Of a DNA stretch of 64,000 nucleotides, positions 1 through 64,000 are shown one piece after another. The stretch is from the NCBI GenBank assembly GCA_965221025.1, contig CBDCRJ010000001.1:197850-261849 (forward strand), read 5' to 3'. A model generated the notes under the pieces. The model did not search any database and was not told the DNA's origin. It worked only from the letters and a program-made list of their open reading frames with translations. Positions within the stretch are counted from its first letter, which is position 1. Each line of letters starts with the position of its first letter. A program made the translations under genes and the position numbers. The stretch comes from Dehalococcoidia bacterium. GTDB lineage: Bacteria > Chloroflexota > Dehalococcoidia > Lucifugimonadales > UBA3495.

Positions 1-135
1 GCAGCATCTCCCGCTTTCTCGCCAGATGCCGATCCTTTGGTCGACATTGGGAGCGGTTACGATCTCCCGGACCCGTTCTATGGTCTGCCTGATGGTCTGC
101 CCAACGGTCTGGCTAACGGTCTGGTTGATGGTCAT
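1..135 (-). CDS. Hypothetical protein, N-terminal part (runs off the left edge)
   Basis: ATG at 135-133 overlaps the TGA of the radical-SAM gene (ATGA). Translation MTINQTVSQTVGQTIRQTIERVREIV... stays open to position 1. No family recognised. Confidence 0.35.
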   Translation of the reverse strand, partial: MTINQTVSQTVGQTIRQTIERVREIVTAPNVDQRIGIWRESGRCC

Positions 136-1112
136 TGGGTGGCTCCTATGGCGGAATATGGGTCGGGCTTGCGTCCCCTGGGGGCGTAATCCTCCCAGGA
201 GACGACTTCGTCGTACCTGCGGATGGCCCATCGTTGGAACGCCTTGAGCGTTTTGTTCCGGTTGTTGTAGACCATGGGGTACGGCTTACAGCCGGCCGAC
301 TTGAGGCGATGGAAGCGGTAGAGAATGTCTTCCATCGTCTCGTCGGGGCGGTAGCCGATGAGCATGTAGACCATGAGGTGTCGGGGCGGTATTCCGGCTT
401 CCCGGAGAATGTCCATGCCTTTGAAAAAGATCTTCTCCTGGCCGAGGTTGTCCCATGCGGTGTGAAGCCGGCGTACTTGGAACTGGTCGTCGTAGTAACG
501 GAGGGTGGAGAGTGCGTGGGCGATCTCCGGGGTGATGAGACGGATGTTGATACCCTGGTTGAAGTTGACTTGGAACCTGCCGTCCTGGATCTCTTGGATC
601 CTCGCTTTCCAATCGGTCTCCGGCTGCCCGAAGAAGTCGTTGTCCAGAAGGACGATGCACCTTCGGGTGTTGGGCCTCCAGATGTCGTGGATGGTGTTCA
701 ACGGTCTGGGCCGGCCCTCTTTCTGGGGTACGACGCAGAACCCGCAACTGAGGCGGCAGCCTCTCTGGGTGAAGCCGATGGAGAAGGGATAGTCGGGGTA
801 GATCGAGTAGTCGTAATTCTCGTAAACGTCGGTGTCGAGTGTGGCCTCCACAGTTTCGTCGGCGGGTCTTCCGCTGCCGGTGCCGCCGAGGATGGCCTCG
901 GGCCAAGTTCTCTGGAGTACCCGGGTCTCCGGTTGGGTCCATTGGAAAATGGCCGACCCGTAGACCCGGTCGTAGGAACCGTCGAAAAGGTCGGGCTGAG
1001 CGGTGCGGGATAGGATGACTTGGTCGCCTTGGCTCCGGTGCCAATGGGCGAGCTTCATGAGGGCTAGGTTCGGCAGCTTGCCGTCCAGGTGGGTGAGTCT
1101 GATTCTTGCCAT
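132..1112 (-). CDS. Radical SAM protein (phage-associated)
   Basis: CRLSCGFC matches the CxxxCxxC radical-SAM cluster motif. The N-terminus LPNLALMKLAHWHRSQGDQV resembles a B12-binding-like fold. I chose ATG 1112 (M75 of ORF 132..1334) because the upstream part is R/P/H-rich and overlaps the next gene. Confidence 0.8.
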   Translation of the reverse strand: MARIRLTHLDGKLPNLALMKLAHWHRSQGDQVILSRTAQPDLFDGSYDRVYGSAIFQWTQPETRVLQRTWPEAILGGTGSGRPADETVEATLDTDVYENYDYSIYPDYPFSIGFTQRGCRLSCGFCVVPQKEGRPRPLNTIHDIWRPNTRRCIVLLDNDFFGQPETDWKARIQEIQDGRFQVNFNQGINIRLITPEIAHALSTLRYYDDQFQVRRLHTAWDNLGQEKIFFKGMDILREAGIPPRHLMVYMLIGYRPDETMEDILYRFHRLKSAGCKPYPMVYNNRNKTLKAFQRWAIRRYDEVVSWEDYAPRGRKPDPYSAIGATQ

Positions 1113-1120
1113 GCGATTGC

Positions 1121-1414
1121 TCAGCGGGTCCTGGCGCCGGCCAGAATCCGGTAGATGGTGCGTTCGGTCAGTTGGAACTCGACGGCGGTCTCCCGGATGG
1201 TGAGCCCGTCCTGTTGGACGCGGGTCATGACGGCGGTGTCGTGAATTCCGCGTTTGTAGCGTCGGTACTCTGCGGGAGAGTCGTACTTGCACATGCTGAG
1301 GGGGCAGGTGAAGCAGGAGGACGAGATGTCGCATCCTGTGTCTTCGTACAAGGAGGTCCTGAGCGTATCCTGCTCTGCTGGCACGGTAGCCTGCTGATAG
1401 TTGCGCTTTCTCAT
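1121..1414 (-). CDS. Small Cys-rich protein with C-terminal HTH
   Basis: 97-aa ORF. Cys cluster CDISSSCFTCPLSMC, then GLTIRETAVEFQLTERTIYRIL, which is HTH-like. It overlaps the upstream gene's stop by 4 nt. Confidence 0.6.
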   Translation of the reverse strand: MRKRNYQQATVPAEQDTLRTSLYEDTGCDISSSCFTCPLSMCKYDSPAEYRRYKRGIHDTAVMTRVQQDGLTIRETAVEFQLTERTIYRILAGARTR

Positions 1415-1974
1415 GTCCGTCCTCGGCTGTTTTGGCTTTGGTTCTGTGTTTCTTTCTCCGTATTTCCGGTCGTTGTCAGGATGGTTGGTGGTGGTAGGGA
1501 GACTGTGTGGCAGTGGCCGATGGCGACGGCGTCTATGACGTTTTGGTCAGTATCGTCGACGTTCAGTTGGTGTCCGTAGAGGAGTCTGACGCCTAGCTTG
1601 ACGATCTCCTTGGAGCGGGCGCTGGCGTCCTTGGGGCGGACGGACGCCAGGACCCGGGACGGGTGGTGGTCGGTCCACTGCCACCTGCGGGGCCGCTGTC
1701 GGGCCCATTGGCGGAGGCGGCGGATGATGGTCTGGAGCTCGGGGGCGGGGCGTCGGCCCTCGATGGCGGCGGTCCGTTCGCAGGCGGCTTCCCGGATTTC
1801 GGGGTGGTGAACGGCCAGGTCCTCGAGCTGGGCTATGAGCTGAGCGATTCTGACCTCGGCCGGCTCTCGCGGGTCTGCCGTAAGGAGGTGGCAGGCGACG
1901 AGTTCGGGGCCGTCGAAGAGGGCGATTCCCATCAGGTGGGTGCCGGGGTCGATGGCGATGAGCCGGGCGGGCAT
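1411..1974 (-). CDS. RuvC-like Holliday junction resolvase
   Basis: Starts MPARLIAIDPGTHLMGIAL (catalytic Asp context). C-terminal DQNVIDAVAIGHCH matches the RuvC D.aDAlAia.cH motif. ATG 1974 overlaps the helicase stop (ATGA). Confidence 0.7.
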   Translation of the reverse strand: MPARLIAIDPGTHLMGIALFDGPELVACHLLTADPREPAEVRIAQLIAQLEDLAVHHPEIREAACERTAAIEGRRPAPELQTIIRRLRQWARQRPRRWQWTDHHPSRVLASVRPKDASARSKEIVKLGVRLLYGHQLNVDDTDQNVIDAVAIGHCHTVSLPPPTILTTTGNTEKETQNQSQNSRGRT

Positions 1975-3599
1975 CAGAGGTTTACCGGCCAGTCGTTGTC
2001 GGCGGCTTGGCAGATGATCAAACTTTCCCGGGCCCGGGTCATGGCGACGTAGAAGAGGCGGTGGACGGAGGCTTTGAGGTCGGCGTTCCCGGCCCATTCG
2101 CTCATACCGGCCTTGCTGAGGTCGGGGAAGAGGTACACGACGTCGGCCTCGGCGCCCTTGACGGAGTGGACGGTCCCCGGAGTGAGGAGGGGAGGATCCT
2201 TGAGCCGCTCGGGGCCGTGCTGGCGGACGACGGTGAGGGGGAATTCTGCGCCGGCTCGCTTGTCCTTTGCCAGGTGGTCTCGGTACCAGCTGAGGTCGCC
2301 GGCGAGGCCGGCTGAAATGGCTTCCTCGGTAAAATTGTCGTGGATGACGTCCCAGGAGAGGCCTTCTTCGTCGTCATCGAACAACTGCTTGACCCGGCTG
2401 CGGCCGCCCCTCTGGAGCACCTGCTCGGCTTGGAGGCCGGCGGTCCACTGGCGGGCGTCTTGGGCGGTCCACCAGCCTGTCTCGCTGAGGGCGAGCCAAG
2501 CTAGGAGCCGGTCGGCGGCGCTGACCGAGTTCTTGCGCTTCTGGAGCGGGTTCCACGCTCCGTTGGATCGCCGGTGTGGGTTGTGGAACGGGATGCCCTG
2601 CTTCCTAAGTGCTTGGACGAGCGGGGTGAGCATGTAGGCGCAGGTGGTGAGGAACATGACGCGTTTGCCTTGGGCCAGGTATTTCTCGGCGTCGGCGAGG
2701 GCTGGTTCGGGGTACTTGTAGGTGGCGGCGATGTGCCGGACCTCTCCCTCCTCGTCTCTGGGGTAGTACTCGACGGGTTCTCGGCCGTTGATTTGGTCGA
2801 TCCAACTGACGGCCCGCTGGTGGATTTGCCGGGGCACCCGGTAGCTCTGGGCCAGGACCCGGCGTTGTTCGGGAGCGATTTGGGGGGTGCTGAAAGCCCT
2901 GGGGTCGGAGCCGCGCCAGCGGTAGAGGCACTGGTCGGGATCGCCGACGATGACCAGGTAGCCGGCCGCCCGGCCCCACTTGCGGATGAGGGCCATCTCC
3001 AGGTAGTCGAGGTCTTGGGCCTCGTCGACGAACATGATGCTTGGGCTGTCGGGAGCTTCGGCGACAGTCTCGAGACAGACCTCGATGAGGTCCGTAAAAT
3101 CCATGATGCCTTGGTCTTGTTTCCACGCCGTCCAGGCGTCGGCGAAGTCCTTTAGGTCCGGCGGCATACGGTGTGTTTCCCGGCGGGCCCGGTGGATTTG
3201 GTGGCGTCCCATGAGGTCGTCGCCGGGTGATCCGCCGTGAGGGTCGAGGTTGTCCTCGTCGATGCTTCGGGTGCGTTCGCGGACGTTGAGCCGCCACTGA
3301 GGGTATTGCTCGTTCCATTCCTCGATCATGGCGGGGTCTTCGGCGATCTTCGGATGGCCCAGACTGCGGAAGCAGTGGGAGTGGAGTGTGCCGACGCTGT
3401 CGGTGGGAATCGGTACCTCCCGGCTTATGACTTCGGCGGCGGCGGTCTTGGTGAGAGAGCAGACCAAAACTTCGCGGCCCGAGGTCCAAGCGTGTTCGAC
3501 CTGGGCGCTGAGGTAGCTGGTCTTCCCGCAGCCCGGGGGTCCGAATATCCGGTATTCGTTTTCGGGTCCTTCGGTAATCACGGTGTGTCGGTCAGTCAA
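1974..3599 (-). CDS. UvrD/Rep-like superfamily 1 helicase
   Basis: Walker A FGPPGCGKTS, MFVDEAQDLD, QSYRVPRQI, VHSVKGAEADVVYL and YVAMTRARESLII motifs appear in canonical order. Confidence 0.85.
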   Translation of the reverse strand: MTDRHTVITEGPENEYRIFGPPGCGKTSYLSAQVEHAWTSGREVLVCSLTKTAAAEVISREVPIPTDSVGTLHSHCFRSLGHPKIAEDPAMIEEWNEQYPQWRLNVRERTRSIDEDNLDPHGGSPGDDLMGRHQIHRARRETHRMPPDLKDFADAWTAWKQDQGIMDFTDLIEVCLETVAEAPDSPSIMFVDEAQDLDYLEMALIRKWGRAAGYLVIVGDPDQCLYRWRGSDPRAFSTPQIAPEQRRVLAQSYRVPRQIHQRAVSWIDQINGREPVEYYPRDEEGEVRHIAATYKYPEPALADAEKYLAQGKRVMFLTTCAYMLTPLVQALRKQGIPFHNPHRRSNGAWNPLQKRKNSVSAADRLLAWLALSETGWWTAQDARQWTAGLQAEQVLQRGGRSRVKQLFDDDEEGLSWDVIHDNFTEEAISAGLAGDLSWYRDHLAKDKRAGAEFPLTVVRQHGPERLKDPPLLTPGTVHSVKGAEADVVYLFPDLSKAGMSEWAGNADLKASVHRLFYVAMTRARESLIICQAADNDWPVNL

Positions 3600-4246
3600 T
3601 CCAGCTGCTCCTGCCGGGGGCGCTCCGGTGCTGTTCGTGAAAGAATAGGCCCTTTAGTAATTGGGACTGTTTTGTCTTCTTCCCTCTGCTCGGATAAAAT
3701 CCGGCTGTTATAGGGGTGAATAGTCTGAATAGTTTCTCGGAGGGAGAAACTATTCACCTAAAAGTGGCTTTTCCAGATACGAAATAGGGGTAAATACGGG
3801 CAAGTGAATAGTGAATAGTCTCTTTTCAACTTTTTTTGTTTTCGTTGAATAAATTCCTTCCTATACATAAGGGAATATTCACCTGTCGTTTTTTGCGTCC
3901 GGTTTGCGAAGTGGCCGCAACTCCTCTGTCAATCCCTGTGATTTCTCCTTTCAGGGCTGATTTAGCTTTGAAAACCGGTTGCCGGGGCAAACCCCCGGCC
4001 ATGTTCAAGCAGTCATGTCGGCCCTCCGCAGGAGTCCGTGGGCGAATAGTCCTGAGGGTCGGAATAGACGCCTGAGTGCGATCTGAGGGGTCAAAACACC
4101 GGTTTGACCCCCGTCTGACCCCCATTTGGACACGCCTGAGTGGTGGTAAAGCGGTTTTTGCGGTGGTATTAGCCGGTTAAAGCAGTACTTTAGACCGGTT
4201 AAACGGTAGTCAGACCAGGTTTTTGGGCACTCAGGCGTTCGGGAAA
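3600..4246. promoter_or_regulatory. Iteron-rich non-coding block (candidate origin/operator region)
   Basis: GAATAGT occurs at 3718, 3727, 3806, 3813 and 4044, and inverted at 3749. A 13-bp perfect hairpin spans 3726-3756. ACGCCTGAGTG occurs at 4068 and 4132, and inverted at 4228. The region is locally AT-rich and only compositionally odd ORFs are present. Confidence 0.5.
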
Positions 4247-6067
4247 TCATTGGTCGAAACCGTCTGTTCCGGGGTTGTCGTCCGGGTTACGGCGGTGATT
4301 TGTGTTGGGGGTTGGACCGTCGCCGGAGGGCGTTTCTTCCGGACCGGAGAGTTCGGCGCCCCAACTGATGGGGAGCCGCCAGCAACCGCGGGTGGTGCGT
4401 CTGTCGGCGATCCACATGTTGACCGGTTCGGGATCGGCGAATAGGAGGCGCATCCGTATGCCGAGGGCCTGGGAGTTGAGTTTCTCCCCGGTGTTGATTT
4501 CGATCCATCGCCTGAAGGAGTCGGGGAATATGTAGACGTGGCCGTTTTTGACGAACGGTGCCTTGGTGGTGGGAGCGTGCTTGAGTTCCTCCTCGATCGA
4601 GGTGGTACTGAGATATTCTTCTAACCAGGCTGTGGTCTCCTGGCGGGGGCTGGAGGGTTCTCCGACACTCTCTTCCTCGCAGAGTTTCATGATCGCTTGG
4701 TAGCGTTTCTGCCAGACTCTTTCCTTGCACATGGGGATGACGATTCGGGTGGTGGTGGCGACGGCGTCGCGGAAGGTCTTCTGGTTGCTCAGCCGGTTGA
4801 CGTGGCCGATGGTGATCTCACCTTGAGGGGTCTCCATGCGGAATTGGGGCGGGTCTCCTTGATACATGACGACCCGGTTTATTTCGACGCCGAAGATTCT
4901 GGTGAGGCTGTCTCGGATGGTTTCCTTCTGGTCCGGACCGGTGCTGTCGGGGTGCTCCTCTTCCAGGGCCTGTTCGAGCCGTTCCTGGGCTTTCTGTTGT
5001 TCCAAGGGCTCTCGGGCCTTTGAGATGGTCTTACGGTAATAATCGACCCGGAGCTTCAGGTCGTGTTCATGGCGTCGGCGGCGGGCTATGAGAAGGTTGA
5101 CGATCTCTTGGTCGGTCCAATTGGCGGCGGCGGCGCTGCCGGCCATTGCCATGTCGTACCCGGAGGGGGAGGAGTCGTTCAGGTCGCGGCGGGTCTCGTC
5201 CCAGGACTTCTTGAACTTCGGATCGTTGGTGATGAGGGCGGTCAGCTTGGAGGCCGGAGGCTCGGCTTTGGGGTCTAGGACGAGTGAGCCGTCCTGTGCA
5301 TGGACCGGTTGTTGGTCGTCGGAACGGGGTTTGGTTCGAGAGGGCCTCTGCCGGTTGCGGTTTCTAGCCTCTTCGCGGCTCCGTTCTTGGGCGGCGGCGC
5401 CGAGTTCGTAGTACCGGTCGGGCATCCTGAGGATGAAGTCTGCTTTGGGGTAGCGTGGGCCGTCTTGGGCCAGGACGGTGACGGGGACGGGCTTCTGGGG
5501 GTCCTTGTGGTTGGTGGTGCCGGGCACTCTCATGAGGCGGCTGAGGTCGTGGGTGGAGTCGGTCTTCCAGCCGTTCTGCCGGAGGAATCCGGCGACTTGG
5601 TCGTGCCACCAGATGGTGAGGGCGTTGGCCTGATTCCGGTCGGTGTCGGGATCGTCGCCGAATATCCAAGGTGTGTCGAATAGCCACCAAGCCTGGAGTC
5701 CGTGGCCGGAGTTGACCAGGATGGTTGGCAGGTGAGGAAATTGAGCGAGGGTTGTCCGAGCTGTCTCGATGTCCGGAGGCAGCTCGGACTCCTTATGGAC
5801 TGGGTGGACGACGTCTATGTCGGCCCAGAGGCCGGGGATGCCGGCGGTCTCGTGGGCCTTGACCCGGTTTTTGGCCGGTATTCTGGCGCCGGGCGCACCC
5901 AGTCCGACCCCGGTATAGATCTCGCTGTCCGGGTAAGCGGTCAGGTCTTTGGTTACCCGGTGAAACCGGATGTAGAACACTGACCGCTTGTTTGGCGAGG
6001 TCCAGACCAGGACCTGACCCTCTGGGGGGTCGCCCCAGAGGGCGGTTAGGAACTCCTGCGGGTCCAT
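4247..6067 (-). CDS. Primase-polymerase (AEP superfamily) replication protein
   Basis: WADIDVV (DxD), SGHGLQAWWLF (sGxGxH-like) and MRVPGTTNHK motifs are typical of prim-pol domains. A long C-terminal extension has no recognised helicase motifs. Confidence 0.8.
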   Translation of the reverse strand: MDPQEFLTALWGDPPEGQVLVWTSPNKRSVFYIRFHRVTKDLTAYPDSEIYTGVGLGAPGARIPAKNRVKAHETAGIPGLWADIDVVHPVHKESELPPDIETARTTLAQFPHLPTILVNSGHGLQAWWLFDTPWIFGDDPDTDRNQANALTIWWHDQVAGFLRQNGWKTDSTHDLSRLMRVPGTTNHKDPQKPVPVTVLAQDGPRYPKADFILRMPDRYYELGAAAQERSREEARNRNRQRPSRTKPRSDDQQPVHAQDGSLVLDPKAEPPASKLTALITNDPKFKKSWDETRRDLNDSSPSGYDMAMAGSAAAANWTDQEIVNLLIARRRRHEHDLKLRVDYYRKTISKAREPLEQQKAQERLEQALEEEHPDSTGPDQKETIRDSLTRIFGVEINRVVMYQGDPPQFRMETPQGEITIGHVNRLSNQKTFRDAVATTTRIVIPMCKERVWQKRYQAIMKLCEEESVGEPSSPRQETTAWLEEYLSTTSIEEELKHAPTTKAPFVKNGHVYIFPDSFRRWIEINTGEKLNSQALGIRMRLLFADPEPVNMWIADRRTTRGCWRLPISWGAELSGPEETPSGDGPTPNTNHRRNPDDNPGTDGFDQ

Positions 6068-6077
6068 GCCGCCGGAC

Positions 6078-6833
6078 CTACTCGTCCTGTTGAAGGGCGA
6101 TGGCCTGGAGGCTGGGCATCAGGGCGTTCCGGTAGGCCTCGACGGCCTGCCGCTGGTCGTCCGGTACGATGGCCGAGGACTTGAGGACGATCCTGGAGTA
6201 GTCAAAGGGATTGGCCTCCACCTTTTCCAGGGTAAGCTGGGTGACGGTGTGGTAGAACTTGTTGGGCGGGTTGTGGCTGGCCAACCGCAGGAAGTGGTTT
6301 TTGACCTGCTGCAGGGAGGTACTGGGTACTTGGACTACCATGGGAAGGAGGTCGCTGGTCCGGAGGACGAACAGGATCTGCTTTTCCTTACAGGCCTTGC
6401 CGTTGCCGCGTTCGGCGGAGCCCCACTGGTTGAACGGGCAGGTGTGGCAGTCGCCTCCGGGGGTGCCGACGCCCTTGACGCCGTCGGGGCTGGCGCAATC
6501 GGGCGGGGCCTTGGAGCCGCTCTCGTCGAGGCTGGTTTCCCAGTAGGCGCGGGGGAAGGTCCGGTGGATGATGATCCCCTCGATGGTGTCCTGGTACTCG
6601 GATCCGTCGATGGTGGGGACCTCCCACTGGCGGGCGCCGCCGGCCGGGAGGACGACTCTTTCGAGGTCCCGGTCGGTGATACGTTCGCCGGCGAGGTTCT
6701 CCCGCATCACGTCGGCGAATTGCTCCCTTTCCTCAGGAGCGACGTTCAAGACGACGTAGTTGAACTCGTTGACGGGAGCCAGCGGGTTGTTCTCCTTGTT
6801 CTCGTTGTCTGGCTTGGACTTGGCCTTGGTCAT
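6078..6833 (-). CDS. Phage-associated hypothetical protein with Cys cluster
   Basis: 251-aa ORF of normal composition containing CASPDG...CHTCPFNQWG...GKACK. Family not recognised. Confidence 0.6.
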   Translation of the reverse strand: MTKAKSKPDNENKENNPLAPVNEFNYVVLNVAPEEREQFADVMRENLAGERITDRDLERVVLPAGGARQWEVPTIDGSEYQDTIEGIIIHRTFPRAYWETSLDESGSKAPPDCASPDGVKGVGTPGGDCHTCPFNQWGSAERGNGKACKEKQILFVLRTSDLLPMVVQVPSTSLQQVKNHFLRLASHNPPNKFYHTVTQLTLEKVEANPFDYSRIVLKSSAIVPDDQRQAVEAYRNALMPSLQAIALQQDE

Positions 6834-6914
6834 TTTGGTTTTCTCCTTGTTGCTAATTTTGGTTCGTTGCTCCTTGTGCCTTGTGCCTTGCTCCTTGTTC
6901 CTTGCTTCTGCTCC

Positions 6915-7364
6915 TTAGGTCCGGACCCGGATCCGGAACACTTCGGCTATGTTGATGTGGGGGATGAGCCCCTTGGGTATGGCGGTCCCGTTCTCGTCGA
7001 GCTCCCGGACGTAGGCCCGGAGGGACGATGAGTTGACCTGGTCCTTGACGAGGTACTTGAGGCCGGCCCTCTTGAGGGCGGTGTGGGCCTTCTTGTGAGA
7101 GCCGTCCTCGCCCATGACGAGGTTGGCGAAGAGCTCCCGGGACAGGTAGGCGAGGCCGCTCTTGGTCTTGACGTTCTGGAGGCCGTTCTCGGCGAAGTAT
7201 TCGGTGAGCCTCTGCTCCTCCTGTTCGAGTTGCGCTTTGATGTCCCGGAGCTTGGCCTCGAGGTCCCGTTTTTGCAGGTTCTTCTTGATGTAGTTATCGA
7301 TATCCTTGGTACCGATGCCCTTGACCTCGGTGGGCTGGGTCTTCTCTGCGGTGGCGGTGCTCAC
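6915..7364 (-). CDS. Coiled-coil phage protein
   Basis: GTG at 7364 lies 4 nt after AGGAGG and overlaps the SNF2 stop (GTGA). Heptad-like DIDNYIKKNLQKRDLEAKLRDIKAQLEQEEQRL. The part of ORF 6915..7652 upstream of this overlaps the SNF2 gene and looks non-coding. Confidence 0.6.
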   Translation of the reverse strand: MSTATAEKTQPTEVKGIGTKDIDNYIKKNLQKRDLEAKLRDIKAQLEQEEQRLTEYFAENGLQNVKTKSGLAYLSRELFANLVMGEDGSHKKAHTALKRAGLKYLVKDQVNSSSLRAYVRELDENGTAIPKGLIPHINIAEVFRIRVRT

Positions 7365-8854
7365 TTTTCCTCCTGAATATTTAAGGATTTTTCCCTGAGG
7401 ACTCGTTCGATGAGGTCCTCTTTCCGGTCGAGCGCCTTGACGACCAGTTCGTCGACGGTCCCGGTAGCGACCAGGTGGATGTACTGCACCGGCCCGGCCT
7501 GTCCGGGCCGGTGCAGTCTCGCCATGCTCTGAAGGTAGTCGCCTAGGCTGAACCCGGTGCTGTAGTAGACGCAGTAGCGGGCAAGAGTGAAGTCGAGCCC
7601 GATCCCGCCGGCTTGGATCTGGACGGCGAGGATGCCGCCGTTTTCCCGCCACTGGGTTAGTTGCTTGGTTTCACCGGAGAGCTCGTATACGGGACGGTCC
7701 TGACGTTTCGCGGCTTCGGCGATGGTGTTGAGGTCAGGCCGGAAGCGGGCGAACACGACCAAGGGTTCATCGGGGCCGAGATCATGGATGATGTCCTCGA
7801 GGGCTTGTCCCTTGTGGTCGTCGACCCTGACGATTGTTCCTTGCTGGTCGGGCGCATATCCGGAGGTGACCTGTTGGAGCCGCAGCAGCCGGGTGAGGGC
7901 GTTTTGGGCGGTGACGATTTTGCCGTTCTCTAGGTCGGCGTGGAGGGTCTTCTGCATCTGGAGGTAGATAGACTGAGCCTTGGGGCTGAGGGCGATGGGG
8001 TAATAGGACTTCATGGTTGGGGGGAGGTCGAGCACGTCCTTCGTCTCGACCCGAAAGGCTATGGAATAGAACTTTTGGTTGAGTTCGTCGAGGTTCTTGT
8101 AACCGATGATTCTCTTGACCGGTTCTTCCCGGCCGTCCTTGGTCTTTTGGCGGAGGCCGGTGTCTTCGATCTCGGCATACCGGTCGCGGAAGGATTGGTT
8201 GGAGGTACCGTAGACTCTCTTGTTGAGGGCCCGGTATTGGGCGTAGATGTCGAGAGGGGTGTTGGGCATGGGGGTACCGGTGAGGCCCAGGCGGCGGTTG
8301 ACCCGGTCGGAGAGCCGTGATACCCATCGAGAGGCCTGGCCTCGGGCGCTTTTGATCCGGTGGATCTCGTCGAGGACCAGGAGGTCCCAGGGTTGCCGGA
8401 TGAGCCAGGAGGCGAGGGGTTCCCGCCAGGCGGACTCGTAGTTGACGATCATGACTGCGGGGAAGGCGTTGCTCCGGCGCCAGGCTTGTTGCGCCTTCTT
8501 CAACTTGGCCTTGACGCTGGGAAGGGCGTCTCCGAGGGTGACCACTTGGGGGAGTTTGACTAGGTGGGTGCGGAGTTGGTCCGGCCAGACGTGGTCTACG
8601 ATGGAGAGGGGGGCCAGGATGAGAGTGCGCTGGCATTTGAGTTCGGCCATTAGGTTAATGGCCACGTAGGATTTACCCGTACCCATATCCATAGCCAGCA
8701 TGGCCCCGGGTTTGGGGCGGATGAAGTCCAGGGCGTCTTGCTGATGGGACCAGGGCGGAGTCCTGAGGTTCTTGGTTGTCGGGACGTCGGCTTGGGTGAT
8801 CATCTGTCTGTCTTTGATGGCTGATTTATCTGAAAGGAGTACGGATGTATTCAC
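7361..8854 (-). CDS. SNF2/RAD54-family helicase
   Basis: GTGKS, LVLDEIHRIKS (DEAH-type box), LTGTPMPN and QSMARLHRPGQ motifs. The listed start is GTG 8854; ATG 8803 is an alternative. Confidence 0.9.
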   Translation of the reverse strand: MNTSVLLSDKSAIKDRQMITQADVPTTKNLRTPPWSHQQDALDFIRPKPGAMLAMDMGTGKSYVAINLMAELKCQRTLILAPLSIVDHVWPDQLRTHLVKLPQVVTLGDALPSVKAKLKKAQQAWRRSNAFPAVMIVNYESAWREPLASWLIRQPWDLLVLDEIHRIKSARGQASRWVSRLSDRVNRRLGLTGTPMPNTPLDIYAQYRALNKRVYGTSNQSFRDRYAEIEDTGLRQKTKDGREEPVKRIIGYKNLDELNQKFYSIAFRVETKDVLDLPPTMKSYYPIALSPKAQSIYLQMQKTLHADLENGKIVTAQNALTRLLRLQQVTSGYAPDQQGTIVRVDDHKGQALEDIIHDLGPDEPLVVFARFRPDLNTIAEAAKRQDRPVYELSGETKQLTQWRENGGILAVQIQAGGIGLDFTLARYCVYYSTGFSLGDYLQSMARLHRPGQAGPVQYIHLVATGTVDELVVKALDRKEDLIERVLREKSLNIQEEK

Positions 8855-9056
8855 GGTGACCGGTCTGGTTCTTGGACCGGATGGTAGTGGGGCTGGTGGG
8901 CTCCCGAGGTGACCATCTTGATGAACCGGGTGAGTTTCCGGAGGGGGTCCCGGAGAGGGGGTATTGGACCTCTTTGGGAGGCTGGACGAGGTGGGCTCGG
9001 ACTTCGTCGAGCCACTGTTCGCATTCCTTGTTGGTCATGGCGTCGTCGTCAGGCAT
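8826..9056 (-). CDS. Small hypothetical protein
   Basis: 76-aa ORF in the operon orientation. The N-terminal half looks protein-like (MTNKECEQWLDEVRAHLV). No family recognised. Confidence 0.4.
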   Translation of the reverse strand: MPDDDAMTNKECEQWLDEVRAHLVQPPKEVQYPLSGTPSGNSPGSSRWSPREPTSPTTIRSKNQTGHREYIRTPFR

Positions 9057-9182
9057 TTGGGCGTCCTAGGTCTTGGACAAGCTGAACTTGGGTGTTGGGA
9101 TGGGCCGGGAATTGTCGGACGTTGGGCGGCGTCCGGTTGGAAGTGGTGACGGAATCGGTTAATATGTACATGAGGCGCCCTT

Positions 9183-9608
9183 CTACGCTCCTCCAGCTGG
9201 CTCGCCCGGTGGTAGTACGCCGGGCGGGCTCTTTTTTGTGTTTTTCCGGCGGCGGTTCGGGAACGCCGCCGCCGGGACATATGCTGTTGAGGCCCTAAGG
9301 CCTACGGTCGTTCTCTCTTCTGTACAGTCGGCCGGCGGGCTCTGGCCGGGATTTGGTTGTCGGGCCAGGTCTTCGGCTTCCAACTGTTGGATGGTGGGCA
9401 ATTGGGGCGGGCCGCCCCGCCTGCCTCTTTCGGACATACTGAGTTCTTTTGGGTCTAGGCTCTTCAGGTAGCTGGCGTTGCCTCCTTTCTTTGCTCTGGC
9501 GGTGACTGACTGGTTGACCGTGAGGCCGGAGCCTTTGCAATGGGGGCAGAGTGCAGTCGCTTCCTGCTGATAGCGCAGGCGAGCGGCTCTGCTTCCGGCT
9601 TCGGACAT
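9183..9608 (-). CDS. Hypothetical protein with CxxC knuckle
   Basis: 141-aa ORF with CPHCKGSG near the N-terminus. The C-terminal half is low-complexity P/G/R-rich, so the true extent is uncertain. Confidence 0.35.
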   Translation of the reverse strand: MSEAGSRAARLRYQQEATALCPHCKGSGLTVNQSVTARAKKGGNASYLKSLDPKELSMSERGRRGGPPQLPTIQQLEAEDLARQPNPGQSPPADCTEERTTVGLRASTAYVPAAAFPNRRRKNTKKSPPGVLPPGEPAGGA

Positions 9609-9629
9609 GAGTCGAGGACCGGCGGCGGT

Positions 9630-9863
9630 CTAGGGTGCGGCTGCGGCGGTTTCGGCGGTCTCGGCGAAGCGGTAAGGGTCGAGATTGACCTGGAACTCAC
9701 GGCACCACTGGTAGAAGGTTCCGCCGGTTATTCCCAGGTCGAGGGCCGCCAGCGTGACCAGCTGTTTCTGGCCGGTGTGGTTGGTCAGGGATTCCCGGAG
9801 GAGCTCCGGGATGGTCTTCCCCCTCTGGACTTCGAGTTTCTCCTGAGTTGGAGTTCGGTGCAT
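9630..9863 (-). CDS. Small HTH protein (Cro/excisionase-like)
   Basis: LVTLAALDLGITGGTFYQWCREF is HTH-like. It overlaps the tail of the XRE ORF by 167 nt in another frame, so one of the two extents is probably wrong. Confidence 0.45.
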   Translation of the reverse strand: MHRTPTQEKLEVQRGKTIPELLRESLTNHTGQKQLVTLAALDLGITGGTFYQWCREFQVNLDPYRFAETAETAAAAP

Positions 9864-10245
9864 TTGATTGCCCCCTGTGCGGGTTGAAGATGAATCGGAT
9901 GTACTCGGCGATGACCTTGATCCGGTCGTCGGACGGGTTGATCTCGTTGGCGAGGATCTGGACGAGTTCGCTATCGTCTGCGGCCAGGATTGCTTGTGTC
10001 GGGTCCTCCTTGAGGTGGGGTTCCTCTTTGTGCTGGAAGGGATCGTCGTCGCTCCAGAACCAGTCCACGGTCTTCCCGTATGCCTCGGCGAGCCGCCTCA
10101 GGTTGAGGGCGGAGGGGCTTCGTTGAGCTTTCTCATATCTTGAGATGGTGTTCCTTTCTAGGCCGACGAGTTCTGCGGCTTGGACCTGGGTCAGGTCGGC
10201 TTGGAGCCTGGCTATCTTCAATCGGCGGGCGATAGTTATGGGCAT
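9697..10245 (-). CDS. XRE-family HTH regulator (Cro/cI-like), first gene of the leftward operon
   Basis: IARRLKIARLQADLTQVQAAELVGLERNTISRYEKAQRSPS is a canonical HTH_3. An 8-bp inverted repeat GTCTTATG/CATAAGAC lies at 10246-10280, just upstream. The C-terminal third is P/G-rich and doubtful. Confidence 0.8.
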   Translation of the reverse strand: MPITIARRLKIARLQADLTQVQAAELVGLERNTISRYEKAQRSPSALNLRRLAEAYGKTVDWFWSDDDPFQHKEEPHLKEDPTQAILAADDSELVQILANEINPSDDRIKVIAEYIRFIFNPHRGQSNAPNSNSGETRSPEGEDHPGAPPGIPDQPHRPETAGHAGGPRPGNNRRNLLPVVP

Positions 10246-10698
10246 GTCTTATGTCCCGTTAGTATGTGTGGTCATAAGACGAATGTAGTCACCCAACCGG
10301 TAGAATGGGCGGCTGAATAATGCTATTCTTTGGTAGCAACAGCTAGGGAGCGGGGAGAACTGGAGGGGAAACGGGGGGTGGAGCTCGTCGGCCCATCTGG
10401 TCTTGGGTTGTCGTAAGAGCCGCGTCTTTTTCGACGGTGGACCGGGGCGGGGGCTGATTGACAGTCCCCGCCCCGGCCGAGCCTCTTGTGAGAGGCCTTG
10501 GGGGTGGTGAGGATTGGGAGGCAGGCGCGGTCCGGCTCAGGCGGTAGACGGGGTTTCTGCGCCTGTTGGGGTGTTGTCGAAGGATGGTCTATGGGGTCGA
10601 AGGGGGTCCGGATCGGACTCTGCCTATCTTGGAAAGAGGAGGGCTTCCGGGGCGGGATTCCTATCTGGAAAGGGGTGTTTTCGGTTGGTTACCGGCTC

Positions 10699-10748
10699 TT
10701 GCCCTGCGGAGGCAGAGGTCGTGGGTTCGAATCCCGCCAAGCGCGCCA
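10699..10748 (+). pseudogene. tRNA 3'-half fragment (anticodon arm GCG, T-arm, CCA); possible att remnant
   Basis: Anticodon stem ttgcc/ggcag with loop ctGCGga, T-arm gtggg-ttcgaat-cccgc, then caagcgc-g-cca. Upstream sequence gives only a poor acceptor (6/7 with 2 GU) and a non-canonical D-arm, so I do not call an intact tRNA. Confidence 0.45.
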
Positions 10749-10772
10749 TTCTATACCCATTAGACCTTCGCG

Positions 10773-11606
10773 TTATACCTTCACCAGTTTTTGGATTCTC
10801 TGATGGGCCACGTCCGCTCCGTAAATGTCGCCCCTCGAATCGGTATAGACTTGGTGGGCGTGCTCGAAGGTGCGTCCCCGGGCCAGCAGGTTGCCGTCCA
10901 GGTCCAGTATGCTGATCCTGGGGATCTGGTCGGTCACGTACACCGTTTGGTTGGCGTCGATGTGGACTCCCATCGGGGCCTTGAAGTCGGTCCACTGGTC
11001 CAAGAAATCCCCGTTCCTGGTGAACACCTGGACCCGGTTGTTCTCCCGGTCAGCAACGTATAGTCGGCCGTCGTTGGCGGCCCGGATGCTGTGGGGGACT
11101 AGGAATTGTCCCGGACCTCGGCCTGGACTGCCGAAGGAGCTTATGTAAACTCCGTTGGCCGAAAACCGGTGGATACAGGAGTTTCCGTAGCCGTCAGCTA
11201 CGTACATCTCGCCCGAAGGGGCCACGCAAATGTCGGCCGGGTGGTTGAAGGGCATCTGTAGCGCCGCCCGGTCCCGCTGGCCGATAGTGGCCACAGGTTC
11301 GCCCTCGGCGGTGTACTGCAGAATTTGATGGGCGTCCCGGTCCACCAAGTAAACTGCGTCGCCGGGCCCCACGTGAACGTGATGTGCGTCGGCAGGCTTT
11401 CCTTCCCGCCGTTCCCATGGCGTTAGGAAATGGCCCTCGCGGTCGAACACCAGCACCGGCGGTCCCTCCCGCTGGAACACGTACACCCGGTCGTGGGAGT
11501 CCACCGCCACTCCGCTGGGCCCCTGGAATGCGTGACCCGACGGCAGCTTGGCCCAGTCGGGTTGGTACTCGTACACGTAGTCCCCCATGCCTATCGTCGT
11601 AGTCAT
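10773..11606 (-). CDS. NHL-repeat six-bladed beta-propeller protein
   Basis: Repeated P.GvavD..g.vYVaD-type blades (VAVDSHDRVYVFQ, DICVAPSGEMYVADGYGN, RLYVADRENNRVQVF, TVYVTDQ). ATG 11606 is preceded by GGAGGAG. Confidence 0.8.
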   Translation of the reverse strand: MTTTIGMGDYVYEYQPDWAKLPSGHAFQGPSGVAVDSHDRVYVFQREGPPVLVFDREGHFLTPWERREGKPADAHHVHVGPGDAVYLVDRDAHQILQYTAEGEPVATIGQRDRAALQMPFNHPADICVAPSGEMYVADGYGNSCIHRFSANGVYISSFGSPGRGPGQFLVPHSIRAANDGRLYVADRENNRVQVFTRNGDFLDQWTDFKAPMGVHIDANQTVYVTDQIPRISILDLDGNLLARGRTFEHAHQVYTDSRGDIYGADVAHQRIQKLVKV

Positions 11607-11796
11607 GTCTCTCCTCCAATAGTGCTGCTTCATTCTAGCATTTGGAAGGAAGCGTTGGCTGGTTCGACCTCAGAGACGGGACCCGGGCCCATGCTATAAT
11701 CCGTTGGAATTCCAACCGACCGTTATTCACGGATCGACTTGTGCTTAAATCCGCCCGCATCCTTCTTGTGGCACCCGTTATGTCAAGGAGAGAGTC

Positions 11797-12573
11797 ATGG
11801 AGCTAGATGGTTCGGTGATCGTAGTTACCGGTTCGGCCACCGGGCTGGGAGCGGCCGTGGCCCGGCGGGCCTCCGCTAAAGGGGCGCGGGTGGTCGTCAA
11901 CTATACGAAAAGCGAGACCGAAGCCAGGGAGACGGTCCAAGCCTGCGAGGACTTAGGGGGCGAGGCCCTGCTTTGCCAGGGCGACGTCGCCGTCGACGAG
12001 GACTGTCGCCGGATCGCGGCCATGGCCGTGGACCGCTGGGGCCGCGTCGATGGGTTGGTCAACAATGCCGGGCAGTCGGTCTTCGCCAGCGCCGCCGACT
12101 TGGAGTCCCTCTCCGGCGATGATTTCCTCCGGATATACTCAGTCAACGTGGTGGGGGCCTATCAGATGGTCCGTGCAGTCGCCCCTCATTTGAAAGCCGG
12201 GGGCGACGGCGCCATCGTTAACGTTTCCTCGATTTCGGCCATTACGGGGGGTGGCAGTTCCATCGCCTACGCCTGCTCCAAGGCTGCCCTTAACGCCTTG
12301 ACGCTCGCACTAGCCCGGAGCCTGGCGCCACAGGTACGGGTCAACGCCATTTGTCCCGGCCCGATCCCAACCCGCTGGTGGGGCGACGGGCTTGGGGAAG
12401 AGGGCGCACGGACGCTTTTCCAAAAATTTGCAGAACAGGTCCCGCTTCAGGGCGCTCCCACCGCCGATAGCGTCGCTGGCACGGTGGTCTGGTTGCTGGA
12501 GGCGGCCGGCCACGTTACCGGCGAAACGATCATGGTCGACTCGGGCATGCATCTATTGGGTTTCAAACCGTAG
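11797..12573 (+). CDS. SDR-family oxidoreductase
   Basis: VTGSATGLG (TGxxxGxG), NNAG and YACSKAALN (YxxxK) motifs. Confidence 0.9.
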   Translation: MELDGSVIVVTGSATGLGAAVARRASAKGARVVVNYTKSETEARETVQACEDLGGEALLCQGDVAVDEDCRRIAAMAVDRWGRVDGLVNNAGQSVFASAADLESLSGDDFLRIYSVNVVGAYQMVRAVAPHLKAGGDGAIVNVSSISAITGGGSSIAYACSKAALNALTLALARSLAPQVRVNAICPGPIPTRWWGDGLGEEGARTLFQKFAEQVPLQGAPTADSVAGTVVWLLEAAGHVTGETIMVDSGMHLLGFKP

Positions 12574-12588
12574 GAGGATAGAGCGTTA

Positions 12589-13503
12589 GTGAGTATCGAG
12601 ACCTCTTCCAACGGCGGAGACAACGAGGACCATTTGGAGATTGCCAGGGGCAACACCGGCCCCCGGCTCGTGGACCACTTGCTCTACGAACCCGAGGATT
12701 CGGGTATCCTCTGGATCAAGTTCAACCGCCCGGAACGGATGAACGCCCTCATTGGCAATTCACAGGAGAACGGCACTGTGGCCAAGGTAGGTGAGTACAT
12801 GCGGGCCGGCGACGACGATCCCAACGTCCGGGTGATAGTCCTTACCGGCGTTGGCCGCGGCTTTTGCTCCGGGGCCGACATGCGCCGGGATACCGACCCT
12901 TCGGTAACCGGCGAAAACTTCATCGGTAACCGGGGTACCGAAGAGGGCCCAGACGCCGCCCGCCAGCACTTCTTCCACGGCTTCACCCATCTGCATCGGG
13001 ACATCTCCCTGATACGAAAACCCACCGTCGCCATGATCAACGGGCCGGCCGTCGGGTCGGGAATGGACATGGCGCTTCACTGCGACATTCGCGTCGGCTG
13101 CGAAAACACCCGGTTCATCGGATATCAGCAATTGGGCCAGATCATTGAAAACGGCGGCAGCTACTATTTGCCGAAGTTGGCCGGGCTAGGCAGGGCCTTG
13201 GAGTTTGCTTACACCGGGCACTTGGACGCGAAGCGGGCCCACGAGTGGGGACTCTTGAACTATCTCGTGGCCGCCGAGGAATTGGAGCAGACGACCCGCA
13301 GTCTTTGCGAGCGCATCATGCGCACCCCGCCGATGGTGCAGTGGATCAGCAAGCGGATCATGCGCAGCGTCATGGACACCAGCCTGGAAAACACGATGGT
13401 GTTGACCTCCAACGCCGGCGGGATCCTAAACGGCTCCGACGACGCCGAAGAAGCCCGCCGCGCGTTCCTGGAAAAAAGGGCGCCGTCATTCAAAGGGCGC
13501 TAG
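12589..13503 (+). CDS. Enoyl-CoA hydratase/isomerase (crotonase) family protein
   Basis: VIVLTGVGRGFCSGADM oxyanion-hole motif and PTVAMINGPAVGSGMDMAL. GTG start 10 nt after TAGGAGGA. Confidence 0.9.
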   Translation: MSIETSSNGGDNEDHLEIARGNTGPRLVDHLLYEPEDSGILWIKFNRPERMNALIGNSQENGTVAKVGEYMRAGDDDPNVRVIVLTGVGRGFCSGADMRRDTDPSVTGENFIGNRGTEEGPDAARQHFFHGFTHLHRDISLIRKPTVAMINGPAVGSGMDMALHCDIRVGCENTRFIGYQQLGQIIENGGSYYLPKLAGLGRALEFAYTGHLDAKRAHEWGLLNYLVAAEELEQTTRSLCERIMRTPPMVQWISKRIMRSVMDTSLENTMVLTSNAGGILNGSDDAEEARRAFLEKRAPSFKGR

Positions 13504-13608
13504 GGCCGGGCAACGGGCGCTAAAGGCAGGCAAGCTCGCTAGAGTTACCGGTAAACGTCGATATCCCGCCGGGCGACGGCTGGGTGCCGACGTAACGCCG
13601 TCAGGTCG

Positions 13609-14616
13609 TTAGTAACGGGCCACTGCAAGAGCCCCCACTGCTACCGAAGGCAGACTTACGGGCAGTTGGTCCCAAGACTCGCCACGGTCCTCGCTACAGA
13701 ACAGTTTGCCGCCGTCGGTGCCAGCATAGACCCGGTCCGGCGATTGAGGGTCCCACTCGAAGGCCACCGCCATGTCCGAGGCATTCTCACCGTGACCCAA
13801 CGCCTCTACCAATTGCCAATTCCGTCCGCCGTTGGTGGAACGGTAGAACTGAGGGTCTTTCCGCCCGGCGTTGGCGGACACCGTGACCAACACCAAGTCC
13901 GCGTCGTCGGGAGCGGCCGCCAAGTGCAGAGTATAGCGCCGTTCCAGGCCGCTGTTTATTGACTCCCAGTGGTCTCCCCCGTCGTCGCTACGGAAGGGCG
14001 AGCTTGCCGTGGCAACGTACACCCGGTTGGGGCGGTCGGCGCTCAGGTTCACGCAATGGATGTCGTCGTCGAGACCCGGTAGTTGCTGCCAAGTAGCCCC
14101 AGCGTCCCGGGAGCGGACCATACCCCCCACTTCGATACCGGCGTAGAGGTGATTTGGGTCGTGGGGTGACGCCCGCAGGTCGCGGACATGGGAGTCGCGA
14201 GTCTCCGAGTGGAAAAACCACTGACTCGCTTCGGGGACGGCCCGGAAACCGTCGCGCTCCCGCCAACTGATTCCGCCGTCGTCAGACTGGAAGACAGCGG
14301 CCGGCTCGCTTCCCGCATAGACCGTTTCCGGTTTCGAGGGATGGGCCAGCACACTGTGGGCGTAGTCGCTGGGGTACGAATCCAGACGCCTCCAGACCAA
14401 TCCGGCATCGTCCGTGCGGTAGACACCGGCCTCATAGGCCGCCAGATAGGCGCGTTCCGGGCTAACCGGGCTTGCCGTCAGCCTCGCCGCGGCATGGGGC
14501 AGGCGGGTGATGGGCCCCTGTTGCCAAGTCTTACCGTCGTCCTCACTGCTAACGGTACACACCCCATCGTGCATACCCACATGGATTCGGCGGTGGTTCT
14601 TGTGGTGTTGCGACAT
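13609..14616 (-). CDS. BNR/Asp-box repeat beta-propeller protein
   Basis: Seven SxDxGxxW boxes (SEDDGKTW, TDDAGLVW, SDDGGISW, SRDAGATW, SDDGGDHW, STNGGRNW, SEDRGESW). ATG 14616 chosen (M30 of ORF 13609..14703). Confidence 0.75.
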   Translation of the reverse strand: MSQHHKNHRRIHVGMHDGVCTVSSEDDGKTWQQGPITRLPHAAARLTASPVSPERAYLAAYEAGVYRTDDAGLVWRRLDSYPSDYAHSVLAHPSKPETVYAGSEPAAVFQSDDGGISWRERDGFRAVPEASQWFFHSETRDSHVRDLRASPHDPNHLYAGIEVGGMVRSRDAGATWQQLPGLDDDIHCVNLSADRPNRVYVATASSPFRSDDGGDHWESINSGLERRYTLHLAAAPDDADLVLVTVSANAGRKDPQFYRSTNGGRNWQLVEALGHGENASDMAVAFEWDPQSPDRVYAGTDGGKLFCSEDRGESWDQLPVSLPSVAVGALAVARY

Positions 14617-14825
14617 GATGTCCCTGCCTTCGTTATGTCGAGTTCGCGTAGTCTCATAACGATTATATTCCAAACCGCGCTGTTCGGTCAGGGCGCAGCC
14701 CACAGGTCGTGTACCATTGATAGCTCAGGAGGAATCGAGGGGCCTCCCAATGGCCGCCCGTTAGAAACAAAAGGAAGTTCGCTCCTTTACGGAGTTCCGA
14801 CGGCGGGACTATCATTACCTGGCAA

Positions 14826-14902
14826 GGGTGGTTAGCTCAGTTGGTTAGAGCGCCTGCTTTACACGCAGGAGGCCGCAGGTTCGAGTCCTGCACCGCCCAC
14901 CA
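14826..14902 (+). tRNA. tRNA-Val (anticodon TAC)
   Basis: Hand-folded cloverleaf: acceptor gggtggt/accgccc (one GU), D-arm gctc-agttggtta-gagc, anticodon arm cctgc-ttTACac-gcagg, T-arm gcagg-ttcgagt-cctgc, discriminator A, encoded CCA. Confidence 0.9.
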
Positions 14903-14953
14903 GACTTGACGAAATCAAGAACCTTCAGCTTGAGGTTTACGCTGGACCTGTAG
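14895..14953 (+). repeat. DR1: tRNA-Val 3' end plus flank, repeated at 23485 and 30379 (degenerate copy near 37725)
   Basis: gcccaccagacttgaYRaaatcaagaacYttca... About 37/42 nt are identical to the copies at 23485 and 30379. Homology continues with one gap for roughly 60 nt. Confidence 0.65.
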
Positions 14954-15095
14954 TTAGGTGTAGGTGACGTGCTCGCCCGAGGAAGTGCGAGTGAACTCGA
15001 TAAGCCGGCCTTTCAGTTGTTGTTCGCCTTGCCTAGAGTTTCGGCCGACAGGGCCGATGGGCTGACCAATTTGAGGGATAGGGCCAATTCCTGAC

Positions 15096-17180
15096 CTACC
15101 GCAGGGCCTTGTTGATTGTCTTGATGAATTCCTTCCACTGAGTTCGTTCTACCTCGGTGAGGTCTGCTGCTTCATGTTCTCGTGTCCAGCGAAGGAAGGC
15201 CTTGGCGAGCCGGTACTTCGAGAAGGTCTCTTTGCCGATCTCCTTTGTGAAGATGTCAACAACTGGCCGTGCTGGTTGCCGACCGGCAGTCTCTTCGATG
15301 TCCCAACCCAGATCGGTCTTCGCTACATCTATGAGTGTGTCCCTGAGTAGGTCTTCGATCTCCGGGCCTTTAACGACTCCCGTGCAGGCGTCAGCCGTTC
15401 GGAGGATGTTCTTGTTGCCTAGGGTGTGGATTAGGGTTTCGACTCTGGCAGCAGCTTCACCAGCCGCGTCCGAGTCCAGCAAGGCCGCCACCTTGAGGTT
15501 GTTCGCGTGAAGAATAGTGGCGAAGTAGACCACCTTGCCGGCGTTGTTAGCTGGGATTAGCGCAATCTTGTCGTTGAGATCTGCCTCTCCCGCCGCCTTG
15601 AGAAGGGCCGCGGTCGCCTCAATGTACCAATAGTCGGTCAGACCCTCGAGAACCAGATTGCGCTCCTGCATGAAGAGGCTCTGGGCAAGGTCATAGCCGA
15701 GTGCCTCCTGGAGGGGAAGAAGCGCGGTTGAGTCACCGGCAGTGATCGTGGTGTGGACCTTAGTGCCGGTCGTTCGCTCCTTCATCTCGACGACCCGCAC
15801 CAAGTCGAGCTCGTCTGGCCCCACCATGAACGGCGAGTGGGTCGTGTACAGGAGCTGGTTGGTCTCGCCTAGGCGAGAAACGGTGGTACGGAACTCGCGC
15901 TGCTTTAACCCATGGAGACTCAGCCCAGGTTCGTCAAGCAGCAAGACGGCATTCTGATGGCTGTCAGCTGCTTCGGCAAAGAAAACGACAAAGAACGAAA
16001 CAAGCCACTGGAAGCCTTCAGAGCGCTGGTCCAGCTCGACTTCCACACCTAGCTCGTCCTCGACGACGACCTTGAGATACTGCTGGTCGGCTTCGACACG
16101 CAGACGATCAGCCTCGGCCTTTTTCGGGTCGGGCTGCCAAACCCTGTTGATGCTCTTGGTTAGCTGAATGCTCGCGGCGTTGAGTCTGTAGCTGCGTCTG
16201 TCGAGTTGGTCTTGGTAAGCTTTAAGGCCACTCTGGTCGCCCGCCCCAGGCTCGGCGGCTTTGCCTAGGTTGGAGAGCTCGCGCGCTTCAAAGCCAAGGA
16301 GTTTGAGCAGACACTGGTTTCCCCTGTCATATTGGTCGTCGTCTAGGACGTTCTGTTCTAGGCGGTCAGCGAGAAGGCCCAAGTGGAGTCTAGGGCGAAC
16401 TCTGAAGTAATTCGAGAAATACACAAAGACCGGCAGACGTCCACGGAGCAGCTTCAGGGCCTTTTCTGTTTTTTCGGACATCCTAGCCGCATTGGTCAAC
16501 CTATCGAGGCGTTCTTCCTCAAGCTCATTCTCCTCGTCAACTAGAGGAGTGACGCCATTCAGCCACTCCATGAGTGTAGTGGCTCGTTCTCCCGAGAGGC
16601 TGGATTCGTCGCCCCATTCAGCAACCATCGCATCCAGCTCTTGACGGTGGGATGTCTCAGAAGCCTCCTCCGCACCCGCAGTGACCTGTGCATCAAGGTG
16701 TGAAGCCAGCCGTAAGAGGTCCTTACGGATATCACCATATCTTGGGACCACTGGGCCGCCATCGATTCTATGCCAGAACTTATTGTCAAGGCGACGCCCG
16801 AACACATAAGTGCAGCCAGTAAAGCGCTCGTCTATCTGCGTGACCGCCTCTAGTTCATCGTCGTCAAGTCCGAAGTGCGCCTCCACTACAGTCACTTTGT
16901 CGGGTGTGATAGTTCCGCCGCCCGTCTTATCGAGTCTAAGATCACTAAGCTCAGACCGTGGAAAGTCGCGGAGTGGGTCAAAGTTTGGCACGCCGTTTGG
17001 TGGGTTAATTTGCTCAAGCGCTCTGAGCAGCACCGTCTTGCCAGCCTCGTTGGGGCCGACGATGATCGTCTTCATAGATTCGACATCGAACCATCCGCTG
17101 TCTCGGATACCCCGATATTTCTGTACACGGGCTTTCTGTAATTTCATTAGGCCACCATCCAAACTAAGAGGATAATCCAT
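15096..17180 (-). CDS. OLD-family nuclease (ABC-type ATPase + C-terminal Toprim)
   Basis: Walker A GPNEAGKT, Walker B LLLDEPGLSLH, TTHSPF, then Toprim LVLEGLTDYWYIE and ALLDSDAAGE. The start could instead be ATG 17147 (MKLQKARVQKYRGI). Confidence 0.85.
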   Translation of the reverse strand: MDYPLSLDGGLMKLQKARVQKYRGIRDSGWFDVESMKTIIVGPNEAGKTVLLRALEQINPPNGVPNFDPLRDFPRSELSDLRLDKTGGGTITPDKVTVVEAHFGLDDDELEAVTQIDERFTGCTYVFGRRLDNKFWHRIDGGPVVPRYGDIRKDLLRLASHLDAQVTAGAEEASETSHRQELDAMVAEWGDESSLSGERATTLMEWLNGVTPLVDEENELEEERLDRLTNAARMSEKTEKALKLLRGRLPVFVYFSNYFRVRPRLHLGLLADRLEQNVLDDDQYDRGNQCLLKLLGFEARELSNLGKAAEPGAGDQSGLKAYQDQLDRRSYRLNAASIQLTKSINRVWQPDPKKAEADRLRVEADQQYLKVVVEDELGVEVELDQRSEGFQWLVSFFVVFFAEAADSHQNAVLLLDEPGLSLHGLKQREFRTTVSRLGETNQLLYTTHSPFMVGPDELDLVRVVEMKERTTGTKVHTTITAGDSTALLPLQEALGYDLAQSLFMQERNLVLEGLTDYWYIEATAALLKAAGEADLNDKIALIPANNAGKVVYFATILHANNLKVAALLDSDAAGEAAARVETLIHTLGNKNILRTADACTGVVKGPEIEDLLRDTLIDVAKTDLGWDIEETAGRQPARPVVDIFTKEIGKETFSKYRLAKAFLRWTREHEAADLTEVERTQWKEFIKTINKALR

Positions 17181-17418
17181 CTCTTGGGGAGCAGGTCATA
17201 ACCGTTGGGGCTTCCGGTCAGGTACCGTTAGCTTGCCTCTCATCGCTCCCTAAATCTCCTCCTGGTAAATCCAATCGGCCAGGGGAGGAACCGCAAGTCA
17301 AGCAGGTCGAAGGATGCACAATGCAACTCCTTGCAGAGAATCAGATGAAGACCCCGTCGCAAGCACCCGAGAGTTCCCAGCTTCAGACCGGATCATTGCT
17401 TAGCATATTGCGCAGTCG

Positions 17419-18183
17419 TCAGTCGTAGCCTACGTCGGACGGAAGGAGTGGGCGCACCTGCTTTTCCCGAACCTCGCTTAGGGCGTAGTCCTTTAATAGA
17501 CCTACATCTGGGACATTGACAAACCCTGAAAATCTCTCACTGTTCTCATCGCCGATACGAATCAGGTCAGAGGAGGTGAGGGTTGAAATGCCTCCGGCCA
17601 CGGCTGAGCGCGACATGGCCGTTAGGCGGACGATGTCTCGCTGCCGAAGGGTGATCTCGCGTTCGCAACCGTGATCCTCTCCTCTCAGGGCGAGGCGGGA
17701 AATCAGGGCGGCCGCAACCCTCTGCGCCGGACTCCCGCTGATAGCGAGGGTGATCCAGTAGTAGCGCGCCAAACGCCTCAGCAAGACAAGATACATCTCG
17801 GAACGTATCTGAGGGATCCTTTCAACTGCGAGCCTCATGGTGGCGACTGGGATGGCTACTACGGTCGCCGGCGTGGCGGCCGAATAGGAGGCCACCCAGC
17901 GCTTCGCACCCATCATGAATTCGTGGTCGCCGATGAGGAAGGGGGAGGACAGGTCCGAATATGGATACTGCCAGGTCACGATCATTCCGTGTTGAACGAA
18001 GTACAGGTACGTGAAGGGCTCCCCCGACCGAATGAGCGCGATGTCAGCCGAGGGCTCGATGAACAGCATCTCCAATGGCTCCTGTCCACGAGAGAGAGCG
18101 TCCTCAAGCTCGACAGCATCGACAGACTGAAAGGCCTGACACCGCGCCAGTGCCTGGGCGAAACCGCCGATTTCAATTGCCAT
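17419..18183 (-). CDS. CRP/FNR-family regulator (cNMP-binding domain + C-terminal HTH)
   Basis: Beta-roll-like region FTYLYFVQHGMIV...FLIGDHEFMMGAKRWVASYSAATPATVVAIP, then HTH ITLRQRDIVRLTAMSRSAVAGGISTLTSSDLI. ATG 18183 chosen (M61 of ORF 17419..18363). Transcribed divergently from cap4. Confidence 0.75.
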   Translation of the reverse strand: MAIEIGGFAQALARCQAFQSVDAVELEDALSRGQEPLEMLFIEPSADIALIRSGEPFTYLYFVQHGMIVTWQYPYSDLSSPFLIGDHEFMMGAKRWVASYSAATPATVVAIPVATMRLAVERIPQIRSEMYLVLLRRLARYYWITLAISGSPAQRVAAALISRLALRGEDHGCEREITLRQRDIVRLTAMSRSAVAGGISTLTSSDLIRIGDENSERFSGFVNVPDVGLLKDYALSEVREKQVRPLLPSDVGYD

Positions 18184-18256
18184 TGCGGCTAACTCCCATT
18201 CATGCTGCCGCCATCTTAGCATACCAACGGGCATTTGTGAAGATGTTGACACGGCA

Positions 18257-18285
18257 TTGACTTTGTCTGCCAGAAGACATATGCT
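18257..18285 (+). promoter_or_regulatory. Candidate sigma70-type promoter for cap4 with an embedded inverted repeat
   Basis: TTGACT (18257-18262), 17-nt spacer, TATGCT (18280-18285). The spacer contains TGTCT-N6-AGACA (18264-18279). ATG of cap4 is at 18329. Confidence 0.4.
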
Positions 18286-18328
18286 AGTCCCGTAGCGACA
18301 TGCACAAGATGGACGAAGGCGATAGACA

Positions 18329-19855
18329 ATGAGAGCGGTTTCTGCTCGGCAACAGGGGGACACATACCAGGGACGCGTGTTCTGGCTAGAGGCTTGCCGC
18401 CTGTTCCAACGTCACACGAAAGTTGCAGGCGTTGGGTGCGAGATCGATGATGTCCCCCATTTCGACGATGTCGCTGTCGTCTACTCTGAGCCAATCAGGG
18501 ACGCCCACGGCGAGTTGGTCTCCGCCGACTACTATCAAATCAAATGGCACGTTGACCATGGCGGGGCGCTCACTTGCGACGCCCTGACGGACCCGTCCTT
18601 TATCGGCTCCAAGAGCACCTCACTCCTCCAGCGGCTGCATGAGGCCGTCAAGACGACATCGGCGAGAAACGAGACTGCAAGGTTCAACTTCATGACCACC
18701 TGGAGCATCCCCGCCGATGACGTCCTGGCGAAGCTAGTGAGTGGACGCGATGGGGAGTTGAGGCTCGATGTCCTCTTTGGTCAGGACACATCCGCTCGGT
18801 TCTCTCGGGTCATAGAGCGGTGGTCGCACGACCTGGGGGTGGGCCACGAGGAATTGCGAAGCGTGTTGGCCCGCCTGCGAATCTGTGCCAACTCTTACAG
18901 CCTCGATCATCTGACCAGGACACTGAGTGAGCATTTGGCGAGGGCCGGCTTCCGCGCAGTTGACCATGGCAGCCGAGCGAATCCATACGACAGCCTGATC
19001 GAACGTCTGCTCTCCGAGGGGCGGAGCAAGTTCACGGCACTGGAGATCCAGACCATCTGCAGCGAGGAAGGACTATGGACGGGCCCGGAATCGGACTGCG
19101 AGGCTCCCCTCGTCGGCATCAGGAGTTTCCTCCGGTTTGCTGAGCACATGGAAGACGAAGTTGACCACCTGTTGGACCTAGCAGGTCTGTTCGATGGTAG
19201 GGAGATTGGTGCACCAGAATACTGGAACACCAAAGTCGGCCCCAAGATACATGAGTTCATGACGAGGTCGGTCGCCCCCCTCGGTCAGTGCAATCTGTAC
19301 CTCTCCGCGCACAGCTCCATCGCTTTTGCGGCCGGGTACGAACTGGACCCTAAGTCCGGCACACGCGTCTCACTCGTCCAGAACACCGCCGCCGGTAGAT
19401 CGATTTGGGACTCCTCCTCCGTGACGGCGAGTCCCGACTCCAATCCCTGGAGGGTCTCAGGTATCAGTACGCACCCGAACGGTCGTGAAGTCGGCATCGT
19501 CCTGTCGGTAACCCATGACGCAAGCTCTGAGGTTCTGGCGCATGTTCAGGAGCACATCCCACAACTGGGCCACCTGCTTACCTTCACCATTTCGCCCGAT
19601 ATAGGCCCGATGGCAGTAAGGGACGGGGACCACGCGTGGATACTGGCACAGGAGTTGGTGAAGACCGTTCGGGAGCGGCATCCGAGGCACACCCCTACGG
19701 GTCCTTTGCACATATTCAGCGCTGCCCCAAATGGACTGGTTTTCCTCGTGGGGAGGCTTGCCCGTAGCCTCGGGCCCATACAGTTGTACGAGCACGACTT
19801 TGAGTCCAACTGGCCCTCTAGGTATCGGAAATCGCTCTCACTACCTATCGGATAG
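18329..19855 (+). CDS. cap4: CBASS effector Cap4-like: N-terminal PD-(D/E)xK endonuclease (DUF4297-like) fused to SAVED
   Basis: N-terminus GDTYQGRVFWLEA...CEIDDVPHFDDVAVVY...DYYQIKWH (D...QxK nuclease signature). The C-terminus LHIFSAAPNGLVFLVGRLARSLGPIQLYEH is typical of the SAVED end. Confidence 0.8.
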   Translation: MRAVSARQQGDTYQGRVFWLEACRLFQRHTKVAGVGCEIDDVPHFDDVAVVYSEPIRDAHGELVSADYYQIKWHVDHGGALTCDALTDPSFIGSKSTSLLQRLHEAVKTTSARNETARFNFMTTWSIPADDVLAKLVSGRDGELRLDVLFGQDTSARFSRVIERWSHDLGVGHEELRSVLARLRICANSYSLDHLTRTLSEHLARAGFRAVDHGSRANPYDSLIERLLSEGRSKFTALEIQTICSEEGLWTGPESDCEAPLVGIRSFLRFAEHMEDEVDHLLDLAGLFDGREIGAPEYWNTKVGPKIHEFMTRSVAPLGQCNLYLSAHSSIAFAAGYELDPKSGTRVSLVQNTAAGRSIWDSSSVTASPDSNPWRVSGISTHPNGREVGIVLSVTHDASSEVLAHVQEHIPQLGHLLTFTISPDIGPMAVRDGDHAWILAQELVKTVRERHPRHTPTGPLHIFSAAPNGLVFLVGRLARSLGPIQLYEHDFESNWPSRYRKSLSLPIG

Positions 19856-19884
19856 GGAGCAAAACCCAACAAAGGAGCAGAAGG

Positions 19885-21006
19885 ATGGAATTGAACAGCT
19901 ACTTCACGGACTTTCTCAGCAAGATCAGGCCGACGGAGGCCCAGACCAAGGAATTGCAGGAGGCTCACACGCGCCTGCGAGAAAGACTGCTGGCCGACGA
20001 ATACCTCGGCCCCATGATCGTCAGCGTGTTCTTGCAGGGGAGCTATCGGAGGTCGACGTCCATTCGCCCTCAGGGGGACGACAAGCTGGACGTGGACTTG
20101 GTCGCCGTTACACGATTCCGCCGCCAAGACTACCCGGTGGCAGACGACGTGATGAAAGAGTTCGCTTCCTTCCTGAACAAGCACTACAAGGGCAAGTGGA
20201 AGAGGAAGGGACGGTCCATCGGCATAGAGATGTCCAAGGTGAAGCTCGATCTGGTGATCGCGGCGGCACCCTCGGAAGAAGAACCTTGGTCCTCCGATTT
20301 CATCCAGGGGCACTTCACGCCTGACGACTGGCCAATGGACTCTGATGCCTTGCCCAAGTATCTTGCTGATTTCTTCAAAGACCACCGCACGGGAGAACCA
20401 CAGTGGAAGCAGGAGCCTCTCTACATCCCTGACAGGGACACCCATGAATGGCAGCGCACCCATCCCCTGGAACAGTACGGGTGGACCACCAACAAGAACA
20501 GGCGCACGAACGGTCATTTCGTCAACATTGTGAGGTTGGTCAAGTGGTGGTGGAGAACGGCGCATCCCGAACTCGAATATCCGAAGAGCTATCCTCTGGA
20601 GCATTTGGTCGGCGACTGCTGCCCAGACAATGTTGAGAACCTGGCGCAGGGATTCACCCTTGTACTTGAGAAGATGGTCTCCACGTACTCGGCATACGCG
20701 GCTGCAGGGATGGTTCCGTTCGTTCCAGACCGAGGAGTTCCCGAGCACAACGTACTCAAGCGACTGTCTTCAAGTGACTTCTCAAAATTCGTTGACCGTG
20801 TCCAGAACGCCTCTGGTGTGGCGCGGAAGGCCTTGGAGTCGGGCGATTCGTCGGAGAGCGCGAACCTGTGGCAATCGCTTTTGGGTAAGAGGTTCCCGTC
20901 CCCTTCAGGTGGATCATCGGCAGCGGCGGCCGGAGCTGCAGCGGGGACTGCCGGGTTCACACCTCGCCGAGAGCCGACGCGCGTTGGAGGGGGAAGATTC
21001 GCCTAG
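19885..21006 (+). CDS. cdn: CD-NTase (SMODS-family cGAS/DncV-like nucleotidyltransferase)
   Basis: FLQGSYRRSTSIRP (GS motif), DVDLVAV (DxD) and KLDLVIAA (third Asp). Ala/Gly-rich tail ending GGGRFA. AAGGAG lies upstream of the ATG. Confidence 0.85.
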   Translation: MELNSYFTDFLSKIRPTEAQTKELQEAHTRLRERLLADEYLGPMIVSVFLQGSYRRSTSIRPQGDDKLDVDLVAVTRFRRQDYPVADDVMKEFASFLNKHYKGKWKRKGRSIGIEMSKVKLDLVIAAAPSEEEPWSSDFIQGHFTPDDWPMDSDALPKYLADFFKDHRTGEPQWKQEPLYIPDRDTHEWQRTHPLEQYGWTTNKNRRTNGHFVNIVRLVKWWWRTAHPELEYPKSYPLEHLVGDCCPDNVENLAQGFTLVLEKMVSTYSAYAAAGMVPFVPDRGVPEHNVLKRLSSSDFSKFVDRVQNASGVARKALESGDSSESANLWQSLLGKRFPSPSGGSSAAAAGAAAGTAGFTPRREPTRVGGGRFA

Positions 21007-21044
21007 CTTCTTGCCACGACCGATCGCTTACTGAGTCCCTCCGC

Positions 21045-22823
21045 GTGGGTCGCAGAGCCTTGGAGTCGGTGCCGGGCATAAAGATGCTGGGGGACTTCGC
21101 CTGGCACGAAGACCGAGCGCTCTGGGCTCTTCACTGCAGGATCGCCGCGGACGTTGAGTCGGGAGGTCTTATACCTCGTACAACCGACTGGTACATCCAT
21201 GTCCGCGATACATACCCGTTCGGTCAAGTCATCTTCTACCCGGCGAAGGTCGGGGGTGTAACGCACACGTTCTATCACCAGAATCACAATGGAGCCGGGC
21301 CCAACGAATTGCCGTGGAGATGTGGACGTCTGTGTGTCGACACAAGCCTTCGCACTCTGGGTCGGCGGTCCTACGATGTCGAGCCGTTCGATCCGGAATC
21401 CAGGCTCGCCTGGCATGTCCGCCGAGTACAGGAGTGGCTTGGCCTAGCGTCACGAGGCGAGCTGGTCCATCTTGGCAACCCCTTCGAGTTGCCACATATT
21501 CCCTTTTCCTCCGGTCCCAAGGTTATCTTCGCCGAGGGACCCGAGAATCTTTCCTTCTGGTTGGGGCGGCACCCGCGTAAGGGCACTGCGAGTGTCCGAA
21601 TCCTAGAGGAAGACCCACCAATTCTCGTGGTGGACGACCTGAACGTGGGCAAGTCTGGAGTAGATATCCAGGCCCCCTGGACCAAACCTCTCGGTAAGGA
21701 AAGCGATCTTGGCGTGGCGTGGATCTGGCTCGACCAGCTACCAGTAGTCGCTCCATGGGCGATACCAACAACATGGGGACAGCTCCGAATGTGCTGCAGG
21801 GCACAGGGGGTTGATCTTGACTCCTTGTTGAGGCCGTTATGCGGCAACCTCAGGGACGGGAAGAGGCATGTTCTGCTTGTTGGATTTCCCGTCCCGGCCA
21901 GAGTTCAGGAACCTGATGCCCAGGTTCACTGGCTCGCGCTCTGGCTCCCGCCCCTGACCTCACGGCCGTTACCTGGATTTCGCCCCACGGAGTCAGGCTA
22001 CTGGAGCCGAGACCGATCGCTGGCATTCGGAGACAGTGTGCCTCTGGAATGGCTTGAGACCGAGAATTGGCACCAGGATGAGATATCAGGCCGGGGGAGG
22101 GTGAATCCATCGGTACGGTCAAAGTCTATTGTGATCATCGGTGGTGGCGCGGTTGGCTCGGTGCTGGCCGAAATCTTAGTCCGCTCAGGCGTCCAGGATG
22201 TGACGATCATGGACCACGACCGCCTGAAAGTTGGCAACCTCGTCAGGCACACTCTTGGAGTTAGCCACCTGGATAAGCCGAAAGCTCGGAATTTGGCAGA
22301 CCGCCTCGATGATGCAGCGGTCCATTCCGTCGTAACTCCCATAGATGCTGCATTTCCCCCGACTGACCGCAAGGACATCAATCGTGTTCTGAACGCCGAT
22401 GTCGTCATCGACTGTACGGCAGACGACTCCGTTGCGGAGCATATGCGTAGGTTCGCTTGGGACGGACCCGTTACCTTCGTGTCGGTATCAGTTGGCTTGA
22501 AGGCGAGGCGAGCGTTCACCTACGTGGCGCACAGCAACACCTTCCCGGCCGACGACTTCGCAAATAGGCTGGATCCCTGGCTCCGATCTGAAATGGATGG
22601 ATACGATGAGGAGTTGCCGCGGGATGGCACAGGGTGTTGGCATGCGCTGATGCCGGCGCGGATCGATGACATCTGGATAATGACCGGGGCGGCTGTAAAG
22701 ACCATAGGATCCGCAATCGCCGAGCCTCCGAGTGAACCCACTCTGGTCGTATTTGAGCAGCAGTACGAGAATGGTGAATTCGTTGGGCTACGTAGAGTGT
22801 CCGCACCCGACGCCATCTCCTAA
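21045..22823 (+). CDS. cap2: Cap2 (E2-like + E1/ThiF-like fusion)
   Basis: E2-like HQNHNGAGPNELPWRCGRLCVDT (HxN...C), then E1 Rossmann IVIIGGGAVGSVLAEILVRSGVQDVTIMDHDRLKVGNLVRH. GTG 21045 or ATG 21084 as start. Confidence 0.85.
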   Translation: MGRRALESVPGIKMLGDFAWHEDRALWALHCRIAADVESGGLIPRTTDWYIHVRDTYPFGQVIFYPAKVGGVTHTFYHQNHNGAGPNELPWRCGRLCVDTSLRTLGRRSYDVEPFDPESRLAWHVRRVQEWLGLASRGELVHLGNPFELPHIPFSSGPKVIFAEGPENLSFWLGRHPRKGTASVRILEEDPPILVVDDLNVGKSGVDIQAPWTKPLGKESDLGVAWIWLDQLPVVAPWAIPTTWGQLRMCCRAQGVDLDSLLRPLCGNLRDGKRHVLLVGFPVPARVQEPDAQVHWLALWLPPLTSRPLPGFRPTESGYWSRDRSLAFGDSVPLEWLETENWHQDEISGRGRVNPSVRSKSIVIIGGGAVGSVLAEILVRSGVQDVTIMDHDRLKVGNLVRHTLGVSHLDKPKARNLADRLDDAAVHSVVTPIDAAFPPTDRKDINRVLNADVVIDCTADDSVAEHMRRFAWDGPVTFVSVSVGLKARRAFTYVAHSNTFPADDFANRLDPWLRSEMDGYDEELPRDGTGCWHALMPARIDDIWIMTGAAVKTIGSAIAEPPSEPTLVVFEQQYENGEFVGLRRVSAPDAIS

Positions 22824-22830
22824 CCTCACC

Positions 22831-23283
22831 ATGTGCTCCCCCGATGGGCGTTTTCGCGTCCAAGTTGGGTATCACCAGTTGGAGGCTCTATTGGATGTGT
22901 GCCGCGAGTCCGGCGACTTGGAGACCGGCGGGGTCCTCGTTGGTCGGTACAACGAGGCGCACGACACCGCGATAGTGACACGGGTATGGGGTCCGCCAGG
23001 AGACTCCGTCAGGAGGCGGACCAGCTTTTGGAGAGGAACCCAAGGCCTGCAACAGCAACTTGACGCCTTGTGGAAGTCCAGGGAATACTACCTTGGTGAA
23101 TGGCATTATCATCCCCGAGGAGCCGGTCAACCCAGCAATGGGGACAAACAGCAGATGGTCCGGATTGCCGAATCGCTTGATTACAACACTCCGGAGCCCG
23201 TGCTCATAGTGGTCGGTGGATCGGACTGGGAAGTGCTGGGCCACGTGTTCCCGCGGCACGGCACAGCCATTGGGCTTGTCTAA
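22831..23283 (+). CDS. cap3: Cap3 (JAB/JAMM isopeptidase)
   Basis: ETGGVLVG plus HYHPRGAGQPSNGD, an exact E...HxHx7Sx2D JAMM motif. ATG 22831 lies 8 nt after the cap2 stop. Confidence 0.85.
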   Translation: MCSPDGRFRVQVGYHQLEALLDVCRESGDLETGGVLVGRYNEAHDTAIVTRVWGPPGDSVRRRTSFWRGTQGLQQQLDALWKSREYYLGEWHYHPRGAGQPSNGDKQQMVRIAESLDYNTPEPVLIVVGGSDWEVLGHVFPRHGTAIGLV

Positions 23284-23621
23284 ACTTAAGCGAAGAATCC
23301 TCGGCAGGCCCTCACCCACCTCGCGTCGGCTACTGCGTGCTCAGCAACGAGCAACCATGAGGCCTTAGTGGGTTCAGAGGCTGCCGAACGACACCTGGAG
23401 GATGGTACCGTGTCTAGCGTCCTCAACCGACCTACAAAGCCCCAAGCCACAATTCGAAGACGGTTCTGTCTATCGTCAAAATAGGCCCACCAGACTTGAT
23501 AAAATCAAGAACTTTCACCCTGCGGGTCAGGTTGGCGCTGTAACCGACGCCTGCCTTGCCCCGGCGTCGGCCCGCCGGGAAACGGCAAATCAGGCCGACA
23601 GGTAACGTACCAAGCAGCGAC

Positions 23622-23658
23622 GAGGCCCCTGCTGTAACGGCGGGGGCCTCTGGTTTGT
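23622..23658 (+). terminator. Intrinsic-terminator-like hairpin (module A)
   Basis: gaggcccctgctg / cggcgggggcctc stem (about 13 bp with wobbles), followed by tggtttgt. Conserved in all three full modules. Confidence 0.5.
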
Positions 23659-23839
23659 CTCAGACCGCCGCTGCCATTTCGACGCTCGCGGCTACGTCCC
23701 GCGGGCTCCCCGCCATTCCCCGGCCGTCAGTCGATGGGAGTCCCGTTGAGCGCCCACGCCGCTTCCTGAACATGCTGGGCTAAGACCTGACGCGACATGG
23801 GCATAGGCGCCTGGTAGTCATTTGCCTATGCAATCACTG

Positions 23840-23874
23840 TAGACAAATGTCTAGTGCAAAATAGACATTTGCAC
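23840..23874. promoter_or_regulatory. Paired palindromes TAGACAAATGTCTA and GTGCAAA-ATAGACA-TTTGCAC (operator candidates)
   Basis: TAGACA-AA-TGTCTA at 23840-23853. A 7-bp inverted repeat around ATAGACA lies at 23854-23874. The same arrangement occurs in modules C and E, and a variant at 35571. Confidence 0.55.
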
Positions 23875-24157
23875 CTTACGTCCGGCTTGGAAGCTCACTA
23901 CGATTTACGTTGGCGAGGGCTGCTTTTCGAGCGGCCAGCCTTGTCATGGGCGCCGAAAACCCAGGCAATCATCCGACGTTGGGCGAGAGGAGCGATGACC
24001 AGTACCGATAGACGAGGAATCCCAATCCTCGACGGAGCAGAGACATCCGTCGCAGCAGCCCGCGTTGCCGTGGTCTCCGCGACCCGGTCCGCCCCCCATT
24101 CGATGAAAGGTCAACCGAAGAGGAGTTAGCAAGGTTCCACTTAGGGAAGTTAAGGAC

Positions 24158-27100
24158 GTGAAAGCAATGTCGAAGTCAATCATTGGTCTGGTGCTGAGCA
24201 TCGCGGTTCTCGCCATCCTGCTAATCGGGTGTTCCGATGAGCCAGAGCCCATTCCTTCAAACGGGGCCGATTCCAGCACCACCGCCCCATCGGAGCAGGG
24301 GGTCAATCCTGAGCCAACACATGCTCCCACATCGGCTGTGACAAACACCGACGCATCAGAAGCTGCAATTCCCACACCTGCCGCTCTCCCGACCGCCACT
24401 GCAACGCCCGCAGCCACGGCGACTCCGTTACCCACTGCCATGCCAAGGCCGCAGCCGACTCCCAAGCCCACGACGACACCGGCACCAACATCCGCCGCAT
24501 CAGAAGCTGCAATTCCCACACCTGCCGCTCTCCCGACCGCCACTGCAACGCCCGCAGCCACGGCGACTCCGTTACCCACTGCCATGCCAAGGCCGCAGCC
24601 GACTCCCAAGCCCACGACGACACCGGCACCAACATCCGCACCGACACCTACTCCTACACCAACGCCGACACTAACGCCAACGCCGGAACCCACTCCTGCG
24701 CCGACGCTCACACCAACGCCGACACTAACGCCAACGCCGGAACCCACTCCTGCGCCGACGCCCCTCCCAAGGGCCACGACGATTACGCTGACACCCGGAA
24801 TGGCGATGCTGGAGGCCCCGGACGAGACGGCTCACCTGGCGGTGGTGGTCCGCGACCAGAACGGCCGGGTCATGACCGGAGTACCGGTGACGTGGGCCAG
24901 CAGCGACGAGCGGACTGCTCAGGTGGATGCAGAGGGCCGGGTCATGGCCGTTGCCGGGGGGTCAGCGACGATCACCGCAAGGGCAGGCGAGGCGTCGGGG
25001 ACCTCCCAGGTCATGGTCGTTGACATGGATTGGGCCGCCGGTTTCGTAGCCCGCCAGCATGTGGTTGACGCTGTTACGGGCTTCTCCGGACGTGTTGACC
25101 CGGACTGCACGGCGGTGGACTGTGAACGTGCCCGGTTCCCGGGCGATGGTTCAGGCAACTTCGGGACCTTCAAGGCAGTCACCGGCATCGATCTGGCAGT
25201 GGACAGCACAGGCAGGAGTGGCCTGTCCGGGATGATCCGAAGGCGGGATGCGTTCGACTCCGGAAGGTATGCCAACGGCAAGGTGGTCCGAACCTACGCG
25301 GACATAGAGGCCGCGCACGCCGACGGCAAATTGGCCGTCATGTTCTATGTGCAGCGTCGGCCCGAGTCCTCCGACTGGCAACTGGACGGAGACGTCGCGA
25401 ACCTGCGGCGCTGGTACGACGAAGGCTTGAGAATTCTGCAGGTGTCATACGGCGATGGCCCCGAAAGGCCGGACGCGACCTCTCTCGACGAACGGCTTGG
25501 TTACGGAACTTACGGGCCCCATGAGGGGGAGGAAAAAGGAGTTACCGCTCTCGGCCGTGCCGCCATCGCCGAGATGAACGCCATGGGCATGATCGTCGAC
25601 TGCTCGCATTGCAGCAAGCAGACCACGCTGGATGCGGCAGCCCTGTCCACCAAGCCCGTTATTGCGACGCACGCCAACGCTGAGGCACTTACCCCGCGAA
25701 TACGGAACAAGGACGACGACGAGTTGCGTGCCATCGCCGGCACGGGAGGCGTAATCGGGGTTACGTGCATCCGGTGGATGCTCGACACGGACGGCGACGG
25801 GAAAGCGGGTATGTCCGACATGATCGCCCACATTGAGTACATAGCGGAACTCGTGGGCATAGACCACGTGGGAATCTCCTCCGACTCGGACGTGAATGGA
25901 TGGCCGCAGGAATCGGTGCACTATGCGGACGCCGACATTGCCGCTCCGGACCGCTGGGTGCGGCTCACCGCCCAACTCCGCGCTAGGGGTTGGAGCGAGG
26001 AGGACCTGGCAAAGCTGCTGGGCGGCAATTTCCTGAGGGTCTTCGCCGAGGTGCTCCCCACAAGAGGCGCGAAGGGCAGGGAACCGGAATCTATGCCCCC
26101 TAACTTCAAGGTAGCCTTCATTGGGGACCAGGGGCTAGGCCGTGGTTCTGGGGCGGTCTTGGAAATGATACGAGAGGAAGGGGCGGATATGGTGCTGCAC
26201 TCGGGCGATTTCGACTATGACGACGACCCCGACCGCTGGGACCAACAAATCAATGAAACCCTCGGTGATGACTTTCCTTACTTCGCTTCCATCGGCAATC
26301 ACGATGTTCCTGCCTGGGAAGGTTACCAGAGGAAGTTACAGGAGAGGTTGGCTCGAATCAGCGGGGCCCGTTGCACAGGCGATCTGGGAGTAAATTCCTT
26401 CTGCACATTTGAGGGGTTGTTCTTTGTGCTTTCCGGCGTAGGCACCATTGACTCGGGCCGCGTCTCCTTCATAAGTGAAGCCCTTGGGTCCGAGGAGGCA
26501 AAGGAGTCCCTCTGGCGAATCTGCTCATGGCACAAGAACCAGAGGCTGATGCAAGTCGGGGGAAAGAAAGATTCGGTCGGATGGGAGCCTTACGAAGAGT
26601 GCCGGAAGGGCGGGGCGATCATAGCTACGGGCCACGAGCATTCTTATTCACGCACACACCTAATGGATAGTTTTCGGACCCAGAGCATCGCTTCCAAGTC
26701 GGCCGTCTTGAACGTTGACAATGGAAAGAGCTTTGCCTTTGTCTCCGGTCTTGCGGGACGCAGCATCAGAGGTCAGGACGATCAGCTCGCCGCCAAACCC
26801 TGGTGGGCGGCGGTGCATACTTCGGCGCAGGGAGCAAATCATGGCGCGTTGTTTTGCGTCCTCAACCACGAAGGAGTTGAAAATCGAGGATATTGCTACT
26901 TCAAAGACTTGAATGAAGTCAATCCCGACGCGTTTGGGGTCATTGTGGGGCCGACTGCTGAAATTCCTGAGGCATCATCATTCGTGCCGACGGCGAGTCC
27001 GAAGCGGGAGGTGGAGTACGACTATATCATAGAGTTGCCGGACGACTGGATCCAGAAAGGCGAGGACAGGTACAGCAGCCCCTCGCCCCGAGTCTCGATA

Positions 27101-27466
27101 ATTATTACATCTCACAGGTTCGGAGGTGACATTGACCAGTACATCCAACAGGTGCAAGACAATCTGAAAGAGGACTGGGAGGACTGGTGGTTTACGACTT
27201 CACTATTCGAGACCACTTCCGTAGATAGGGAAATTACGGACGAACAGACGACAATCCGTATGCGGTACCGGGTGCAGGAGGCCGAATACTGTGTCCTTGA
27301 CGTTGTCGATGTCGTGCTGGTATCCCAAATCGTTCCGGGAGACCCGCAGGTATTTAGAATACGGGCGTGGATGTGCGAGCGAAACGTTGCCAGCCGTGGC
27401 CAGATGAGGGATGACGTACTGAACAGTTTTGAGGTGATAACTAGGCCCATAAACGGCGGAAGTTAA
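24158..27466 (+). CDS. Multidomain lipoprotein A: PT-rich linker, Big_2, M19 (renal-type) dipeptidase, metallophosphoesterase, C-terminal unknown domain
   Basis: Lipobox LLIGC. Big_2-like [46 protein letters not shown]. Dipeptidase [32 protein letters not shown]. Phosphoesterase [32 protein letters not shown] 24167 is the likelier start (AAGGA upstream). Confidence 0.85.
24353..24640 (+). repeat. Near-perfect 144-bp tandem duplication inside the PT linker
   Basis: Unit gcatcagaagctgcaattccc...aacatccgc at 24353 and 24497 (48 aa each). Only the last base differs by my reading. Confidence 0.9.
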
Positions 27467-27567
27467 TTTTTCCGTGCGGGCGGGTAGCCGCTGACATTGG
27501 GTGGACGCAAATTGGGCCACCCGCCGCCTTACGTAAGGCTGACTACCAGCAACGGCGGGTGAGACGG

Positions 27568-27639
27568 ATGTATCCGGTGGAACTGTACACACGGGCTCGT
27601 CGGGCAGTGATGGTGGAGGGGATGAGCCATCGGAAAGCG
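27568..27639 (+). pseudogene. Possible transposase N-terminal HTH remnant
   Basis: [24 protein letters not shown] resembles the Y..ElR.RAV..V.eG.S.RkaA start of IS630/IS3-type transposase HTH domains. No continuation of a transposase follows. Confidence 0.3.
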
Positions 27640-27765
27640 CACCGCAGCAGAGACATCCGTGGCAGCGGCCCGTGTTGCCGTGAGCTCCGCGCCCCGGTCC
27701 GCCTCCCATTCGACAAAGGTCAAGTGATGAGAGCTAGCAGGATTCAACTCAGGGAAGTTGAGGAC

Positions 27766-30069
27766 GTGAGGGCGATTTCGAAGTCAATCATTGGTCTGCT
27801 GGTGAGCGCCGCAGTGATCGCCATCCTGCTAACCGGGTGTTCCGATGAGCCAAGCCCCGCGCCTTCGGCCGGGATTCTTTCTGGCTCCACGGCCACACCG
27901 ACGCCCACTGCCGCGCCAACTCCTACACGCACGCTGACACCCACACCCGCATCTACGCCCGTTCCTACGGTAACACTCACCGCAACCCCAACACCGACGC
28001 CCACTGCCGTGCCAACTCCTACACGCACGCCGACACCCACACCCACACCCACAGTGGACCCCACCCCTACGCCAACGGTGACCATAACCCCCATCGGCCG
28101 CGGGATTTCCGTCACCTCAGAGGCCACACCGACGCCCACTGCCGCGCCAACTCCTACACGCACGCTGACACCCACAGCCGCACCGTTGACGCCTACGCCC
28201 ACTGCCGTGCCAACCCCAACGCCGATTCCCACTCCAACACCTGCACCGACGACCGCACCCGCGCTGACACCCACAGCCGCACCGTTGACGCCTACGCCCA
28301 CTGCCGTGCCAACCCCAACGCCGATTCCCACTCCAACACCCGCGCCGACGACGGTCGCGGTGGTGCCGGCCACGGCCGAACTGACCGCCCTGGGCGCGAC
28401 CGTGCAACTCAATGCCGAGGTGCGTGACCAAGACAGCAGGGCGATGGCGGGCGCCACGGTTTCCTGGTCGAGCAGCGCCGTCACCGTGGCAGCAGTGGAT
28501 GCGGCCGGTGTCGTGACAGTGGCGGGCAACGGCACGGCGACGATCACCGCTTCGGCCGGGTCGGCATCAGGGACCGCGGTGGTGACGGTGACGCAGGAGG
28601 TGGCCTCAGTGGAGGTGTCGCCGTCCGTGACCGAGCTGGCCGCGTGGGGCGAGACCGTTCAGCTGACGGCGGAGGCGCTCGACGCGAACGGGCATGCGGT
28701 GACGGGAACCGAATTCTCATGGCAGTCCTCTGACCCCCTGGTGGCGGAGGTGGATGCTCTTGGTGTGGTGTCCGGGATTAGCGAAGGGGTGGCGACGATC
28801 ACGGCGAGCGCGGGCGCTGCGTTGGGGTCTGCAGCAGTAACGGTGCCACCCACGTTCACTCTATCTGGCACAGTACGTGACAGCCGGGAAAACGGCCCAA
28901 ATTTGGTAGGCGCCGTCGTGCGCCTGGAAAACGGCAAACGGGAATCCGTGGTCATCGGCCCCGACGGGCGGTACAGCTTCCCGAGCGTCCGGGGGACGGT
29001 CACGGTTAGGGCCATCGCCGGGCCCACCCATGTAACCGAGACAGTTGAGATTACGGTGGACGAAGACCGCACGCTAGACTTCGATCTCGAACACACGGGC
29101 GAGCCGCCGTCTCGGGGAACAGCGTTAGACTATCCGCGAATCATCGAGCCTTCCGATCCCAGCACGTTGCAAAGCATTACGTATGCGGGTCGCGGCGAGC
29201 GTCTGGTCTATGATCGGCGGCCCGACATGTGGATTACTATCAATGCCTACCTGTTCGATGTACGGTACGAAGACGCGGAGCTTGAGTTTCAGGTCAACCC
29301 GGAATTCGGGAGCAGGGAGGCCGCGCGGACGGAAGTCGACACGTATGCGGCCGCGTTGGGCCAGTTGCCCGCAGTTCTCCTGTCGACAGTCCAAGAAGTG
29401 GAGATCAATGCTGGCTATGAGCTGTTCGGGGGCAACGGATCCGAAAGGAGTGTCAGCATCCACACAGATTACGGTAAGGAGTACATCCGTGACGGTGATT
29501 TGGAGGAGGTTCTCGTGCATGAAGCCACGCATGCCTCACTGGACCCGGCTCACAAGGACTCCCCCGGCTGGCGTGCGGCGCAGGCGGCCGACGGCGTATT
29601 CATTTCGACGTATGCCCGCGACTTTCCGGTCCGGGAGGATGTCGCAGAGAGCTTCCTGGTATGGTTCGCCGTGCGGTATCAGCCAGAGCGGCTGACCCGC
29701 TCAGAGCGAGCTGTGATTCTGAGGACAATGCCGAATCGCCTGATCTACTTTGACGAGCAGGGATTCGACATGTCGCCCTACACACCATCGGAGATCCAGG
29801 AGCCCTCCGGTGAAATCGTCACCATTCAGGGCAAGGTGATCGGGCCGAACAGCCAGCCGTTGGGAGGGATATTGCTGTGGGCATGGTCTGGAAGCGTTGA
29901 TAGCAGCGCACATACCACGACCGGGGAGGACGGCTCCTTTGCCATAGTAGTCCCCGATGGTTCCTACACCTTGGACGTATACGCCCCCGGCGAGGGATGC
30001 AATTTCGTAGGATGGCACGGCCAGGGGGATTCACCGCAGAACGGGGAGACGCAACCCGCATTGAGGTAG
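27766..30069 (+). CDS. Multidomain lipoprotein B: PT linkers, Big_2 domains, CarboxypepD_reg-like domains, HExxH metalloprotease-like domain
   Basis: GTG 27766 sits at the same position as the GTG of the paralogues. Lipobox LLTGC. At least two clear Big_2 repeats ([11 protein letters not shown]..., [11 protein letters not shown]...), plus [26 protein letters not shown] and [11 protein letters not shown]. The ORF-track start at 27559 would bury the signal peptide. Confidence 0.8.
28167..28364 (+). repeat. 99-bp tandem duplication in the PT linker of lipoprotein B
   Basis: gacacccacagccgcaccgttgacgcc... occurs at 28167 and 28266 (33 aa units, [27 protein letters not shown]). Confidence 0.85.
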
Positions 30070-30515
30070 ACGGTGGAAGTGTCTTAGACATCGTAATACG
30101 GCTTCCGGACCACCCGCAGGCCTTGCCTCGCATTGAGCATTGCGCCTGACCGAGTTTACTCGGCACCCGAGGCCACGTCTGCTGCGGAAGGTGGGACATG
30201 CAGTCTGTCTTGCTGTCCATGTTCTTCCGTCAACCACGAGTACAGGGCCTCGGTAGGCTCATAGACTCCCCACCCACAGTTCGAGGCGGGTTCTGTCAGA
30301 TCATTACTAGAGATAGTATCGTCGTTCGCAGAATGCCCAGCCACATCTCGAATATGGTGCCATCTACCGTCCACTCAGGCCCACCAGACTTGATAAAATC
30401 AAGAACTTTCACCCTGCGGGTCAGGTTGGTGCTGTAACCGACGCCTGCCTTGCCCCGGCGTCGGCCCGCCGGGAAACGGCAAATCAGGCCGACAGGTAAC
30501 GTACCAGGCAGCGAC

Positions 30516-30552
30516 GAGGCCCCTGCTGTAACCGCGGGGGCCTCTGGTTTGT
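30516..30552 (+). terminator. Intrinsic-terminator-like hairpin (module C)
   Basis: gaggcccc...ggggcctc followed by tggtttgt. Lies about 450 nt downstream of the lipoprotein B stop. Confidence 0.5.
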
Positions 30553-30733
30553 CTCAGACCGCCGCAGCCATTCCTACACTCACACCCACGCCCCACCCGC
30601 TCCCCGCCACTCCCCGACCGTCAGCCGATGGGAGTCCCGTCGAGCGTCCCAGTCGCTTCCTGAACACGCTGGGCTGAGACCTGCCGCGACATAGGCATAG
30701 GCGCTTTGTAGCCATTTACCCATGCAATTCCTG

Positions 30734-30778
30734 TAGACAAATGTCTAGATAAATGTCTAGTGCAATGTAGACGTTTGC
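30734..30778. promoter_or_regulatory. TAGACAAATGTCTA palindrome region (module C)
   Basis: tagacaaatgtcta at 30734-30747, then gataaatgtctag and tgcaatgtagacgtttgc. Confidence 0.5.
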
Positions 30779-31054
30779 TCCTTATATCCGGCCTGGAGGT
30801 TCACTACGATTTATATTGGCGAGGGTTGCTTTTCGGGCGGCAAGCCTTGTCATGGGCGCCGAGAAGTCCAGGCAATCATACGACGTTGGGTGAGAGGAGC
30901 GATGACTCGCACCGGTAGACGAGGAATCTCAATCCGCGACGGAATAGAGACAGCCGTGGCAGCGGCCACGAGGCCGCCCTCCACACGACGGGCACATCCG
31001 GTCTGTGACAGGTCACGGGATGGCGGGCTGACAAGTTTCGTTTAAGGAAGGGAC

Positions 31055-34051
31055 GTGAAAGCAATGTCGAAGTCCATCATTGGACTGCTGTTAGGCATCG
31101 CAGTACTCGCCGTACTGCTAACCGGGTGTTCTGATGAGCCAGATCCCATTCCTTCAAACGGGACCGATTCCAGTCCCACCACCTCATCGGAGCAGGGGGG
31201 CAATCCGGAGCCAACACATGCTCCCACATCGGCTCTGACAAACACCGACGCCTCAGAAGCGGCAACGCCCACACCTGCCGCTCTCCCAGCTACCTCGGCA
31301 ATGCCCACAGCCACGGCGACTGCCGCCGCACTGGGGAACGGGTCCGCCGGGGAGTTCGCCTCGGTCAGCGCCGGTGGGGCCCACAGCTGCGGGGTGAGGC
31401 GCGACGGCTCCGTCGAATGCTGGGGCTGGGACAAACATGGCCAGGCCACGCCGCCGTCCGGGGAGTTCGCCTCGGTCAGCGCCGGGTTTGGCCACAACTG
31501 CGGGGTGAGGACCGACGGCTCCGTCGAATGCTGGGGATTCAACAGAGATATTGGTATCGGTATCGAGGTTGGCGAGGCCGCCCTGCCGTCCGGGGAGTTC
31601 GCCTCGGTCAGCGCCGGGTACTACCACACCTGCGGGGTGAGGACCGGCGGCTCCGTCGAATGCTGGGGCAATGATGCCGCCGGCCGGGCTAGGCCGCCGG
31701 CCGGGAAGTTCGCCTCCGTCAGCGCCGGGGGGAACCACACCTGCGGAGTGAGGAGCGACGGCTCGGCCGCATGCTGGGGTTCCAACAAGGATGAGTACGG
31801 CGATGTTGTTGGCCAGGCCACGCCGCCGTCCGGGGAGTTCGCCTCAGTCAGCGCCGGAAGGTTCCACACCTGCGGGGTGAGGACCGACGGCGCCGTCGAA
31901 TGCTGGGGGCGGAATAAGGATGGCCAGGCCACGCCGCTGTCCGGGGAGTTCGCCTCGGTCAGCGCCGGAAGGTTCCACACCTGCGGGGTGAGGACCGACG
32001 GCTCTGTCCAATGCTGGGGGTCCAATGAAGGCGCCTTTGGAAGGGAGTTTGGCCAGGCCACGCCGCCGTCCGGGGAGTTCGCCTCCGTCAGCGCCGGGGG
32101 GCTCCACACCTGCGGGGTGAGGACCGACGGCTCCACGGTATGCTGGGGCGATGATGAATATGGCCAGGCCACGCCGCCCGGAGGTTCCTTCGCCTCGGTC
32201 AGCACCGGGTGGTTCCACACATGCGGGGTGAGGACCGATGGCGCCGTCGAATGCTGGGCCTCTGATTTCTCGGGTCAGGCCACGCCGCCGTCCGGGGAGT
32301 TCGCCTCGGTCAGCGCCGGGTATTTGCACACCTGCGGGGTGAGGACCGACGGCTCTGTCGAATGCTGGGGGTCCAACGAAGACCTTGATGGAAACGAGAT
32401 TGGCCAAGCCACGCCGCCCGGAGGTTCCTTCGCCTCGCTCAGCGCCGGAGGGTACCACACCTGCGGCGTGAAGCTCGATGGCTCTCTCGAATGCTGGGGC
32501 GCCAACGTAGATAGCCGTGGAAACGAGGTTGGCCAGGCAACACCCCCTGCCGGGGAGTTCGCCTCCGTCAGCGCCGGAGACGACCACACCTGCGGGGTGA
32601 GGACCGACGGCGCCGTCGAGTGCTGGGGCTCCAACGAGGATCCGGACGGCAATGTTCTTGGTCAGGCCACTCCACCGCCGGGGGAGTTCGCCTCAGTCAG
32701 CGCCGGAGGGTACCACAGCTGCGGGGTGAGGGCCGACGGCTCCGTCGAATGTTGGGGGGCCAACGAAGATCGCTACGGAAACGAGGTTGGCCAGGCAACA
32801 CCCCCTGCAGGGGAGTTCGCCTCGGTCAGCGCCGGAGGGTACCACACCTGCGGGATGAGGGCCGACGGCCCTGTCCAATGCTGGGGGTCCAACGAAGGCG
32901 CCTTTGGAAGGGAGTTTGGCCAGGCCACGCCGCCGTCCGGGGAGTTCGCCTCCGTCAGCGCCGGGTGGAACCACACCTGCGGGGTGAGGTGGGACGGCTC
33001 CGTCGCGTGCTGGGGTGAACAGGCCCGCGGGCTGACGGCTCAGCAAGTGGCCGAAGGTCATCCCACGGCCGAAGTTCAGCCGACCGCCGAACCGGAGAAA
33101 TTCGCCATCCCGACGGCCACGCCCACAGCCACAGCGACTGCCGCCGCACCAAAGACGAGGTCCGCCGGGGAGTTCGCCTCGGTCAGCGCCGAAGGATTCC
33201 ACACCTGCGGGGTGAGGACCGACGGCTCCGTCGAATGCTGGGGAGCCAATAATGTTGGTCAAGCCACCCCGCCGGCGGGGGAGTTCGCCTCGGTCAGCGC
33301 CGGGTTTGGCCACAACTGCGGGGTGAGGACCGACGGCTCCGTCGAATGCTGGGGACTCAACGAGGATCCGGACGGCAATGTTGTTGGTCAAGCCACCCCG
33401 CCGTCGGGGGAGTTCGCCTCGGTCAGCGCCGGGTTTATCCACACCTGCGGGGTGAGGGCCGACGGCTCTGCCGAATGCTGGGGATCCAACGAGGATTCGG
33501 ACGGCAATGTTGTTGGCCAGGCCACGCCGCCGTCCGGGGAGTTCGCCTTGATGAGCGCAGGGGGGTACCACACCTGCGGGGTGAGGCGAGACGGCTCCGC
33601 CGAATGCTGGGGATCCAACGAGGATTCGGACGGCAATGTTGTTGGCCAGGCCACGCCGCCATCCGGGGAGTTCGTCTCGGTCAGCGCCGGGACTCTCCAC
33701 ACATGCGGGGTGAGGCGAGACGGCGCCGTTGAGTGCTGGGGCTTCAACGAGGATGGGGGCGGCAATGTTCTTGGCCAGGCCACGCCGCCGTCTGGGGAGT
33801 TCGTCTCGGTCAGCGCCGGGACTCTCCACACCTGCGGGGTGAGGACCGACGGCGCCGTCGAATGCTGGGGCTCCAATGATGATTTTGGCGGCAATGTTGT
33901 TGGTCAAGCCACTCCACCGCCGGGGGAGTTCGCTTCGGTCAGCGCCGGGTGGCTCCACACCTGCGGGGTAAGGACCGACGGCGTCGTCGAATGCTGGGGG
34001 GCCAACGAGAGTTGGGCAGGCAGTAATGTTGGTCAGGCCACTCCGCCCTAG
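31055..34051 (+). CDS. Lipoprotein C with 21 RCC1-like blades (14 + linker + 7)
   Basis: Lipobox LLTGC. 21 units of the form GQATPPSGEFASVSAGxxHTCGVRxDGSVECWG. The internal PT linker follows CWGEQARGLTA. Ends exactly at a unit boundary (GQATPP*). Confidence 0.85.
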   Translation: MKAMSKSIIGLLLGIAVLAVLLTGCSDEPDPIPSNGTDSSPTTSSEQGGNPEPTHAPTSALTNTDASEAATPTPAALPATSAMPTATATAAALGNGSAGEFASVSAGGAHSCGVRRDGSVECWGWDKHGQATPPSGEFASVSAGFGHNCGVRTDGSVECWGFNRDIGIGIEVGEAALPSGEFASVSAGYYHTCGVRTGGSVECWGNDAAGRARPPAGKFASVSAGGNHTCGVRSDGSAACWGSNKDEYGDVVGQATPPSGEFASVSAGRFHTCGVRTDGAVECWGRNKDGQATPLSGEFASVSAGRFHTCGVRTDGSVQCWGSNEGAFGREFGQATPPSGEFASVSAGGLHTCGVRTDGSTVCWGDDEYGQATPPGGSFASVSTGWFHTCGVRTDGAVECWASDFSGQATPPSGEFASVSAGYLHTCGVRTDGSVECWGSNEDLDGNEIGQATPPGGSFASLSAGGYHTCGVKLDGSLECWGANVDSRGNEVGQATPPAGEFASVSAGDDHTCGVRTDGAVECWGSNEDPDGNVLGQATPPPGEFASVSAGGYHSCGVRADGSVECWGANEDRYGNEVGQATPPAGEFASVSAGGYHTCGMRADGPVQCWGSNEGAFGREFGQATPPSGEFASVSAGWNHTCGVRWDGSVACWGEQARGLTAQQVAEGHPTAEVQPTAEPEKFAIPTATPTATATAAAPKTRSAGEFASVSAEGFHTCGVRTDGSVECWGANNVGQATPPAGEFASVSAGFGHNCGVRTDGSVECWGLNEDPDGNVVGQATPPSGEFASVSAGFIHTCGVRADGSAECWGSNEDSDGNVVGQATPPSGEFALMSAGGYHTCGVRRDGSAECWGSNEDSDGNVVGQATPPSGEFVSVSAGTLHTCGVRRDGAVECWGFNEDGGGNVLGQATPPSGEFVSVSAGTLHTCGVRTDGAVECWGSNDDFGGNVVGQATPPPGEFASVSAGWLHTCGVRTDGVVECWGANESWAGSNVGQATPP

Positions 34052-34064
34052 CGGGAGGGCATAG

Positions 34065-35048
34065 ATGTCGAAGCCAGTTATTGGTCTTTTGGGTCTGTAC
34101 GCGGGACTACTTGCCATACTTGTCTCCGGATGTACGTCGTTTCCCTCTCCCGAAGGTTCGTCTTACGGTACTGAGGATCCAGCAGGGATCGTTTCAGGTC
34201 CCACCCGAACACCACCTTCCAGTCCACCCAGAAGGCCTCCCCACTCCATTTCAGTGGTCGACAGGACCTCTAGCTCGTTGACAGTCGCATGGGCTGCTCC
34301 TGCCCCTAGTGCGACCTTATACGAGTTGCATCGAAGCTCTTCCGAGCGTGGCGACTATTCCGTCGTGGCCTCTGACATAGCGTCTGCCAAATTTGTGGAC
34401 CAGAATCTCGAGCCGGAAAGCGTCTACTACTACGTGGTCAGAGCGTGTAACAAGCTCGGCTGTTCAGATGCGTCAGACGAGATAGCGGCCGGAGTCACGG
34501 AGTCCGCCAGTGCAGTCAATGCCCCAGAAACCCCGCCATTCATTGAATCCATGAGGAAAGGGTTAAGTTGGACGGGAGTGAAGGGAGCAACCTACTATGA
34601 AGTGTATGGAGGCGGGAACCTATTGGCCACGGTGAGTGCGCCTAAGACGCGTAGCGCGCATGGCGCGGGTCAAACTGACTTTCTGGGCCTTTTTGATCTT
34701 TCCGGGAGCAGCGGCGGTTACCAGGTTAGGGCCTGCAACAAGGCAGGGTGTTCTGCTGGGACCGAGACGTCTTACCGTAGCCCACTTGATATTTCATTAC
34801 CTGAGATGATGGCAGGTGTCTGCGAACACGGGCTGATACTGAAGCCAGGAGAGGCATGCCAGCTTAAGGACGACGACACTATCGCACACGTTAAGGCCGA
34901 CGCAAATGGCTTTGGCGAACACGCCATTTGCGTCGGAACAGTCTCTGAGCGCCTTCGGTGTGACAATTGGGGGGCGCAGATCAATGAAGGGCTGTTCGCG
35001 TCGCAATCGGAATCCGGGAAGGAGTGGGTGGTCATAAGAATCAGATAG
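34065..35048 (+). CDS. Lipoprotein with FN3-like domains
   Basis: Signal MSKPVIGLLGLYAGLLAILVSGC. SLTVAWAAP...YELHRSS...YYYVVRACNKLGCS and a second YQVRACNKAGCS are FN3-like. Confidence 0.7.
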   Translation: MSKPVIGLLGLYAGLLAILVSGCTSFPSPEGSSYGTEDPAGIVSGPTRTPPSSPPRRPPHSISVVDRTSSSLTVAWAAPAPSATLYELHRSSSERGDYSVVASDIASAKFVDQNLEPESVYYYVVRACNKLGCSDASDEIAAGVTESASAVNAPETPPFIESMRKGLSWTGVKGATYYEVYGGGNLLATVSAPKTRSAHGAGQTDFLGLFDLSGSSGGYQVRACNKAGCSAGTETSYRSPLDISLPEMMAGVCEHGLILKPGEACQLKDDDTIAHVKADANGFGEHAICVGTVSERLRCDNWGAQINEGLFASQSESGKEWVVIRIR

Positions 35049-35053
35049 GACGG

Positions 35054-35170
35054 GTTTCTCTCGCCTCGGTTGACGCTGGCCATTCGCACACCTGCGGGGT
35101 GAGGGGCGACGGCTCCGTCGCCTGTTGGGGTACATATGCCCGCGGGGTGACCGCACCGCCGGGGGGATGA
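35054..35170 (+). pseudogene. Orphan 3' fragment of an RCC1-repeat gene
   Basis: Translates to VSLASVDAGHSHTCGVRGDGSVACWGTYARGVTAPPGG*. This matches the propeller-terminating CWG.QARGLTA motif of genes C and E. There is no start codon or signal peptide. Confidence 0.55.
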
Positions 35171-35311
35171 CGGAGATGACCAATCCAAGTATCGTATTTG
35201 TCGTTTGCTCCGTACGATTTACGCTGGCGAGGGCTGCTTTTCGAGCGGCAAGCCTTGTCATGGGCGTCGATAATCCCAGGCAAACATACGACGTTGGGCG
35301 AGAGGTGCGAA

Positions 35312-35587
35312 ATGTCAAAGTCCATCGCAAGCAGTGTGCTGCTCGCGGGCGCGATATTCCTCGCCATACTCATGCCCGGATGTTCCGATGAGCCGACCCC
35401 TTCACCGGTGACCAAGATTCTTCCTAGCTCCACTGCCACACCTACACCCACTGCCGTACCAACACCAACGCCGACTGCCACTCTAACACCCGCGCCGACG
35501 ACGGTCGCGGTGGCGCCGGCCGTGGCCTCCATTATGAGCCGCAGACAGCCCCTCATGACAGGGCAAGGCATAGACAAATGCCTATAG
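35312..35587 (+). pseudogene. Truncated lipoprotein stub (signal peptide + PT linker only)
   Basis: MSKSIASSVLLAGAIFLAILMPGCSDEPTPSP...TTVAVAPAVAS is collinear with the 5' end of lipoprotein B up to the first Big_2 domain, then diverges and stops. A partial upstream module precedes it. Confidence 0.5.
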
Positions 35588-35590
35588 ACA
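35571..35590. promoter_or_regulatory. TAGACAAATGCCTA-TAGACA variant site
   Basis: One mismatch to the module palindrome. Lies between the stub and the histidine kinase gene. Confidence 0.4.
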
Positions 35591-35799
35591 CTATGGTTGA
35601 TACGCCCTTGCTGCCTTCTTCTCATTGGACTAAATTCTAAGCAAATAGATGAGCGCTGGACGGGTATTTCCACCTGGCCGGTTTGCCTACTTAGACCCTC
35701 TCATTTCGAGGCCGAGCCACCGCTCCGGGCAGAGGGGCATATCGCATTCCAGCCGCGATCTGCCGTAATCCAACCTGACGGAGACGAGTCCTGAATCCA

Positions 35800-37017
35800 G
35801 TGAGAACAGCGGCCCACGCGCTTCCAGCCTTCCTGCGGAGCTTCGACCTGCCGGAGCCGGGCGAGCTGCGCCGCGTGGCCAGGGTCTATGTCTGGGGACG
35901 CTGGTTCGTGTTGTCTATTGCCACCTTCGCCTGGCTGTACCCGCTCAATGTCGACGAGGTGGTGTACGCGCCGAACGTCGCCCTTGCAATCCTTCTGTTC
36001 GCCACCAACGGATACCTGCACTACCGGCTCGCCACGGAGAGGACCGTGTCCTGGCGGTGGATGCTCGCGCTGAGCGCCCTGGACCTGGCGATGCTGAGCG
36101 GCGGCGTTGCGGCCCACCGGGGGTACGAGTCCCCCTTCTTCGTGGGGTACTACCCGTCCCTCGCCATGTTCGCCGTGGTCTTCGGGTCGGTCAGGCTCAC
36201 CCTCGCCTGGGTCACGATGGCGGCGGCCGTCTACGCAGCGCTCTGCCTCGCGGTCGAGCCCGGGGTGGACTTCTCAGCCAATGACGAGGAGATACTGCTC
36301 ATAAGGGTTGCCGGGATGTACACGGTGGTGGTCGTCGTCAACCTGATCTCCAGGGTGGAGCGCATACGGAGGATGGAGGCGGTGGAGAGGGAGCGGGCGC
36401 TTCAGAGGGAGCGCATCGAGCTCTCCCACGCCATCCACAACACGATGGCCCAGTCCGCCTACCTGATCGGGGTGGGCATCGAGAGGGCGAAGGAGCTTGC
36501 CGACAGGTCGAACGAGGAGCTGATGTCCACGCTCGAAGAGACCTCGGCCCTGTCGAGGTCTGCGATGTGGGAGATGAGGCACCCGATGGAGATCGGGGAG
36601 ATCTTCGAGGGGATGGAGCTTGGCGGGGTGCTGGAGTCGCTGGCGGCGACCTTCTCGACCATCTCCTCCATACCCGCCGAGATGGTGCAGTCGGGCGTCG
36701 AGCCGCCCCTGCCAATCGCAACGCGGGGCGCGCTGTTCTCCATCGCCTTCAACGCCCTGACCAACGCGCTCCGCCACTCCCATGCGAGTCACGTCCGCGT
36801 CGGCCTGGACTTCGAGCGCGACGGCCTGCGGATGTCGATTGCCGACGACGGTACCGGCCTCCCCGACGACTACGCCACGCGCGGCCAGGGCTTCAGGAAC
36901 ATGAGGGAGGACGCCGAGCGTCTGGGCGGCAGGCTCGTCGTGGAGACGAGCGGGTCCGGGTGGAGCACCGCGGTGACCTGCGAGCTTCCCTACAGGCATA
37001 TGAGAGGAGGGAGCTGA
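35800..37017 (+). CDS. Sensor histidine kinase (HisKA_3/NarX-LiaS type), polytopic N-terminus
   Basis: About five hydrophobic segments, then RIELSHAIHNTMAQSAY (H-box), NALRHSHAS (N-box), DDGTGL and GQGFRNMREDAERLGGRL. GTG start. Confidence 0.85.
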   Translation: MRTAAHALPAFLRSFDLPEPGELRRVARVYVWGRWFVLSIATFAWLYPLNVDEVVYAPNVALAILLFATNGYLHYRLATERTVSWRWMLALSALDLAMLSGGVAAHRGYESPFFVGYYPSLAMFAVVFGSVRLTLAWVTMAAAVYAALCLAVEPGVDFSANDEEILLIRVAGMYTVVVVVNLISRVERIRRMEAVERERALQRERIELSHAIHNTMAQSAYLIGVGIERAKELADRSNEELMSTLEETSALSRSAMWEMRHPMEIGEIFEGMELGGVLESLAATFSTISSIPAEMVQSGVEPPLPIATRGALFSIAFNALTNALRHSHASHVRVGLDFERDGLRMSIADDGTGLPDDYATRGQGFRNMREDAERLGGRLVVETSGSGWSTAVTCELPYRHMRGGS

Positions 37018-37018
37018 A

Positions 37019-37684
37019 ATGGCTTCGACACCGACCAGAGTATTGCTGGTGGATGACCACCCGGTGATGCGCGACGGTCTCCAGCAGTTGCTGGAGCGGA
37101 CCGGCGAGTTCGAGGTGGTGGGACACGCCGGAGACGGCGAGGAGGCGGAGCGGGTGGCGAAGGAGGTTGTCCCGGACCTCATCATCATGGACGTGCTGAT
37201 GCCGGGCAGGGACGGGATAGATGCGTGCCGGGAGATCATAGACGCGCTGGAGGACGTCAGGGTGCTCATGCTGACCGCTTCCACCGAGAAGGACGCCGTC
37301 ATAGAGGCGGTGGCCGCCGGCGCCGACGGATACCTTCAGAAGTTCACCGGGACGGAGCAGCTGTTGGCCATGGTCAGGGACGTAGCCCGAGGCGAATACC
37401 GGATGCCGCGTGACGTGATGAGACGGGTGTTCAGGCGGCTGCGCCACCTGCCGGAGGATATCGATTCGCCACGGCGGAAGGAGCTGACATCGAGGGAGAA
37501 GGAGATACTCGCACAGTTCGCGCAGGGGATGTCGTACGCCGCCATCGCCGAGTCCAGGGGCAACCGCTCTTCGACGGTCCGCAACACCATCTACCACATA
37601 CAGGACAAGCTGGGATTCGGCAGCAAGCAGGAGATCGTCGTCTGGGCCGTGCGAAACGGGCTGGTGGACCGAGAGCTCGGCTGA
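37019..37684 (+). CDS. Response regulator, NarL/FixJ family (REC + LuxR-type HTH)
   Basis: VLLVDDHPVMRDGL, DLIIMDVLMPGRDG and LTSREKEILAQFAQGMSYAAIAESRGNRSSTVRNTIYHIQDKLG. Confidence 0.9.
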   Translation: MASTPTRVLLVDDHPVMRDGLQQLLERTGEFEVVGHAGDGEEAERVAKEVVPDLIIMDVLMPGRDGIDACREIIDALEDVRVLMLTASTEKDAVIEAVAAGADGYLQKFTGTEQLLAMVRDVARGEYRMPRDVMRRVFRRLRHLPEDIDSPRRKELTSREKEILAQFAQGMSYAAIAESRGNRSSTVRNTIYHIQDKLGFGSKQEIVVWAVRNGLVDRELG

Positions 37685-37854
37685 GTTTCTCCCGCACCAA
37701 CTCCCCATGACTCGATAGCGCCTCCACCGCCCGCCCAACGTCTCACGGCAAGGCAGACCCGCAGCGTTCGCGCCGCAATCCTCCTGCCTTGCCCCGCCGT
37801 CGGCCCGCCGGGAACCGACGGAGCAGGCCGACAGATAACGTACCTGGCATCTAC

Positions 37855-37891
37855 GAGGCCCCTGCTGTAACGGCGGGGGCCTCCGGCTTGT
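37855..37891 (+). terminator. Intrinsic-terminator-like hairpin (module E)
   Basis: gaggcccc...ggggcctc followed by cggcttgtt. Lies 170 nt downstream of the response regulator stop. Confidence 0.45.
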
Positions 37892-38070
37892 TCCAGACCG
37901 CCGCAGCGATTCCGACAGTCATTCCCACGTCCCGCGCGCTCCCGGCCATTTCCCGGCCTTCAGCCAATGGGAGTCCCGTTGAGCGTCCACGCCGCTTCCT
38001 GAACACGCTGGGCTGAGACCTGCCGCGACATGGGCATAGGCCCCTGAGGGCATTTGCCTACGAATCTCTA

Positions 38071-38116
38071 TAGACAAATGTCTAGATAAATGCCTAGAGC
38101 AAAATAGACATTTGCT
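38071..38116. promoter_or_regulatory. TAGACAAATGTCTA palindrome region (module E)
   Basis: tagacaaatgtcta at 38071-38084. agcaaa-atagaca-tttgct at 38098-38116 keeps the inverted repeat through paired changes relative to module A (gtgcaaa/tttgcac). Confidence 0.55.
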
Positions 38117-38402
38117 CCTTATATCCGGCTTGGAGGCTCGCTACGATTTATGTTGACGATGGCTGCTTTTCGGGCGGCAAGCCTTGTCATGGGCCACGAA
38201 AAATCCAGGCAAGCATGCGACGTTAGGAAAGAGGAGCAATGACCCGCACCGGTAGACGAGGAAGGCCAATCCTCGACGGAGCAGAGACGGCGGTCGCAGC
38301 GGCCCGTGTTGCCGTTAGCTCCGCGGCCCGGTCCGCTTTCCGTTACATGACAAGGTCAAGTGATGAGGAGCCAACAAGCATCAAGTTAGGGAAGTTAAGG
38401 AC

Positions 38403-40529
38403 GTGAAAGCAATGTCGAAGTCAATCATTGGTCTGGTGCTGAGCATCGCGGTTCTCGCCATCCTGCTAACCGGGTGTTCCGATGAGGCAGATCCCAATCC
38501 TTCGAACGGGACCGATTCTAGCACCACTACCTCATCGGAGCAGGGGGGCAATCCTGAGCCAACACATGCTCCCACATCGGCTGTGACAAACACCGCCGCA
38601 CCGGAAGCGGCAACTCCCACACCTGCCGCTCTCCCGACCGCCACGGCAACGCCCGCAGCCACGGCGACTGCCGCCGCACCGGAAGCGGCAACTCCCACAC
38701 CTGCCGCTCTCCCGACCGCCACTGCAACGCCCACAGCCACAGCGACTTCCGCCGCACCGGAAGCGGCAACTCCCACACCTGCCGCTCTCCCGACCGCCAC
38801 GGCAACGCCCGCAGCCACGGCGACTGCCGCCGCACCGGAAGCGGCAACTCCCACACCTGCCGCTCTCCCGACCGCCACTGCAACGCCCACAGCCACAGCG
38901 ACTTCCGCCGCACCAAAGACGAGGTCCGCCGAGGAATTCGCCTCGATCAGCGCCGGAAGGCTCCACACCTGCGGGATGAGGACCGACGGCTCCGTCGCCT
39001 GCTGGGGCGATGATGATGATGGCCAGGCCACGCCGCCGTCGGGAGAGTTCGCCTCGGTCAGTGCCGGGGGCTGGCACACCTGCGGGGTGAGGACCGACGG
39101 CTCCGTCGCCTGCTGGGGCCCTGACGGTCATGGCCAGGCCACGCCGCCGTCCGGGGAGTTCGCCTCGGTCAGCGCCGGATGGTTCCACACCTGCGGGGTG
39201 ATGATAGACGGCGCCGTCGAATGCTGGGGACTCAACGAGGATGGCCAGGCCACGCCGCCGTCCGGGGAGTTCGCCTCGGTCAGCGCCGGGGGGCGCCACA
39301 CCTGCGGGGTGAGGGCCGACGGCTCCGTCGAGTGTTGGGGCTCCAACATGGACAATATACAGGGCGGTGTTCTTGGTCAGGCCACGCCGCCGTCCGGGGA
39401 GTTCGCCTCGGTCAGCGCCGGATGGTTCCACACCTGCGGGGTGATGATAGACGGCGCCGTCGAATGCTGGGGACTCAACGAGGATGGCCAGGCCACGCCG
39501 CCGTCCGGGGAGTTCGCCTCGGTCAGCGCCGGGTATTGGCACACCTGCGGGGTGAGGCCCGACGGCGCCGTCGAATGCTGGGGCTTCAACGAGGATGAGG
39601 ACGGCAATGTTCTTGGTCAGGCCACGCCGCCGTCCGGGGAGTTCGCGTCGGTCAGCGCCGGAGGGGGCCACACCTGCGGGGTGAGGCCCGACGGCGCCGT
39701 CGAGTGCTGGGGCTATGATGACTATGGCCAGGCCACGCCGCCGTCCGGGGAGTTCGCGTCGGTCAGCGCCGGGGGCCGGCACACCTGCGGGGTGAGGACC
39801 GACGGCTCCGTCGCCTGCTGGGGATTCAACGAGGATGGCCAGGCCACCCCGCCGTCCGGAGAGTTCGCCTCGGTCAGCGCCGGAGGGGGCCACACTTGCG
39901 GCGTGAGGCGCGATAGCTCCGTAGCCTGTTGGGGCAGCGATAGGTTGGGCCAGGCCACGCCGCCGTCGGGAGAGTTCGCCTCGGTCAGCGCCGGAGAAAG
40001 GGCCCACGCTTGCGGCGTGAGGCGCGATAGCTCCGTAGCCTGTTGGGGCAATGATGATTATGGCCAGGCCACGCCGCCGTCGGGAGAGTTCGCCTCGGTC
40101 AGCGCCGGGGCGGTCCACACCTGCGGGGTGAGGACCGACGGCTCCGTCGCCTGCTGGGGATTCAACCGGGATGGCCAGGCCACCCCGCCGTCCGGGGAGT
40201 TCGCCTCGGTCAGCGCCGGAGGGACCCACACCTGCGGGGTGAGGACCGACGGAGCGGTCGTATGCTGGGGTAATGATGGCCGTGGCCAGGCCACGCCGCC
40301 GTCCGGGGAGTTCGCCTCGGTCAGCGCCGGGAGCACATACACCTGCGGGGTGAGGCGGGACGGCTCTGTAGCCTGCTGGGGCTATGATGATGATGGCCGG
40401 GCCACGCCGCCGTCGGGAGAGTTCGCCTCGGTCAGCGCCGGGTCTGGCCACACCTGCGGAGTGAAGGCCGACGGCGGCGTGGTCTGCTGGGGACGACAGG
40501 CCCGCGGGTTGACCGCACCTGCGGAGTGA
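38403..40529 (+). CDS. Lipoprotein E with 14 RCC1-like blades
   Basis: Signal peptide almost identical to A ([25 protein letters not shown]). A 4 x 78-bp PT/AT repeat lies at 38595-38906. 14 HTCGV...CWG blades. Ends CWGRQARGLTAPAE*. Confidence 0.85.
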   Translation: MKAMSKSIIGLVLSIAVLAILLTGCSDEADPNPSNGTDSSTTTSSEQGGNPEPTHAPTSAVTNTAAPEAATPTPAALPTATATPAATATAAAPEAATPTPAALPTATATPTATATSAAPEAATPTPAALPTATATPAATATAAAPEAATPTPAALPTATATPTATATSAAPKTRSAEEFASISAGRLHTCGMRTDGSVACWGDDDDGQATPPSGEFASVSAGGWHTCGVRTDGSVACWGPDGHGQATPPSGEFASVSAGWFHTCGVMIDGAVECWGLNEDGQATPPSGEFASVSAGGRHTCGVRADGSVECWGSNMDNIQGGVLGQATPPSGEFASVSAGWFHTCGVMIDGAVECWGLNEDGQATPPSGEFASVSAGYWHTCGVRPDGAVECWGFNEDEDGNVLGQATPPSGEFASVSAGGGHTCGVRPDGAVECWGYDDYGQATPPSGEFASVSAGGRHTCGVRTDGSVACWGFNEDGQATPPSGEFASVSAGGGHTCGVRRDSSVACWGSDRLGQATPPSGEFASVSAGERAHACGVRRDSSVACWGNDDYGQATPPSGEFASVSAGAVHTCGVRTDGSVACWGFNRDGQATPPSGEFASVSAGGTHTCGVRTDGAVVCWGNDGRGQATPPSGEFASVSAGSTYTCGVRRDGSVACWGYDDDGRATPPSGEFASVSAGSGHTCGVKADGGVVCWGRQARGLTAPAE
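38595..38906 (+). repeat. Four tandem 78-bp units (two alternating variants) in the linker of lipoprotein E
   Basis: gccgcaccggaagcggcaactcccacacctgccgctctcccgaccgcc... repeats with period 78. Confidence 0.85.
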
Positions 40530-41137
40530 AGGCCGAAGCAGTGCAAGTAGAGTTCATTTCGGTCAGCGCCGGGTGGCTCCACACCTGCGGGGTGAGGACC
40601 GACGGCTCCATAGCCTGCTGGGGCAGTGATTTCGGCGGCCTGGCCCGGCCGCCGTCCGGAGAGTTCGCCTCGGTCAGCGCCGGCGAGGAGCACACCTGCG
40701 GGGTGATGATAGACGGCGCCGTCGAATGCTGGGGTGATGATGAATACGGCAAGGCCACGCCGCCGTCCGGGGAGTTCGCCTCCGTCAGCGCCGGATACAG
40801 CCACACCTGCGGGGTGAGGACCGACGGCTCCGTCCAATGCTGGGGCTCCAACAAGGATTGGAGGGACGATGTTGTTGGTCAAGCCACGCCACCGTCGGGG
40901 GAGTTCGCCTCCGTCAGCGCCAGCGAAGAGCACACCTGCGGGGTGAGGACCGACGGCTCAGTAGAATGCTGGGGCAACAACCGTGATGGGCGGGGCATTT
41001 TTGTTGGCCAGGCCACGCCGCCGTCTGGGGAGTTCGCCTCGGTCAGTGTCGGGGTCAGACACACCTGCGGGGTAAGGACCGACGGCGTCGTCGAATGCTG
41101 GGGCAGTGATGGGTATGGCCAAGCCACGCCGCCCTAA
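40526..41137 (+). CDS. RCC1-like repeat protein (5 blades, no signal peptide); possibly the frameshifted continuation of gene E
   Basis: GTG 40526 overlaps the TGA of gene E (GTGA). A 20-nt duplication at the junction changes frame. Ends GQATPP* like gene C. Confidence 0.6.
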   Translation: MKAEAVQVEFISVSAGWLHTCGVRTDGSIACWGSDFGGLARPPSGEFASVSAGEEHTCGVMIDGAVECWGDDEYGKATPPSGEFASVSAGYSHTCGVRTDGSVQCWGSNKDWRDDVVGQATPPSGEFASVSASEEHTCGVRTDGSVECWGNNRDGRGIFVGQATPPSGEFASVSVGVRHTCGVRTDGVVECWGSDGYGQATPP

Positions 41138-41472
41138 AAGAGGAGGCCGGAGGTCTACTCTCCAATGATAGCGACGCAGGACACTCTTAGCCATCCGCGG
41201 CAGGAGTCGAGGACAACTACTTCTGGCTGGTCGAGCACGACGGGCTGGTGTTCGGCTCCGGCTGGCACCCTGACGAGTCGGGGAGCTAATCTCGCAAGGG
41301 CTTCAAACAGCTCTTCCGACAACGAAAAAGCCCCGCAGAGATGGGCAGACGTACGGCGGGAGCGCCAGTCCCCCCCGCGTGCTACGCCGCAACGCCCATC
41401 GGCCCTGGCCCTTGCCAAACGGACAACCCTGGTCAGGCTCAGCCTGTGACACCATGCTGGTAGTCTCAACAC

Positions 41473-43185
41473 ATGGCAATCTCAGAACGACAGCTGCTCG
41501 ACGCCCTCAGCCGGACGCCGTTCATCGACTCGGCGGAGCTGGCACGCATCCTGGGCGAGGCCCACGCGACCGTTCACCGAGCCCTGGCCGACCTGCTGGC
41601 AGATGGTATCGTCGGCAGGGTCAGCCACGGCACCGCACACCTGGCGTCGAGCCAGAGATACCACCTGACCGTCAACGGCATTCGCGAGACTGCCGGGTTT
41701 CTCGGCTTCGAGGCCCCCTCGGACTTCGTGCGGGCCTACCCCGCGTCCAGGGAGTGGCTGACGCTGCTCATCCGCAGGATGGACGCGGTGGCCGCCGTCT
41801 ACCGTCTCGCCGCGTCACTCTCCCCCGGCATCGACGGGCTCCGGTCGCACGTGGAGTTCCACCGCAGGGGGCGGTTCGACGCCACCATCACGCTCCACGA
41901 CGACCGCAGCTTCGGCGTGGTGCGCCAGGGCCTGGCCCTGCGTCGCCGGTCTCTCTACGACCGGTTGAGGGCCATAGCGCAGTACAGCCACGGGCGGCGT
42001 CCCGGCGCCGTCCTGATCCTTGTGCCCAGCGCATGGGAGCTTCGGCGGACGGCGAGGTTCTGCATCAACAACGACCTCCGTGACTGCTACGTTGCCGTGG
42101 AGTCCAGGGACGCCCTCGAAAGACGGGACCTGCGCATCTGGTGCGAACCCACGGGGCTGTTCGGACTCACGGACTACACGCTGGAGACGGTGAGCGCCTA
42201 CGCCAGCCGCGGCGGAGGGCCTGGAGCCCAGTCGCCGGAGCGGAAGCGTGCGTCGCTGCCCCGTCCCGAGCGCATGGCGCAGTCTGCGCCGGCCTTCGGC
42301 GTCAGCCTGTCGGAGAAGCGGACGCTGGACCTCATCACCGACCACCCGATGATCCCCCGTGAGCACCTGGCCGCCTGGCTCGGCGTCTCCGAGGGACGGG
42401 TCAGCCAGATGATGCGCAGCCTCGTCGATACCTGGGGCCTGGTCGAACAGAGAGGAAAGCGCGGAGCCGTTCGCTACACCCTGTCCGCCGAGGGCATTCG
42501 CTACGTCACCCACAGGGACCGCGCCCAACTCCCCACCACGCAGGGCATATGGAGCACGGCACTCACCACCGACAAACAGGGCCGCAGGCGTCACGTGGGC
42601 CACCGCATCGAGACGTGGGCGAGGCAGACGAAGCACGCCGACGGCATCACCTGGTTCCTGTCTCAGCTTCAGGCCGAGGCCAGGGCCGACCCCGACAGCG
42701 AGCTAGTGTGGTCCGTCCCCACCGCCCGGTCCGACCGAACCTACAACTGGGGCGATTCCGCCATCGCACCCGACGCCGTGGGGCAGATGACCGCCCAGGG
42801 CCTTCGGATATCCTTCTACTTCGAGCACGAGCTTCGCGCCCGCCACCCCAGGGGAGTCATTGCCCGTCTGAGTCCATACGAGGACTACTACTGGTCGCCC
42901 GAGCATAAGGACGACCAGCCGCCGTACCCCGTCACCCTGTTCGTCGTGGACACCGAGGAGGTCGAGGACACCTACGTGCGCACCGCCGCCCACATGAGCC
43001 GGATGTCGCTGCCCATCTTCGTGTCGTGCATACCCGCTCTGTCCACCGCAGGAATACTCGGAAAGTCATGGCGTCCACTGTGGGAACCGGAGTCTCCCCG
43101 ACTGCCCCTGTCCGCCCTTGCCAACTACCAGTGGGACAGTCTCTACCACCGGATGCGTCACCGTCCTGTAAGGGGGAATAGATAG
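41473..43185 (+). CDS. Tandem winged-helix protein, replication-relaxation (Replic_Relax)-like
   Basis: Two wHTH segments (LLDALSRTPFIDSAELARILGEAHATVHRALADLLADGIV and RTLDLITDHPMIPREHLAAWLGVSEGRVSQMMRSLVDTWGLV), each followed by a conserved-looking core (IAPDAVGQMT...ISFYFEHE). The family assignment is from memory of the motif pattern only. Confidence 0.5.
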   Translation: MAISERQLLDALSRTPFIDSAELARILGEAHATVHRALADLLADGIVGRVSHGTAHLASSQRYHLTVNGIRETAGFLGFEAPSDFVRAYPASREWLTLLIRRMDAVAAVYRLAASLSPGIDGLRSHVEFHRRGRFDATITLHDDRSFGVVRQGLALRRRSLYDRLRAIAQYSHGRRPGAVLILVPSAWELRRTARFCINNDLRDCYVAVESRDALERRDLRIWCEPTGLFGLTDYTLETVSAYASRGGGPGAQSPERKRASLPRPERMAQSAPAFGVSLSEKRTLDLITDHPMIPREHLAAWLGVSEGRVSQMMRSLVDTWGLVEQRGKRGAVRYTLSAEGIRYVTHRDRAQLPTTQGIWSTALTTDKQGRRRHVGHRIETWARQTKHADGITWFLSQLQAEARADPDSELVWSVPTARSDRTYNWGDSAIAPDAVGQMTAQGLRISFYFEHELRARHPRGVIARLSPYEDYYWSPEHKDDQPPYPVTLFVVDTEEVEDTYVRTAAHMSRMSLPIFVSCIPALSTAGILGKSWRPLWEPESPRLPLSALANYQWDSLYHRMRHRPVRGNR

Positions 43186-43428
43186 GGCCGATACGTCCCT
43201 ATCTGCCCTCCATGCTGGATGGGGGGTACAAAATGGCATCAGCGGCCCGATGTCCGGGGTCCACCGACCCCCAAATCACCCTGTTTTAGCTACGAAACGA
43301 GGGTGACGTGTCGTCTGACCGGTCAGGGTACAAAATGGGATGCCATGCTAAAATAGCTGGCGAGTCTGATGACAACTTGATTGCACTTTGGGAACCCTGA
43401 CGTGTCAGCCGATAGGGAGGGAGAAACG

Positions 43429-43890
43429 ATGGATGAGCACGTCCGCTGGGTGACGAAGGCGGAGGCTGCGGAGGAGCTGGAGGTCTCCCTCTCGACCCTG
43501 GACCGGAAGATCAGGCAGGGAGAGGTGGAGGTCCGCAGGGAGGGCCGCCGGGTGTTCGTGCGGATGGCGGGGGAGTACATCACCGACGAGGAGTTGCTGC
43601 GCCGGGCCGTCGCCAGGGAGCATGAGCTTGAGCGGACCGTGCGGGAGTTGGAGCAGAGCGTATCCGAGTTGAACATTCGGGCATCCGAGTTGGAGCGGGA
43701 GCGAGACGAGGCCAGGGAGGCCGCAGCCACCGCCAGAGGGCCGTATGTGAAGCTTGAGATGGCGCACCGGCAGGAGGTCTCCGACCACAAGGTGACGAAG
43801 GGCGTGCTCAACGTCGTCCACGCGATCGCCCTGGTGCTGCTCGTGCTGTTGATCGGCAGCGTTCTCCTGTGGTGGTTTGTGCTGAGGTAG
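43429..43890 (+). CDS. HTH (excisionase/MerR-like) protein with coiled coil and C-terminal TM helix
   Basis: ATG 43429 follows GGGAGGGAG. VTKAEAAEELEVSLSTLDRKIRQGEV is HTH-like, followed by an ELERTVRELEQSVSELN coiled coil. The C-terminal segment VVHAIALVLLVLLIGSVLLWWFVL is hydrophobic. Confidence 0.65.
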   Translation: MDEHVRWVTKAEAAEELEVSLSTLDRKIRQGEVEVRREGRRVFVRMAGEYITDEELLRRAVAREHELERTVRELEQSVSELNIRASELERERDEAREAAATARGPYVKLEMAHRQEVSDHKVTKGVLNVVHAIALVLLVLLIGSVLLWWFVLR

Positions 43891-43899
43891 AGGAAGCGC

Positions 43900-45900
43900 T
43901 GTCGGCCCGTCGACGTCCATGTTCCACTTTCCCCACTCGGTAGCTGAGGCTGCCCCTTGAGCGTGGAAGAACCCCCGAAACCAGTTGCTCGCCCCGGTGT
44001 AGCTGCCCCCGCAAGGTGGCCCCGTTGTGCATCGAGGGCCTCCGTTTGGCCGGAACCCGTCCTTTCAAAAAAGTGTTCACTGAAGTTGTCCGGCGCACCG
44101 CGAAATCATCCGGCGTGCGTAGCTGAGTGGCCCAGGATGTCCGCTTCTCCCCCAGGCCCCATTTTCGTGTACTCCCCCTCCACATCGACCGGCGGCCAAC
44201 CGGATGGGCCAAACGGGGCCGCCAGCTGCGCCGGTTCGGAGTTCAGAGAGACCGGCGTCGGGACCCCGATCCGCCGCCAACGGACCCCGCCGCGCGGGTG
44301 ACGTGTCACGGTGTCCACGACCCGGCCAGGGCTGCGTCAGCGCTCCTCACGAGGGACTGTGAGCGCCGTTTCCGCCGCGTCCTGCACCCCCACGTCCATC
44401 CCCTTCCGCGCCCCGTTTTCCGTCGCACCCGCCCTTTTGCTGCCGCGTCGTGCCCCCCACCATCCAACGAGTTTCGTTGGATTTGGCCTGAACGCACTCT
44501 TTCAACGAAGTGTTCACTTTTCCTCTCCTGTAGGGGGTGAATTGCCCCTGTTCCAGCTACGAAATCGCCCTTCCGTCACTTCCCTGTCAAACTCAATCTC
44601 CTGTACAGCCCCTTCACATGGTCCACACCGTTCCGTTTCGACGGAGCCTGGAAGGTGCATCACATGTAATGCACCCCACAGGAGATACGCGCTGGATCGC
44701 CAAGGGATGACCTGGGCATACTCCGTCGGGCCGTGTCCCCGGCATCCCGGCCGGGTGATCGCCAGCTCCGCCGGACCGTCACCCCGGTCTCCCGCCACGT
44801 TTTGGGGCACGTCATGCACCCCCACTTCAATCGCCTTTTCCGGGGCCAAATGTCATTGGGACGCCCCTCCCACGGTCCCGTAAATGTCATTCCCCACGTT
44901 TGGCGATGTCATTGCCGTCCGGAACGCGCCCTTTCTAAAAGTGTTCACTAGTTACGTCCTGTAGAGGGGCGATTTACCCCCGTTTCAGCTACGAAATCAC
45001 GACTCTGGCCGCTCTGTTGCAAAACTCAAACTCCTGTACACCCTCGCTACTGCGTGGAAGGGGCCTAAAAAAAGAGAGCCTATAGCACCCCGCATCCCTG
45101 CGCGACCCTACCGGGGAGCGGGCCTATAAGGGCGCGCATCCCTGCGCAACCTTATGAGAGGTCTTATTCCGCGTTGCGATTGTGCACACTCTCCTGCGAG
45201 AACAGCGACCCGAAGAGTCGCGGTAGACCATCGACCAATCGCCGGGCGACGGCACACTCCGCCGAGCAGCGGGAGGCAGTGCGGCGTGGGCTGCGGATCC
45301 TCGCCCGGGGGTGCATATATGGGCGGGGGACATACATGCACCCCCTCATGGGAGGTTCCGAACGGCCATCTCGCCGTTCACACTGGAGGGAGGACGCCGA
45401 AACACGACGGCTCCGAAGACCGCACGGTTGGCGTCGGGAACCACGACTGGGAGCGGAATGAGAAGGGCCAACGGACGGAACCCATCAAGAGACCAACGGG
45501 CGATGGCGTACACCGCCGAGCAGCAGGAGACGCTGCGGCGCGGTCTGCGCATCCTGGCCCGGATGATCGCCCGCGCCCACCTTCGGCGTCAGGCGGCCCG
45601 GTCCGTGACCGCGCCCAGACCGCCCGCGGAGGACGAAGACGGAGACTGAGCGGCTCACGGAACCGTCTTCCGACGCTCCCCATGTCAGTGTTCCACTTTC
45701 CCCACTTCGTAGCTACCGCTGTCCCATCGCCCCCGAAAACGCCATGTTCCACTTTCCCCATTTCGTAGCTGCGACTGCCCCATGACCGTGGAAGGAGCAC
45801 CGGAATCGGATTGCTCGCCCCGATTTAGCAGGCTGCCTCGTTCATCCCGATTCCAGCTACGGAACCGCCCGAGCTGCAACTTGCCGCCCCGTGCATTCTC
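43900..45900. repeat. Gene-poor field of dispersed and ~435-bp periodic repeats
   Basis: CTTTCnAnAAGTGTTCACT occurs at 44062, 44499 and 44931. CAGCTACGAAATC occurs at 44554 and 44986, with variants at 43287 and 45852. CATGTTCCACTTTCCCCA-led ~95-bp direct repeats start at 43918 and 45743, with a short copy at 45688. ATGTCATT x3 lies at 44848-44912. Confidence 0.6.
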
Positions 45901-46046
45901 CTGTACACGGGCATGACGCCGCCGACGTTCCCTCGAATCTCGCGCCCTGTGAGGGGGCTGTGCGCGTGCCCTGCTTGGCCCGTGTTCTCGCCGAAATCGG
46001 CCATTCCCCCTTGCGTTCTAGGTATCCTGTGGCCTACAATAGGGTG

Positions 46047-46337
46047 ATGGTCGAGATTCGCCAGACCGACGCCTATGCCCGCTGGTTCAGACGGCTTCGG
46101 GACAGGCAGGCCAGGGTGAGAATCGACAACCGCATCAGGCGGCTGTCACTGGGCAACCCCGGCGACGTGAGGCCGGTGGGCGAAGGGGTTTCGGAGATTC
46201 GAATCGACTACGGACCCGGCTACCGGGTGTACTTCGCGCAGATGGGGGAAGCCCTGGTCGTCCTTCTGGCCGGAGGCGACAAGGACAGCCAGGAGCGGGA
46301 CATACGAAGGGCGCTGGAGCTGGCGAGAGGACTGTAG
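46047..46337 (+). CDS. higB: RelE/ParE-superfamily toxin (HigB-like addiction module killer protein)
   Basis: MVEIRQTDAYARWFRRLRDRQARVRIDNRIRRLSLGNPGDVRPVGEGVSEIRIDYGPGYRVYF...LLAGGDKDSQERDIRRA matches the killer-protein pattern almost residue for residue. Confidence 0.85.
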   Translation: MVEIRQTDAYARWFRRLRDRQARVRIDNRIRRLSLGNPGDVRPVGEGVSEIRIDYGPGYRVYFAQMGEALVVLLAGGDKDSQERDIRRALELARGL

Positions 46338-46347
46338 GGAGGCAGCT

Positions 46348-46656
46348 ATGGCAAAGACGCAGACAAGGCCGTGGGACCCGGCGGAGCACCTTGAGACCGA
46401 GGAGGACATGGCGGCATACCTGAACGTCGCGCTGGAGGAGGGCGACCTTGGCCTTATCTTGGCGACCCTCGGAGACATCGCCCGCGCCAGGAGAATGGCG
46501 ATGGTGGCGCAGGAGACGGGGCTGGGCAGAGAGAGCCTGTACAAGTCTCTGTCCGCCGACGGGAACCCGGAGTTCGCCACCGTGCTGAAGGTGGTGCGCG
46601 CACTGGGACTCAGACTTCAGGCCGCCGCAGGGCCTGGAGCGAACGACGCCGCTTGA
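46348..46656 (+). CDS. higA: HigA-family antitoxin (HTH)
   Basis: PAEHLETEEDMAAYLNVALEEGD...LGDIARARRMAMVAQETGLGRESLYKSLSADGNPEFATVLKVVRALGLRL. Confidence 0.85.
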   Translation: MAKTQTRPWDPAEHLETEEDMAAYLNVALEEGDLGLILATLGDIARARRMAMVAQETGLGRESLYKSLSADGNPEFATVLKVVRALGLRLQAAAGPGANDAA

Positions 46657-46715
46657 GGGCGTCGCAGGATTGGACGACACGACCGAGAGACAGACGATTG
46701 CAGAGGAGGACAGCA

Positions 46716-48404
46716 ATGAAGAAGAATCACCTACAGCCGCTCACGCCGGCGGCGCTCTACGCCAGGGTGTCCAGCGACCGGCAGGACGTGGACCTGTCCG
46801 TGTCCGCACAGTTGCGGGCGCTCAAGGAGTACGCCAAGGCCAACGACTACTCCGTGGCCCGCGAGTACGTGGACGAGGCCGAGAGCGGCCGCGTCGCCGA
46901 CCGGCCCCAGTTCAGGGAGATGATCGAGGAGGGCGGCAAGCCGAAGGCCCCCTTCGACGTGATCCTCGTATGGAAATTCAGCCGCTTCACCCGCAAGCGC
47001 GAGCACGCCGTAGCGTTCAAGTCCCAGCTCCGGCGCAAGGGCATCCGCGTGGTGTCCATCACCGAGCAGGCCGAGGACAACGCCACCGGCAGGCTGCTTG
47101 AGGGCATCATCGAGAGCGTGGACGAATATTACAGCGAGAATCTTGCCCAGGAGGTCGTCCGGGGAATGAGGGAGGCCGCGTCGAGAGGCTTCTTCCTCGG
47201 CTCCAACGCCCCCTTCGGCTACAGGAAGATCAAGGTCAGCGACGGGGCGAAGGAGCGCCCCACCCTGGAGGTTGACCCGGCAACCGCCCCGGTGGTGAGG
47301 GAGCTATTCGAGAAGTCCCTGCGGGGCAGCGGCCTCAAGGAGATATGCAAGGAGCTGAACGACCGGGGCATCACCAACCGGGGCAAGCGCTGGTACAAGG
47401 GAACGCTCCACTACGTGCTGAGAAACGAGGCGTACACCGGAACCGCCGTCTGGGGGAAAGCCAGCAAGGGACAGGAGGCCGCAGACCCTGTAAGGGTCGA
47501 GGGAGCGTGGCCCGCCCTGGTGTCGAGGGAGCTGTTCGACGACGTGCAGCAGGCGATGAGCGACCGCGCCCCGAAGGTGCAGAGGCCCGGTAGAGTGGGG
47601 AGCAAGTTCCTGCTGAGCGGTCTGCTCAAGTGCGGGGTGTGCGGCAGGCCCTACTCGGCCCAGGGAGCCAAGAGCGGCCAGTTCGCCTACTACATCTGCG
47701 GCACCCTGTTCAGGGAGGGAGCGGGGACGTGTAGCGCCCGCTACCTGAACGCCCCCAGGCTGGAGACATTCGTGGTGGAGAAGATAAGGGAGCGGATACT
47801 GAACGAGGAGACCATCGTGGCGCTGGTGACGCTGGTGGCCGAGGAGATCGACGCGATGGCCGGGGAGCTGTCCGGCAGGCTGGAGGTCGTCGAGGCGGAG
47901 CTAGGGGACGTGAGGAAGCGTCTTGAGAAGCTCTACGAGGCCATTGAGACGAGCGAGTTGACCCTTGAGGTCCTGTCGCCCCGCATCATGTCTCTGAGGC
48001 ACCGTGAGGAGCAGCTGGAGGCTGCGAGAGAGGACGCCGAGACCCAGCTTGAGCAGAGGAGAGTGGAGCTGCCCAACACCGAGGAGATAGTGCGGTACGT
48101 TGCGGACTTCCGAAACTTCTTGCAGGAGGGGACGATCCCCGAGCGCAAGGCGCTCATCCGCAACTTCGTGGAGGGCATCGAGGTGATGGGAGACGAGGCG
48201 ACGCTGACGTACACGGTCCCCATGCCCAGCGACGGGGTGATGTCGGAATCGGCCTCGGTTCTTGATTTCGTCAAGTCCAGCCCACTTTTTGCGACCTTGC
48301 GGGAGACTGAATTCATAACTCTCCGGCCCGTATGGTCGTTGTTCATCGGTGGACGATTACGGCCAAGTGGACGAATCGTTACTTGTTCAGTGGAATGCGA
48401 ATAG
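46716..48404 (+). CDS. Large serine recombinase
   Basis: ALYARVSSDRQ catalytic Ser context, the FSRFTRK...ITEQ resolvase domain, the recombinase domain, the zinc ribbon CGVCGRPY...YYICG and a long coiled coil. ATG 46716 follows GAGGAGGA. Confidence 0.9.
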   Translation: MKKNHLQPLTPAALYARVSSDRQDVDLSVSAQLRALKEYAKANDYSVAREYVDEAESGRVADRPQFREMIEEGGKPKAPFDVILVWKFSRFTRKREHAVAFKSQLRRKGIRVVSITEQAEDNATGRLLEGIIESVDEYYSENLAQEVVRGMREAASRGFFLGSNAPFGYRKIKVSDGAKERPTLEVDPATAPVVRELFEKSLRGSGLKEICKELNDRGITNRGKRWYKGTLHYVLRNEAYTGTAVWGKASKGQEAADPVRVEGAWPALVSRELFDDVQQAMSDRAPKVQRPGRVGSKFLLSGLLKCGVCGRPYSAQGAKSGQFAYYICGTLFREGAGTCSARYLNAPRLETFVVEKIRERILNEETIVALVTLVAEEIDAMAGELSGRLEVVEAELGDVRKRLEKLYEAIETSELTLEVLSPRIMSLRHREEQLEAAREDAETQLEQRRVELPNTEEIVRYVADFRNFLQEGTIPERKALIRNFVEGIEVMGDEATLTYTVPMPSDGVMSESASVLDFVKSSPLFATLRETEFITLRPVWSLFIGGRLRPSGRIVTCSVECE

Positions 48405-49788
48405 TCACGGTGGTGCTATGTCTAGGCCCTTCGCTTTCTGCGGTTATCGTGCCGCCATGCGCCTCGACTATGGCGCGAGTTATGGCCAATCCCAGACCCG
48501 TGCCGCCTATCCCACGACTGCGAGCCTGGTCGGTACGATAGAAGCGGTCGAAGACATGGGGAAGGTCTTTGGCATGGATGCCGATCCCGTCGTCGGTGAC
48601 CGAGACAAACAGCGCCTCGTCAGTATCCAGCCCGACCCGAATGACGATGTTCCCGCCGGGCTCGGTGCAATTGATGGCGTTGCTGATAACGTTTCCCAAC
48701 GCCTGGTTCATGCGCATCCGGTCGAGGCCCATGTCCGGGAGGTCGTCGTATAACTCCAGCGAAAGTCCCACGTGTCGGGCCTGGGATTGCGGTTGCCAGC
48801 GGTCCACCTCCGCGGAGAGCATCTCGCGGACCGAGCAAGCTTCTTGGGTGAGACTAAACTCGCCGCTATCGGTCTCAGCAAGCCAGTCCAGGTCGGTCGC
48901 GAGGCTAGCTAGCCTGTCCACCTCCTGGATGATGTGATCGGAGGCGCTCTCGGGATTCTGGAGTCCATCGCGCAGCCCCTTCGCCTCCAGCTTGATGACA
49001 CTTAACGGCGTATTCAACTCGTGGGAGACATCGTTTATCAGAAGCCTGCGGAGCTCTCGCTGGGTTTCCAGGGCGGAGGTCATTCGGTTGAACGCCGCGG
49101 TCATCCGCCCCAACTCGTCCGAGGATCTGACCGGTAGCCGGGACGAGTCCCCCTGAGCGATCGCCTGGGTTGCCTCGGTCAATGCCTTCACGGGCGCTGT
49201 GATCCGCTTGGACAGCCAGGCGGCCAGCAGGATGGCGACGCCGGCAGTCAGCGCTCCGCCAATCAGGACGATGAAAAGGAGCGTCCTGAGAAACCCGTGG
49301 GACTCGGTGGACAGGAACTCTTGGTTCACGTCCACGTAGACGTGGCCCACAGTCCGGTTCGAAGCCAAATCCGATACGGTCTCGCGATGACCTTCCAAAT
49401 TGGGTGCTGTGGCTCCAGATAACAGCTCAGACAGGTTGTCCTTCACCACACGTCCATCGGCGCCGACTATGACGACTCGCACCTGGTCTTGGTGAAACGC
49501 CCCGGAGTGCTCTCCCTCGCCTTCTTCCGACCGCTCCCTCTCGGGGACTTCGTCGTAGGTGTATCCGGCCTCAGACAGCGCCCTGTCCACAGTCTGCCAG
49601 CCACCGGCATCCGTGTACTCCCGGCTCAGATTCCGGGCCACTTGGAGCGCCTCTTCACCCCCTATCCGGTCCACGAAAACGCCCAGGCGAGACTGGGTGG
49701 CGTAGTAGCCCACGCCGACACTGGTCAGGACAGTGAGTACGACGACGAGGACGGTCGATGCCATGATTCGCCAGCACAGTGACATCAA
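48379..49788 (-). CDS. Sensor histidine kinase (TM-HAMP-HisKA-HATPase_c)
   Basis: DVSHELNTPLS H-box, NVISNAINCT N-box, DDGIGI and GGTGLGLAI. Confidence 0.9.
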   Translation of the reverse strand: MMSLCWRIMASTVLVVVLTVLTSVGVGYYATQSRLGVFVDRIGGEEALQVARNLSREYTDAGGWQTVDRALSEAGYTYDEVPERERSEEGEGEHSGAFHQDQVRVVIVGADGRVVKDNLSELLSGATAPNLEGHRETVSDLASNRTVGHVYVDVNQEFLSTESHGFLRTLLFIVLIGGALTAGVAILLAAWLSKRITAPVKALTEATQAIAQGDSSRLPVRSSDELGRMTAAFNRMTSALETQRELRRLLINDVSHELNTPLSVIKLEAKGLRDGLQNPESASDHIIQEVDRLASLATDLDWLAETDSGEFSLTQEACSVREMLSAEVDRWQPQSQARHVGLSLELYDDLPDMGLDRMRMNQALGNVISNAINCTEPGGNIVIRVGLDTDEALFVSVTDDGIGIHAKDLPHVFDRFYRTDQARSRGIGGTGLGLAITRAIVEAHGGTITAESEGPRHSTTVTIRIPLNK

Positions 49789-50462
49789 ACGTCCTCCACC
49801 ACGAACCTGTATCCCGCGCCGTAGACCGTCTGAATGGGCTGTCTGCCGTTCCTGGTGATCTGCTTACGCAGGCGGGCTACCTGGTTGTCGATAGCGCGGT
49901 CGAACCCGTCGAATTCGTCGTTGAGGGTCAACGAGATGAGTTGGTCGCGGCTGAGCACCTGGTTGGGGTGATGCATGAACGTCGACAGCAGACCGATCTG
50001 GGCCTGAGTCAACGCTATCGGCTCTTCATCGACCGTCACCATTGCTGTGGTCTCATTCAATGTGATGTTGCCGTGTGTCAGCACCTGCTGGATTCTGCCC
50101 TTGACGCGGCGCAGCACGGCCTCGGCACGCGCAATGAGCTCATCCGGGTCGAAGGGCTTGACGACGTAATCATCGGCTCCGCTGTCTAGGCCCATGACCC
50201 GCTCGGCGGGGGCTTCCTTGGCCGTCAACATGATTATCGGAACGTCCGACTCCCGGCGCAGGATTCTGCACAGCTCCACGCCGTCGAGACGGGGAAGCAT
50301 CAGGTCGAGGATTATCAGGTCCGGGTCCAGGTTACGGGCCAGGGCCAGACCGGACTCGCCGTCATGGGCAACCTCGGCGGGGAATCCGGCGCGCTCGAAG
50401 TACACCTTCACCCAGTTTGCGATCCTAGTATCGTCTTCGATTATCAATACTGTGCGGCTCAT
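49785..50462 (-). CDS. OmpR/PhoB-family response regulator
   Basis: VLIIEDDTRI, DLIILDLMLPRLDG and the winged-helix end IQTVYGAGYRF. Overlaps the kinase start by 4 nt. Confidence 0.9.
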   Translation of the reverse strand: MSRTVLIIEDDTRIANWVKVYFERAGFPAEVAHDGESGLALARNLDPDLIILDLMLPRLDGVELCRILRRESDVPIIMLTAKEAPAERVMGLDSGADDYVVKPFDPDELIARAEAVLRRVKGRIQQVLTHGNITLNETTAMVTVDEEPIALTQAQIGLLSTFMHHPNQVLSRDQLISLTLNDEFDGFDRAIDNQVARLRKQITRNGRQPIQTVYGAGYRFVVEDV

Positions 50463-50599
50463 CGCCAGCCCTCTAAGGAGATAACTCTAGAGGCAGTGCC
50501 CTTGTGAGGCACCGCCTCTATTCCCGGTTACGACACTGGTCGGATTATCTCACCTGGAGCCAGGTTTCGGCATCTCCCATCGGTCGATTCCGATTGGCT

Positions 50600-52156
50600 C
50601 TAGCCGCCGCCCCGGCGCTCGCCGCCGCTGCCGTGTTCGCCACCGGACTCGCCGCCACCTTCACCACCGCTTCCGCCGTGCTCGCCGGACTCCCCTCCGC
50701 TACTGCCATTCTCACCACCACCTTCGCCGCCCGACTGGCTCCCTTCGCTACCGGAACCAACCTCGGCGTGGGCCACCCATCCGGTGAACGACGCCTGCGT
50801 CGCAGGGAGGGTGACCGTCACGATTTCGCCGGGAGCCAGGGCCTGCGGAGTCGTCGGACCAAGCTCCGCACCGTTGGAGAGGTGCACTTCGATCCGCACC
50901 CGGTCCAGGACGCCGTTGGTCGTGTTCTCCACCGTGCCCTTGAAGGAGTTGCTCGGAGCGTCGTAGCTCAGGATCAGCCGGGCGCCGCCGCGAACCGCAT
51001 CGAAGGTCTCGTCCGGCGCCAGCATATTCACTGCGCCGCTGCCTTCTTCGCTGCCCCCGCTGGACTCGCTGCCGGACTCGGCGCCGCTTTCGCCGCTGCC
51101 GGATTCAGTGCTCGCTCCTCCTGTGTGAGGTACGGGGCCGGAGCCGGCGCAGTCGAACACTTCCAGGTGAACTACGTATCCGTCGAACGAAACTCCGGCA
51201 AGATTCGGTTCACTGGCCACTGACACGCTGGACGTTGCTTCCTGTCCGGGGCTCAGATGCCCCAGAACGTCGGGACCAAGCTCCCCAACCGTCGTCGTTC
51301 CCGACTTCAGGTGGGGTTCGGCCTGCACGTAGCAGAGAACCTGCGGGAGCGTGTTCTGCACCGTTGACTGGACGGACTGCGTTGCCGCATCGTACCGGGC
51401 GGAGACGGCCAGCCCGCCCAGAACGCCGTTCCACGTCTGGTCGAGGGGCGTGATGGGGCTGGACATGGCGGCTTCCATCGCGGCTTCATTGCTGGCTCCG
51501 CCACTCTCGGCGCCTTCGGGACCGTCGGGGCCGCTTTCGCCGCTCCCTGCACCGCTCCTTGCACCGCCTGCCTGGCCCGCCTCGCCTCCACCAACCTCGG
51601 CATGAGGCGTCCATCCGGTGAACGATGCCGCCGTCGCAGGCATGTCTATCGATACCACCTCGCCGGGGGCCATGTCTATGGGGGTCGTCGGTCCCAGCTC
51701 CACTCCGTTGGAGAGGTGCACTTCGATCCTGACCTGGCGCAGGATGTTGGTTGTCGTGTTCTCCACCGTGCCCTTGAAGGAGTTGCTCGGGGCGTCGTAG
51801 CCCAGGATCAGCCGGGCGCCGCCGCGCACCATGTCGAAGGTCTCGTCCGTCGCCAGCATGTTGGTGCTGGCCTCTTCACCGCCGCCGGAGCCTTCACTAC
51901 CGCTCTCACCGCCGCCTCGAGCGCCCTCTCCCCCGGATTCGCTGCCTTCGCCTCCGCTGCCGTGCTCACCCCCGGATTCGCCGCCACCTCCCTCGGAGAC
52001 GCTCTGGCTGGCCGTGGGGCGTTCACCATCGCGGCTGCCTTCGGTTCCCGTGTTGTCGGTGCACCCGATGACGAGCGCTGCGGAGAGCAAGGCCCCCACG
52101 AGCGCCCCCACCAGAAACGTCTTGGTCATCAGCTTCTTGAGCTTCCTGCGTATCAT
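50600..52156 (-). CDS. Lipoprotein with three related beta-rich domains and Gly/Ser/Glu/His-rich linkers
   Basis: Lipobox LVIGC. Domains 1 and 3 are near-identical (ETFD.VRGGARLIL.YDAPSNSFKGTVENTT...RIEVHLSNG.ELGPTTP). Linkers such as GGGESGGEHGSGGEG recur, including at the C-terminus. Confidence 0.7.
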   Translation of the reverse strand: MIRRKLKKLMTKTFLVGALVGALLSAALVIGCTDNTGTEGSRDGERPTASQSVSEGGGGESGGEHGSGGEGSESGGEGARGGGESGSEGSGGGEEASTNMLATDETFDMVRGGARLILGYDAPSNSFKGTVENTTTNILRQVRIEVHLSNGVELGPTTPIDMAPGEVVSIDMPATAASFTGWTPHAEVGGGEAGQAGGARSGAGSGESGPDGPEGAESGGASNEAAMEAAMSSPITPLDQTWNGVLGGLAVSARYDAATQSVQSTVQNTLPQVLCYVQAEPHLKSGTTTVGELGPDVLGHLSPGQEATSSVSVASEPNLAGVSFDGYVVHLEVFDCAGSGPVPHTGGASTESGSGESGAESGSESSGGSEEGSGAVNMLAPDETFDAVRGGARLILSYDAPSNSFKGTVENTTNGVLDRVRIEVHLSNGAELGPTTPQALAPGEIVTVTLPATQASFTGWVAHAEVGSGSEGSQSGGEGGGENGSSGGESGEHGGSGGEGGGESGGEHGSGGERRGGG

Positions 52157-52281
52157 CGTTTCACCTCCTTGTGAGTGTTCCTGACGCTACCCACGATAGC
52201 GGTGAAATGTCGCAGAAATATGTCATCGGTGGCCGTAGAGTACAATCGTCCTGATGAAGGCGAAAAACAGAAGAGGGGACG

Positions 52282-52512
52282 ATGACCTACTGGGTATATG
52301 AGGACGGTCCCACCAACAGGGCGCGTGTCCACAGGGCGACGTGCAACCGCTGCAACGATGGCAAGGGAGTGAAGGGCTCGCGTCTTCCCGACAATCGGTG
52401 GCACGGCCCATTCGGAACAGAACAGGAAGCCATTGACCGTGCCCTGAGCACAGGCCGTCTGGACGCCAGGGGGTGCTGGTTCTGTCTTCGAGGCATGGGA
52501 AGTCTTCGATAG
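52282..52512 (+). CDS. Small Cys-containing hypothetical protein
   Basis: MTYWVYEDGPTNRARVHRATCNRCNDGKG...WHGPF...CWFC has two CxxC-type pairs and a protein-like composition. Confidence 0.5.
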   Translation: MTYWVYEDGPTNRARVHRATCNRCNDGKGVKGSRLPDNRWHGPFGTEQEAIDRALSTGRLDARGCWFCLRGMGSLR

Positions 52513-52896
52513 CGGCCCAGCCCATCATCACGCCGCCGGATTCCACTTGCCCCTATAGGGGCGCAACGAAGATAATGGGGCCTGGTGTTGGGGCGTAGTG
52601 GCAGAGTTGAGGATGGCGGGCTGCGCCGGTCTTGCCTTACAAAGAACGAGCCTCCAACCCAGGTGGGCCGGAGGCTCGTGGGGCTAGGCCGGGGGGTTCT
52701 CGACCTGCTCCTTATATCAGGACCTCCCAGCGGAAAGTTCGCAATTCGGTACGTGCAGGCCCACCAACTTTCTTTTCTGTTATGAAATCATCCTCAGAAT
52801 TTTTGGGTATTGATGCGGTGCTTGGTGGGGTATTTGCAAAAATGCCGTCCAGACCCCAATATGTGACCAGGCGTTACCGGTAGGAGGTGTCGTGGC

Positions 52897-54177
52897 ATGA
52901 AACTAGAGTTGCGGCGGCAAGCAAAATCCCACTCGCAAAAGGATTCAACCACAAAAGGTCGTGTCACGGCCGCCGAAATGTACCAAGTGCAAGATTCGTA
53001 CGTTCGGTTCAATCAGAGAGACCATATGGGCTCGCAGATGGTTTGGGATGCCCAGGTCAAAGCCGAACGAGACAAACTCAAGGTCAAGCAGCGTCAGCTT
53101 ACCGAGAAGGGACGCGCCGGATTCGAGGCCACTGCGTGGGGCCTTGACGCCGCAGCGGATTCCCTGCTGACTGTTATGAACTTCTCAAAGAATCAGGCGG
53201 ATACGAGAGCTACCGCCTGGCAAACCAAAGTGGAGCCCGCGCCGACCGGCCGGCCGACAACTACCCCTAAAGAGGCCTCCCAGATTGTGCGCAAGGCCGC
53301 CCAAGTGTTGGGAGCGGACCAAGTTGGCTTTGCTGAGTTGGACCGTCGCTGGGTGTATTCCCATTACTTCGATGAGGAGACGAAGAAGGACTACCCCATC
53401 AAGTTCTCCGATGACCCCGGTTACGAGCAGTACGACCAGCCCATTCGCCTTGACGATGGGACGCGGGTCATCCCGAAAGAGATGAAATACGTGGTGGTGT
53501 TGCTCCACGAGTGGGGTAAGGATATCGATGGCACGGAGCACGCGCCGGCCCTTCTTACTGAGGGACTAAGTACGCTGGCATATGCCCGAATGGCCCCGAC
53601 CCTGTGGATGGTGGCTGAGTTTATACGAGGGCTGGGGTACAACGCCATCCCCGCGGCCAATGACACAGCCCTGAGCATCCCGTTGGCTGTCGACGCGGGC
53701 CTCGGTCAGCTGGGTAGACACGGACTGTTGATCAACCCCAAGGTGGGTGCGCGCTGCCGTATTTCCAAGATATTCACCGACCTCCCGCTGGAGGCCGCTG
53801 GCGCCGTCGACTCCGGCATCACTGAGTTCTGCAACGCATGTCTGAAATGTGTCCCGAAGTGCGGTACGGGAGCCATCACCAAGGGCGACCGGAGTTTCGA
53901 GCCCTTGGGCCAGAGTAATTCACCGGCGGTACTTTCGTGGAAGGTGGATGCAACGAAGTGCATGACCTTCCAGAACCGCGTCGGGACCACCTGTAGCACC
54001 TGCGTCCGCAGGTGCGCTTGGACGAAGCCGCCCCACAAAGCATATGCGATACCGCGCTTCTTTATCAGGAACTTCCGGTGGCGGTGGTTAAACAAGTCCT
54101 GGGTGTGGCTCGACGATCGTGCGGGAAATGGAAAGTTTGACAAGAAGGCTAATGACTTCTGGCTGGGGGACCGTTAA
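52897..54177 (+). CDS. Reductive dehalogenase-like Fe-S protein (RdhA/QueG superfamily), no Tat signal seen
   Basis: LGADQVGFAELDRRWVYSH, IPLAVDAGLGQLGRHGLLINPKVGARCRISKIFTDLPL, CNACLKCVPKC (CxxCxxCxxxC) and CSTCVRRC. TAGGAGG lies 9 nt upstream of the ATG. Confidence 0.75.
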   Translation: MKLELRRQAKSHSQKDSTTKGRVTAAEMYQVQDSYVRFNQRDHMGSQMVWDAQVKAERDKLKVKQRQLTEKGRAGFEATAWGLDAAADSLLTVMNFSKNQADTRATAWQTKVEPAPTGRPTTTPKEASQIVRKAAQVLGADQVGFAELDRRWVYSHYFDEETKKDYPIKFSDDPGYEQYDQPIRLDDGTRVIPKEMKYVVVLLHEWGKDIDGTEHAPALLTEGLSTLAYARMAPTLWMVAEFIRGLGYNAIPAANDTALSIPLAVDAGLGQLGRHGLLINPKVGARCRISKIFTDLPLEAAGAVDSGITEFCNACLKCVPKCGTGAITKGDRSFEPLGQSNSPAVLSWKVDATKCMTFQNRVGTTCSTCVRRCAWTKPPHKAYAIPRFFIRNFRWRWLNKSWVWLDDRAGNGKFDKKANDFWLGDR

Positions 54178-54275
54178 CAGTTCCACCGCACGCTGAGGAG
54201 CAACCTGCGCGTCCGTAGCACACCGCTAGCTCGCGTTTTAGATATCGATCAACTCTCCACCACCCGCAAAATAGA

Positions 54276-54300
54276 CACCCCGGCTCAGAGAGCCGGGGTG
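54276..54300. terminator. Hairpin between convergent genes (bidirectional terminator candidate)
   Basis: caccccggctc-aga-gagccggggtg, an 11-bp perfect stem. Lies between the rdhA-like stop (54177) and the amidohydrolase stop (54499). Confidence 0.6.
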
Positions 54301-54498
54301 CCTTGCATTTGACACTCGCACTATTGTTACGAATCACTTGAATGTGTGAGGAAATTGCCAAATAGGGGTGGGGCTGACCCTTTAGACGATATCAACATTC
54401 GCCGTACAGTCCCCTTGAGCCCACCCTTGACGGCCTGCGTGTCTGTTAGGCAGAGCCGCGACACGGAGACCGGGTCCCGGCTCCGCCCAATTGCCGGG

Positions 54499-55359
54499 CT
54501 ACTCGCTCGTGCCAGGCGACCAGTTGTATATCTTCTGGAGTGTTCCGCCCATGAGTTCGGACCGCTCCGCGTCCGAGAGTTGGTCGGTAACCCGGAATGC
54601 CTCAACCCCCTGCTCGAAGTTCAACAGCCTCACCGCCCGGGTCCAGTCGGTACCCCACATACATCGGTCGAAGCCGAACGCGTCGAATACCTGCCCTAGC
54701 GGCTCCCAGATGTCCGGGTAAGGAAAGGGCTGATGGGACAGGGTGCAGGCCCCGGAAATCTTGATGGCCACGTTGTCGCATTCTGCCAGCGAGAGCACGT
54801 TGGCCAGATCGGCAAACGGTTCCGGCGGCGCCGGCGGCTGGAAGGGCTGAGCAAGACCCACGTGATCGATCACCACCTGGGTGTCCGGATGGCGGCGGGC
54901 CAGCTCACGTAAAAGAGGCAGCTTGCCCGAAGCCATGACATTTACCGGAACGCCGGCTTGGGCGCCAGCGGCGAGTATCGCATTAAGACCCGGGTCGTCC
55001 GCTTCGAATGGCTGGGCCACAAGCATGACGCGGGCTCCGACGACACCCGGCGTCCCAGTCCACTCAGCCATGTCGTCAGCGATCGTTTCCGACTGGGGAT
55101 CAAACGGCCTGATCAGTCCGAACCGGCCCGGATGTTGCGCGTATACCTCTAGGGCATAGCTGGCATCGTAGCCATACAAAGAGAACGGCGAAATCAGCAA
55201 AGCGCCGTCGACCCCGACTGCGTCCATCGCTGCCACCATATCGTCGCCCGTGACCTCATCAGGACCTTCCAAAAACGCTCTCCAAGGACGTTCAGGATGG
55301 TTTCGCTCGTAGGCATGTACTTGTACGTCAATTGTGGGAGTCCGAATAGCCATCGTCAT
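54499..55359 (-). CDS. Amidohydrolase-2 (TIM-barrel metal-dependent hydrolase) family protein
   Basis: IDVQVHAYE near the N-terminus, VVIDHVGLAQP and CMWGTDWTRA near the C-terminus. Confidence 0.85.
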   Translation of the reverse strand: MTMAIRTPTIDVQVHAYERNHPERPWRAFLEGPDEVTGDDMVAAMDAVGVDGALLISPFSLYGYDASYALEVYAQHPGRFGLIRPFDPQSETIADDMAEWTGTPGVVGARVMLVAQPFEADDPGLNAILAAGAQAGVPVNVMASGKLPLLRELARRHPDTQVVIDHVGLAQPFQPPAPPEPFADLANVLSLAECDNVAIKISGACTLSHQPFPYPDIWEPLGQVFDAFGFDRCMWGTDWTRAVRLLNFEQGVEAFRVTDQLSDAERSELMGGTLQKIYNWSPGTSE

Positions 55360-55580
55360 TCTCCTTGTTTACCTGCTTCCGGTAGTTGTACCATCAGTTA
55401 TGTAACTCCGACAAGCTCCTGGACCTGGTTATCGGGCGACATGTCCGCCGGCGGCACTATCGGCGGTGCCGCCCTCCTCAGTAACCAGCTTACGTATGTA
55501 TTCCAAACCCTGTCTCTGTCGCGACAGGTTTTCCCTAAATGGCCCGCAGGCCGTGTCCCAATCGAAGGGTTGAAGGGTAG

Positions 55581-56540
55581 ATGATGGAACCTATCGATTT
55601 TGGCGCAATTTTCCCCAACGGGCTGAATATAGATGATGCTTTTGATTTGCTGTGGCCTGCGGCGACCTATGTCCTCGGCATCGCCGTGTACGCCCTTTTT
55701 GTTTTCAAGTTCTATCGGTTCGTTGCCTCCCGGGACATGTTCGAGTTGGACCTGTCCAAGTATGAAGAGTCGCGCCACCAGTGGGTGCGGGGCTTCCTCC
55801 AGGTCGTCATGTACGGCGCGAAATACGTTATCTTATTTCCGGCGTTCGCCTTTTTCTGGTTCGCAGTCCTCACGTTAATCTTGACTTTCCTCTCGAGAGG
55901 CCAGCCGTTTGCGGATATTCTGCTGATAGCCTTGGCCACGGTCAGCGCCATTCGTGTGACCGCATACTACAACGAAGACCTGTCCCGGGACCTAGCCAAG
56001 ATTCTGCCCTTCGCGGTACTGGCGATTTTCCTGATTGATGCGTCCTTCTTCAAGATTGACGAGTCCATAGAGGTACTGAAGGAGGCCAATGACAACCGGG
56101 AGGGCATCTTCTACTATTTACTGCTTCTCATCGCGGTGGAGTTTGTGTTGCGGTTCATCTTGGCGGTTGTTGCGTTCCTCGTTTCACTGAGAAAACGCAT
56201 CTTCAACGGTCGTTCAGCCGGCGGCGACGATGATGCGCCCCAGGCCCCGCCGGACGGAGAACCATCGCCAGAAGAAGAGGACCAAGCCCCGCCGGAAGGA
56301 GGACCGTCGCAAGAAGAAACAGACCAAGCCGACGACGCCGATGATGCGCCCCCGTCCTCGCCGGAAGGAGAACCGTCGCAAGAAGAAGCGGACCAAGCCG
56401 ACGACGCCGATGATGCGCCCCCGTCCTCGCCGGAAGGAGAACCGTCGCAAGAAGAAGCGGACCAAGCCGACGGCGACGATGATGAGCCCCCACCATCCGA
56501 GGAAGGGGACCTAGACGCTGCGGATTCAACCCATCACTGA
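55581..56540 (+). CDS. Polytopic membrane protein with an acidic repetitive C-terminal tail
   Basis: Several hydrophobic helices. The tail carries DQADDADDAPPSSPEGEPSQEEA repeats, including a 69-bp unit repeated twice at about 56321-56458. Confidence 0.7.
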   Translation: MMEPIDFGAIFPNGLNIDDAFDLLWPAATYVLGIAVYALFVFKFYRFVASRDMFELDLSKYEESRHQWVRGFLQVVMYGAKYVILFPAFAFFWFAVLTLILTFLSRGQPFADILLIALATVSAIRVTAYYNEDLSRDLAKILPFAVLAIFLIDASFFKIDESIEVLKEANDNREGIFYYLLLLIAVEFVLRFILAVVAFLVSLRKRIFNGRSAGGDDDAPQAPPDGEPSPEEEDQAPPEGGPSQEETDQADDADDAPPSSPEGEPSQEEADQADDADDAPPSSPEGEPSQEEADQADGDDDEPPPSEEGDLDAADSTHH

Positions 56541-56770
56541 CGTTACGCCCCGTGATGCCGGCCATGATTAAGTCGCCGCTTGGAGAATTATTCACCCCAA
56601 CACTGCATTGCGATCATCCATTTGTTCACACAGTAAGCGAGGCGACCACTACGTATTATAAAAATCTCCGCGCTCTCTGCGGTTAATCTAACTCCGGTTA
56701 TGTTGACATCAAGATTGCCGTCCGGCACAATCGCCGGTATCCGTAGCAATGTCCCGATAGGAGTTCAGTT

Positions 56771-58054
56771 ATGTTGAAAACGGGCCACGTCGTGGTGCGG
56801 CCGGGCCGCAGATACGGAGACGACCCGGTGGAAATACCGGTGCCGGAGGAATTGGAAACCGTTCCCGGCATCCCAATGGTCAGAAAGGACATCGATTTTT
56901 ACAGCCGCGAGTACCCTCTGCAACGCCAACAGGTGGAACACGCCGCCGACACCGAGTGGGCGCCCGACGTGGGCACCGAAGCCATGAAGGCCTACAAGGT
57001 CGAGCACGACACGGTTATGGAGGAGTTCTATCCGCTGATGAACCGCACCGGCGAACTTGAGCCCACGGGCGTTTCCACCGGCAAGGACGTTACCGAGTTG
57101 GTCCGTCAGCGGGCCCGGGAGATGGGCTACCTCGAGGTCGGTTTCACCGCTCACGATCTCCGATATGTCTACGAGGACCGCCGGGCCCACGTGAAATACC
57201 CCAACGCCATATGTCTGGCCTTGGAACAGGACTTCGAGGAAACCCAGTCCGCCCCCAGCATGGCTGCCGAGCACGGCCACTACGGCACCTACGAGATCCA
57301 GGCTCCGATGGGCTTGGAGTTATGCGATTACATCCGCTCCTTGGGTTACCATGCCCAAGTCCACGGCCCCAGCAACCACAGCGCGGCCACCATTCCGATG
57401 TTCGTCGCCGCCGGGCTGGGCCAGTTGGGCGCCAACGGCCAGTTACTCACCCCCCACGCCGGGGCCCGATGCCGCCTCCAGATCATTACCACCGATGCCC
57501 CGGTCACATTCGACGAGCCAGTGGACTACGGCTTCCACGCCTTCTGCCAAGTCTGCCAGGTGTGCGTCAACCGGTGCCCCGGCCGCGCGTTGATGCGGGA
57601 GAAGATATGGTGGCGCGGCGTGGAAAAAAACAAACTCGTGTACAAGCGCTGTCGTCCGGTTATGTCAAGGTACGAGGGCTGCGCCATTTGCATGAAGGTC
57701 TGCCCCATCAACAAGTACGGCGCCAAGTCCGTGATGGAGCACTACATCCAGACCGGTCTGGTCTTGGGCAAAGGGACCCATGACCTGGAAGGCTATACTC
57801 TCAACGAAGAGAGCACCGGCTCCTACGCCACCGGCTACTTCGGCCCCGGCGAGTTGCCAACCTTCAACGCCGAGTTCTTCAAGATTCCCACCGGGACCCG
57901 GGAGGCGGCGGCCCTGGACGGGTTCATCGACTACATTAAGGAAAACAAGGACGTGCTCGACCGGCCAGAGGACGACCAAGCCCTGTTCGATTTCCGCGAC
58001 CGGATGCGGAAGATCGTCTGGGGCGTTGACGTTAGCGACAGCACGATGTTCTAA
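56771..58054 (+). CDS. Reductive dehalogenase-like Fe-S protein (second paralogue)
   Basis: IPMFVAAGLGQLGANGQLLTPHAGARCRLQIITTDAPV, CQVCQVCVNRCP (CxxCxxCxxxCP) and CAICMKVCP. AGGAG lies 7 nt upstream. Confidence 0.8.
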   Translation: MLKTGHVVVRPGRRYGDDPVEIPVPEELETVPGIPMVRKDIDFYSREYPLQRQQVEHAADTEWAPDVGTEAMKAYKVEHDTVMEEFYPLMNRTGELEPTGVSTGKDVTELVRQRAREMGYLEVGFTAHDLRYVYEDRRAHVKYPNAICLALEQDFEETQSAPSMAAEHGHYGTYEIQAPMGLELCDYIRSLGYHAQVHGPSNHSAATIPMFVAAGLGQLGANGQLLTPHAGARCRLQIITTDAPVTFDEPVDYGFHAFCQVCQVCVNRCPGRALMREKIWWRGVEKNKLVYKRCRPVMSRYEGCAICMKVCPINKYGAKSVMEHYIQTGLVLGKGTHDLEGYTLNEESTGSYATGYFGPGELPTFNAEFFKIPTGTREAAALDGFIDYIKENKDVLDRPEDDQALFDFRDRMRKIVWGVDVSDSTMF

Positions 58055-58080
58055 ACTTAACCCGGAGTTGGCAACCGGAG

Positions 58081-58112
58081 CGAGGGAGCAAGACGGCGAT
58101 CTTGCTCCCTCG
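58081..58112 (+). terminator. Intrinsic-terminator-like hairpin after the second rdhA-like gene
   Basis: cgagggagcaag-acggcgat-cttgctccctcg (12-bp stem), followed by tttcat. Confidence 0.55.
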
Positions 58113-58131
58113 TTTCATAACTGAGCCAAGT

Positions 58132-58782
58132 ATGGAAAAGACCGACAAACCGCACGACAAACGACCCGATAGCCAGACTTGGTGGGCTGAGGGAGACCTG
58201 TTCGAAGGGTGCAACTGCAACCTGCTGTGTCCCTGCCACGTTACCTTTCGCCAGCCCCCCACCAATCCCTATTGCGAGGCTATCTGGGGCCTCACCATAG
58301 AACGGGGCCGGTTCGGGAATACCGGTCTGGCCGGCCTGAGCGCCGTGGTGTTCGTACACTCCCCGGGGCCGACCATGGCCGATGGCGACTGGACGGCGGT
58401 GCTGTACATCGACGACCAAGCCAACGAAGAACAATTCGACGCCCTCCAATCAATATTCAACGGAGAGGCCGGCGGCCCTTGGGGGCGATTGGCCCAGTTC
58501 TTTCATGGCGGGCGTTATGCCGAGATCGGCCGGAAACCGCTGGAAATTACCATCGACGCCAGATCGCGTTCTCTCAAGGTGTCGGAGCAGCTATTCCTAG
58601 AGGTGGAAGCGATCCGGGGCGGCGACCGGGAAGGCGTGGCAACGATCACCAACCTGCGCAACGTGGTCCACGGTCCGGAGCACGTTTTGGCCCGCTCCAA
58701 CCAGAACGTGACTGGCGGCGGCCTGAACTGGGTGGCCGAGGGCAAGCACGGGCTCTACAGCCGCTTCTACTGGCAGGGATAG
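58132..58782 (+). CDS. DUF1326-like protein
   Basis: WWAEGDLFEGCNCNLLCPCH is the characteristic N-terminal Cys motif. ATG 58132 chosen (M11 of the ORF). Confidence 0.7.
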   Translation: MEKTDKPHDKRPDSQTWWAEGDLFEGCNCNLLCPCHVTFRQPPTNPYCEAIWGLTIERGRFGNTGLAGLSAVVFVHSPGPTMADGDWTAVLYIDDQANEEQFDALQSIFNGEAGGPWGRLAQFFHGGRYAEIGRKPLEITIDARSRSLKVSEQLFLEVEAIRGGDREGVATITNLRNVVHGPEHVLARSNQNVTGGGLNWVAEGKHGLYSRFYWQG

Positions 58783-58845
58783 GACGTTCACCGCGGAGAA
58801 CGTGGAGTTTTTTTGGCGCATGGCAGACGCTATCGAGGTGGTTTC

Positions 58846-60081
58846 TTAGGCGGCTCCGGCCAAGGAATCGTGATAGACCTGTCCCTCTTTTATCACCAAC
58901 TGGATCCGGTGATTATCTTGGAGAATGGTGATGTCGGCCTGAGGGTCGCCGTCCACCACCACCAGGTCGGCCAGTTTGCCAGTCTCGATTGTGCCCAGTT
59001 CGGAGCCAAGCCCCAGGCAGCCGGCGGCCCAACTGGTCCCGGCTATCAGGGACTGCATAGGAGTCATTCCGGCAGCCACCAGCAACTCCAGCTCTTGGGC
59101 GTTGTTACCGTGGACCCAGCCCCCGGCGTCGGTGCCGGCCACTACCTTGACCCCGGCGTCGAGCGCTTTTTGCACCGTCTCCACATGATGGTGTTTGAAG
59201 GCCGCAGACTCCGCTTGGGCTACAGGGTTGCCCCTTGTCTCGTGAAAGGTGAACACGGCCAGGGTGGGCACCAAGTAGATATCCTGGTCGGCCATCATCT
59301 TCAACAGGTCAGGCTCTAGGTCGAGGTAGCACCCGTGCTCAATGGAATCGACCCCGGCTTCGACGGCGGTGCGCAGTCCTGGGCCGCCGATGGCGTGGCA
59401 GGCCACCTTGCGGCCTTGGGCGTGGGACTCCTCCACCAAGGCGCGCAACTCCTCCAGACTGTAGGCGGCGGTGGAGTCGCGATGTATCGCGTTGCCGAAA
59501 CCGGTCTGGAAAACCTTGGTCACGTCGGCGCCCGCCCGCGCGTTTTCCCGCACGGCGGCCCGGACTCCGTCTACGCCGTCGGCGATGCCGTTGGGTATGT
59601 TTGGGTCGGGCGTGTCAGTCCGCCGGTAGCCCGATGGTGCGGGACGGTCAGCCACTCCGTGGGTCGGCGCCAAGGGTCCCGCGGCTACCAACAGCCGGGG
59701 CCCGGCTATCAATCCCTGTTCCACGGCTACCCGGAACCCGGCGTCCAGCCAGCCGCAGTCCCGGACCGTGGTGTAGCCGGTGCGAAGTGTGTCTTCCAAC
59801 GCCCGGGCAATGCGCACGGTGCGGGTGCTGCGCGGCTCCGACAGCCCCCAACGGCTCGCCATGTCGTAGGTGAAGGAGGCAAGATGGTCATGGCAATCGA
59901 TCAATCCGGGCAGGAGGGTCTTGCCGGTTATGTCCACTTGGGTATAGCCGTCCGGGACTGGGACGGCGGCCCGGGGCCCGACAGCCTCGATGCGATGTTG
60001 GTCACCAACCAAAACTGTGGAGTCGGGTATGGGGTTGCGGCCGGCGCCGTCGATCAGCGTTCCACCAACTAACGCTAACAT
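58846..60081 (-). CDS. Amidohydrolase family protein (metal-dependent, Xaa-Pro dipeptidase/imidazolonepropionase-like)
   Basis: LLPGLIDCHDHL (HxH-type site), VACHAIG and GTDAGG, with the C-terminal TGKLADLVVVDGDP. Confidence 0.85.
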   Translation of the reverse strand: MLALVGGTLIDGAGRNPIPDSTVLVGDQHRIEAVGPRAAVPVPDGYTQVDITGKTLLPGLIDCHDHLASFTYDMASRWGLSEPRSTRTVRIARALEDTLRTGYTTVRDCGWLDAGFRVAVEQGLIAGPRLLVAAGPLAPTHGVADRPAPSGYRRTDTPDPNIPNGIADGVDGVRAAVRENARAGADVTKVFQTGFGNAIHRDSTAAYSLEELRALVEESHAQGRKVACHAIGGPGLRTAVEAGVDSIEHGCYLDLEPDLLKMMADQDIYLVPTLAVFTFHETRGNPVAQAESAAFKHHHVETVQKALDAGVKVVAGTDAGGWVHGNNAQELELLVAAGMTPMQSLIAGTSWAAGCLGLGSELGTIETGKLADLVVVDGDPQADITILQDNHRIQLVIKEGQVYHDSLAGAA

Positions 60082-60225
60082 TCACTTACCTCCAAGAGCG
60101 GCCAACCCTGAGGGGCCCGACTGGCGGGGCCGTCGGGACTGCCGGACTAAAGTTGGGTATTAGTTGCTATCATATCCCAGACCGGCGATATGCTAAAGCC
60201 GGTATATTCGCCAAGGAGTTTGCCC

Positions 60226-60618
60226 ATGACCCGCCAATTTATCAACCCGCCGGACTTGGCCGCCCCTCCTGCCCAGCTTTACAACCATGTTGTCAAGGTT
60301 GGCAAAACCGTCTATATCGCGGGACAGTTGTCCCGCGGCTTGGACGGCAAGACTTTGTATCCCGGCGATCCCGCGGCCCAGATACGCCAAGTGTGGGCGA
60401 ACCTGGAAATCGCCGTGAGGGCGGCCGGCGGAACCCTGCAGGACATCGTCAAGACCAACACCTACGTGGTTGGCGCCGAGAACTTGGCCCCAATCCGCGA
60501 GGTGCGCCAATCGTTGCTGCCCGCCGAGGGGCGCCCCACCAGCACCACGGTGGTGGTGGCCGGCTTGGCCGACCCAGCCTGCTTGGTAGAGGTTGAAGCG
60601 GTGGCTGAATTGCGCTGA
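60226..60618 (+). CDS. RidA/YjgF-family protein
   Basis: YNHVVKVGKTVYIAGQLS, VKTNTYV and LVEVEAVA. AAGGAG lies 7 nt upstream of ATG 60226. Confidence 0.85.
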   Translation: MTRQFINPPDLAAPPAQLYNHVVKVGKTVYIAGQLSRGLDGKTLYPGDPAAQIRQVWANLEIAVRAAGGTLQDIVKTNTYVVGAENLAPIREVRQSLLPAEGRPTSTTVVVAGLADPACLVEVEAVAELR

Positions 60619-60674
60619 CGGGACCCGGTCTTGGACGCTTCCGGTGTTCCGGGGTTCTTGGTGGGCTGGCCGCT

Positions 60675-61589
60675 TCATGCGGGCCGTTCGGGGTTCTGCA
60701 GCCTCACTTCCACCCCGGAGCGCTCTTCTTGCAACGTGAGAACGATGGAACTGTCCCGGTCTCCCCAACCGCGCTCCATGGCTTGGATGTAGAGATCGCG
60801 GCACACTTCAGCCAGAGGCATGGGCACACCGAATGCATCGGCCAGCTCGGCGCCGAGCCCCAGGTCTTTCTGAGCAATGCGAAGCGCAAACCGGGGGTTG
60901 AAATCGCCGCGGAAGAAAGTGTCGGGCAGCCGCGTGCTCAGATTGCTCATCCGGCCGATGGCGCCGTTTCGGAACACATCGACTATGGTATCGGGCGGCA
61001 CCCCCGATTTTATCGCCAGCGTCCAACATTCGTTCATGGCCATATCGGCGCAAAACACGGCGGTGTTGTGCATGATCTTGCAAATGCAGCCATTGCCGAT
61101 GCCTCCGGTGTGCTTGACCCGTTCCCCGATTGCTTCCAAGACCGGGAGGCATCGTTGGAACGTTTCTTCGTCGCCGCCGACCATGACCAGCAGATCGCGG
61201 ACCATGGCTCCCTCGACTCCTCCGCTGACCGGGGCGTCCAGCATGGCCACACTCTTCTCCGCGAATGCTTGGTGGACCCGCCGGACCAAGAGGGGTGAGT
61301 TGGTGGTGTGGTCGATGTAGACCGATCCCTCCTTAGCCCCTTCCAGGATGCCGCCGGGGCCGAGGGTCACCGGTTCCATTTCCGCCGGTCCAGGCAGACA
61401 GGAGCAAATTACGCCGCACTGGGCGGCCAACTCTTGGGGCGAATCGGCCCAATGAGCGCCTTGGCCGATTAGCGGTTCGGCCTTTTCTTTGACAATGTCA
61501 TGGACCACCAGCTCGAACCCGGCGTTGAGGATGTTGGCGGCCATGGGGGCGCCGATGTTGCCGGTGCCAATAAACCCGACGCGCATCAC
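60675..61589 (-). CDS. NAD(P)-binding 3-hydroxyisobutyrate/6-phosphogluconate dehydrogenase-like oxidoreductase
   Basis: RVGFIGTGNIGAPMAANI Rossmann start, DAPVSGG and GNGCICKIMHN. Confidence 0.85.
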   Translation of the reverse strand: MMRVGFIGTGNIGAPMAANILNAGFELVVHDIVKEKAEPLIGQGAHWADSPQELAAQCGVICSCLPGPAEMEPVTLGPGGILEGAKEGSVYIDHTTNSPLLVRRVHQAFAEKSVAMLDAPVSGGVEGAMVRDLLVMVGGDEETFQRCLPVLEAIGERVKHTGGIGNGCICKIMHNTAVFCADMAMNECWTLAIKSGVPPDTIVDVFRNGAIGRMSNLSTRLPDTFFRGDFNPRFALRIAQKDLGLGAELADAFGVPMPLAEVCRDLYIQAMERGWGDRDSSIVLTLQEERSGVEVRLQNPERPA

Positions 61590-61699
61590 TTTCCTCCGGC
61601 GGTAATGTGAAGGTGGAGAATACGTAGGGAGGCAAAGACGGGATCGGTCCGCTCTTTGCCTCCCTCTTGTTCCGCGGCGGCCGCAGCGTTTGATCTATT

Positions 61700-62827
61700 T
61701 CAGGCTAGCTGATACAGCCTGGCGGGGTTATCCCAGAGAATGCGGCGCTTGCTTTCGTCGGAAAGGGGCAGCTTCAGGAAAGTATCGATGGTGTGAGGGT
61801 ATTTGGCGTCGCCGTGGGGATAGTCGCTGGTGGTGAGCAGGCGCTCGTCGCCGGCCGCTTCCACCACATGGGAGACGAACGCCTCTTCGCACTCGACGGC
61901 GGCGTAGCCCTGCCGGTTAAAGTACTCGGACGGCAGCATCTTCAGCTGCTCCATTTCTCCGTAAGGGCTTCTCCACTCGTAGTGTTCATCCATGCGGCCC
62001 AGCCAGAAAGGCAGCCAACCGCATTGGCCTTCCAGGAAGGCGAACTGCAACCGTGGGAATCGTTCCATTACGCCGCCCATGATGATGTCCATGCAGCACA
62101 TCATCTGCTCAATGGAGTGGGTGGCGATGTGAGCGATGCCCAGGTCGTCGGGGAACCGGTCGGCGCCGGCGGCGGGCATACGGGAGCCAGTGGTCTCGTG
62201 GAAGCCGACCGGAACGCCCAAGTCTTGCACGGTGGCCCACAGCGGATCGTAATGAGGGTCGTGCCAGGAACGCCCGTTGTACATGTTTGGCCGCAGGAAC
62301 ACTGCCTTGAAGCCGAGGTCCCGGACGCAGCGTTGGGCTTCGAGAACAGCCGTTTCCACGTCGTGGGGCGAGAGGGCCGCCACGCCGAACATCCGGCTGG
62401 GGCCACCCTCCTGGATGTAATCGTAGAGCCAATTGTTGTAGGCTCGGCAGGCGGCTTCGGCGAAGCGGGGGTCCATTCCGTTACGGGCGGTGATGTACAT
62501 GCCAGACGTGGGGTAAAGCACCGCTAGATCCAGCCCCTCCCTGTCCATCGCTCGAATCTGAGAAGCCGGGTCAAAGTTGACGGCGATTTCTTCGGCGTAC
62601 CGCTCCGCCAGGGTGTCTTCCTCCTCGTTGCTTCGGGCCGGCCAGTTGTAGTCGCTCATGCTGGCCATCACGTCGCCTTCGACGACGGTGCGTATGTCCC
62701 AGCGACGTTCGTTGAGCCGACGGGGAGCCCGGTCTTTGAACTCCGGGTCAATGTATTTCTCCCACAGGTCCACTGGTTCCATAACGTGTAGTTCGGCGTC
62801 GATTATCTTGAACCCATTCTTGGCCAT
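61700..62827 (-). CDS. Amidohydrolase-2 family protein (ACMSD-like)
   Basis: IIDAELHVMEP, VGFHETTG and SDYPHGD metal-ligand contexts. Confidence 0.85.
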   Translation of the reverse strand: MAKNGFKIIDAELHVMEPVDLWEKYIDPEFKDRAPRRLNERRWDIRTVVEGDVMASMSDYNWPARSNEEEDTLAERYAEEIAVNFDPASQIRAMDREGLDLAVLYPTSGMYITARNGMDPRFAEAACRAYNNWLYDYIQEGGPSRMFGVAALSPHDVETAVLEAQRCVRDLGFKAVFLRPNMYNGRSWHDPHYDPLWATVQDLGVPVGFHETTGSRMPAAGADRFPDDLGIAHIATHSIEQMMCCMDIIMGGVMERFPRLQFAFLEGQCGWLPFWLGRMDEHYEWRSPYGEMEQLKMLPSEYFNRQGYAAVECEEAFVSHVVEAAGDERLLTTSDYPHGDAKYPHTIDTFLKLPLSDESKRRILWDNPARLYQLA

Positions 62828-62838
62828 GATTAATACTC

Positions 62839-63672
62839 CTACAGCGCTTGCCAGTAACGGCGATTTTCGGTACGGACGATCCGGCCGAACCCGGGGGCGG
62901 CCATGTGGACGGCGGCGACTGGGATGCCGTCTCGCTCCAAGCGGTCCATTATGTCGCGGCGGGTGATGCGGGTCTGCTCGGGGTCGATGTCGGCCCGGGA
63001 AACCCAGTCTGTGTTCTCGATCTGGACGGTGTTGTGAAGCACGTCGCCCAACACCAACCCCTGCTCACCCTGGGAGGCAATCATCAGGCTCATGTGCCCC
63101 GGCGTGTGGCCCGGCGTGGGGAGAGTGGTGATTTCGCCGGTCAGTTGGGTTTCACCATCCATGAGCTCCAACACCCCCAGCCCCTCCAAGGGCCAGACAC
63201 AATCTGGGGCGTTGGGGAAGCGGGCCTCGATGAGCTCCGGGTCGTGGCACGCCTCCCAATCGAGGGCGCTCACGTAGTAACGGGCGTTGGGGAAGGTGGG
63301 CGCATAACCCCCGTCCAGTGATGTCAGATTCCAACCAATGTGGTCCCGGTGGGCATGGGTCATCACCACCATGTCCACCTCCTCCGGGGCTACCCCTTGA
63401 GCAGCAAAGTTATCCAGCAGTTCGCCCCAAGGCGTCTCCGGCCCCTGCTTGGGGCCCATGCCGGTGTCCACGGCGATGGTGCGGCCCTCGGACCTGATCA
63501 AGAAGCAGGCCAAGTTGAAGCGGACGTTGCCCTCCGCGGTCAAATGGTGTTCGTGGCCATGCCAGTCCTCGCTGGGAATGGCAGGAAAAAAGTTGCAGAG
63601 GTCGAACTCCAAGAGCCCGTCGGACAATGAGGTGATTTCAACGTTGCCGATATTGAGTTTATCTCCAGGCAA
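62839..63672 (-). CDS. MBL-fold metallo-hydrolase
   Basis: VVMTHAHRDHIG (HxHxDH), TPGHTPGH and LGDVLH. Confidence 0.85.
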   Translation of the reverse strand: MPGDKLNIGNVEITSLSDGLLEFDLCNFFPAIPSEDWHGHEHHLTAEGNVRFNLACFLIRSEGRTIAVDTGMGPKQGPETPWGELLDNFAAQGVAPEEVDMVVMTHAHRDHIGWNLTSLDGGYAPTFPNARYYVSALDWEACHDPELIEARFPNAPDCVWPLEGLGVLELMDGETQLTGEITTLPTPGHTPGHMSLMIASQGEQGLVLGDVLHNTVQIENTDWVSRADIDPEQTRITRRDIMDRLERDGIPVAAVHMAAPGFGRIVRTENRRYWQAL

Positions 63673-63876
63673 AACTGGCCTCCTTCAGTGGCGAGCGCCG
63701 GCGGGTCAGGCTCATGCCGATCCCAGTTGTTGGCGCCAGTATAAAACGCGGATTAGAGGCTGGCAAACCGGCTCGTCTGGTCCCCACCGGGCATCTGCCG
63801 CCACTTTGGGCCCGCTTCAGGCGATTTCGGACGGTAATATCAGGTCGTGGCCACTAAACGTGGGTACTCGTGGGTA

Positions 63877-64000
63877 CTATAGAGGGCGGTGGTCAGCTAC
63901 CAGCCGCCCCTCTTTGAATACCAGCAGCAGTTGGCGGAGGTTCTGAATATCGTCCAAGGGATTGGCGCCGACCACGATGAGGTCGGCCAGCTTGCCGGTT
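63877..64000 (-). CDS. Amidohydrolase family protein, C-terminal fragment (gene enters from the right edge)
   Basis: The reverse translation TGKLADLIVVGANPLDDIQNLRQLLLVFKEGRLVADHRPL* parallels the C-terminus of the 58846-60081 protein. Confidence 0.6.
   Translation of the reverse strand, partial: TGKLADLIVVGANPLDDIQNLRQLLLVFKEGRLVADHRPL

Follow-up and report, generated by a model that had tools for sequence, protein, structure and literature searches.

An OLD and CBASS defence cassette in a tandem array, probably inserted by a large serine recombinase, behind tRNA-Val in a Dehalococcoidia bacterium

In the 64,000-nt stretch of Dehalococcoidia DNA analysed here (the window), genes for a putative OLD-family nuclease, a CRP-like protein and a type II CBASS system form a non-autonomous cargo unit of 8,590 bp (U1, 14903-23484 plus one core copy). 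Four units probably make up a 37.9-kb tandem array in which U1 lies nearest the tRNA; a large serine recombinase (LSR) would have inserted this array where the tRNA-Val(tac) gene ends, through an attP of 50 bp. This reading draws on the boundaries of the array, an empty site, alternative occupants of the same site, the occurrence of U1 among different neighbours, a recombinase gene and its matching half-sites.

The OLD and CBASS unit

A putative OLD-family ATPase/TOPRIM nuclease of 683 aa is encoded at 15096-17147 on the minus strand. It matches Pfam AAA_15/AAA_21 and PADLOC Old, and a gene call of 683 aa is also found in contigs L002 and L003. The ATPase assignment is clear (AAA_15, E 3.8e-16). 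The C-terminal match to OLD-like_TOPRIM (E 6.8e-4) lies below its cutoff, with 20.6 bits vs 23.2, and the PADLOC Old match (E 7.6e-22) spans residues 404-581 only. No partner gene was found beside OLD, in an analysis that included no specific screen for UvrD- or GajB-like partners. A 254-aa gene (17419-18183, minus strand), divergent from the CBASS operon, has a weak CRP/FNR-like architecture: neither cNMP_binding (E 1.5e-3) nor HTH_Crp_2 (E 0.013) reaches the Pfam gathering score, and cNMP-binding domains of PDB entries match it weakly.

Four contiguous genes on the plus strand make up the type II CBASS. They encode a Cap4-type effector with endonuclease and SAVED domains (18329-19855; PADLOC Effector E 1.7e-152, Pfam SAVED E 1.8e-27), the CD-NTase, i.e. 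the CBASS cyclase (19885-21006; PADLOC Cyclase E 5.3e-134, Pfam SMODS), the E1/E2 fusion Cap2 (21045-22823; PADLOC E1-E2 E 1.7e-193, ThiF) and the JAB isopeptidase Cap3 (22732-23283; PADLOC JAB E 5.8e-43, Prok-JAB). The start of Cap3 is perhaps near 22771, as implied by a 170-aa gene call in L002. The gene content listed by an earlier note on this DNA (OLD, a CRP-like gene and CBASS) is thus confirmed by domain and PADLOC matches, with the CRP-like assignment weak and sub-threshold.

The six genes of U1 (OLD, CRP-like, Cap4, CD-NTase, Cap2 and Cap3) include no recombinase or transfer gene, and the unit is bounded by the att sites J1 and J2, which is the structure of a cis-mobilizable element. 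U1 is a cleanly bounded and putatively mobile cassette. Its GC content is 57.7% (14903-23484), compared with 61.9% in the left core and 60.3% in the right core. The lower GC described previously is therefore real; the difference is modest, and other 2-kb stretches of the window are equally low.

Insertion at the tRNA-Val gene

The tRNA-Val(tac) gene occupies 14826-14902 on the plus strand (ARAGORN call; Rfam tRNA 74.8 bits). Its last 8 nt, GCCCACCA (14895-14902, plus strand), are core copy 1 and form junction J1, of attL type. The left arm of U1 follows on the plus strand at 14903-14953. It consists of a 20-mer, H' (14903-14922, GACTTGACGAAATCAAGAAC), and a tail; the joint reading is DLTKSRTFSLRFTLDL, with the stop codon at 14951-14953.

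Pairwise alignment of 14895-14953 with 23485-23543 gives 46/59 identities. The first 15 nt of both copies (GCCCACCAGACTTGA) are identical and are the longest exact run between J1 and J2. When 14895-14960 was aligned with the remaining window on both strands, the best local score was 34, far above 200 dinucleotide shuffles (mean 13.4, sd 1.24, maximum 20), and a 28-nt pattern modelled on the repeat matches the window three times vs none expected. The repeat is real, and the possibility, raised with the original observation, that the similarity is no better than chance does not hold. Smaller details were adjusted: 35 of the first 42 positions match rather than about 37, and the one gap that had been described is unnecessary because each copy stops at an in-frame stop codon 51 nt past the core. 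Two further copies had been overlooked: a third one, which starts at 30379, and a 20-nt copy in inverted orientation (48258-48277).

The empty tRNA-Val site that the earlier note proposed to look for is present in a conspecific 4.45-Mb contig (L126, 22x), the flanks of which are 96-97% identical. L126 reads GCACCGCCCACCA followed directly by ACTTTCTTTTCTG, with the same tRNA-Val beside the native flank: the tRNA end GCCCACCA is joined directly to the sequence from window position 52767 onward. Specifically, L126 positions 8248-8259 align with both 14896-14907 and 52759-52770, and the two sequences differ by 37,864 bp with GCCCACCA at both edges. The insertion in the window is therefore 37.9 kb long, 14903-52766. 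Site-specific insertion at the tRNA 3' end is thereby borne out. The copy at 23485, formerly taken as the end of an island, is an internal junction, and the distal junction lies at 52759-52766. Likewise, the repeated ~50 nt are element DNA and not a duplicated tRNA flank, the native flank being ACTTTCTTTTCTG.

Read along the lines of the earlier note, the footprint would be that of an 8.6-kb island that integrated alone via a tyrosine integrase, later lost, so that the ~60-bp copies would be attL and attR formed from the duplicated tRNA end and flank. The direct repeats do contain the last 8 nt of the tRNA, no integrase gene lies between them, and the GC content is lower. However, the empty site shows the native flank instead of the repeat, the insertion extends to 52766, and target and element have only GCCCAC(CA), 6-8 bp, in common. 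No Phage_integrase family match was found among the 39 large window ORFs scanned, and the arm that is repeated pairs, in inverted orientation, with the LSR 3' end, whose reading frame it completes. We regard this explanation as very improbable and rejected a tyrosine-integrase tRNA island: the 39 ORFs gave no integrase match, and the repeat contains only 8 nt of the tRNA in place of a displaced tRNA 3' segment.

A tandem array of four units

The core GCCCAC(CA), 6-8 bp in length, separates the units and occurs at 14895, 23485, 30379, 48280 and 52759. Units and junctions are described on the plus strand. U1 ends in a right arm, Z2 (23430-23484), a remnant of a recombinase-gene 3' end that, in frame with the core and tail, reads VLSIVKIGPPDLIKSRTFTLRVRLAL up to a stop codon. 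Z2 belongs to a ~50-nt family with which intact LSR genes end in L044, L085, L106 and L113. A second, weaker recombinase remnant is found at 23374-23422.

Junction J2 (23485-23543), composed of core copy 2 (23485-23492), H' (23493-23512) and the tail, is the left arm of U2 and not the end of the insertion. U2 (6.9 kb, 23493-30378) encodes a secreted or lipoprotein-like M19 peptidase-metallophosphatase-Big_2 protein (24158-27466) and a Big_2/CarboxypepD_reg protein (27559-30069), and ends in arm Z3 (~30324-30378). Junction J3 (30379-30437; core copy 3, H' and tail) is identical to J2 at 58/59 positions, and to the right of J2 and J3 U2 and U3 have about 900 bp in common at 90% identity. U3 (17.9 kb, 30387-48277) is the recombinase-bearing element. 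It carries RCC1-repeat proteins, a two-component pair, a Replic_Relax+MarR protein (41473-43185), a Gp49/HI1420 toxin-antitoxin (45891-46656) and the LSR. Homologues of the Replic_Relax protein, with 74-85% aa identity, are found at about 18 other loci bearing H' sites.

Junction J5 (48258-48285) comprises H (48258-48277; GTTCTTGATTTCGTCAAGTC, VLDFVKS in the LSR frame), CA, and core copy 4, GCCCAC (48280-48285). U4 (4.5 kb, 48286-52758) encodes, on the minus strand, a histidine kinase (48379-49788), a response regulator (49785-50462) and a 518-aa protein (50600-52156), and has Z6 (~52715-52758) as its right arm. The distal junction J6, of attR type, is core copy 5 (52759-52766, GCCCACCA), with the native flank from 52767. 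Every unit starts with a P'-type arm, which is the H'-tail in U1-U3, and ends with a P-type arm, which is an intact LSR 3' end in U3 and a short remnant of such an end in U1, U2 and U4. Therefore, the internal junctions are attP-like, the first is attL-like and the last attR-like.

The same unit recurs in other contexts. L002 matches window 14895-23490 at 99.92% identity; the match begins exactly at the core, and the right arm of a different unit precedes it. L001 matches 16587-23518 at 95.5% and continues into a different unit with its own H'-tail. The description of the 8.6-kb block as a discrete unit without integrase is thus well founded: its edges fall exactly on the repeats, and the same edges stand beside different neighbours in these two contigs. 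Moreover, behind the same tRNA-Val, with flanks 97-99% identical, a 3.4-kb SIR2-HerA unit is found in L122 and L128, and an element with an LSR, Replic_Relax and TraG-like genes in L123. The left ~100 nt of the SIR2-HerA unit in L122 are homologous to the recombinase 3' end of L123. One tRNA-Val thus has three occupancy states among closely related strains. L001, L002 and L123 are long-read contigs at 2-3x.

The large serine recombinase and its attachment site

The LSR is encoded at 46716-48404 on the plus strand (the ORF also reads 46653-48404) and has Resolvase (E 2e-32), Recombinase (E 1.3e-24) and Zn_ribbon_recom (E 8.2e-15) domains. The statement that no integrase is present is true within 14826-23547; this LSR, with its matching half-site, lies in the same array. 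Counted from the ATG, the integrated form has 562 aa, of which U4 DNA encodes the last 41; with this foreign C-terminus, the integrated-state enzyme might be inactive. It is 50% identical to the L123 recombinase, and both contain the serine-containing segment YARVSSDRQ, which we take to be the catalytic motif.

An exact 20-nt inverted copy of H', namely H, lies in frame at the LSR 3' end. Joining J5 and J1 reconstructs an attP of 50 bp, H(20)-CA-GCCCAC-CA-H'(20), and the arrangement H-10 nt-H' occurs intact, head to head, in L074. When H and H' are joined, H' and the 31 nt after it encode the last 16 LSR residues and the stop codon. The supposed flank is thus the distal attP arm, which also codes for the C-terminal tail of the recombinase. 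Between Z2 of U1 and H only about 14/22 positions agree, and the window's LSR may therefore fail to recognise Z2. With an LSR gene, an att site of ~50 bp with inverted arms, and a precise insertion relative to the empty site, the window has the features of an LSR integrative element of the SCC/ssrA-GI-like kind; integration and excision would depend on the LSR. Given the LSR in the array, the internal position of the junction at 23485 and the element origin of the repeat, the alternatives put forward earlier, a decayed island or one mobilised in trans, hold roughly; the class of enzyme, the extent and the anatomy are unlike the classic tyrosine-integrase footprint.

Sites across Dehalococcoidia

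Among the matches listed, H' occurs in more than 118 stretches, all but three of them from Dehalococcoidia MAGs. Of 121 H' sites in these matches, 14 lie directly 3' of a tRNA, meeting its CCA end (eight isoacceptors, six amino-acid specificities), and 30 are antisense H' copies at LSR 3' ends. The 16-codon tail with a stop exactly at codon 17 is present at 78/121, and 86/121, from more than 100 species, keep the arm and stop codon without an adjacent LSR. A full-length LSR ORF runs through core, H' and tail to that stop at five loci. Judged from these sequences, the serine-recombinase system behind the array is widespread in the class.

A 20-mer this abundant could instead be a dispersed repeat (REP/MITE-like, regulatory or a terminator) that lies near tRNAs by chance and has no role in recombination. 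Its copy number, with several copies per genome, and the short palindrome CTTGA-N5-TCAAG inside it would fit. Yet the copies coincide exactly with the points where strain-specific DNA gives way to shared DNA, and among the matches listed 30/121 are in frame at LSR 3' ends and 14/121 at tRNA CCA ends. In addition, the inverted pair around a 10-nt spacer makes a 50-bp site typical of a serine integrase attP, and no Rfam match was found at the 20-mer. This explanation is very unlikely.

Proposed mechanism

In the preferred reading, insertion by the LSR, GCCCAC(CA) at the tRNA end would be the target, and the LSR would recombine attP into the tRNA. The array may have grown by accretion, an incoming attP recombining with the attL or attR already in place, in line with proposals made for SCC and ssrA islands. 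Units without integrase presumably arose by deletion of the recombinase gene body. U1 might move jointly with U3, or alone via a recombinase in trans. Recombination of J1 with J5 is predicted to release a 33.4-kb circle and to restore the LSR to 540 aa, ending in SSPPDLTKSRTFSLRFTLDL before the stop codon.

Canonical serine integrases such as phiC31 and Bxb1 are known to recombine only attP with attB, or attL with attR in the presence of a directionality factor. By these rules, building or unpicking the array via attP-like internal junctions would require relaxed site choice. Accordingly, a second scenario deserves some weight, although it is rather unlikely: a recombinase made the insertion at tRNA-Val, but the junctions inside the array are inert scars, and units such as U1 were reshuffled between arrays by homologous recombination over the conserved ~60-110-bp junctions (or longer shared modules) or by duplication, and not by site-specific excision and integration of single units. 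Pairs of attP-like and attL sites are not known to be used by canonical serine integrases, and the 58/59 identity of J2 and J3 followed by ~900 bp at 90% is enough for some homologous exchange, so part of the array could owe its form to homologous recombination or duplication. J1 and J2, however, with only 46/59 identities and a longest exact run of 15 nt, are a poor RecA substrate. In every comparison identity changes inside the 6-8-bp core or at its border and not at varying points of the arms, and the 86/121 listed sites that keep arm and stop without an adjacent LSR suggest that the arms are maintained by use.

A more far-reaching and quite tentative proposal, one we consider doubtful at present, is that Dehalococcoidia possess a general integron-like serine-recombinase cassette system. 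Recombinase-less multigene cassettes, here for defence, would carry both arms of the 50-bp attP and stack at many tRNA genes. The last 16 recombinase residues (DL[TI]KSRTFxLxFxLxx*) would be coded beyond the crossover, so that the adjoining unit would set the C-terminus of the enzyme and perhaps also how active it is or in which direction it works. If true, this dependence on the neighbour, whether in a circle, in the array interior or at the array end, would act as a built-in sensor of the integration state, in place of a directionality factor or alongside one.

Comparison with known systems

This kind of cassette has already been described for a sister system in Dehalococcoides, the ssrA islands with DsiB. 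The ssrA-GIs of Dehalococcoides mccartyi form tandem arrays with a DsiB serine recombinase overlapping attL, and 15 islands lack the integration module (McMurdie et al. 2011, PMC3146451). The module comprises six genes (dsiB, dsiA, recF-like, parB, mom and an embedded tRNA-like gene), and the ssrA repeat is 20 bp long (PMC3146451). The gene for DsiB (~540 aa) extends at its 3' end into the attachment site, which places the stop codon outside the island; the authors suggested that a complete DsiB may exist only in the circular form, or where a neighbouring island contributes the 3' fragment, and proposed that islands without the module are cis-mobilizable elements gained by accretion (PMC3146451).

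Both systems belong to the same bacterial class and have tandem islands 3' of a gene for a small stable RNA, with a short repeat of the gene's 3' end at the boundaries of each island; in both the recombinase 3' end overlaps att and many units lack an integration module. The target here is a tRNA (tRNA-Val in the window; at least six specificities and eight isoacceptors elsewhere) and not ssrA, and the core is 6-8 bp compared with 20 bp. The window's LSR is distal and co-oriented with the tRNA, whereas the L123 recombinase is DsiB-like in being proximal and antisense. The cargo is anti-phage defence in place of reductive dehalogenases; the comparison with DsiB was made by description, not sequence. 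The ssrA-GI module genes, including DsiA, ParB and Mom, gave no Pfam match in the scanned subset of U3 ORFs, and with tRNA-Val as target, membership in the DsiB/ssrA-GI family was rejected.

SCCmec elements share Ccr-type large serine recombinases, short direct repeats that accompany insertion at a conserved gene's 3' end, and tandem mosaics of elements with and without recombinase genes (ccr-less pseudo-SCC). For instance, one preprint describes a 40-kb composite of pseudo-SCC, SCC with ccrC and SCCmec (bioRxiv 10.1101/336396). Here, the target is a tRNA instead of rlmH/orfX, a single recombinase gene replaces the ccrA/ccrB pair, and attP spans the recombinase stop codon. The best NCBIfam match of the LSR is SCCmec CcrB (166 bits, E 1.2e-48), with CcrC at 105 bits; both are far below the cutoff of 900, so CcrB is the nearest named relative and membership in the SCCmec Ccr group was rejected.

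Islander-type tRNA islands, as characterised in PMC4383910, likewise insert at tRNA 3' ends, leave the tRNA intact and carry strain-variable cargo including defence genes. The present array differs from that description in having neither a tyrosine integrase among the 39 large ORFs scanned nor a displaced tRNA fragment of 15-50 nt, and its repeat beyond 8 nt is element DNA. An integron cassette array was also rejected: no IntI was found among the ORFs scanned, the conserved sequence on both sides of the crossover encodes recombinase termini, and the units are multigenic and 4.5-17.9 kb long.

Cis-mobilizable elements (CIMEs) of the ICESt1/ICESt3 type in streptococci, to which PMC3146451 also refers (ref. 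33/54), have functional att sites and no integration or transfer genes; they presumably derive from autonomous elements by deletion, would be mobilised once an autonomous element integrates beside them (accretion-mobilization), and were defined for tyrosine-recombinase ICEs. The units described here are similarly att-flanked and without such genes, but the recombinase is a serine enzyme and what is left of a recombinase 3' end serves every unit as one att arm. In myxophage Mx8 (intP/intX), attP lies within the gene of the tyrosine recombinase Int, and integration thus alters the integrase C-terminus. Here, too, the crossover point is internal to the recombinase ORF, and integrated and excised forms thus differ in their C-terminus; unlike in Mx8, the enzyme is a serine recombinase, and the swapped part is a conserved 16-residue tail (78/121 sites among the matches listed).

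The repeat at tRNA-Val and the extent of the insertion

The end of the tRNA-Val(tac) gene (14826-14902, detected by ARAGORN and Rfam) and the sequence behind it recur at 23485, as the earlier note had proposed. Aligned without gaps, 14895-14953 and 23485-23543 share 46 of 59 positions, with an exact match over the first 15 nt and 35 identities in the 42 positions at the start. Against the remainder of the window, the tRNA-proximal copy reached a top local alignment score of 34, compared with 13.4 ± 1.2 (maximum 20) for 200 dinucleotide shuffles, so the repeat lies far beyond chance. A pattern search of the window revealed a third copy of the 28-nt core pattern at 30379, and a junction profile search found an identical 20-nt stretch in inverted orientation at 48258-48277. 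A fifth core copy, 8 nt alone, lies at 52759-52766.

Relatives were found in public assemblies via exact copies of two flanking proteins, an SDR and a 284-aa amidohydrolase, and are apparently close strains of the same species. The same exact look-up of the BNR protein, the response regulator, and the dehalogenase-like protein returned no record in the collection, probably because start codons differ there. One relative, the 4.45-Mb contig L126 (22x), matches 6708-14907 at 96.0% identity and 52759-64000 at 97.3%. Its two matching segments overlap by 12 nt, and the junction reads ...GCACCGCCCACCA followed directly by ACTTTCTTTTCTG, which is an unoccupied tRNA-Val site. Because this site is empty, the window carries an insertion of 37,864 bp (14903-52766) with GCCCACCA at both ends. 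The empty site that the earlier note had proposed to look for therefore exists, and integration at the tRNA 3' end stands; the far end is at 52766, not at the 23485 copy, and the repeated ~50 nt, which had been taken for duplicated tRNA flank, are not target DNA.

Other relatives carry different insertions at the same tRNA. In L122 and L128, a 3.4-kb SIR2-HerA unit is bounded by GCCCAC and GCCCACCA, and the element found at the site in L123 encodes Replic_Relax, a TraG-like protein, and a serine recombinase of 544 aa whose gene adjoins the tRNA in antisense. The leftmost ~100 nt of the L122 unit share homology with the L123 recombinase gene at its 3' end. The left flanks of these contigs are 98-99% identical among themselves. 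Together with L126 and the window, one tRNA thus shows four occupancy states in one population or species.

The flanks have features of their own. Region 1-10674, next to tRNA-Arg(gcg) (10675-10748), has a strong strand bias (GC skew about +0.2) and encodes a UvrD-like helicase, an SNF2 helicase, a DUF7307 (Pam3 gp33-like) protein, and an HTH_3 regulator. Sequence from 6708 onward is conserved in the sister strains L122 and L126, and in L122 the position corresponding to 6708 carries an IS21-like insertion. The conserved right flank contains 69-nt tandem coding repeats (56216-56509) within a 319-aa ORF (55581-56540).

Units of the array

When the junctions at 14895, 23485, 30379, 48280, and 52759 (J1, J2, J3, J5, and J6) are put in register, the hexamer GCCCAC is invariant and mostly followed by CA. 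Four units are therefore defined. U1 (14903-23484, 8.6 kb) carries OLD and CBASS, and U2 (23493-30378, 6.9 kb) encodes two large secreted-type proteins. U3 (30387-48277, 17.9 kb) contains RCC1-repeat proteins, a two-component pair, Replic_Relax, a Gp49/HI1420 toxin-antitoxin pair, and a recombinase, and U4 (48286-52758, 4.5 kb) encodes a histidine kinase, a response regulator, and a 518-aa protein. U1, U2, and U3 share the same left start, namely a 20-mer termed H' (GACTTGAYRAAATCAAGAAC) and a 31-nt tail. The right end of U3 consists of the recombinase gene with the inverted 20-mer H; those of U1, U2, and U4 are a ~50-nt recombinase 3' end without the gene. Intact recombinase ORFs in other genomes end in this same ~50-nt family. 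The ~45 nt that precede the core at J2 and J3 belong to this recombinase 3' remnant, and at J2 the frame runs from ...VLSIVKIGPP through the core into DLIKSRTFTLRVRLAL and a stop. These ~45 nt had also been considered as a degenerate tRNA 3' half or structured RNA, which was rejected because the spacing misfits a T-arm and acceptor and Rfam reports the tRNA only. U1 (23374-23422) and U2 (30258-30297) each contain a further, weaker copy of the remnant 57-78 nt upstream of their right arms, possibly left as scars by earlier junctions.

About 18 H'-site loci among the matches listed encode a homologue of the U3 Replic_Relax protein at 74-85% identity, so U3 is a member of a common element backbone. 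The Gp49/HigB-like toxin and HI1420-type antitoxin pair (45891-46656) lies directly upstream of the recombinase gene. Between it and the Replic_Relax gene, a 64-nt repeat (CCATGTTCCACTTTCCCCA...) occurs three times (43917-43980, 45686-45749, and 45742-45805) and may represent protein-binding or origin-like repeats. A paralogous module of ~0.3-0.9 kb is present at 23555-24400, 27621-28014, 30450-31300, 35154-35394, and 37760-38650. It comprises an upstream region, a lipoprotein-like N-terminus, and a Pro/Thr-rich linker, and precedes five large secreted-type genes (M19 peptidase-metallophosphatase, Big_2/CarboxypepD_reg, two RCC1-repeat, and one histidine-kinase-like). The module copy at 37718 is without core and 20-mer.

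The recombinase and its candidate 50-bp site

The gene at 46716-48404 encodes a large serine recombinase (LSR) with Resolvase, Recombinase, and zinc-ribbon domains, and its nearest named relative is SCCmec CcrB, far under the cutoff. The statement that no integrase is present thus holds within 14826-23547 and fails for the array. The inverted H lies in the LSR frame near the 3' end (GTT CTT GAT TTC GTC AAG TC, encoding VLDFVKS). Joining H to H' across the core gives GTTCTTGATTTCGTCAAGTC-CA-GCCCAC-CA-GACTTGACGAAATCAAGAAC, a site of 50 bp in which inverted arms of 20 bp flank a non-palindromic centre. Its size and layout are those expected of a serine-integrase attP, and the H-core-H' arrangement is intact in locus L074.

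In the joined form, the recombinase ORF is extended by 16 codons, read across the core and H', before it stops. These 16 residues are conserved as DL[TI]KSRTFxLxFxLxx before the stop (14903-14953, 23493-23543, and 30387-30437). The integrated LSR has 562 aa, the last 41 of which come from U4 DNA. Excision between J5 and J1, J2, or J3 would convert it into a 540-aa protein, predicted to end in ...VLDFVKSSPPDL[TI]KSRTF.L.[FV].L.. before the stop codon.

Distribution across Dehalococcoidia

A 20-mer scan of species-representative genomes gave more than 118 stretches among the matches listed, all but three of them from Dehalococcoidia MAGs and frequently several per genome. The following counts were taken over 121 sites among the matches listed. 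Fourteen sites directly follow a tRNA CCA end (Ile, Ala, Lys, Met, Leu, Val(cac), and two Arg), 30 lie antisense within recombinase 3' ends, and 86 are without a recombinase within 200 nt. A stop at exactly codon 17 of the tail was found at 78 sites (78 of the 91 outside LSR 3' ends). Full-length recombinase ORFs (583-627 codons) run through core, H', and tail at five sites (L012, L020, L025, L046, and L111), and the same layout is cut by the locus edge in L074 and L096. Period-3 variation was tried for the coding strand of H' and tail, and was uninformative because third codon positions coincide in both frames; the + strand reading is based on the conserved stop and the intact ORFs.

At nine of the 121 sites, two recombinase genes converge on one site. 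These tail-to-tail, full-length pairs (L016, L017, L026, L044, L072, L085, L106, L107, and L113) each read into the other's antisense for 77-125 codons. In a recombinase subgroup (L008, L017, L029, and L052 vs L093), the spacer AGGGGTACC replaces CRGCCCACC and matches tRNAs ending in GGGGTACCA, which suggests that the spacer co-varies with the tRNA target. A scan of IMG/VR viral contigs for the core plus 20-mer gave no match, so there is no sign in IMG/VR that the elements are phages.

U1 as a defence cassette

The U1 interval holds six genes: a probable OLD-family ATPase/TOPRIM gene, a 254-aa gene, and a complete type II CBASS of four genes (Cap4 endonuclease-SAVED, CD-NTase, Cap2 E1/E2, and Cap3 JAB). 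The earlier note had described this content correctly as OLD, a CRP-like gene, and CBASS. The CRP-like assignment of the 254-aa gene is sub-threshold for both its cNMP-binding and Crp-HTH matches. The lower GC content was also confirmed (57.7% vs 61.9% and 60.3% in the conserved flanks), but this difference of 3-4 points is weak evidence because U2-U4 are not lower and core regions dip alike.

Two further contigs encode a protein identical to the U1 CD-NTase. In L002/L003, the match to 14895-23490 is 99.92% identical and begins exactly at the core. To its left, instead of the tRNA, lies the right arm of another unit with PD-Lambda-4-like and other defence candidates. The 2x contig L001 is 95.5% identical to 16587-23518, and beyond U1 lies another unit, which has an H'-like tail of its own and encodes a large methyltransferase and a transposase. 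U1 is therefore seen with two left and two right contexts and is always cut at the core. Related genomes with the same genes but without the repeats would have spoken against the island; the related sequences keep the repeats with the genes. U1 is a well-delimited, integrase-less defence cassette within a serine-recombinase tandem array at tRNA-Val. The earlier interpretation was thus right about a real unit without an integrase, but the unit is part of a larger array, which is not a tyrosine-integrase island: the 39 large ORFs scanned in the window gave no Phage_integrase hit.

Near H' sites in the 118 GTDB loci listed, no U1 genes were found save a 30% OLD homologue and a CRP-like fragment of 77 aa. 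Defence-rich units adjoin U1 elsewhere or occupy the same tRNA in sister strains (L003 9461-18170, L001 7227-13396, and L122 13309-16157). They encode PD-Lambda-4_A (E 4.9e-88), PD-T7-5-like and PDC-S50-like proteins, a large N6 methyltransferase, and SIR2-HerA (E 2.4e-75 and 1.2e-129).

Proposed mechanism

Direct observation covers the unit boundaries, the unoccupied site, the other occupants of the tRNA, the recombinase gene, and the matching half-sites. In the proposed mechanism, the LSR would integrate attP into GCCCAC of the tRNA end, with the element supplying the last bases of the tRNA and CCA. The attB would comprise the tRNA-Val end and its ACTTTC flank. The array would grow by accretion, through recombination between an incoming attP and a hybrid site already in place. 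Integrase-less units may arise when the body of the recombinase gene is deleted and its last ~50-100 nt stay as an att arm. U1 may have moved as a passenger of U3, or alone with the recombinase in cis or trans. As a passenger, recombination of J1 with J5 would release 33.4 kb and restore the canonical recombinase C-terminus. A circle of U1 alone is predicted to have the junction Z2-GCCCACCA-H'(J1), where Z2 is the right arm of U1, reading ...GTCTATCGTCAAAATAGGCCCACCAGACTTGACGAAATC... Recombinase circles would read LSR-H-CAGCCCACCA-H' with the J1, J2, or J3 tail, and the predicted scars are tRNA-core-H'(J2), tRNA-core-H'(J3), tRNA-core-TTTTTGCG (U4 only), and the empty site.

Site choice is the weak point of this scheme. 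Textbook serine integrases recombine attP with attB only, or attL with attR together with a directionality factor, and laxer site choice has been argued for Ccr recombinases. The attP-like internal junctions would need an enzyme laxer than the textbook ones. The internal junctions might instead be inert and the units exchanged through homologous recombination. To the right of J2 and J3, 900 bp are 90% identical, so homology-driven events did occur in U2/U3, which favours such exchange; as an account of the array we consider it unlikely and prefer accretion by the recombinase.

Comparison with known systems and significance

An integron attC-like reading was rejected because IntI is absent, and a Tn7-like reading because TnsB-type genes are absent; in both cases, conservation on both sides of the crossover also argues against it. 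The array is thus not an integron.

The conserved 20-mer and tail can be used as a marker to delimit mobile cargo in Dehalococcoidia genomes. The compact, highly symmetric candidate attP and its recombinases could interest serine-integrase mining for genome-engineering tools, and the split recombinase C-terminus provides a testable hypothesis on array regulation.

Among described systems, the nearest is that of the ssrA-specific genomic islands of Dehalococcoides (PMC3146451), which lie in tandem behind a stable-RNA gene. Fifteen of these islands are without an integration module and were read as possible cis-mobilizable elements, and it was proposed that the recombinase is perhaps complete only on the circle or beside an island that provides its 3' fragment. 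Tandem, integrase-less islands at a stable RNA and a recombinase gene whose 3' end overlaps the attachment site are common to both systems. The window array differs in targeting a tRNA (many tRNAs across the family), in its 6-8-bp core, in the position and orientation of the recombinase, and in its cargo. No DsiA/ParB/Mom module was matched among the U3 proteins scanned. SCC composite islands with ccr-less pseudo-SCC units (bioRxiv 10.1101/336396) are the second analogue. By specific tests, the array and its LSR fall outside both the ssrA islands and the Ccr proteins, yet they probably work like both.

The general principle was already published in 2011. A far more widespread counterpart of the mechanism described then for organohalide-respiration islands at ssrA exists in uncultured Dehalococcoidia, with tRNA targets of at least six amino-acid specificities among the matches listed and with anti-phage cargo (OLD, type II CBASS, SIR2-HerA, and PD-Lambda-4). 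The anatomy newly defined here comprises exact unit boundaries, an empty site, three alternative occupants of one tRNA among near-identical strains, and a candidate enzyme with its 50-bp site. Beyond the 2011 principle, what stands out is the breadth in Dehalococcoidia, a 50-bp site of great regularity, a split C-terminal tail that is conserved, and defence genes as cargo.

What the first reader, a model, noticed from the sequence alone, without database searches (positions are those of the whole stretch)
17419..18328. CRP/FNR-type cNMP-binding regulator between a type II CBASS operon and an OLD nuclease
Seen in sequence: a 254-aa protein with a cyclic-nucleotide-binding-like beta-roll plus a C-terminal HTH. 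It is transcribed divergently from cap4, across a 145-bp shared control region. It lies 238 bp upstream of, and on the same strand as, an OLD-family ATPase-Toprim nuclease. Established knowledge: the CBASS regulators I know of are CapW (WYL) and CapH/CapP, and cNMP-binding domains act as signal sensors in Pycsar effectors. I know of no CRP-like partner for either CBASS or OLD. The phosphate-binding signature is atypical (KRWVAS rather than R-S/T-A), so cAMP need not be the ligand. Inference: the protein could couple a nucleotide second messenger, either the CD-NTase product or a host signal, to transcription of CBASS and/or OLD. Alternatively it could form a two-gene module with OLD.
Basis: partly seen in the sequence, partly recalled or inferred. 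Interest (0 to 1): 0.75.

Follow-up and report, generated by a model that had tools for sequence, protein, structure and literature searches.

The report
CRP-fold regulator docked to CBASS operons
A small, previously undescribed family of CRP/FNR-shaped DNA-binding proteins in Dehalococcoidia bacteria sits, with a conserved promoter cassette, in front of many different anti-phage (mainly CBASS) operons, so it is probably a new kind of switch for bacterial immunity genes.

Summary
Window 17419-18183 (-) encodes a 254-aa protein that is divergent from cap4 across 145 bp and lies 238 bp upstream of an OLD-like gene. Sequence similarity to cNMP-binding domains is sub-threshold, but an AlphaFold model (pLDDT 84.6) matches CRP/FNR regulators over its full length.

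The family is tiny: 83 hits among 1.84 billion representative proteins, all Chloroflexota/Dehalococcoidia. Among 51 loci whose regulator is at least 57% identical, 27 carry a complete CBASS on the divergent strand and 6 a CBASS remnant. These cover at least four architectures, of types II and III. OLD recurs in 0 of 80 loci.

In the window's clade the whole intergenic region is conserved whichever CBASS follows it. The palindrome TGTCT-N6-AGACA fills the -35/-10 spacer of the CBASS promoter, which suggests repression.

More distant paralogues (49-56% identity) flank a defence hotspot beside conjugation genes. Their neighbours are RM, Gabija, Pbe and Hma systems. The pocket and recognition-helix residues are conserved in all clades, so the CD-NTase product is an unlikely ligand.

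In the window, OLD, the regulator and CBASS form an 8.6-kb island bounded by direct repeats at tRNA-Val.

Verdict: a new CRP-fold analogue of CapW/BrxR; its function is inferred, not shown.

The parts
17419..18183 (-). Regulator gene ('REG'), 254 aa. Predicted layout: N-terminal beta-roll (residues ~38-112), long helix 124-146, and a C-terminal winged HTH whose recognition helix is ~192-204 (MSRSAVAGGI).
   Evidence: Translation; AlphaFold model; Foldseek hits to CRP, GlxR, Clr, NtcA and FNR; hhalign aligns SRSAVAGGI with CRP SRETVGRIL.
18184..18328 (.). 145-bp divergent control region. It is conserved as a unit in the window's clade whether a Cap4-type or a TIR-SAVED-type CBASS follows it.
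   Evidence: Alignment of 18 loci; upstream listing.
18213..18241 (-). Predicted promoter of the regulator: TTCACA-17-TAAGAT with an extended-10 TG.
   Evidence: Promoter scan; TGCTA and the -10 are conserved.
18257..18285 (+). Predicted promoter of the CBASS operon: TTGACT-17-TATGCT.
   Evidence: Promoter scan. The -35 TTGAC and positions T1, A2 and T6 of the -10 are invariant or nearly invariant in 18 loci.
18264..18279 (.). Perfect palindrome TGTCTGCCAGAAGACA (TGTCT-N6-AGACA). It has CRP-box geometry (TGT-N10-ACA) and fills the 17-nt spacer of the CBASS promoter. It is the candidate operator.
   Evidence: It is the only exact copy in 64 kb. TGT-N10-ACA sits at the same offset (start 95-99 nt before the ATG) in 19 of the 21 clade-I loci plus the window, with conserved arms and a variable centre. 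Background is 0.02 sites per 200 nt. TGTC-N8-GACA is the top palindrome in clade I.
18329..19855 (+). Cap4-type effector (endonuclease-SAVED).
   Evidence: Pfam SAVED 1.8e-27; PADLOC Effector/SAVED_PDDEXK 1.7e-152.
19885..21006 (+). CD-NTase.
   Evidence: Pfam SMODS 4.6e-26; PADLOC Cyclase 5.3e-134.
21045..22823 (+). Cap2 (E1/E2).
   Evidence: PADLOC E1-E2 1.7e-193; Pfam ThiF.
22732..23283 (+). Cap3 (JAB deubiquitinase-like). The true start is probably downstream of 22732.
   Evidence: Pfam Prok-JAB 2.4e-11; PADLOC JAB 5.8e-43, matching residues 34-170.
15096..17180 (-). OLD-like ATPase-Toprim gene. It is co-cargo of the same island and not a conserved partner of the regulator.
   Evidence: PADLOC Old 7.6e-22; Pfam AAA_15 and AAA_21, with OLD-like_TOPRIM sub-threshold. 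No homologue in 80 related loci.
14826..14902 (+). tRNA-Val (TAC); the island lies at its 3' end.
   Evidence: ARAGORN; Rfam tRNA 74.8 bits.
14895..14952 (+). Left direct repeat: the last 8 nt of tRNA-Val plus 50 nt.
   Evidence: the repeat finder family D19; alignment.
23485..23542 (+). Right direct repeat (79% identical). It closes the 8.6-kb OLD-REG-CBASS island. A third copy lies at 30379-30436.

Best explanation
The gene encodes a dimeric CRP/FNR-fold transcription factor. It belongs to a small family, confined to Chloroflexota, that is dedicated to mobile defence islands.

In the window's clade the regulator, its own promoter and the promoter of the divergent operon form one conserved cassette, and different CBASS operons are found attached to it. 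The protein most likely binds the 16-bp palindrome TGTCT-N6-AGACA. This site occupies the spacer between the -35 and -10 of the CBASS promoter, so binding would keep the abortive-infection operon repressed. An unknown small-molecule or physiological signal, sensed by the beta-roll domain, would change its DNA binding.

The ligand is probably not canonical cAMP and probably not the CD-NTase product. OLD is only a neighbouring cargo gene of the same 8.6-kb tRNA-Val island.

Shown: the fold, the recurrent divergent linkage to CBASS, conservation of the cassette, and the position of the palindrome. Inferred: DNA binding at that site, repression, and ligand control.
For: Fold:
- AlphaFold model with pLDDT 84.6.
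- The listed Foldseek hits are all CRP/FNR regulators, aligned over the full length.

Linkage:
- 27 complete and 6 degraded CBASS among 51 loci with a regulator at least 57% identical. All are on the divergent strand; except in one IS-disrupted locus (L087), the first CBASS gene ends 145-433 bp from the regulator's start.
- At least four CBASS architectures are involved, including type III.
- The identical regulator plus CBASS occurs with different downstream flanks (L083 versus L084).
- The other flank is variable.

Cassette:
- The 145-154-bp intergenic region aligns across Cap4-type and TIR-SAVED-type loci, and homology breaks just inside the cargo 5' UTR.
- Two back-to-back promoters are predicted.

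Operator:
- The palindrome at 18264-18279 is unique in the window.
- Its arms are conserved and its centre is variable, and it lies inside a promoter spacer, which sigma-70 contacts do not explain.
- The recognition-helix residues R186, T188, S191, R192, S193 and V195 are at least 97% conserved.
- SRSAVA aligns with CRP SRETVG. This keeps the Arg that, by my recollection of CRP-DNA structures, contacts the G of TGT.

Precedent: CBASS and other defence systems are known to carry dedicated repressors, namely CapW (PMC9122588), BrxR (PMC9122601) and CapH/CapP (bioRxiv 10.1101/2022.04.27.489752).
Against: - There is no experimental evidence; everything rests on association and sequence.
- The clade-I loci are homologous to one another, so conservation of the palindrome is not independent evidence. 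Its right arm is AGACA in only about half of them.
- No shared palindrome was found upstream of clade-II or clade-III regulators, although the recognition helix is conserved.
- In the 49-56% identity clade the conserved upstream sequence stops at the regulator's own -10. The cargo lies in either orientation, and the fixed neighbour is a conjugation module. That fits a backbone gene next to a hotspot better than a cargo regulator.
- One lineage (P0085, 72% identical) keeps an intact regulator beside an MFS transporter with no defence genes.
Confidence: 0.55

Rival explanations
1. The protein is a backbone regulator of an integrative (conjugative or mobilisable) element. It controls its own expression or element functions such as transfer or excision, and it merely borders a cargo-insertion hotspot where defence systems accumulate. 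It does not regulate CBASS.
For: - In 28 of 33 loci of the 49-56% identity clade, the regulator is followed by small genes (a 178-aa protein, HTH_3) and then a conjugation module. That module comprises a Replic_Relax relaxase-like gene, a TrwB/TraG coupling protein, a VirB4-like ATPase, a PrgI-like gene and a T4SS pilin.
- There are 3-4 such copies per genome.
- The upstream cargo is highly varied: Pbe, HKD-Snf2, Hma, types I, IIG and III RM, Gabija, PD-Lambda-4 and HEC-05. It lies in both orientations.
- The window itself has a relaxase-like gene at 41473-43185 and a serine recombinase at 46653-48404.
- The P0085 lineage keeps the gene without any defence cargo.
Against: - In the window's clade no conjugation gene is a fixed neighbour. 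The only constant partner is CBASS, at constant spacing, and the cargo promoter is part of the conserved cassette.
- In the window (and similarly in L006) the regulator-CBASS unit sits in an island of about 8.6-8.7 kb that has no transfer genes.
Confidence: 0.27
2. The beta-roll binds the cyclic oligonucleotide made by the adjacent CD-NTase (or another defence nucleotide). That would give feedback control of CBASS transcription.
For: - The fold resembles a cNMP-binding domain.
- The atypical phosphate-binding cassette suggests a non-cAMP ligand.
- From my own knowledge, some CRP-like proteins bind cyclic dinucleotides, for example Xanthomonas Clp with c-di-GMP.
Against: - The pocket-region residues are at least 97% conserved across clades whose neighbours are RM, Gabija, Pbe or Hma systems, which make no nucleotide signal.
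- They are also conserved across CBASS with different cyclase models and effectors (PDLC00822 versus PDLC00810; Cap4 versus TIR-SAVED; type II versus type III).
- An intact regulator persists where CBASS has decayed or is absent.
Confidence: 0.07
3. The regulator forms a functional two-gene module or operon with the downstream OLD nuclease.
For: The two genes are on the same strand, 238 bp apart, within the same repeat-bounded island. One relative (L010) has an AAA_15/AAA_21 ATPase directly downstream.
Against: - tblastn finds no OLD homologue in any of the 80 related loci.
- None of the Pfam-annotated metagenome loci has an AAA_15/Toprim gene next to the regulator.
- About 190 nt after the regulator's stop codon are shared with L006, and then the cargo differs: OLD here, a 170-aa protein plus an HNH protein there.
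Confidence: 0.03

Closest known systems
CapW / BrxR (wHTH-WYL-WCX defence-associated repressors; PMC9122588, PMC9122601, PMC11662680)
   Same: Both are stand-alone transcription factors encoded next to the operon, usually divergently. Both co-localise with CBASS and with many other defence systems and islands. In both cases a palindromic site overlaps the defence promoter, and a ligand-sensing domain is fused to an HTH.
   Different: The fold is unrelated: a CRP/FNR beta-roll, dimerisation helix and wHTH, with no WYL or WCX domain. CapW senses ssDNA, whereas the signal here is unknown. This family is restricted to Chloroflexota, and part of it is anchored to a conjugative-element backbone.
CapH/CapP (HTH repressor plus metallopeptidase module of CBASS; bioRxiv 10.1101/2022.04.27.489752)
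   Same: Both are CBASS-associated transcriptional control modules placed upstream of the operon.
   Different: The known module has two proteins and is released by proteolysis. Here there is a single protein with a ligand-type sensor domain and no peptidase partner.
CRP/FNR superfamily regulators (E. coli CRP, M. tuberculosis CRP, GlxR, Clr, NtcA, CprK, FNR)
   Same: The three-part fold is the same over the full length. The SR motif in the recognition helix is shared. The candidate 16-bp palindrome has CRP spacing (TGT-N10-ACA).
   Different: - Sequence similarity is below family thresholds.
- phmmer against 1.84 billion representatives returns only 83 proteins, so the family is detached from the bulk of CRP/FNR proteins.
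- The phosphate-binding cassette is shortened (KR-WVAS).
- There is no FNR Cys cluster.
- The candidate site lies in a repressor position rather than at -41.5 or -61.5.
- The family is local and attached to defence islands, not a global regulator.
DdvS/DdvA ECF sigma / anti-sigma control of a CBASS-CRISPR island in Myxococcus (PMC11506125)
   Same: Both are dedicated local transcriptional control of a defence island that contains CBASS.
   Different: The mechanism (sigma factor versus repressor-type transcription factor) and the proteins are entirely different.

Membership tests
CRP/FNR superfamily of transcription factors | N-terminal eight-stranded beta-roll (cNMP-binding-like) domain | tested here: met
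   The AlphaFold model has strands across residues 38-112. The listed Foldseek PDB hits are CRP, GlxR, Clr, NtcA and FNR, with probability 1.00. Pfam PF00027 is only sub-threshold (18.9 versus 27.5 bits).
CRP/FNR superfamily of transcription factors | Long central dimerisation helix followed by a C-terminal winged HTH | tested here: met
   The model has helix 124-146 and an HTH at 181-204. Foldseek alignments span 210-251 columns, including the DNA-binding domain. hhalign aligns MSRSAVAGGI with CSRETVGRIL. There is no Pfam HTH_Crp_2 hit. Dimerisation itself was not tested.
cAMP-binding CRP proper | Phosphate-binding cassette G-E...R-[ST]-A, with an invariant Arg and Ser/Thr contacting the cyclic phosphate | tested here: not met
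   The sequence is G85-D-H-E...K94-R95-W96-V97-A98. The Ser/Thr-Ala is absent. R95 is C or H in some homologues, whereas W96 is invariant.
FNR-type oxygen sensors | Cluster of four Cys ligands for an Fe-S centre | tested here: not met
   Only one Cys is conserved (C15).
CRP/FNR superfamily of transcription factors | Binds a palindromic site made of two 5-bp half-sites | tested here: inconclusive
   The candidate TGTCT-N6-AGACA is conserved in clade I. No shared site was found in clades II and III.
CapW/BrxR (WYL) regulators | wHTH plus WYL plus WCX domains | tested here: not met
   There are no WYL hits in Pfam, PADLOC or NCBIfam, and the fold is CRP-like.
CapH/CapP | XRE-type HTH repressor paired with a Zn-metallopeptidase gene | tested here: not met
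   No peptidase gene lies between OLD and cap4, and the regulator is not XRE-type.
Type II CBASS (the neighbouring operon) | CD-NTase plus Cap2 (E1/E2) plus Cap3 (JAB) plus a SAVED-linked effector | tested here: met
   SMODS, ThiF/E1-E2, Prok-JAB and SAVED endonuclease, all with strong PADLOC scores.
OLD-family nucleases (the downstream neighbour) | N-terminal ABC-type ATPase plus C-terminal Toprim | tested here: met
   PADLOC Old 7.6e-22, covering 404-581. Pfam AAA_15 and AAA_21 are above threshold, while OLD-like_TOPRIM scores 20.6 against a 23.2-bit cut-off.

The most novel reading that the evidence does not exclude
This would be a new, ligand-gated class of immune regulator built on the CRP fold. 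A conserved 'regulator + promoter + operator' docking cassette is carried by Chloroflexota islands and conjugative elements, and unrelated defence operons are swapped into it: CBASS types II and III, ubiquitin-like conjugation systems and possibly others. One small-molecule signal of infection or physiological state would then switch on whichever immune system is plugged in.
Probability: 0.3. Interest if true: 0.75.

Novelty: new variant of a known kind. Interest (0 to 1): 0.6.

Why it matters
How toxic abortive-infection systems are kept silent and then switched on is known for only a few regulator types: WYL (CapW/BrxR), CapH/CapP and one ECF sigma pair.

A third, structurally unrelated family has a small-molecule-type sensor domain and recurs in front of at least four CBASS architectures. 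That suggests transcriptional gating of CBASS has evolved repeatedly. It also offers a tractable protein with which to ask what signal Chloroflexota use to license immunity.

The family gives two practical handles. First, its gene marks defence islands and a conjugative-element cargo hotspot in poorly studied Dehalococcoidia/SAR202-type genomes. Second, unknown operons that occupy the 'CBASS slot' are candidate new defence systems, for example the 260-aa + 177-aa pair and the c20-E1-E2-JAB-patatin set.

Tried and rejected
1. OLD partnership: tblastn of the OLD protein against 80 related loci gave no hit. Rejected.
2. Single-copy housekeeping regulator: rejected. Several genomes hold 3-4 copies, and the flanks are mobile or defence genes.
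3. Universal operator: a search for palindromes shared by clades II and III (half-sites of 4-5 nt, spacers of 2-12 nt) and a scan for TGTC-N8-GACA over all loci found enrichment only at the clade-I promoter. A TGTAGTC...ACA variant recurs 140-163 nt upstream of the ATG in five clade-II loci, but I could not establish it.
4. RNA elements: Rfam at E <= 0.1 over 14000-24500 found only the tRNA. The 196-nt stretch after the regulator's stop codon folds no better than shuffled sequence (z = 0.84).
5. Homologues on plasmids or phages: none.
6. Sequence-only assignment to CRP: the PDB phmmer best hit has E 0.04, and hhalign against E. coli CRP gives E 0.08. These are not significant on their own, so the fold assignment rests on the structure search.
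7. Literature: three searches for a CRP/FNR-type regulator of CBASS or of defence islands found none. The library is incomplete, so this is absence of evidence only.
8. Integrase inside the island: none between the direct repeats.
Full report
**1. What is in the window**

The ORF at 17419-18183 on the minus strand encodes 254 aa. It starts at ATG 18183, behind a GGGAG ribosome-binding site. All homologues begin at the same Met.
- It is divergent from a type II CBASS operon across 145 bp. The operon comprises Cap4 SAVED-nuclease (18329-19855), CD-NTase (19885-21006), Cap2 E1/E2 (21045-22823) and Cap3 JAB (22732-23283).
- It lies 238 bp upstream of an OLD-like ATPase-Toprim gene at 15096-17180 on the same strand.

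**2. Fold**

Sequence evidence for a cyclic-nucleotide-binding domain is weak.
- Pfam PF00027 scores 18.9 bits, below its cut-off of 27.5.
- No HTH_Crp_2, NCBIfam or PADLOC family matches.
- The best PDB sequence hit has E 0.04.
- hhalign against E. coli CRP gives E 0.08.

Structure settles the question. An AlphaFold2 model built on 26 homologues has pLDDT 84.6 and pTM 0.73. It shows a beta-roll, a long helix (124-146) and a C-terminal HTH. All the listed Foldseek PDB hits are CRP/FNR-type regulators aligned over 210-251 columns. They include T. thermophilus CRP, GlxR, M. tuberculosis CRP, Clr-cAMP-DNA, NtcA, CprK and FNR, with E down to 2e-11.

hhalign aligns KR--WVA with CRP ERSAWVR, so the Ser-Ala is missing. 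R95 is not invariant, whereas W96 is. There is no FNR-type Cys cluster.

**3. Size and spread of the family**

phmmer against 1.84 billion 50%-identity representatives returns only 83 proteins, many of them fragments. The 5.8-billion-sequence search returns 394 proteins, and the 120 listed are 60-99% identical and mostly about 252-254 aa. Genome hits are nearly all Dehalococcoidia/Chloroflexota MAGs. None occurs in the plasmid or phage collections. The family is therefore a small, sharply delimited offshoot of the CRP/FNR fold.

**4. Neighbourhood survey**

I fetched 80 genome loci and 15 metagenome loci. I then called and clustered the neighbouring ORFs, annotated cluster representatives and mapped the cargo onto a regulator tree.

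Three results follow.

(a) OLD is never a neighbour elsewhere: 0 of 80 loci.

(b) The regulator is strongly linked to CBASS. classifies the 51 loci whose regulator is at least 57% identical to the window's:

| Divergent upstream neighbour | Loci |
|---|---|
| CD-NTase plus a SAVED effector | 27 |
| CBASS remnant or contig-end fragment | 6 |
| Ubiquitin-like conjugation genes (multiubiquitin/ThiF, or c20 + E1-E2-JAB + patatin) | 4 |
| Neither | 14 |

Some of these loci are redundant copies of the same lineage. The CBASS operons have several architectures:
- Cap4-CD-NTase-Cap2-Cap3;
- TIR-SAVED-CD-NTase-short Cap2;
- CD-NTase-Cap2-Cap3-SAVED;
- a type III operon with HORMA and a Trip13-like AAA ATPase.

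Regulators 90% identical to each other head different CBASS types (L001 versus L002). The identical regulator plus CBASS also occurs with different downstream flanks (L083 versus L084). The far sides of these loci carry further defence genes: GmrSD, RM/Mrr, SIR2-HerA, Dnd-like and AIPR-Z1-DUF4420.

(c) In the more distant clade (49-56% identity; 3-4 copies in some genomes) the fixed neighbour is a conjugation module. In 28 of 33 loci the regulator is followed by a 178-aa protein and an HTH_3 protein. The module beyond them comprises a Replic_Relax relaxase-like gene, a TrwB/TraG coupling protein, a VirB4-like ATPase, a PrgI-like gene and a T4SS pilin. Upstream of the regulator the cargo varies and lies in either orientation. 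It includes:
- PbeA/PbeC and HKD-Snf2;
- HmaC;
- type I, IIG and III RM;
- Gabija;
- PD-Lambda-4 and HEC-05;
- a DpdF/GajB-like helicase;
- CBASS, in two loci.

In that clade the gene looks like a backbone gene bordering a defence hotspot of a conjugative element.

**5. The control region**

The consensus scan finds two back-to-back promoters:
- TTGACT-17-TATGCT (18257-18285, +) for CBASS;
- TTCACA-17-TAAGAT with an extended-10 TG (18241-18213, -) for the regulator.

The perfect palindrome TGTCTGCCAGAAGACA (18264-18279) occupies 16 of the 17 spacer nucleotides of the CBASS promoter. It is the only exact TGTCT-N6-AGACA in 64 kb.

In an alignment of 18 loci of the window's clade, the whole 145-154-bp region is conserved whether a Cap4-type or a TIR-SAVED-type operon follows. 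Homology breaks shortly after the predicted cargo transcription start. Within the spacer the arms are conserved (TGTC invariant or nearly so; ACA nearly so), while the central six bases vary freely. That is the pattern of a dimeric operator rather than of a promoter spacer.

TGT-N10-ACA, the geometry of the CRP box, occurs at the same offset in 19 of the 21 clade-I loci plus the window. The background is 0.02 sites per 200 nt. These loci are homologous to one another, so the count is not a set of independent observations. A site centred near -23 is a repressor position.

The recognition-helix residues (R186, T188, S191, R192, S193, V195) are at least 97% conserved across the whole family. Nevertheless I found no shared palindrome in the other clades. 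That discrepancy remains unexplained.

**6. The ligand**

The residues around the would-be pocket (G85, H87, E88, W96, Y100, S101, A102) are at least 97% conserved in all three clades. They stay the same next to CBASS with different cyclases and effectors. They also stay the same next to RM, Gabija, Pbe and Hma systems, which make no nucleotide signal. An intact regulator persists where CBASS has been broken by IS elements (P0041 lineage) or is absent (P0085 lineage beside an MFS transporter). In the latter, a degenerate TGTCTAATAACAGTCA remains upstream. Sensing of the CD-NTase product is therefore unlikely. A general cellular signal is more plausible, but nothing here identifies it.

**7. 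Island context in the window**

A 58-nt sequence that starts in the last 8 nt of tRNA-Val (14895-14952) recurs at 23485-23542 (79% identity) and again at 30379-30436. OLD, the regulator and CBASS thus form an 8.6-kb island bounded by direct repeats, with no integrase inside.
- L006 has a comparable 8.7-kb unit bounded by 68-nt repeats beside tRNA-Ala. It contains CBASS, the regulator and two other genes (a 170-aa protein and an HNH-like protein) where the window has OLD.
- The first ~190 nt after the regulator's stop codon are shared between the window and L006 before the cargo diverges.
- In L009 the regulator abuts tRNA-Met.

OLD is therefore co-cargo in a second variable slot, not a partner.

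**8. Interpretation**

The best-supported reading (confidence about 0.55) is as follows. This is a CRP-fold, probably ligand-responsive, local transcription factor. In the window's clade it forms a conserved regulator-promoter-operator cassette that controls the divergent CBASS operon, most likely by repression.

The main rival (about 0.27) is that it is a mobile-element backbone regulator that merely borders a cargo hotspot. That is what the distant clade looks like. The two readings may be stages of one history.

Feedback sensing of the CBASS signal (about 0.07) and an OLD module (about 0.03) are poorly supported.

**9. Comparison with known systems and novelty**

Functionally the closest known systems are the WYL regulators CapW/BrxR, which co-localise with CBASS and many other defence systems (PMC9122588, PMC9122601, PMC11662680). 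CapH/CapP is also comparable (bioRxiv 10.1101/2022.04.27.489752). The protein belongs to neither family, because it has no WYL/WCX domain and no peptidase partner.

By fold it is a member of the CRP/FNR superfamily. It fails the cAMP-cassette criterion of CRP proper and the Cys-cluster criterion of FNR.

Literature searches found no CRP-type defence regulator. I rate it a new variant of a known kind, namely defence-associated local regulators. Interest is moderately high, and no function has been demonstrated.

Noticed in passing
window 14895-14952, 23485-23542, 30379-30436: A 58-nt imperfect direct repeat begins in the last 8 nt of tRNA-Val. The first two copies bracket an 8.6-kb island (OLD, regulator, CBASS) with no integrase. 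The third copy suggests tandem accretion of a second ~6.9-kb unit.
   Followed up: partly
window ~23400-41200: Units of about 7 kb are repeated. They share 300-nt upstream segments at up to 90-91% identity, a 75-aa ORF present three times (23556, 30450, 37789) and a shared lipoprotein-like N-terminal sequence. They encode large secreted proteins: Big_2 + M19 dipeptidase + metallophosphatase, CarboxypepD_reg, and RCC1-repeat proteins of 998, 708 and 203 aa.
   Followed up: partly
window 41473-43185 and 46653-48404: There is a Replic_Relax relaxase-like protein with an N-terminal wHTH and a large serine recombinase. The relaxase-like protein clusters with the relaxase of the conjugative elements that carry the distant regulator paralogues. 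The window has no coupling protein or VirB4, so this may be a mobilisable-element remnant.
   Followed up: partly
L024:8409-9755, L025, L026:302-1090, L027 (divergent from the regulator): A two-gene operon of unknown function (about 260 aa and about 177 aa) occupies the slot that holds CBASS in sister loci. Neither protein has a PADLOC or significant Pfam hit. It is a candidate new defence system.
   Followed up: partly
L033:1866-6582, L034, L070, L022, L075: An operon sits in the CBASS slot and comprises a 376-aa protein, an E1-E2-JAB fusion (about 740 aa) and either a patatin phospholipase or a 252-275-aa protein. The 376-aa protein has no SMODS hit and only weak LmuA/Avs1a/MBL-type PADLOC hits. 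It is either a CBASS-like system with an unrecognised cyclase or a different ubiquitin-like conjugation system.
   Followed up: partly
L017:8871-9593, L011:8334-9521, L031:7729-9150: Close regulator homologues that lack CBASS are instead divergent from multiubiquitin and/or ThiF-type E1 genes (Bil/Bub-like operons). This suggests a bias of this regulator clade toward systems with ubiquitin-like conjugation machinery.
   Followed up: partly
protein P0121 (586 aa): A regulator homologue (56% identity over residues 2-248) carries a ~340-aa C-terminal extension of unknown function. It may be a true fusion or a gene-calling read-through.
   Followed up: no
L091-L094 (P0085 lineage), regulator at L091:7001-7759: An intact regulator (72% identical) sits between an MFS transporter and Pyridox_ox_2/HAD/MFS genes, with no defence genes within 7 kb. 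A degenerate operator-like TGTCTAATAACAGTCA remains upstream. This is either an orphaned regulator or one re-used for another purpose.
   Followed up: partly
window 18236-18251 (-) and 18293-18331 (+): A second TGT-N10-ACA (TGTCAACATCTTCACA) overlaps the regulator's own -35 but is not conserved in relatives. Separately, a short upstream ORF (MHKMDEGDRQ*) ends in ATGA overlapping the cap4 start codon. Its inner ATG (start of MDEGDRQ*) is retained in L001 and L008 but lost in other Cap4-type loci such as L006.
   Followed up: no
L037-L079 (e.g. L063:10949-20690): Dehalococcoidia genomes carry 3-4 copies of a conjugative-element module. It comprises a relaxase-like gene, a coupling protein, a VirB4-like ATPase, a PrgI-like gene and a pilin. 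Each copy has a different defence cargo next to the regulator paralogue, which looks like an uncharacterised family of integrative conjugative elements in this class.
   Followed up: partly

Follow-up and report, generated by a model that had tools for sequence, protein, structure and literature searches.

A mosaic 5' region shared by lipoprotein genes of an uncultured Dehalococcoidia clade is probably a common control and export head

Introduction

Families of variable lipoproteins have been described in which the 5' region is conserved and the body of the gene is not. In Borrelia hermsii (the vmp/vlp upstream homology sequence) and B. burgdorferi (the erp/mlp upstream homology boxes), a conserved 5' UTR, ribosome binding site and first codons are used to recombine gene bodies behind one control region; promoterless archival copies are located on linear plasmids and enter one telomeric expression site by unidirectional gene conversion. 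The vpma locus of M. agalactiae, vsp of M. bovis and vsa of M. pulmonis contain clustered lipoprotein genes in which the 5' UTR and signal peptide are conserved and the mature parts are divergent and repeat-rich, and recombination in the conserved 5' region re-assorts the gene relative to the upstream sequence (PMC2268961). These mycoplasma switches depend on one promoter, which an adjacent tyrosine recombinase (Xer1, Mbr or HvsR) repositions by inverting DNA at sites that lie ~72 nt or less from the start codon.

We analyzed a stretch of 64,000 nt of Dehalococcoidia DNA (the window), in which a first-pass annotation had noticed a repeated module in front of lipoprotein genes and had called the arrangement unusual. 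The principle is not, since mycoplasma (PMC2268961) and Borrelia lipoprotein families also have conserved 5' regions: as in the former, a lipoprotein family shares a conserved 5' UTR and signal peptide, and as in the latter, the conserved block covers the 5' UTR, the ribosome binding site and the first lipoprotein codons. These families are the closest analogues, but the defining features of the mycoplasma inversion switch are not found here.

In contrast to the mycoplasma loci, a terminator, an operator array and a putative promoter region accompany each full copy; all copies are direct and not in opposite orientations; the sequence that the copies have in common is mosaic and roughly ten times as long; and the exchanges are seen between strains, which does not imply high-frequency switching. 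No tyrosine recombinase was found by Pfam in the main long ORFs of the window, where the only recombinase is a large serine recombinase (46653-48404). In contrast to Borrelia, the copies lie on the chromosome, most of the full ones seem able to be expressed independently, and the genes behind them (payloads) belong to different protein families instead of being antigenic variants of one fold. The locus also differs from an integron: Pfam revealed no integrase, the blocks carry their own putative promoter regions, and a non-exhaustive search found no attC-like imperfect palindromes at the 3' ends of the blocks.

The explanation that we favor, and consider reasonably probable, is that the repeat is the shared 5' head (~0.8 kb) of a surface-lipoprotein multigene family in an uncultured Dehalococcoidia clade, mosaic in structure and with regulon and export functions. 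The design of a conserved 5' region with a variable lipoprotein body, known from mycoplasmas and spirochaetes, would thereby occur in a distant phylum as well, and with unrelated payload folds.

Module copies and their payloads

Three full copies of the module (A, B and C) and two partial copies (pA and pB) were identified, which agrees in number and position with the first-pass annotation.

Copy A, 23485-24350, plus strand: full copy
Copy B, 30379-31247, plus strand: att-like stretch 30379-30436; terminator 30516-30554; conserved block 30619-30700; P0 30709-30722; duplicated P1 30734-30759; leader 30799-30902; divergent uORF segment; signal peptide from 31064
Copy C, ~37701-38595, plus strand: type II left end with a degenerate att-like stretch 37701-37777; terminator 37855-37893; conserved block 37958-38039; P0 38047-38060; duplicated P1 38071-38096; leader 38136-38239; uORF 38239-38406; signal peptide from 38412
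Partial copy pA, 27643-27857, plus strand: module positions 549-766, comprising the 3' part of the uORF segment, the core 5' UTR and the signal peptide
Partial copy pB, 35207-35587, plus strand: second leader copy 35207-35310 (module positions 409-511), fused at the ATG to a short "pB-type" lipoprotein 35312-35587

The full copies are collinear and 84-90% identical, with a mean column identity of 86% over ~800 columns. All copies in the window are in direct orientation, roughly in tandem and ~7 kb apart. The leader of pB is 86% identical to that of copy B and 90% to that of copy A; it is joined straight onto a lipoprotein whose start (35312) differs from that of the full copies. The module had been given an extent of ~670 bp, but the common block extends ~190 nt further, into the coding region for the signal peptide and linker. 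The parts of copy A are as follows.

23485-23542, plus strand: att-like left edge with the cttgat-aaa-atcaag hairpin (23496-23510); copies, and also strains, begin or cease to be homologous at this edge
23552-23587, plus strand: imperfect GC hairpin; pairs mostly retained, changes one-sided only
23622-23660, plus strand: intrinsic-terminator-like hairpin with 13 pairs (stem 23622-23650) and a T-rich tail; near-invariant in 15 copies
23725-23806, unstranded: best-conserved block (~80 nt), 93-94% to the majority base and almost indel-free; no coding signal in six frames
23815-23877, unstranded: putative operator array, with P0 TAGTCATTTGCCTA (23815-23828), P1 TAGACAAATGTCTA (23840-23853) and an extra TAGACA half-site (23864-23869)
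23893-23995, plus strand: leader unit (module positions 409-511), ending in the Shine-Dalgarno sequence GAGAGGAGCG and ATG; this segment is duplicated around payload blocks
23995-24129, plus strand: uORF of 44 codons
24130-24166, plus strand: 3' part of the core 5' UTR, with an AAGGA Shine-Dalgarno sequence; the core 5' UTR is common to all forms, including the short form between tandem genes
24167-24350, plus strand: lipoprotein signal peptide and shared Ser/Thr/Pro-rich linker, Cys codon 24230-24232; under coding constraint

The ordered set of parts that had been ascribed to every copy, with its GC hairpin and terminator-like hairpin, is present in copy A, but in copy C the tRNA-like left end is only degenerate and starts right after a response-regulator gene. 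Nor is the module one unit, as it had been described: it is made of nested segments that recombine separately. At least six mosaic segments were distinguished: the att-like scar; the terminator hairpin; the 80-nt block; the TAGAC-N4-GTCTA array; the ~105-nt leader; and the relic uORF, followed by the core 5' UTR, signal peptide and linker. The module exists as full, upstream-half, medium and short forms, and breakpoints recur at module positions ~66, ~409, ~466-472, ~511, ~549 and ~622. Short and medium forms lack the operator block, lie downstream of other genes of the family and have their own Shine-Dalgarno sequence and start codon, resembling operon members; the short form is nothing more than the spacer that separates tandem RCC1 lipoprotein genes. 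Which copy is most closely related to a given window copy depends on the segment compared.

The payloads in the window, identified by Pfam where a family is named, are:

24167-27466, plus strand: payload A, a Big_2 + Peptidase_M19 + Metallophos lipoprotein
ORF listed as 27559-30069, likely start GTG at ~27766, plus strand: pA payload, a Big_2 + CarboxypepD_reg lipoprotein
31064-35048, plus strand: payload block B, made up of an RCC1-repeat lipoprotein (31064-34051) followed by an fn3 lipoprotein (34065-35048) whose signal peptide is different
38412-40529, plus strand: payload C, an RCC1-repeat lipoprotein; the adjoining ORF 40526-41137 carries on the RCC1 repeats

A search of related genomes, covered as pieces of 8-20 kb, yielded at least 14 more copies, full or half, from 11 Dehalococcoidia MAGs and from several metagenome contigs in ENA, in front of other payloads as well. 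Over all copies the payloads are RCC1 proteins (most), Ank, Big_2+Peptidase_M19+Metallophos, Big_2+CarboxypepD_reg and RCC1+Peripla_BP_6 proteins, and proteins of unknown family; many members of the family are truncated or frameshifted. The idea of a portable unit attached to unrelated payloads thus stands in that one head precedes unrelated architectures, but the several forms and recurrent breakpoints show that no single portable unit exists. In every case the module points the same way with respect to the gene downstream, and both copies are direct in each multi-copy locus. No matches to the module were obtained in plasmid, phage (BLAST), viral-contig and JGI metagenome sets, and a literature search found nothing specific on these MAGs or this gene family.

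The clade encodes many surface lipoproteins with eukaryote-like repeats (RCC1, ankyrin, LRR). Such repeat proteins are usually read as tools of host interaction. These proteins appear to have one export-and-control head and, for the whole set, a candidate sensor-regulator and operator.

Palindromes and the neighboring two-component system

The TAGACA palindromes noticed earlier are well beyond chance: 7 matches were found in the window, with 0.13 expected. The pattern TAG[AGT]C-N4-G[ACT]CTA gave 5 matches in the window and 0.31 in shuffles. The spacing between P0 and P1 is constant (25 nt), and P1 shows a 12-nt tandem duplication in copies B and C. Over 297 kb, all matches to this pattern (36/36) were located either within module copies or ~230 nt upstream of a histidine kinase gene, where the palindrome is present in three of the four genomes examined and absent in L005. 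In the window this region contains:

35571-35584, unstranded: palindrome TAGACAAATGCCTA, 229 nt upstream of the kinase gene and outside any module; same position kept in L016 and L013
35800-37017, plus strand: HisKA_3 histidine kinase (Pfam)
37019-37684, plus strand: LuxR/GerE-type response regulator (Pfam), with copy C directly downstream

Orthologues of the kinase and regulator (full-length matches, 91-99% amino acid identity) abut a module copy in five genomes: L005, L010, L013, L016 and that of the window. An exact-protein look-up of the window regulator returned no record. From the distribution of the palindromes and the conserved synteny we infer that the module palindromes and the kinase/regulator pair may constitute one two-component regulon; the same two lines of evidence point to the "shared regulatory switch" that the first-pass annotation had proposed.

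The arrangement is reminiscent of NarL/LiaR-type regulons. The LiaR consensus is T(X)4C(X)4G(X)4A (PMC4482077), an inverted repeat with a C(X)4G core; here the core is GAC-N4-GTC, with the same spacing. As described for LiaR (PMC4482077), several sites are adjacent and one lies upstream of the operon of the regulator itself. In contrast to LiaR, the sequence is another one, its outer positions lie one base further inward than those of the LiaR consensus, a LiaF-like partner was not observed and operator binding is putative.

The high similarity among the copies could in part reflect recent spread instead of selection. Taken further, the module would be a neutral leftover of tandem segmental duplication, its copies alike through recent copying, with neither common regulation nor a special role in recombination. 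The shared orientation and roughly tandem spacing of the window copies, the short form between tandem RCC1 genes and the many damaged family members are all compatible with this. However, each window copy resembles copies from other genomes more than it resembles its neighbors, and the copies are therefore old and maintained. Conservation along the module is uneven (0.93-0.94 in the 80-nt block, 0.92-0.94 in the terminator and 0.70-0.86 around the UTR and signal peptide), so that a non-coding block exceeds the coding signal peptide. The palindrome also occurs upstream of the kinase operon, outside the modules, and five genomes retain the synteny with the two-component system. Neutral duplication is, in our opinion, a rather unlikely explanation.

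The left edge, the defence island and strain junctions

The left edge of the module had been described as a tRNA-derived repeat. Comparison with the tRNA-Val gene of the window confirmed that it is related to the 3' end of this tRNA plus the sequence downstream.

14826-14902, plus strand: tRNA-Val, anticodon TAC (ARAGORN; Rfam tRNA, 74.8 bits), source of the left-edge repeat
14895-14952, plus strand: attL-like repeat, consisting of the last 8 nt of tRNA-Val and ~50 nt downstream; 79% identical to 23485-23542 and 30379-30436
14953-23484, unstranded: variable defence island (Pfam and strain comparison), with an OLD-family ATPase/nuclease and a type II CBASS (SAVED effector, SMODS cyclase, ThiF/E1-like protein, JAB)

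A 28-nt pattern, GCCCACCAGACTTGAYRAAATCAAGAAC, is found at 14895 (the true 3' end of tRNA-Val), at 23485 and at 30379, with 0 matches in shuffles. Homology of ten type I copies starts at an identical GCCCACCA. Type II copies have no good att-like sequence and are otherwise the same as type I. The tRNA-Val repeat has been copied, together with the lipoprotein control region, to sites that have no tRNA, and only 8 nt of it are inside the tRNA. An "empty" tRNA-Val-to-module junction had no match in JGI metagenomes.

Pfam scanning of the island ORFs detected OLD-like, SAVED, SMODS, ThiF and JAB proteins and a weak cNMP-binding protein. Strain OZ244824.1 is 99.3-99.6% identical to the window over gene A; the identity ends at 23484|23485 and a different defence island follows, with a Dcm methylase, Vsr, HATPase_c_3 and a DprA-like protein in this position. 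The left edge of the module thus marks the right junction of a strain-variable defence island. As in tRNA-associated genomic and defence islands, direct repeats from the tRNA 3' region flank the island (14895-14952 and 23485-23542), and the cargo varies between near-identical strains with the breakpoint exactly at the repeat. In contrast to those islands, Pfam scanning found no integrase gene in the island, and the repeat, most of it outside the tRNA, has been recopied to tRNA-free places.

A second junction was observed at copy B. Upstream of this copy, the window and OZ244824.1 are 100% identical up to GCCCACC and ~81% identical beyond it. In OZ244824.1 the leader runs directly into the pB-type gene, and payload block B is absent from this position; the window has 4.4 kb here, bracketed by two leader copies. 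The difference is not a simple insertion or deletion, because the OZ244824.1 module at this locus is a different allele (about 81%). The bracketed arrangement was also found in L011 and the unbracketed one in L006, L009 and L014.

The ~105-nt leader and the att-like left edge therefore appear to be sites of gain, loss or replacement of gene blocks. This agrees with the earlier suggestion that the module is a recombination substrate: a strain that is 99.3-99.6% identical in gene A differs exactly at these two segments, and the relatives of each copy change by segment.

The left edge might alternatively be a functional att site of a site-specific cassette system, blocks and defence islands being moved by a recombinase acting in trans, such as the large serine recombinase at 46653-48404 or an integrase elsewhere. 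The common start of the ten type I copies, the two strain-level junctions exactly at the left edge, the three repeats in direct order (14895, 23485 and 30379), the dyad CTTGAT-AAA-ATCAAG within the edge and the serine recombinase with a Replic_Relax gene nearby would all be expected. However, Pfam detected no integrase between 14.9 and 41 kb, in the island or in the long ORFs. Direct repeats of 58 nt, as observed here, are not a usual product of large serine recombinases. The CBASS island does not start with a module, type II copies are alike in all but the att-like sequence, and the many breakpoints inside the module fit homologous recombination. A cassette system is thus unlikely. Equally doubtful is its fullest form, a live att site at which a recombinase-driven platform stacks and swaps blocks of promoter, export head and payload, and defence islands, all wired to one two-component sensor. 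If this were true, the system would be integron-like for ready-to-express surface proteins, and a host-associated lineage could rapidly re-tool its eukaryote-like surface repertoire.

The DNA segments at which payloads and defence islands are exchanged between strains have been pinpointed. The candidate operator sequence, the regulator gene and the predicted recombination junctions provide testable handles in organisms that are unculturable.

Coding constraint and RNA structure

According to the first-pass annotation, most of the module is conserved at the nucleic acid level, and synonymous changes support this. In the 80-nt block their fraction was 0.21-0.34, with 0.23-0.28 expected over the six frames (not significant). 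The signal peptide, used as control, gave 0.48 against 0.27 expected (p=0.002), indicating coding constraint. The small uORF that had been noted is indeed present in all three full copies of the window, and it is open over 44-55 codons in 13 module copies; as a conserved peptide it was rejected, the synonymous fraction (0.33; 0.29 expected) being not significant and constraint undetected. It is probably a relic, because its first ~12 codons match the start of a secreted-protein gene in L020.

Two other reading frames were rejected as genes. A 75-codon ORF on the plus strand (23556-23783) has the same length in the three window copies but is broken by indels of non-multiples of three in 8 of 17 copies, has a TTG start with no Shine-Dalgarno sequence, and its sole database relatives are four ORFs called within other module copies; a weak three-base periodicity in the 3' two-thirds of this region (p about 0.007) hints at past or present coding. 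A 25-codon ORF on the minus strand (23727-23804) is open in most copies, but its synonymous fraction is 0.26 with 0.24 expected. A sigma-54-like GG-N10-GC seen by eye in the 80-nt block was dismissed because the neighboring regulator lacks an AAA+ domain and GC-rich DNA often shows this spacing.

Conservation as nucleic acid in the absence of coding constraint could mean that the core is a structured RNA, either a riboswitch-like leader or a small RNA encoded by the minus strand of the 80-nt block. The leader does retain a stem-loop, through one-sided changes only. However, the Rfam scan called for earlier revealed no known RNA family in the module: tRNA alone exceeded the gathering score in the window, and nothing matched in 23400-24300 even at E<=1. 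Neither the leader (z=-0.35) nor the minus-strand block (z=+0.22) folded more stably than shuffles, each alignment analyzed by RNAalifold contained one compensatory pair only, and inspection of the sequence showed no T-tract after the minus-strand hairpin. A structured RNA is therefore very improbable.

The proposal that the module is a known IS or MITE end, or a mycoplasma-type inversion switch moving one promoter between silent genes, is extremely improbable and already largely refuted: no inverted repeat joins the module ends, no transposase (beside the window copies) or tyrosine recombinase is associated, orientation to the downstream gene is fixed with direct copies, every full copy has its own putative operator and promoter block, and there is no similarity to plasmid or phage records.

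As the shared head of a lipoprotein family, the module would work in the following way. The terminator hairpin is read as an insulator that would protect the gene from upstream read-through. A promoter region with TAGAC-N4-GTCTA operators would follow, probably bound by the neighboring HisKA_3 kinase/LuxR-type regulator pair, so that scattered members of the family and the operon of the regulator itself would form one regulon. A simple sigma-70 scan found no promoter in the module, and the transcription start is therefore assumed. The ~270-nt leader would contain the translated, non-conserved relic uORF, which ends 20-40 nt before the main start and might affect the gene behind it. After a Shine-Dalgarno site, the signal peptide and flexible linker would export and tether the domain that follows. 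Recombination between paralogues would have joined these segments in varied combinations.

In L020 the module precedes type I-C cas genes. A role as portable promoter for this cas operon was rejected: what follows the module there is a signal-peptide + fn3 gene reduced to a frameshifted fragment, and the Shine-Dalgarno sequence is deleted. The cas genes are most likely a later insertion.

Extent of the lipoprotein head

The three full copies of the module, the shared front end of the lipoprotein genes, aligned collinearly as the first-pass annotation had proposed, with a mean column identity of 86% over approximately 800 columns. Similarity runs about 190 nt past the start codon, through the lipoprotein signal peptide (MSKSIIGL...LTGC) and a Ser/Thr/Pro-rich linker. 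Both partial copies exist as well, but are of two different kinds, one a core 5' UTR/signal-peptide part and the other the leader alone:

23485-24350, full copy A
30379-31247, full copy B
~37701-38595, full copy C
27643-27857, last ~215 nt only: 3' part of the segment holding the uORF (the small ORF upstream of the main start), core 5' UTR and signal peptide
35207-35310, ~105-nt leader only, its ATG fused to a different lipoprotein

Three occurrences of the left edge, GCCCACCAGACTTGAYRAAATCAAGAAC, were found in the window (G+C 62%), at 14895, 23485 and 30379, where chance expectation is none; the repeat at 14895 takes in the final 8 nt of a genuine tRNA-Val. The tRNA-derived repeat attributed to every full copy was present in A and B, but only as a degenerate version in copy C, which begins right behind a response-regulator gene.

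A search with the shared N-terminus yielded 12 proteins, all from ENA long-read metagenome assemblies. A DNA scan with the lipobox codons (one genome per species) identified 15 loci in 11 genomes, all annotated as 'MAG: Dehalococcoidia bacterium', and by BLAST the module was present in nearly all of these loci, often several times. No match was found in plasmids, phages, viral contigs or JGI metagenomes. The head thus belongs to a single clade, and its age suffices for many species-level genomes to have it in common.

The copies are mosaics

BLAST of the module against these loci resolved the copies into nested forms with recurrent breakpoints (module position 1 is 23485):

1-776, full form, followed by the main lipoprotein type
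1-511, upstream-half form, leader ATG fused to a second lipoprotein type (MSKSIASSVLLAGAI...PGC)
~466-776, medium form
~622-776, short form

The short form is the spacer separating tandem family members: it runs from the 3' end and stop codon of an RCC1-repeat gene across 60 nt of intergenic core to where the following gene starts. Left ends are of two types: the tRNA-like edge (type I) or a position behind the LuxR-type regulator gene (type II). The nearest relative of each window copy switches between segments: copy A was 0.94-1.00 identical to locus L011 over positions 1-400, and closest to locus L010 (0.93-0.96) over positions 512-776. The single portable unit of the first-pass annotation was therefore not borne out. 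Window copies are usually nearer to copies of other genomes than to their neighbours, which argues for maintained paralogous loci exchanging segments rather than fresh duplicates.

At its 3' end the leader has a strong SD (GAGAGGAGCG) with an ATG behind it. In full copies this ATG starts a uORF of 44-55 codons, whose stop lies 20-40 nt ahead of the main start. In three genomes (loci L006, L009 and L014) it directly starts the second lipoprotein type; in a fourth locus, L020, the ORF that it opens matches the uORF over ~12 initial codons and then runs on into a signal peptide containing RR and a fragment of an fn3 domain. Since the same ATG opens different genes in these four loci, the uORF seems to be what is left of an earlier gene start, with the 'core UTR + signal peptide' segment grafted onto it. 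An effect of its translation on the main ORF, such as coupling, is speculative. The 25-nt stretch 23982-24006 (uORF SD and start) is 76% complementary to 24190-24214, in the signal-peptide coding region 183 nt downstream; this is probably due to chance, because no equivalent pair was reported in copy B.

In L020 (ENA ERZ25067264 contig) the region 3429-11825 holds a module remnant covering module positions 66-455, with the SD deleted, and behind it the frameshifted signal-peptide and fn3 gene fragment and a complete type I-C CRISPR-Cas operon (Cas3, Cas5d, Csd1, Cas7, Cas4, Cas1, Cas2); a PIN toxin gene is located upstream. Modules often lie in such IS-rich, defence-rich variable regions (also L001, L002 and L019).

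Strain comparison

Two adjacent 8-kb chunks of chromosome OZ244824.1 (loci L017 and L014) were compared with the window. Identity across gene A was 99.3-99.6% and stopped exactly at 23484|23485. Upstream of this point the window carries an OLD-family nuclease and type II CBASS, and OZ244824.1 a Dcm methylase, Vsr, a HATPase_c_3 protein and a DprA-like protein. Hence a defence island that varies between strains has its right junction at the att-like repeat of 23485 and its left one at the tRNA-Val copy of 14895:

15096-23283, defence island, directly downstream of tRNA-Val
15096-17180, minus strand, OLD-family AAA/TOPRIM protein
18329-19855, type II CBASS SAVED-domain effector
19885-21006, type II CBASS SMODS cyclase
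21045-22823, type II CBASS ThiF/E1-like protein
22732-23283, type II CBASS JAB protease

Upstream of copy B the strains were 100% identical up to GCCCACC and only ~81% beyond, so that OZ244824.1 has a different module allele there. The second lipoprotein type follows the leader directly in OZ244824.1, whereas the window has two leader copies (30799-30902 and 35207-35310, 86% identical) separated by 4.4 kb that comprise the uORF segment, the RCC1 gene and the fn3 gene. L011 showed the identical bracketed layout with a different payload. Either unequal crossing-over or one crossover with a circle carrying a leader would produce such a block between direct leader repeats. The junctions at 23484|23485 and at copy B, together with the bracketed payload, uphold the suggestion that the module is a recombination substrate for payload swapping. 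The events at GCCCACCA may or may not be site-specific. Between 14.9 and 41 kb no integrase was found; genes for a large serine recombinase and a Replic_Relax protein occur further on, at 41.5-48.4 kb. They belong to a probable integrative element just past the last RCC1 gene (41473-48404):

41473-43185, MarR/wHTH + Replic_Relax protein
45891-46337, Gp49-like toxin
46653-48404, large serine recombinase
43917/45686/45742 (64 nt) and 45228/45482 (81 nt), repeats

Payloads

In the window and in related genomes the module lies in front of several payload types, and these are unrelated, as had been claimed: RCC1-repeat proteins form the majority, with ankyrin-repeat, Big_2+Peptidase_M19+Metallophos and Big_2+CarboxypepD_reg proteins, an RCC1+Peripla_BP_6 fusion and proteins of unknown family. 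Many family members are short or frameshifted, which suggests rapid turnover. At 38403-41137 a frameshift has probably split a single gene: the RCC1 lipoprotein ORF stops at 40529, and five further RCC1 repeats are encoded by an ORF (40526-41137) that overlaps it. The gene would then be a pseudogene, unless the frameshift is a sequencing error. In the leader-bracketed block the RCC1 gene travels together with a downstream fn3-domain gene (34065-35048), whose product is also a lipoprotein but has a third, unrelated signal peptide (MSKPVIGLLGLYAGLLAILVSGC). The Pro/Thr/Ala-rich linkers (24270-24647, 38515-38982, 27895-28377) contain tandem 78-nt (and 63-135-nt) DNA repeats, adjacent units being up to 100% identical; they are likely hot spots of length variation and a challenge for assembly.

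Putative operators and the two-component system

The hairpin 23622-23650 with its T-rich tail was the sole terminator-like site found on the plus strand and, lying upstream of everything else in the module, can be read as an insulator. Downstream of it are two 14-mers, P0 (TAGTCATTTGCCTA) and P1 (TAGACAAATGTCTA), always spaced by 25 nt, and an additional TAGACA half-site. A 12-nt tandem duplication (ACAAATGTCTAG/ATAAATGTCTAG) in B (30734-30759), C (38071-38096) and L010, absent from A, creates two overlapping P1 copies, changing both number and spacing of the putative operators; it could alter regulation.

The pattern TAG[AGT]C-N4-G[ACT]CTA had 36 matches in 297 kb (window and other loci), all of them inside module copies except those ~230 nt ahead of HisKA_3 histidine-kinase genes (window 35571, L016 4854, L013 5816). 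The kinase and its LuxR/GerE-type response regulator are conserved (91-99% amino acid identity, full-length matches), and in the window, L005, L010, L013 and L016 a type II module copy comes immediately after the pair. In the palindrome core, GAC-N4-GTC, C and G are spaced as in the C(X)4G part of the LiaR consensus T(X)4C(X)4G(X)4A (PMC4482077). From palindrome distribution, synteny and core spacing we infer that the two-component system binds P0/P1-type sites and would control its own operon and the scattered lipoprotein genes. The shared regulatory switch proposed earlier agrees with the first two of these observations, regulation itself being a deduction. A simple sigma-70 scan of the module gave no promoter; in our reading of the alignment the conserved CCTTATATCC box, if a -10 element, would put P1 near -42.

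Coding constraint, conservation and RNA structure

The synonymous share of variant types in a 16-copy alignment was compared with a consensus-based expectation.

Synonymous share of variant types (region: observed; expected; result)
Signal peptide (control): 0.48; 0.27; p=0.002
80-nt block 23725-23806, six frames: 0.21-0.34; 0.23-0.28; no frame significant
25-codon minus-strand ORF in the 80-nt block: 0.26; 0.24; not significant
uORF: 0.33; 0.29; not significant

With the control positive, and the 80-nt block and uORF lacking a synonymous excess, the bulk of the module is conserved as nucleic acid, as first supposed. Conservation was uneven: the 80-nt block had 0.93-0.94, the terminator and its surroundings 0.92-0.94, operators and leader 0.82-0.92, and the uORF segment, UTR and signal peptide 0.70-0.86. 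A 75-codon plus-strand ORF, of equal length in all three window copies, was rejected as a gene: 8 of 17 copies carry frameshifting indels and its relatives are only ORFs called within other modules. Weak three-base periodicity in its first two-thirds (p ~0.001-0.007) may be a relic.

No sign of a riboswitch or small RNA emerged. In Rfam, tRNA was the sole match in the window and the module had none even at E<=1, excluding Rfam family identity; folds were no more stable than shuffles (leader z=-0.35; conserved block, minus strand, z=+0.22). Of the structures retained by RNAalifold, the terminator hairpin is invariant and a leader stem-loop shows changes on one side of its pairs only; each alignment held one compensatory pair, the copies being too alike for covariation to decide.

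Relation to known systems

The module lacks terminal inverted repeats and a transposase and is thus not an IS or MITE end; integron identity was also rejected. Two of three features expected of a tRNA-associated island junction are found at its left edge. In the Borrelia vmp/erp families a conserved 5' UTR and signal peptide precede a variable lipoprotein body, with recombination in the conserved part. The mycoplasma vpma/vsp/vsa genes are built alike, with a repeat-rich body (PMC2268961), so that the principle, at first thought unusual, was already known. The head shares this design with both, but lacks their single promoter, adjacent tyrosine recombinase and inverted gene orientations, and appears to have no clearly silent archives. 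It is a real, well-supported feature, informative for comparative genomics, and is not categorically new. Three parts merit further work: the 80-nt block, the hypothesis of a single regulon and the exactness of the junctions at the tRNA-like edge.

The window also bears eukaryote-like repeat proteins and reductive-dehalogenase-like genes. A minus-strand ORF (50600-52156, 518 aa) has an internal 273-nt repeat (50756/51590) and no Pfam match, and ORF 55581-56540 owes an acidic Pro/Glu-rich stretch to a 69-nt tandem repeat (56216-56509). The two reductive-dehalogenase-like/4Fe-4S proteins (52897-54177, 56771-58054), whose presence fits a Dehalococcoidia origin, are neighbours of a HAMP/HisKA kinase and OmpR-type regulator pair (48379-50462, minus strand).
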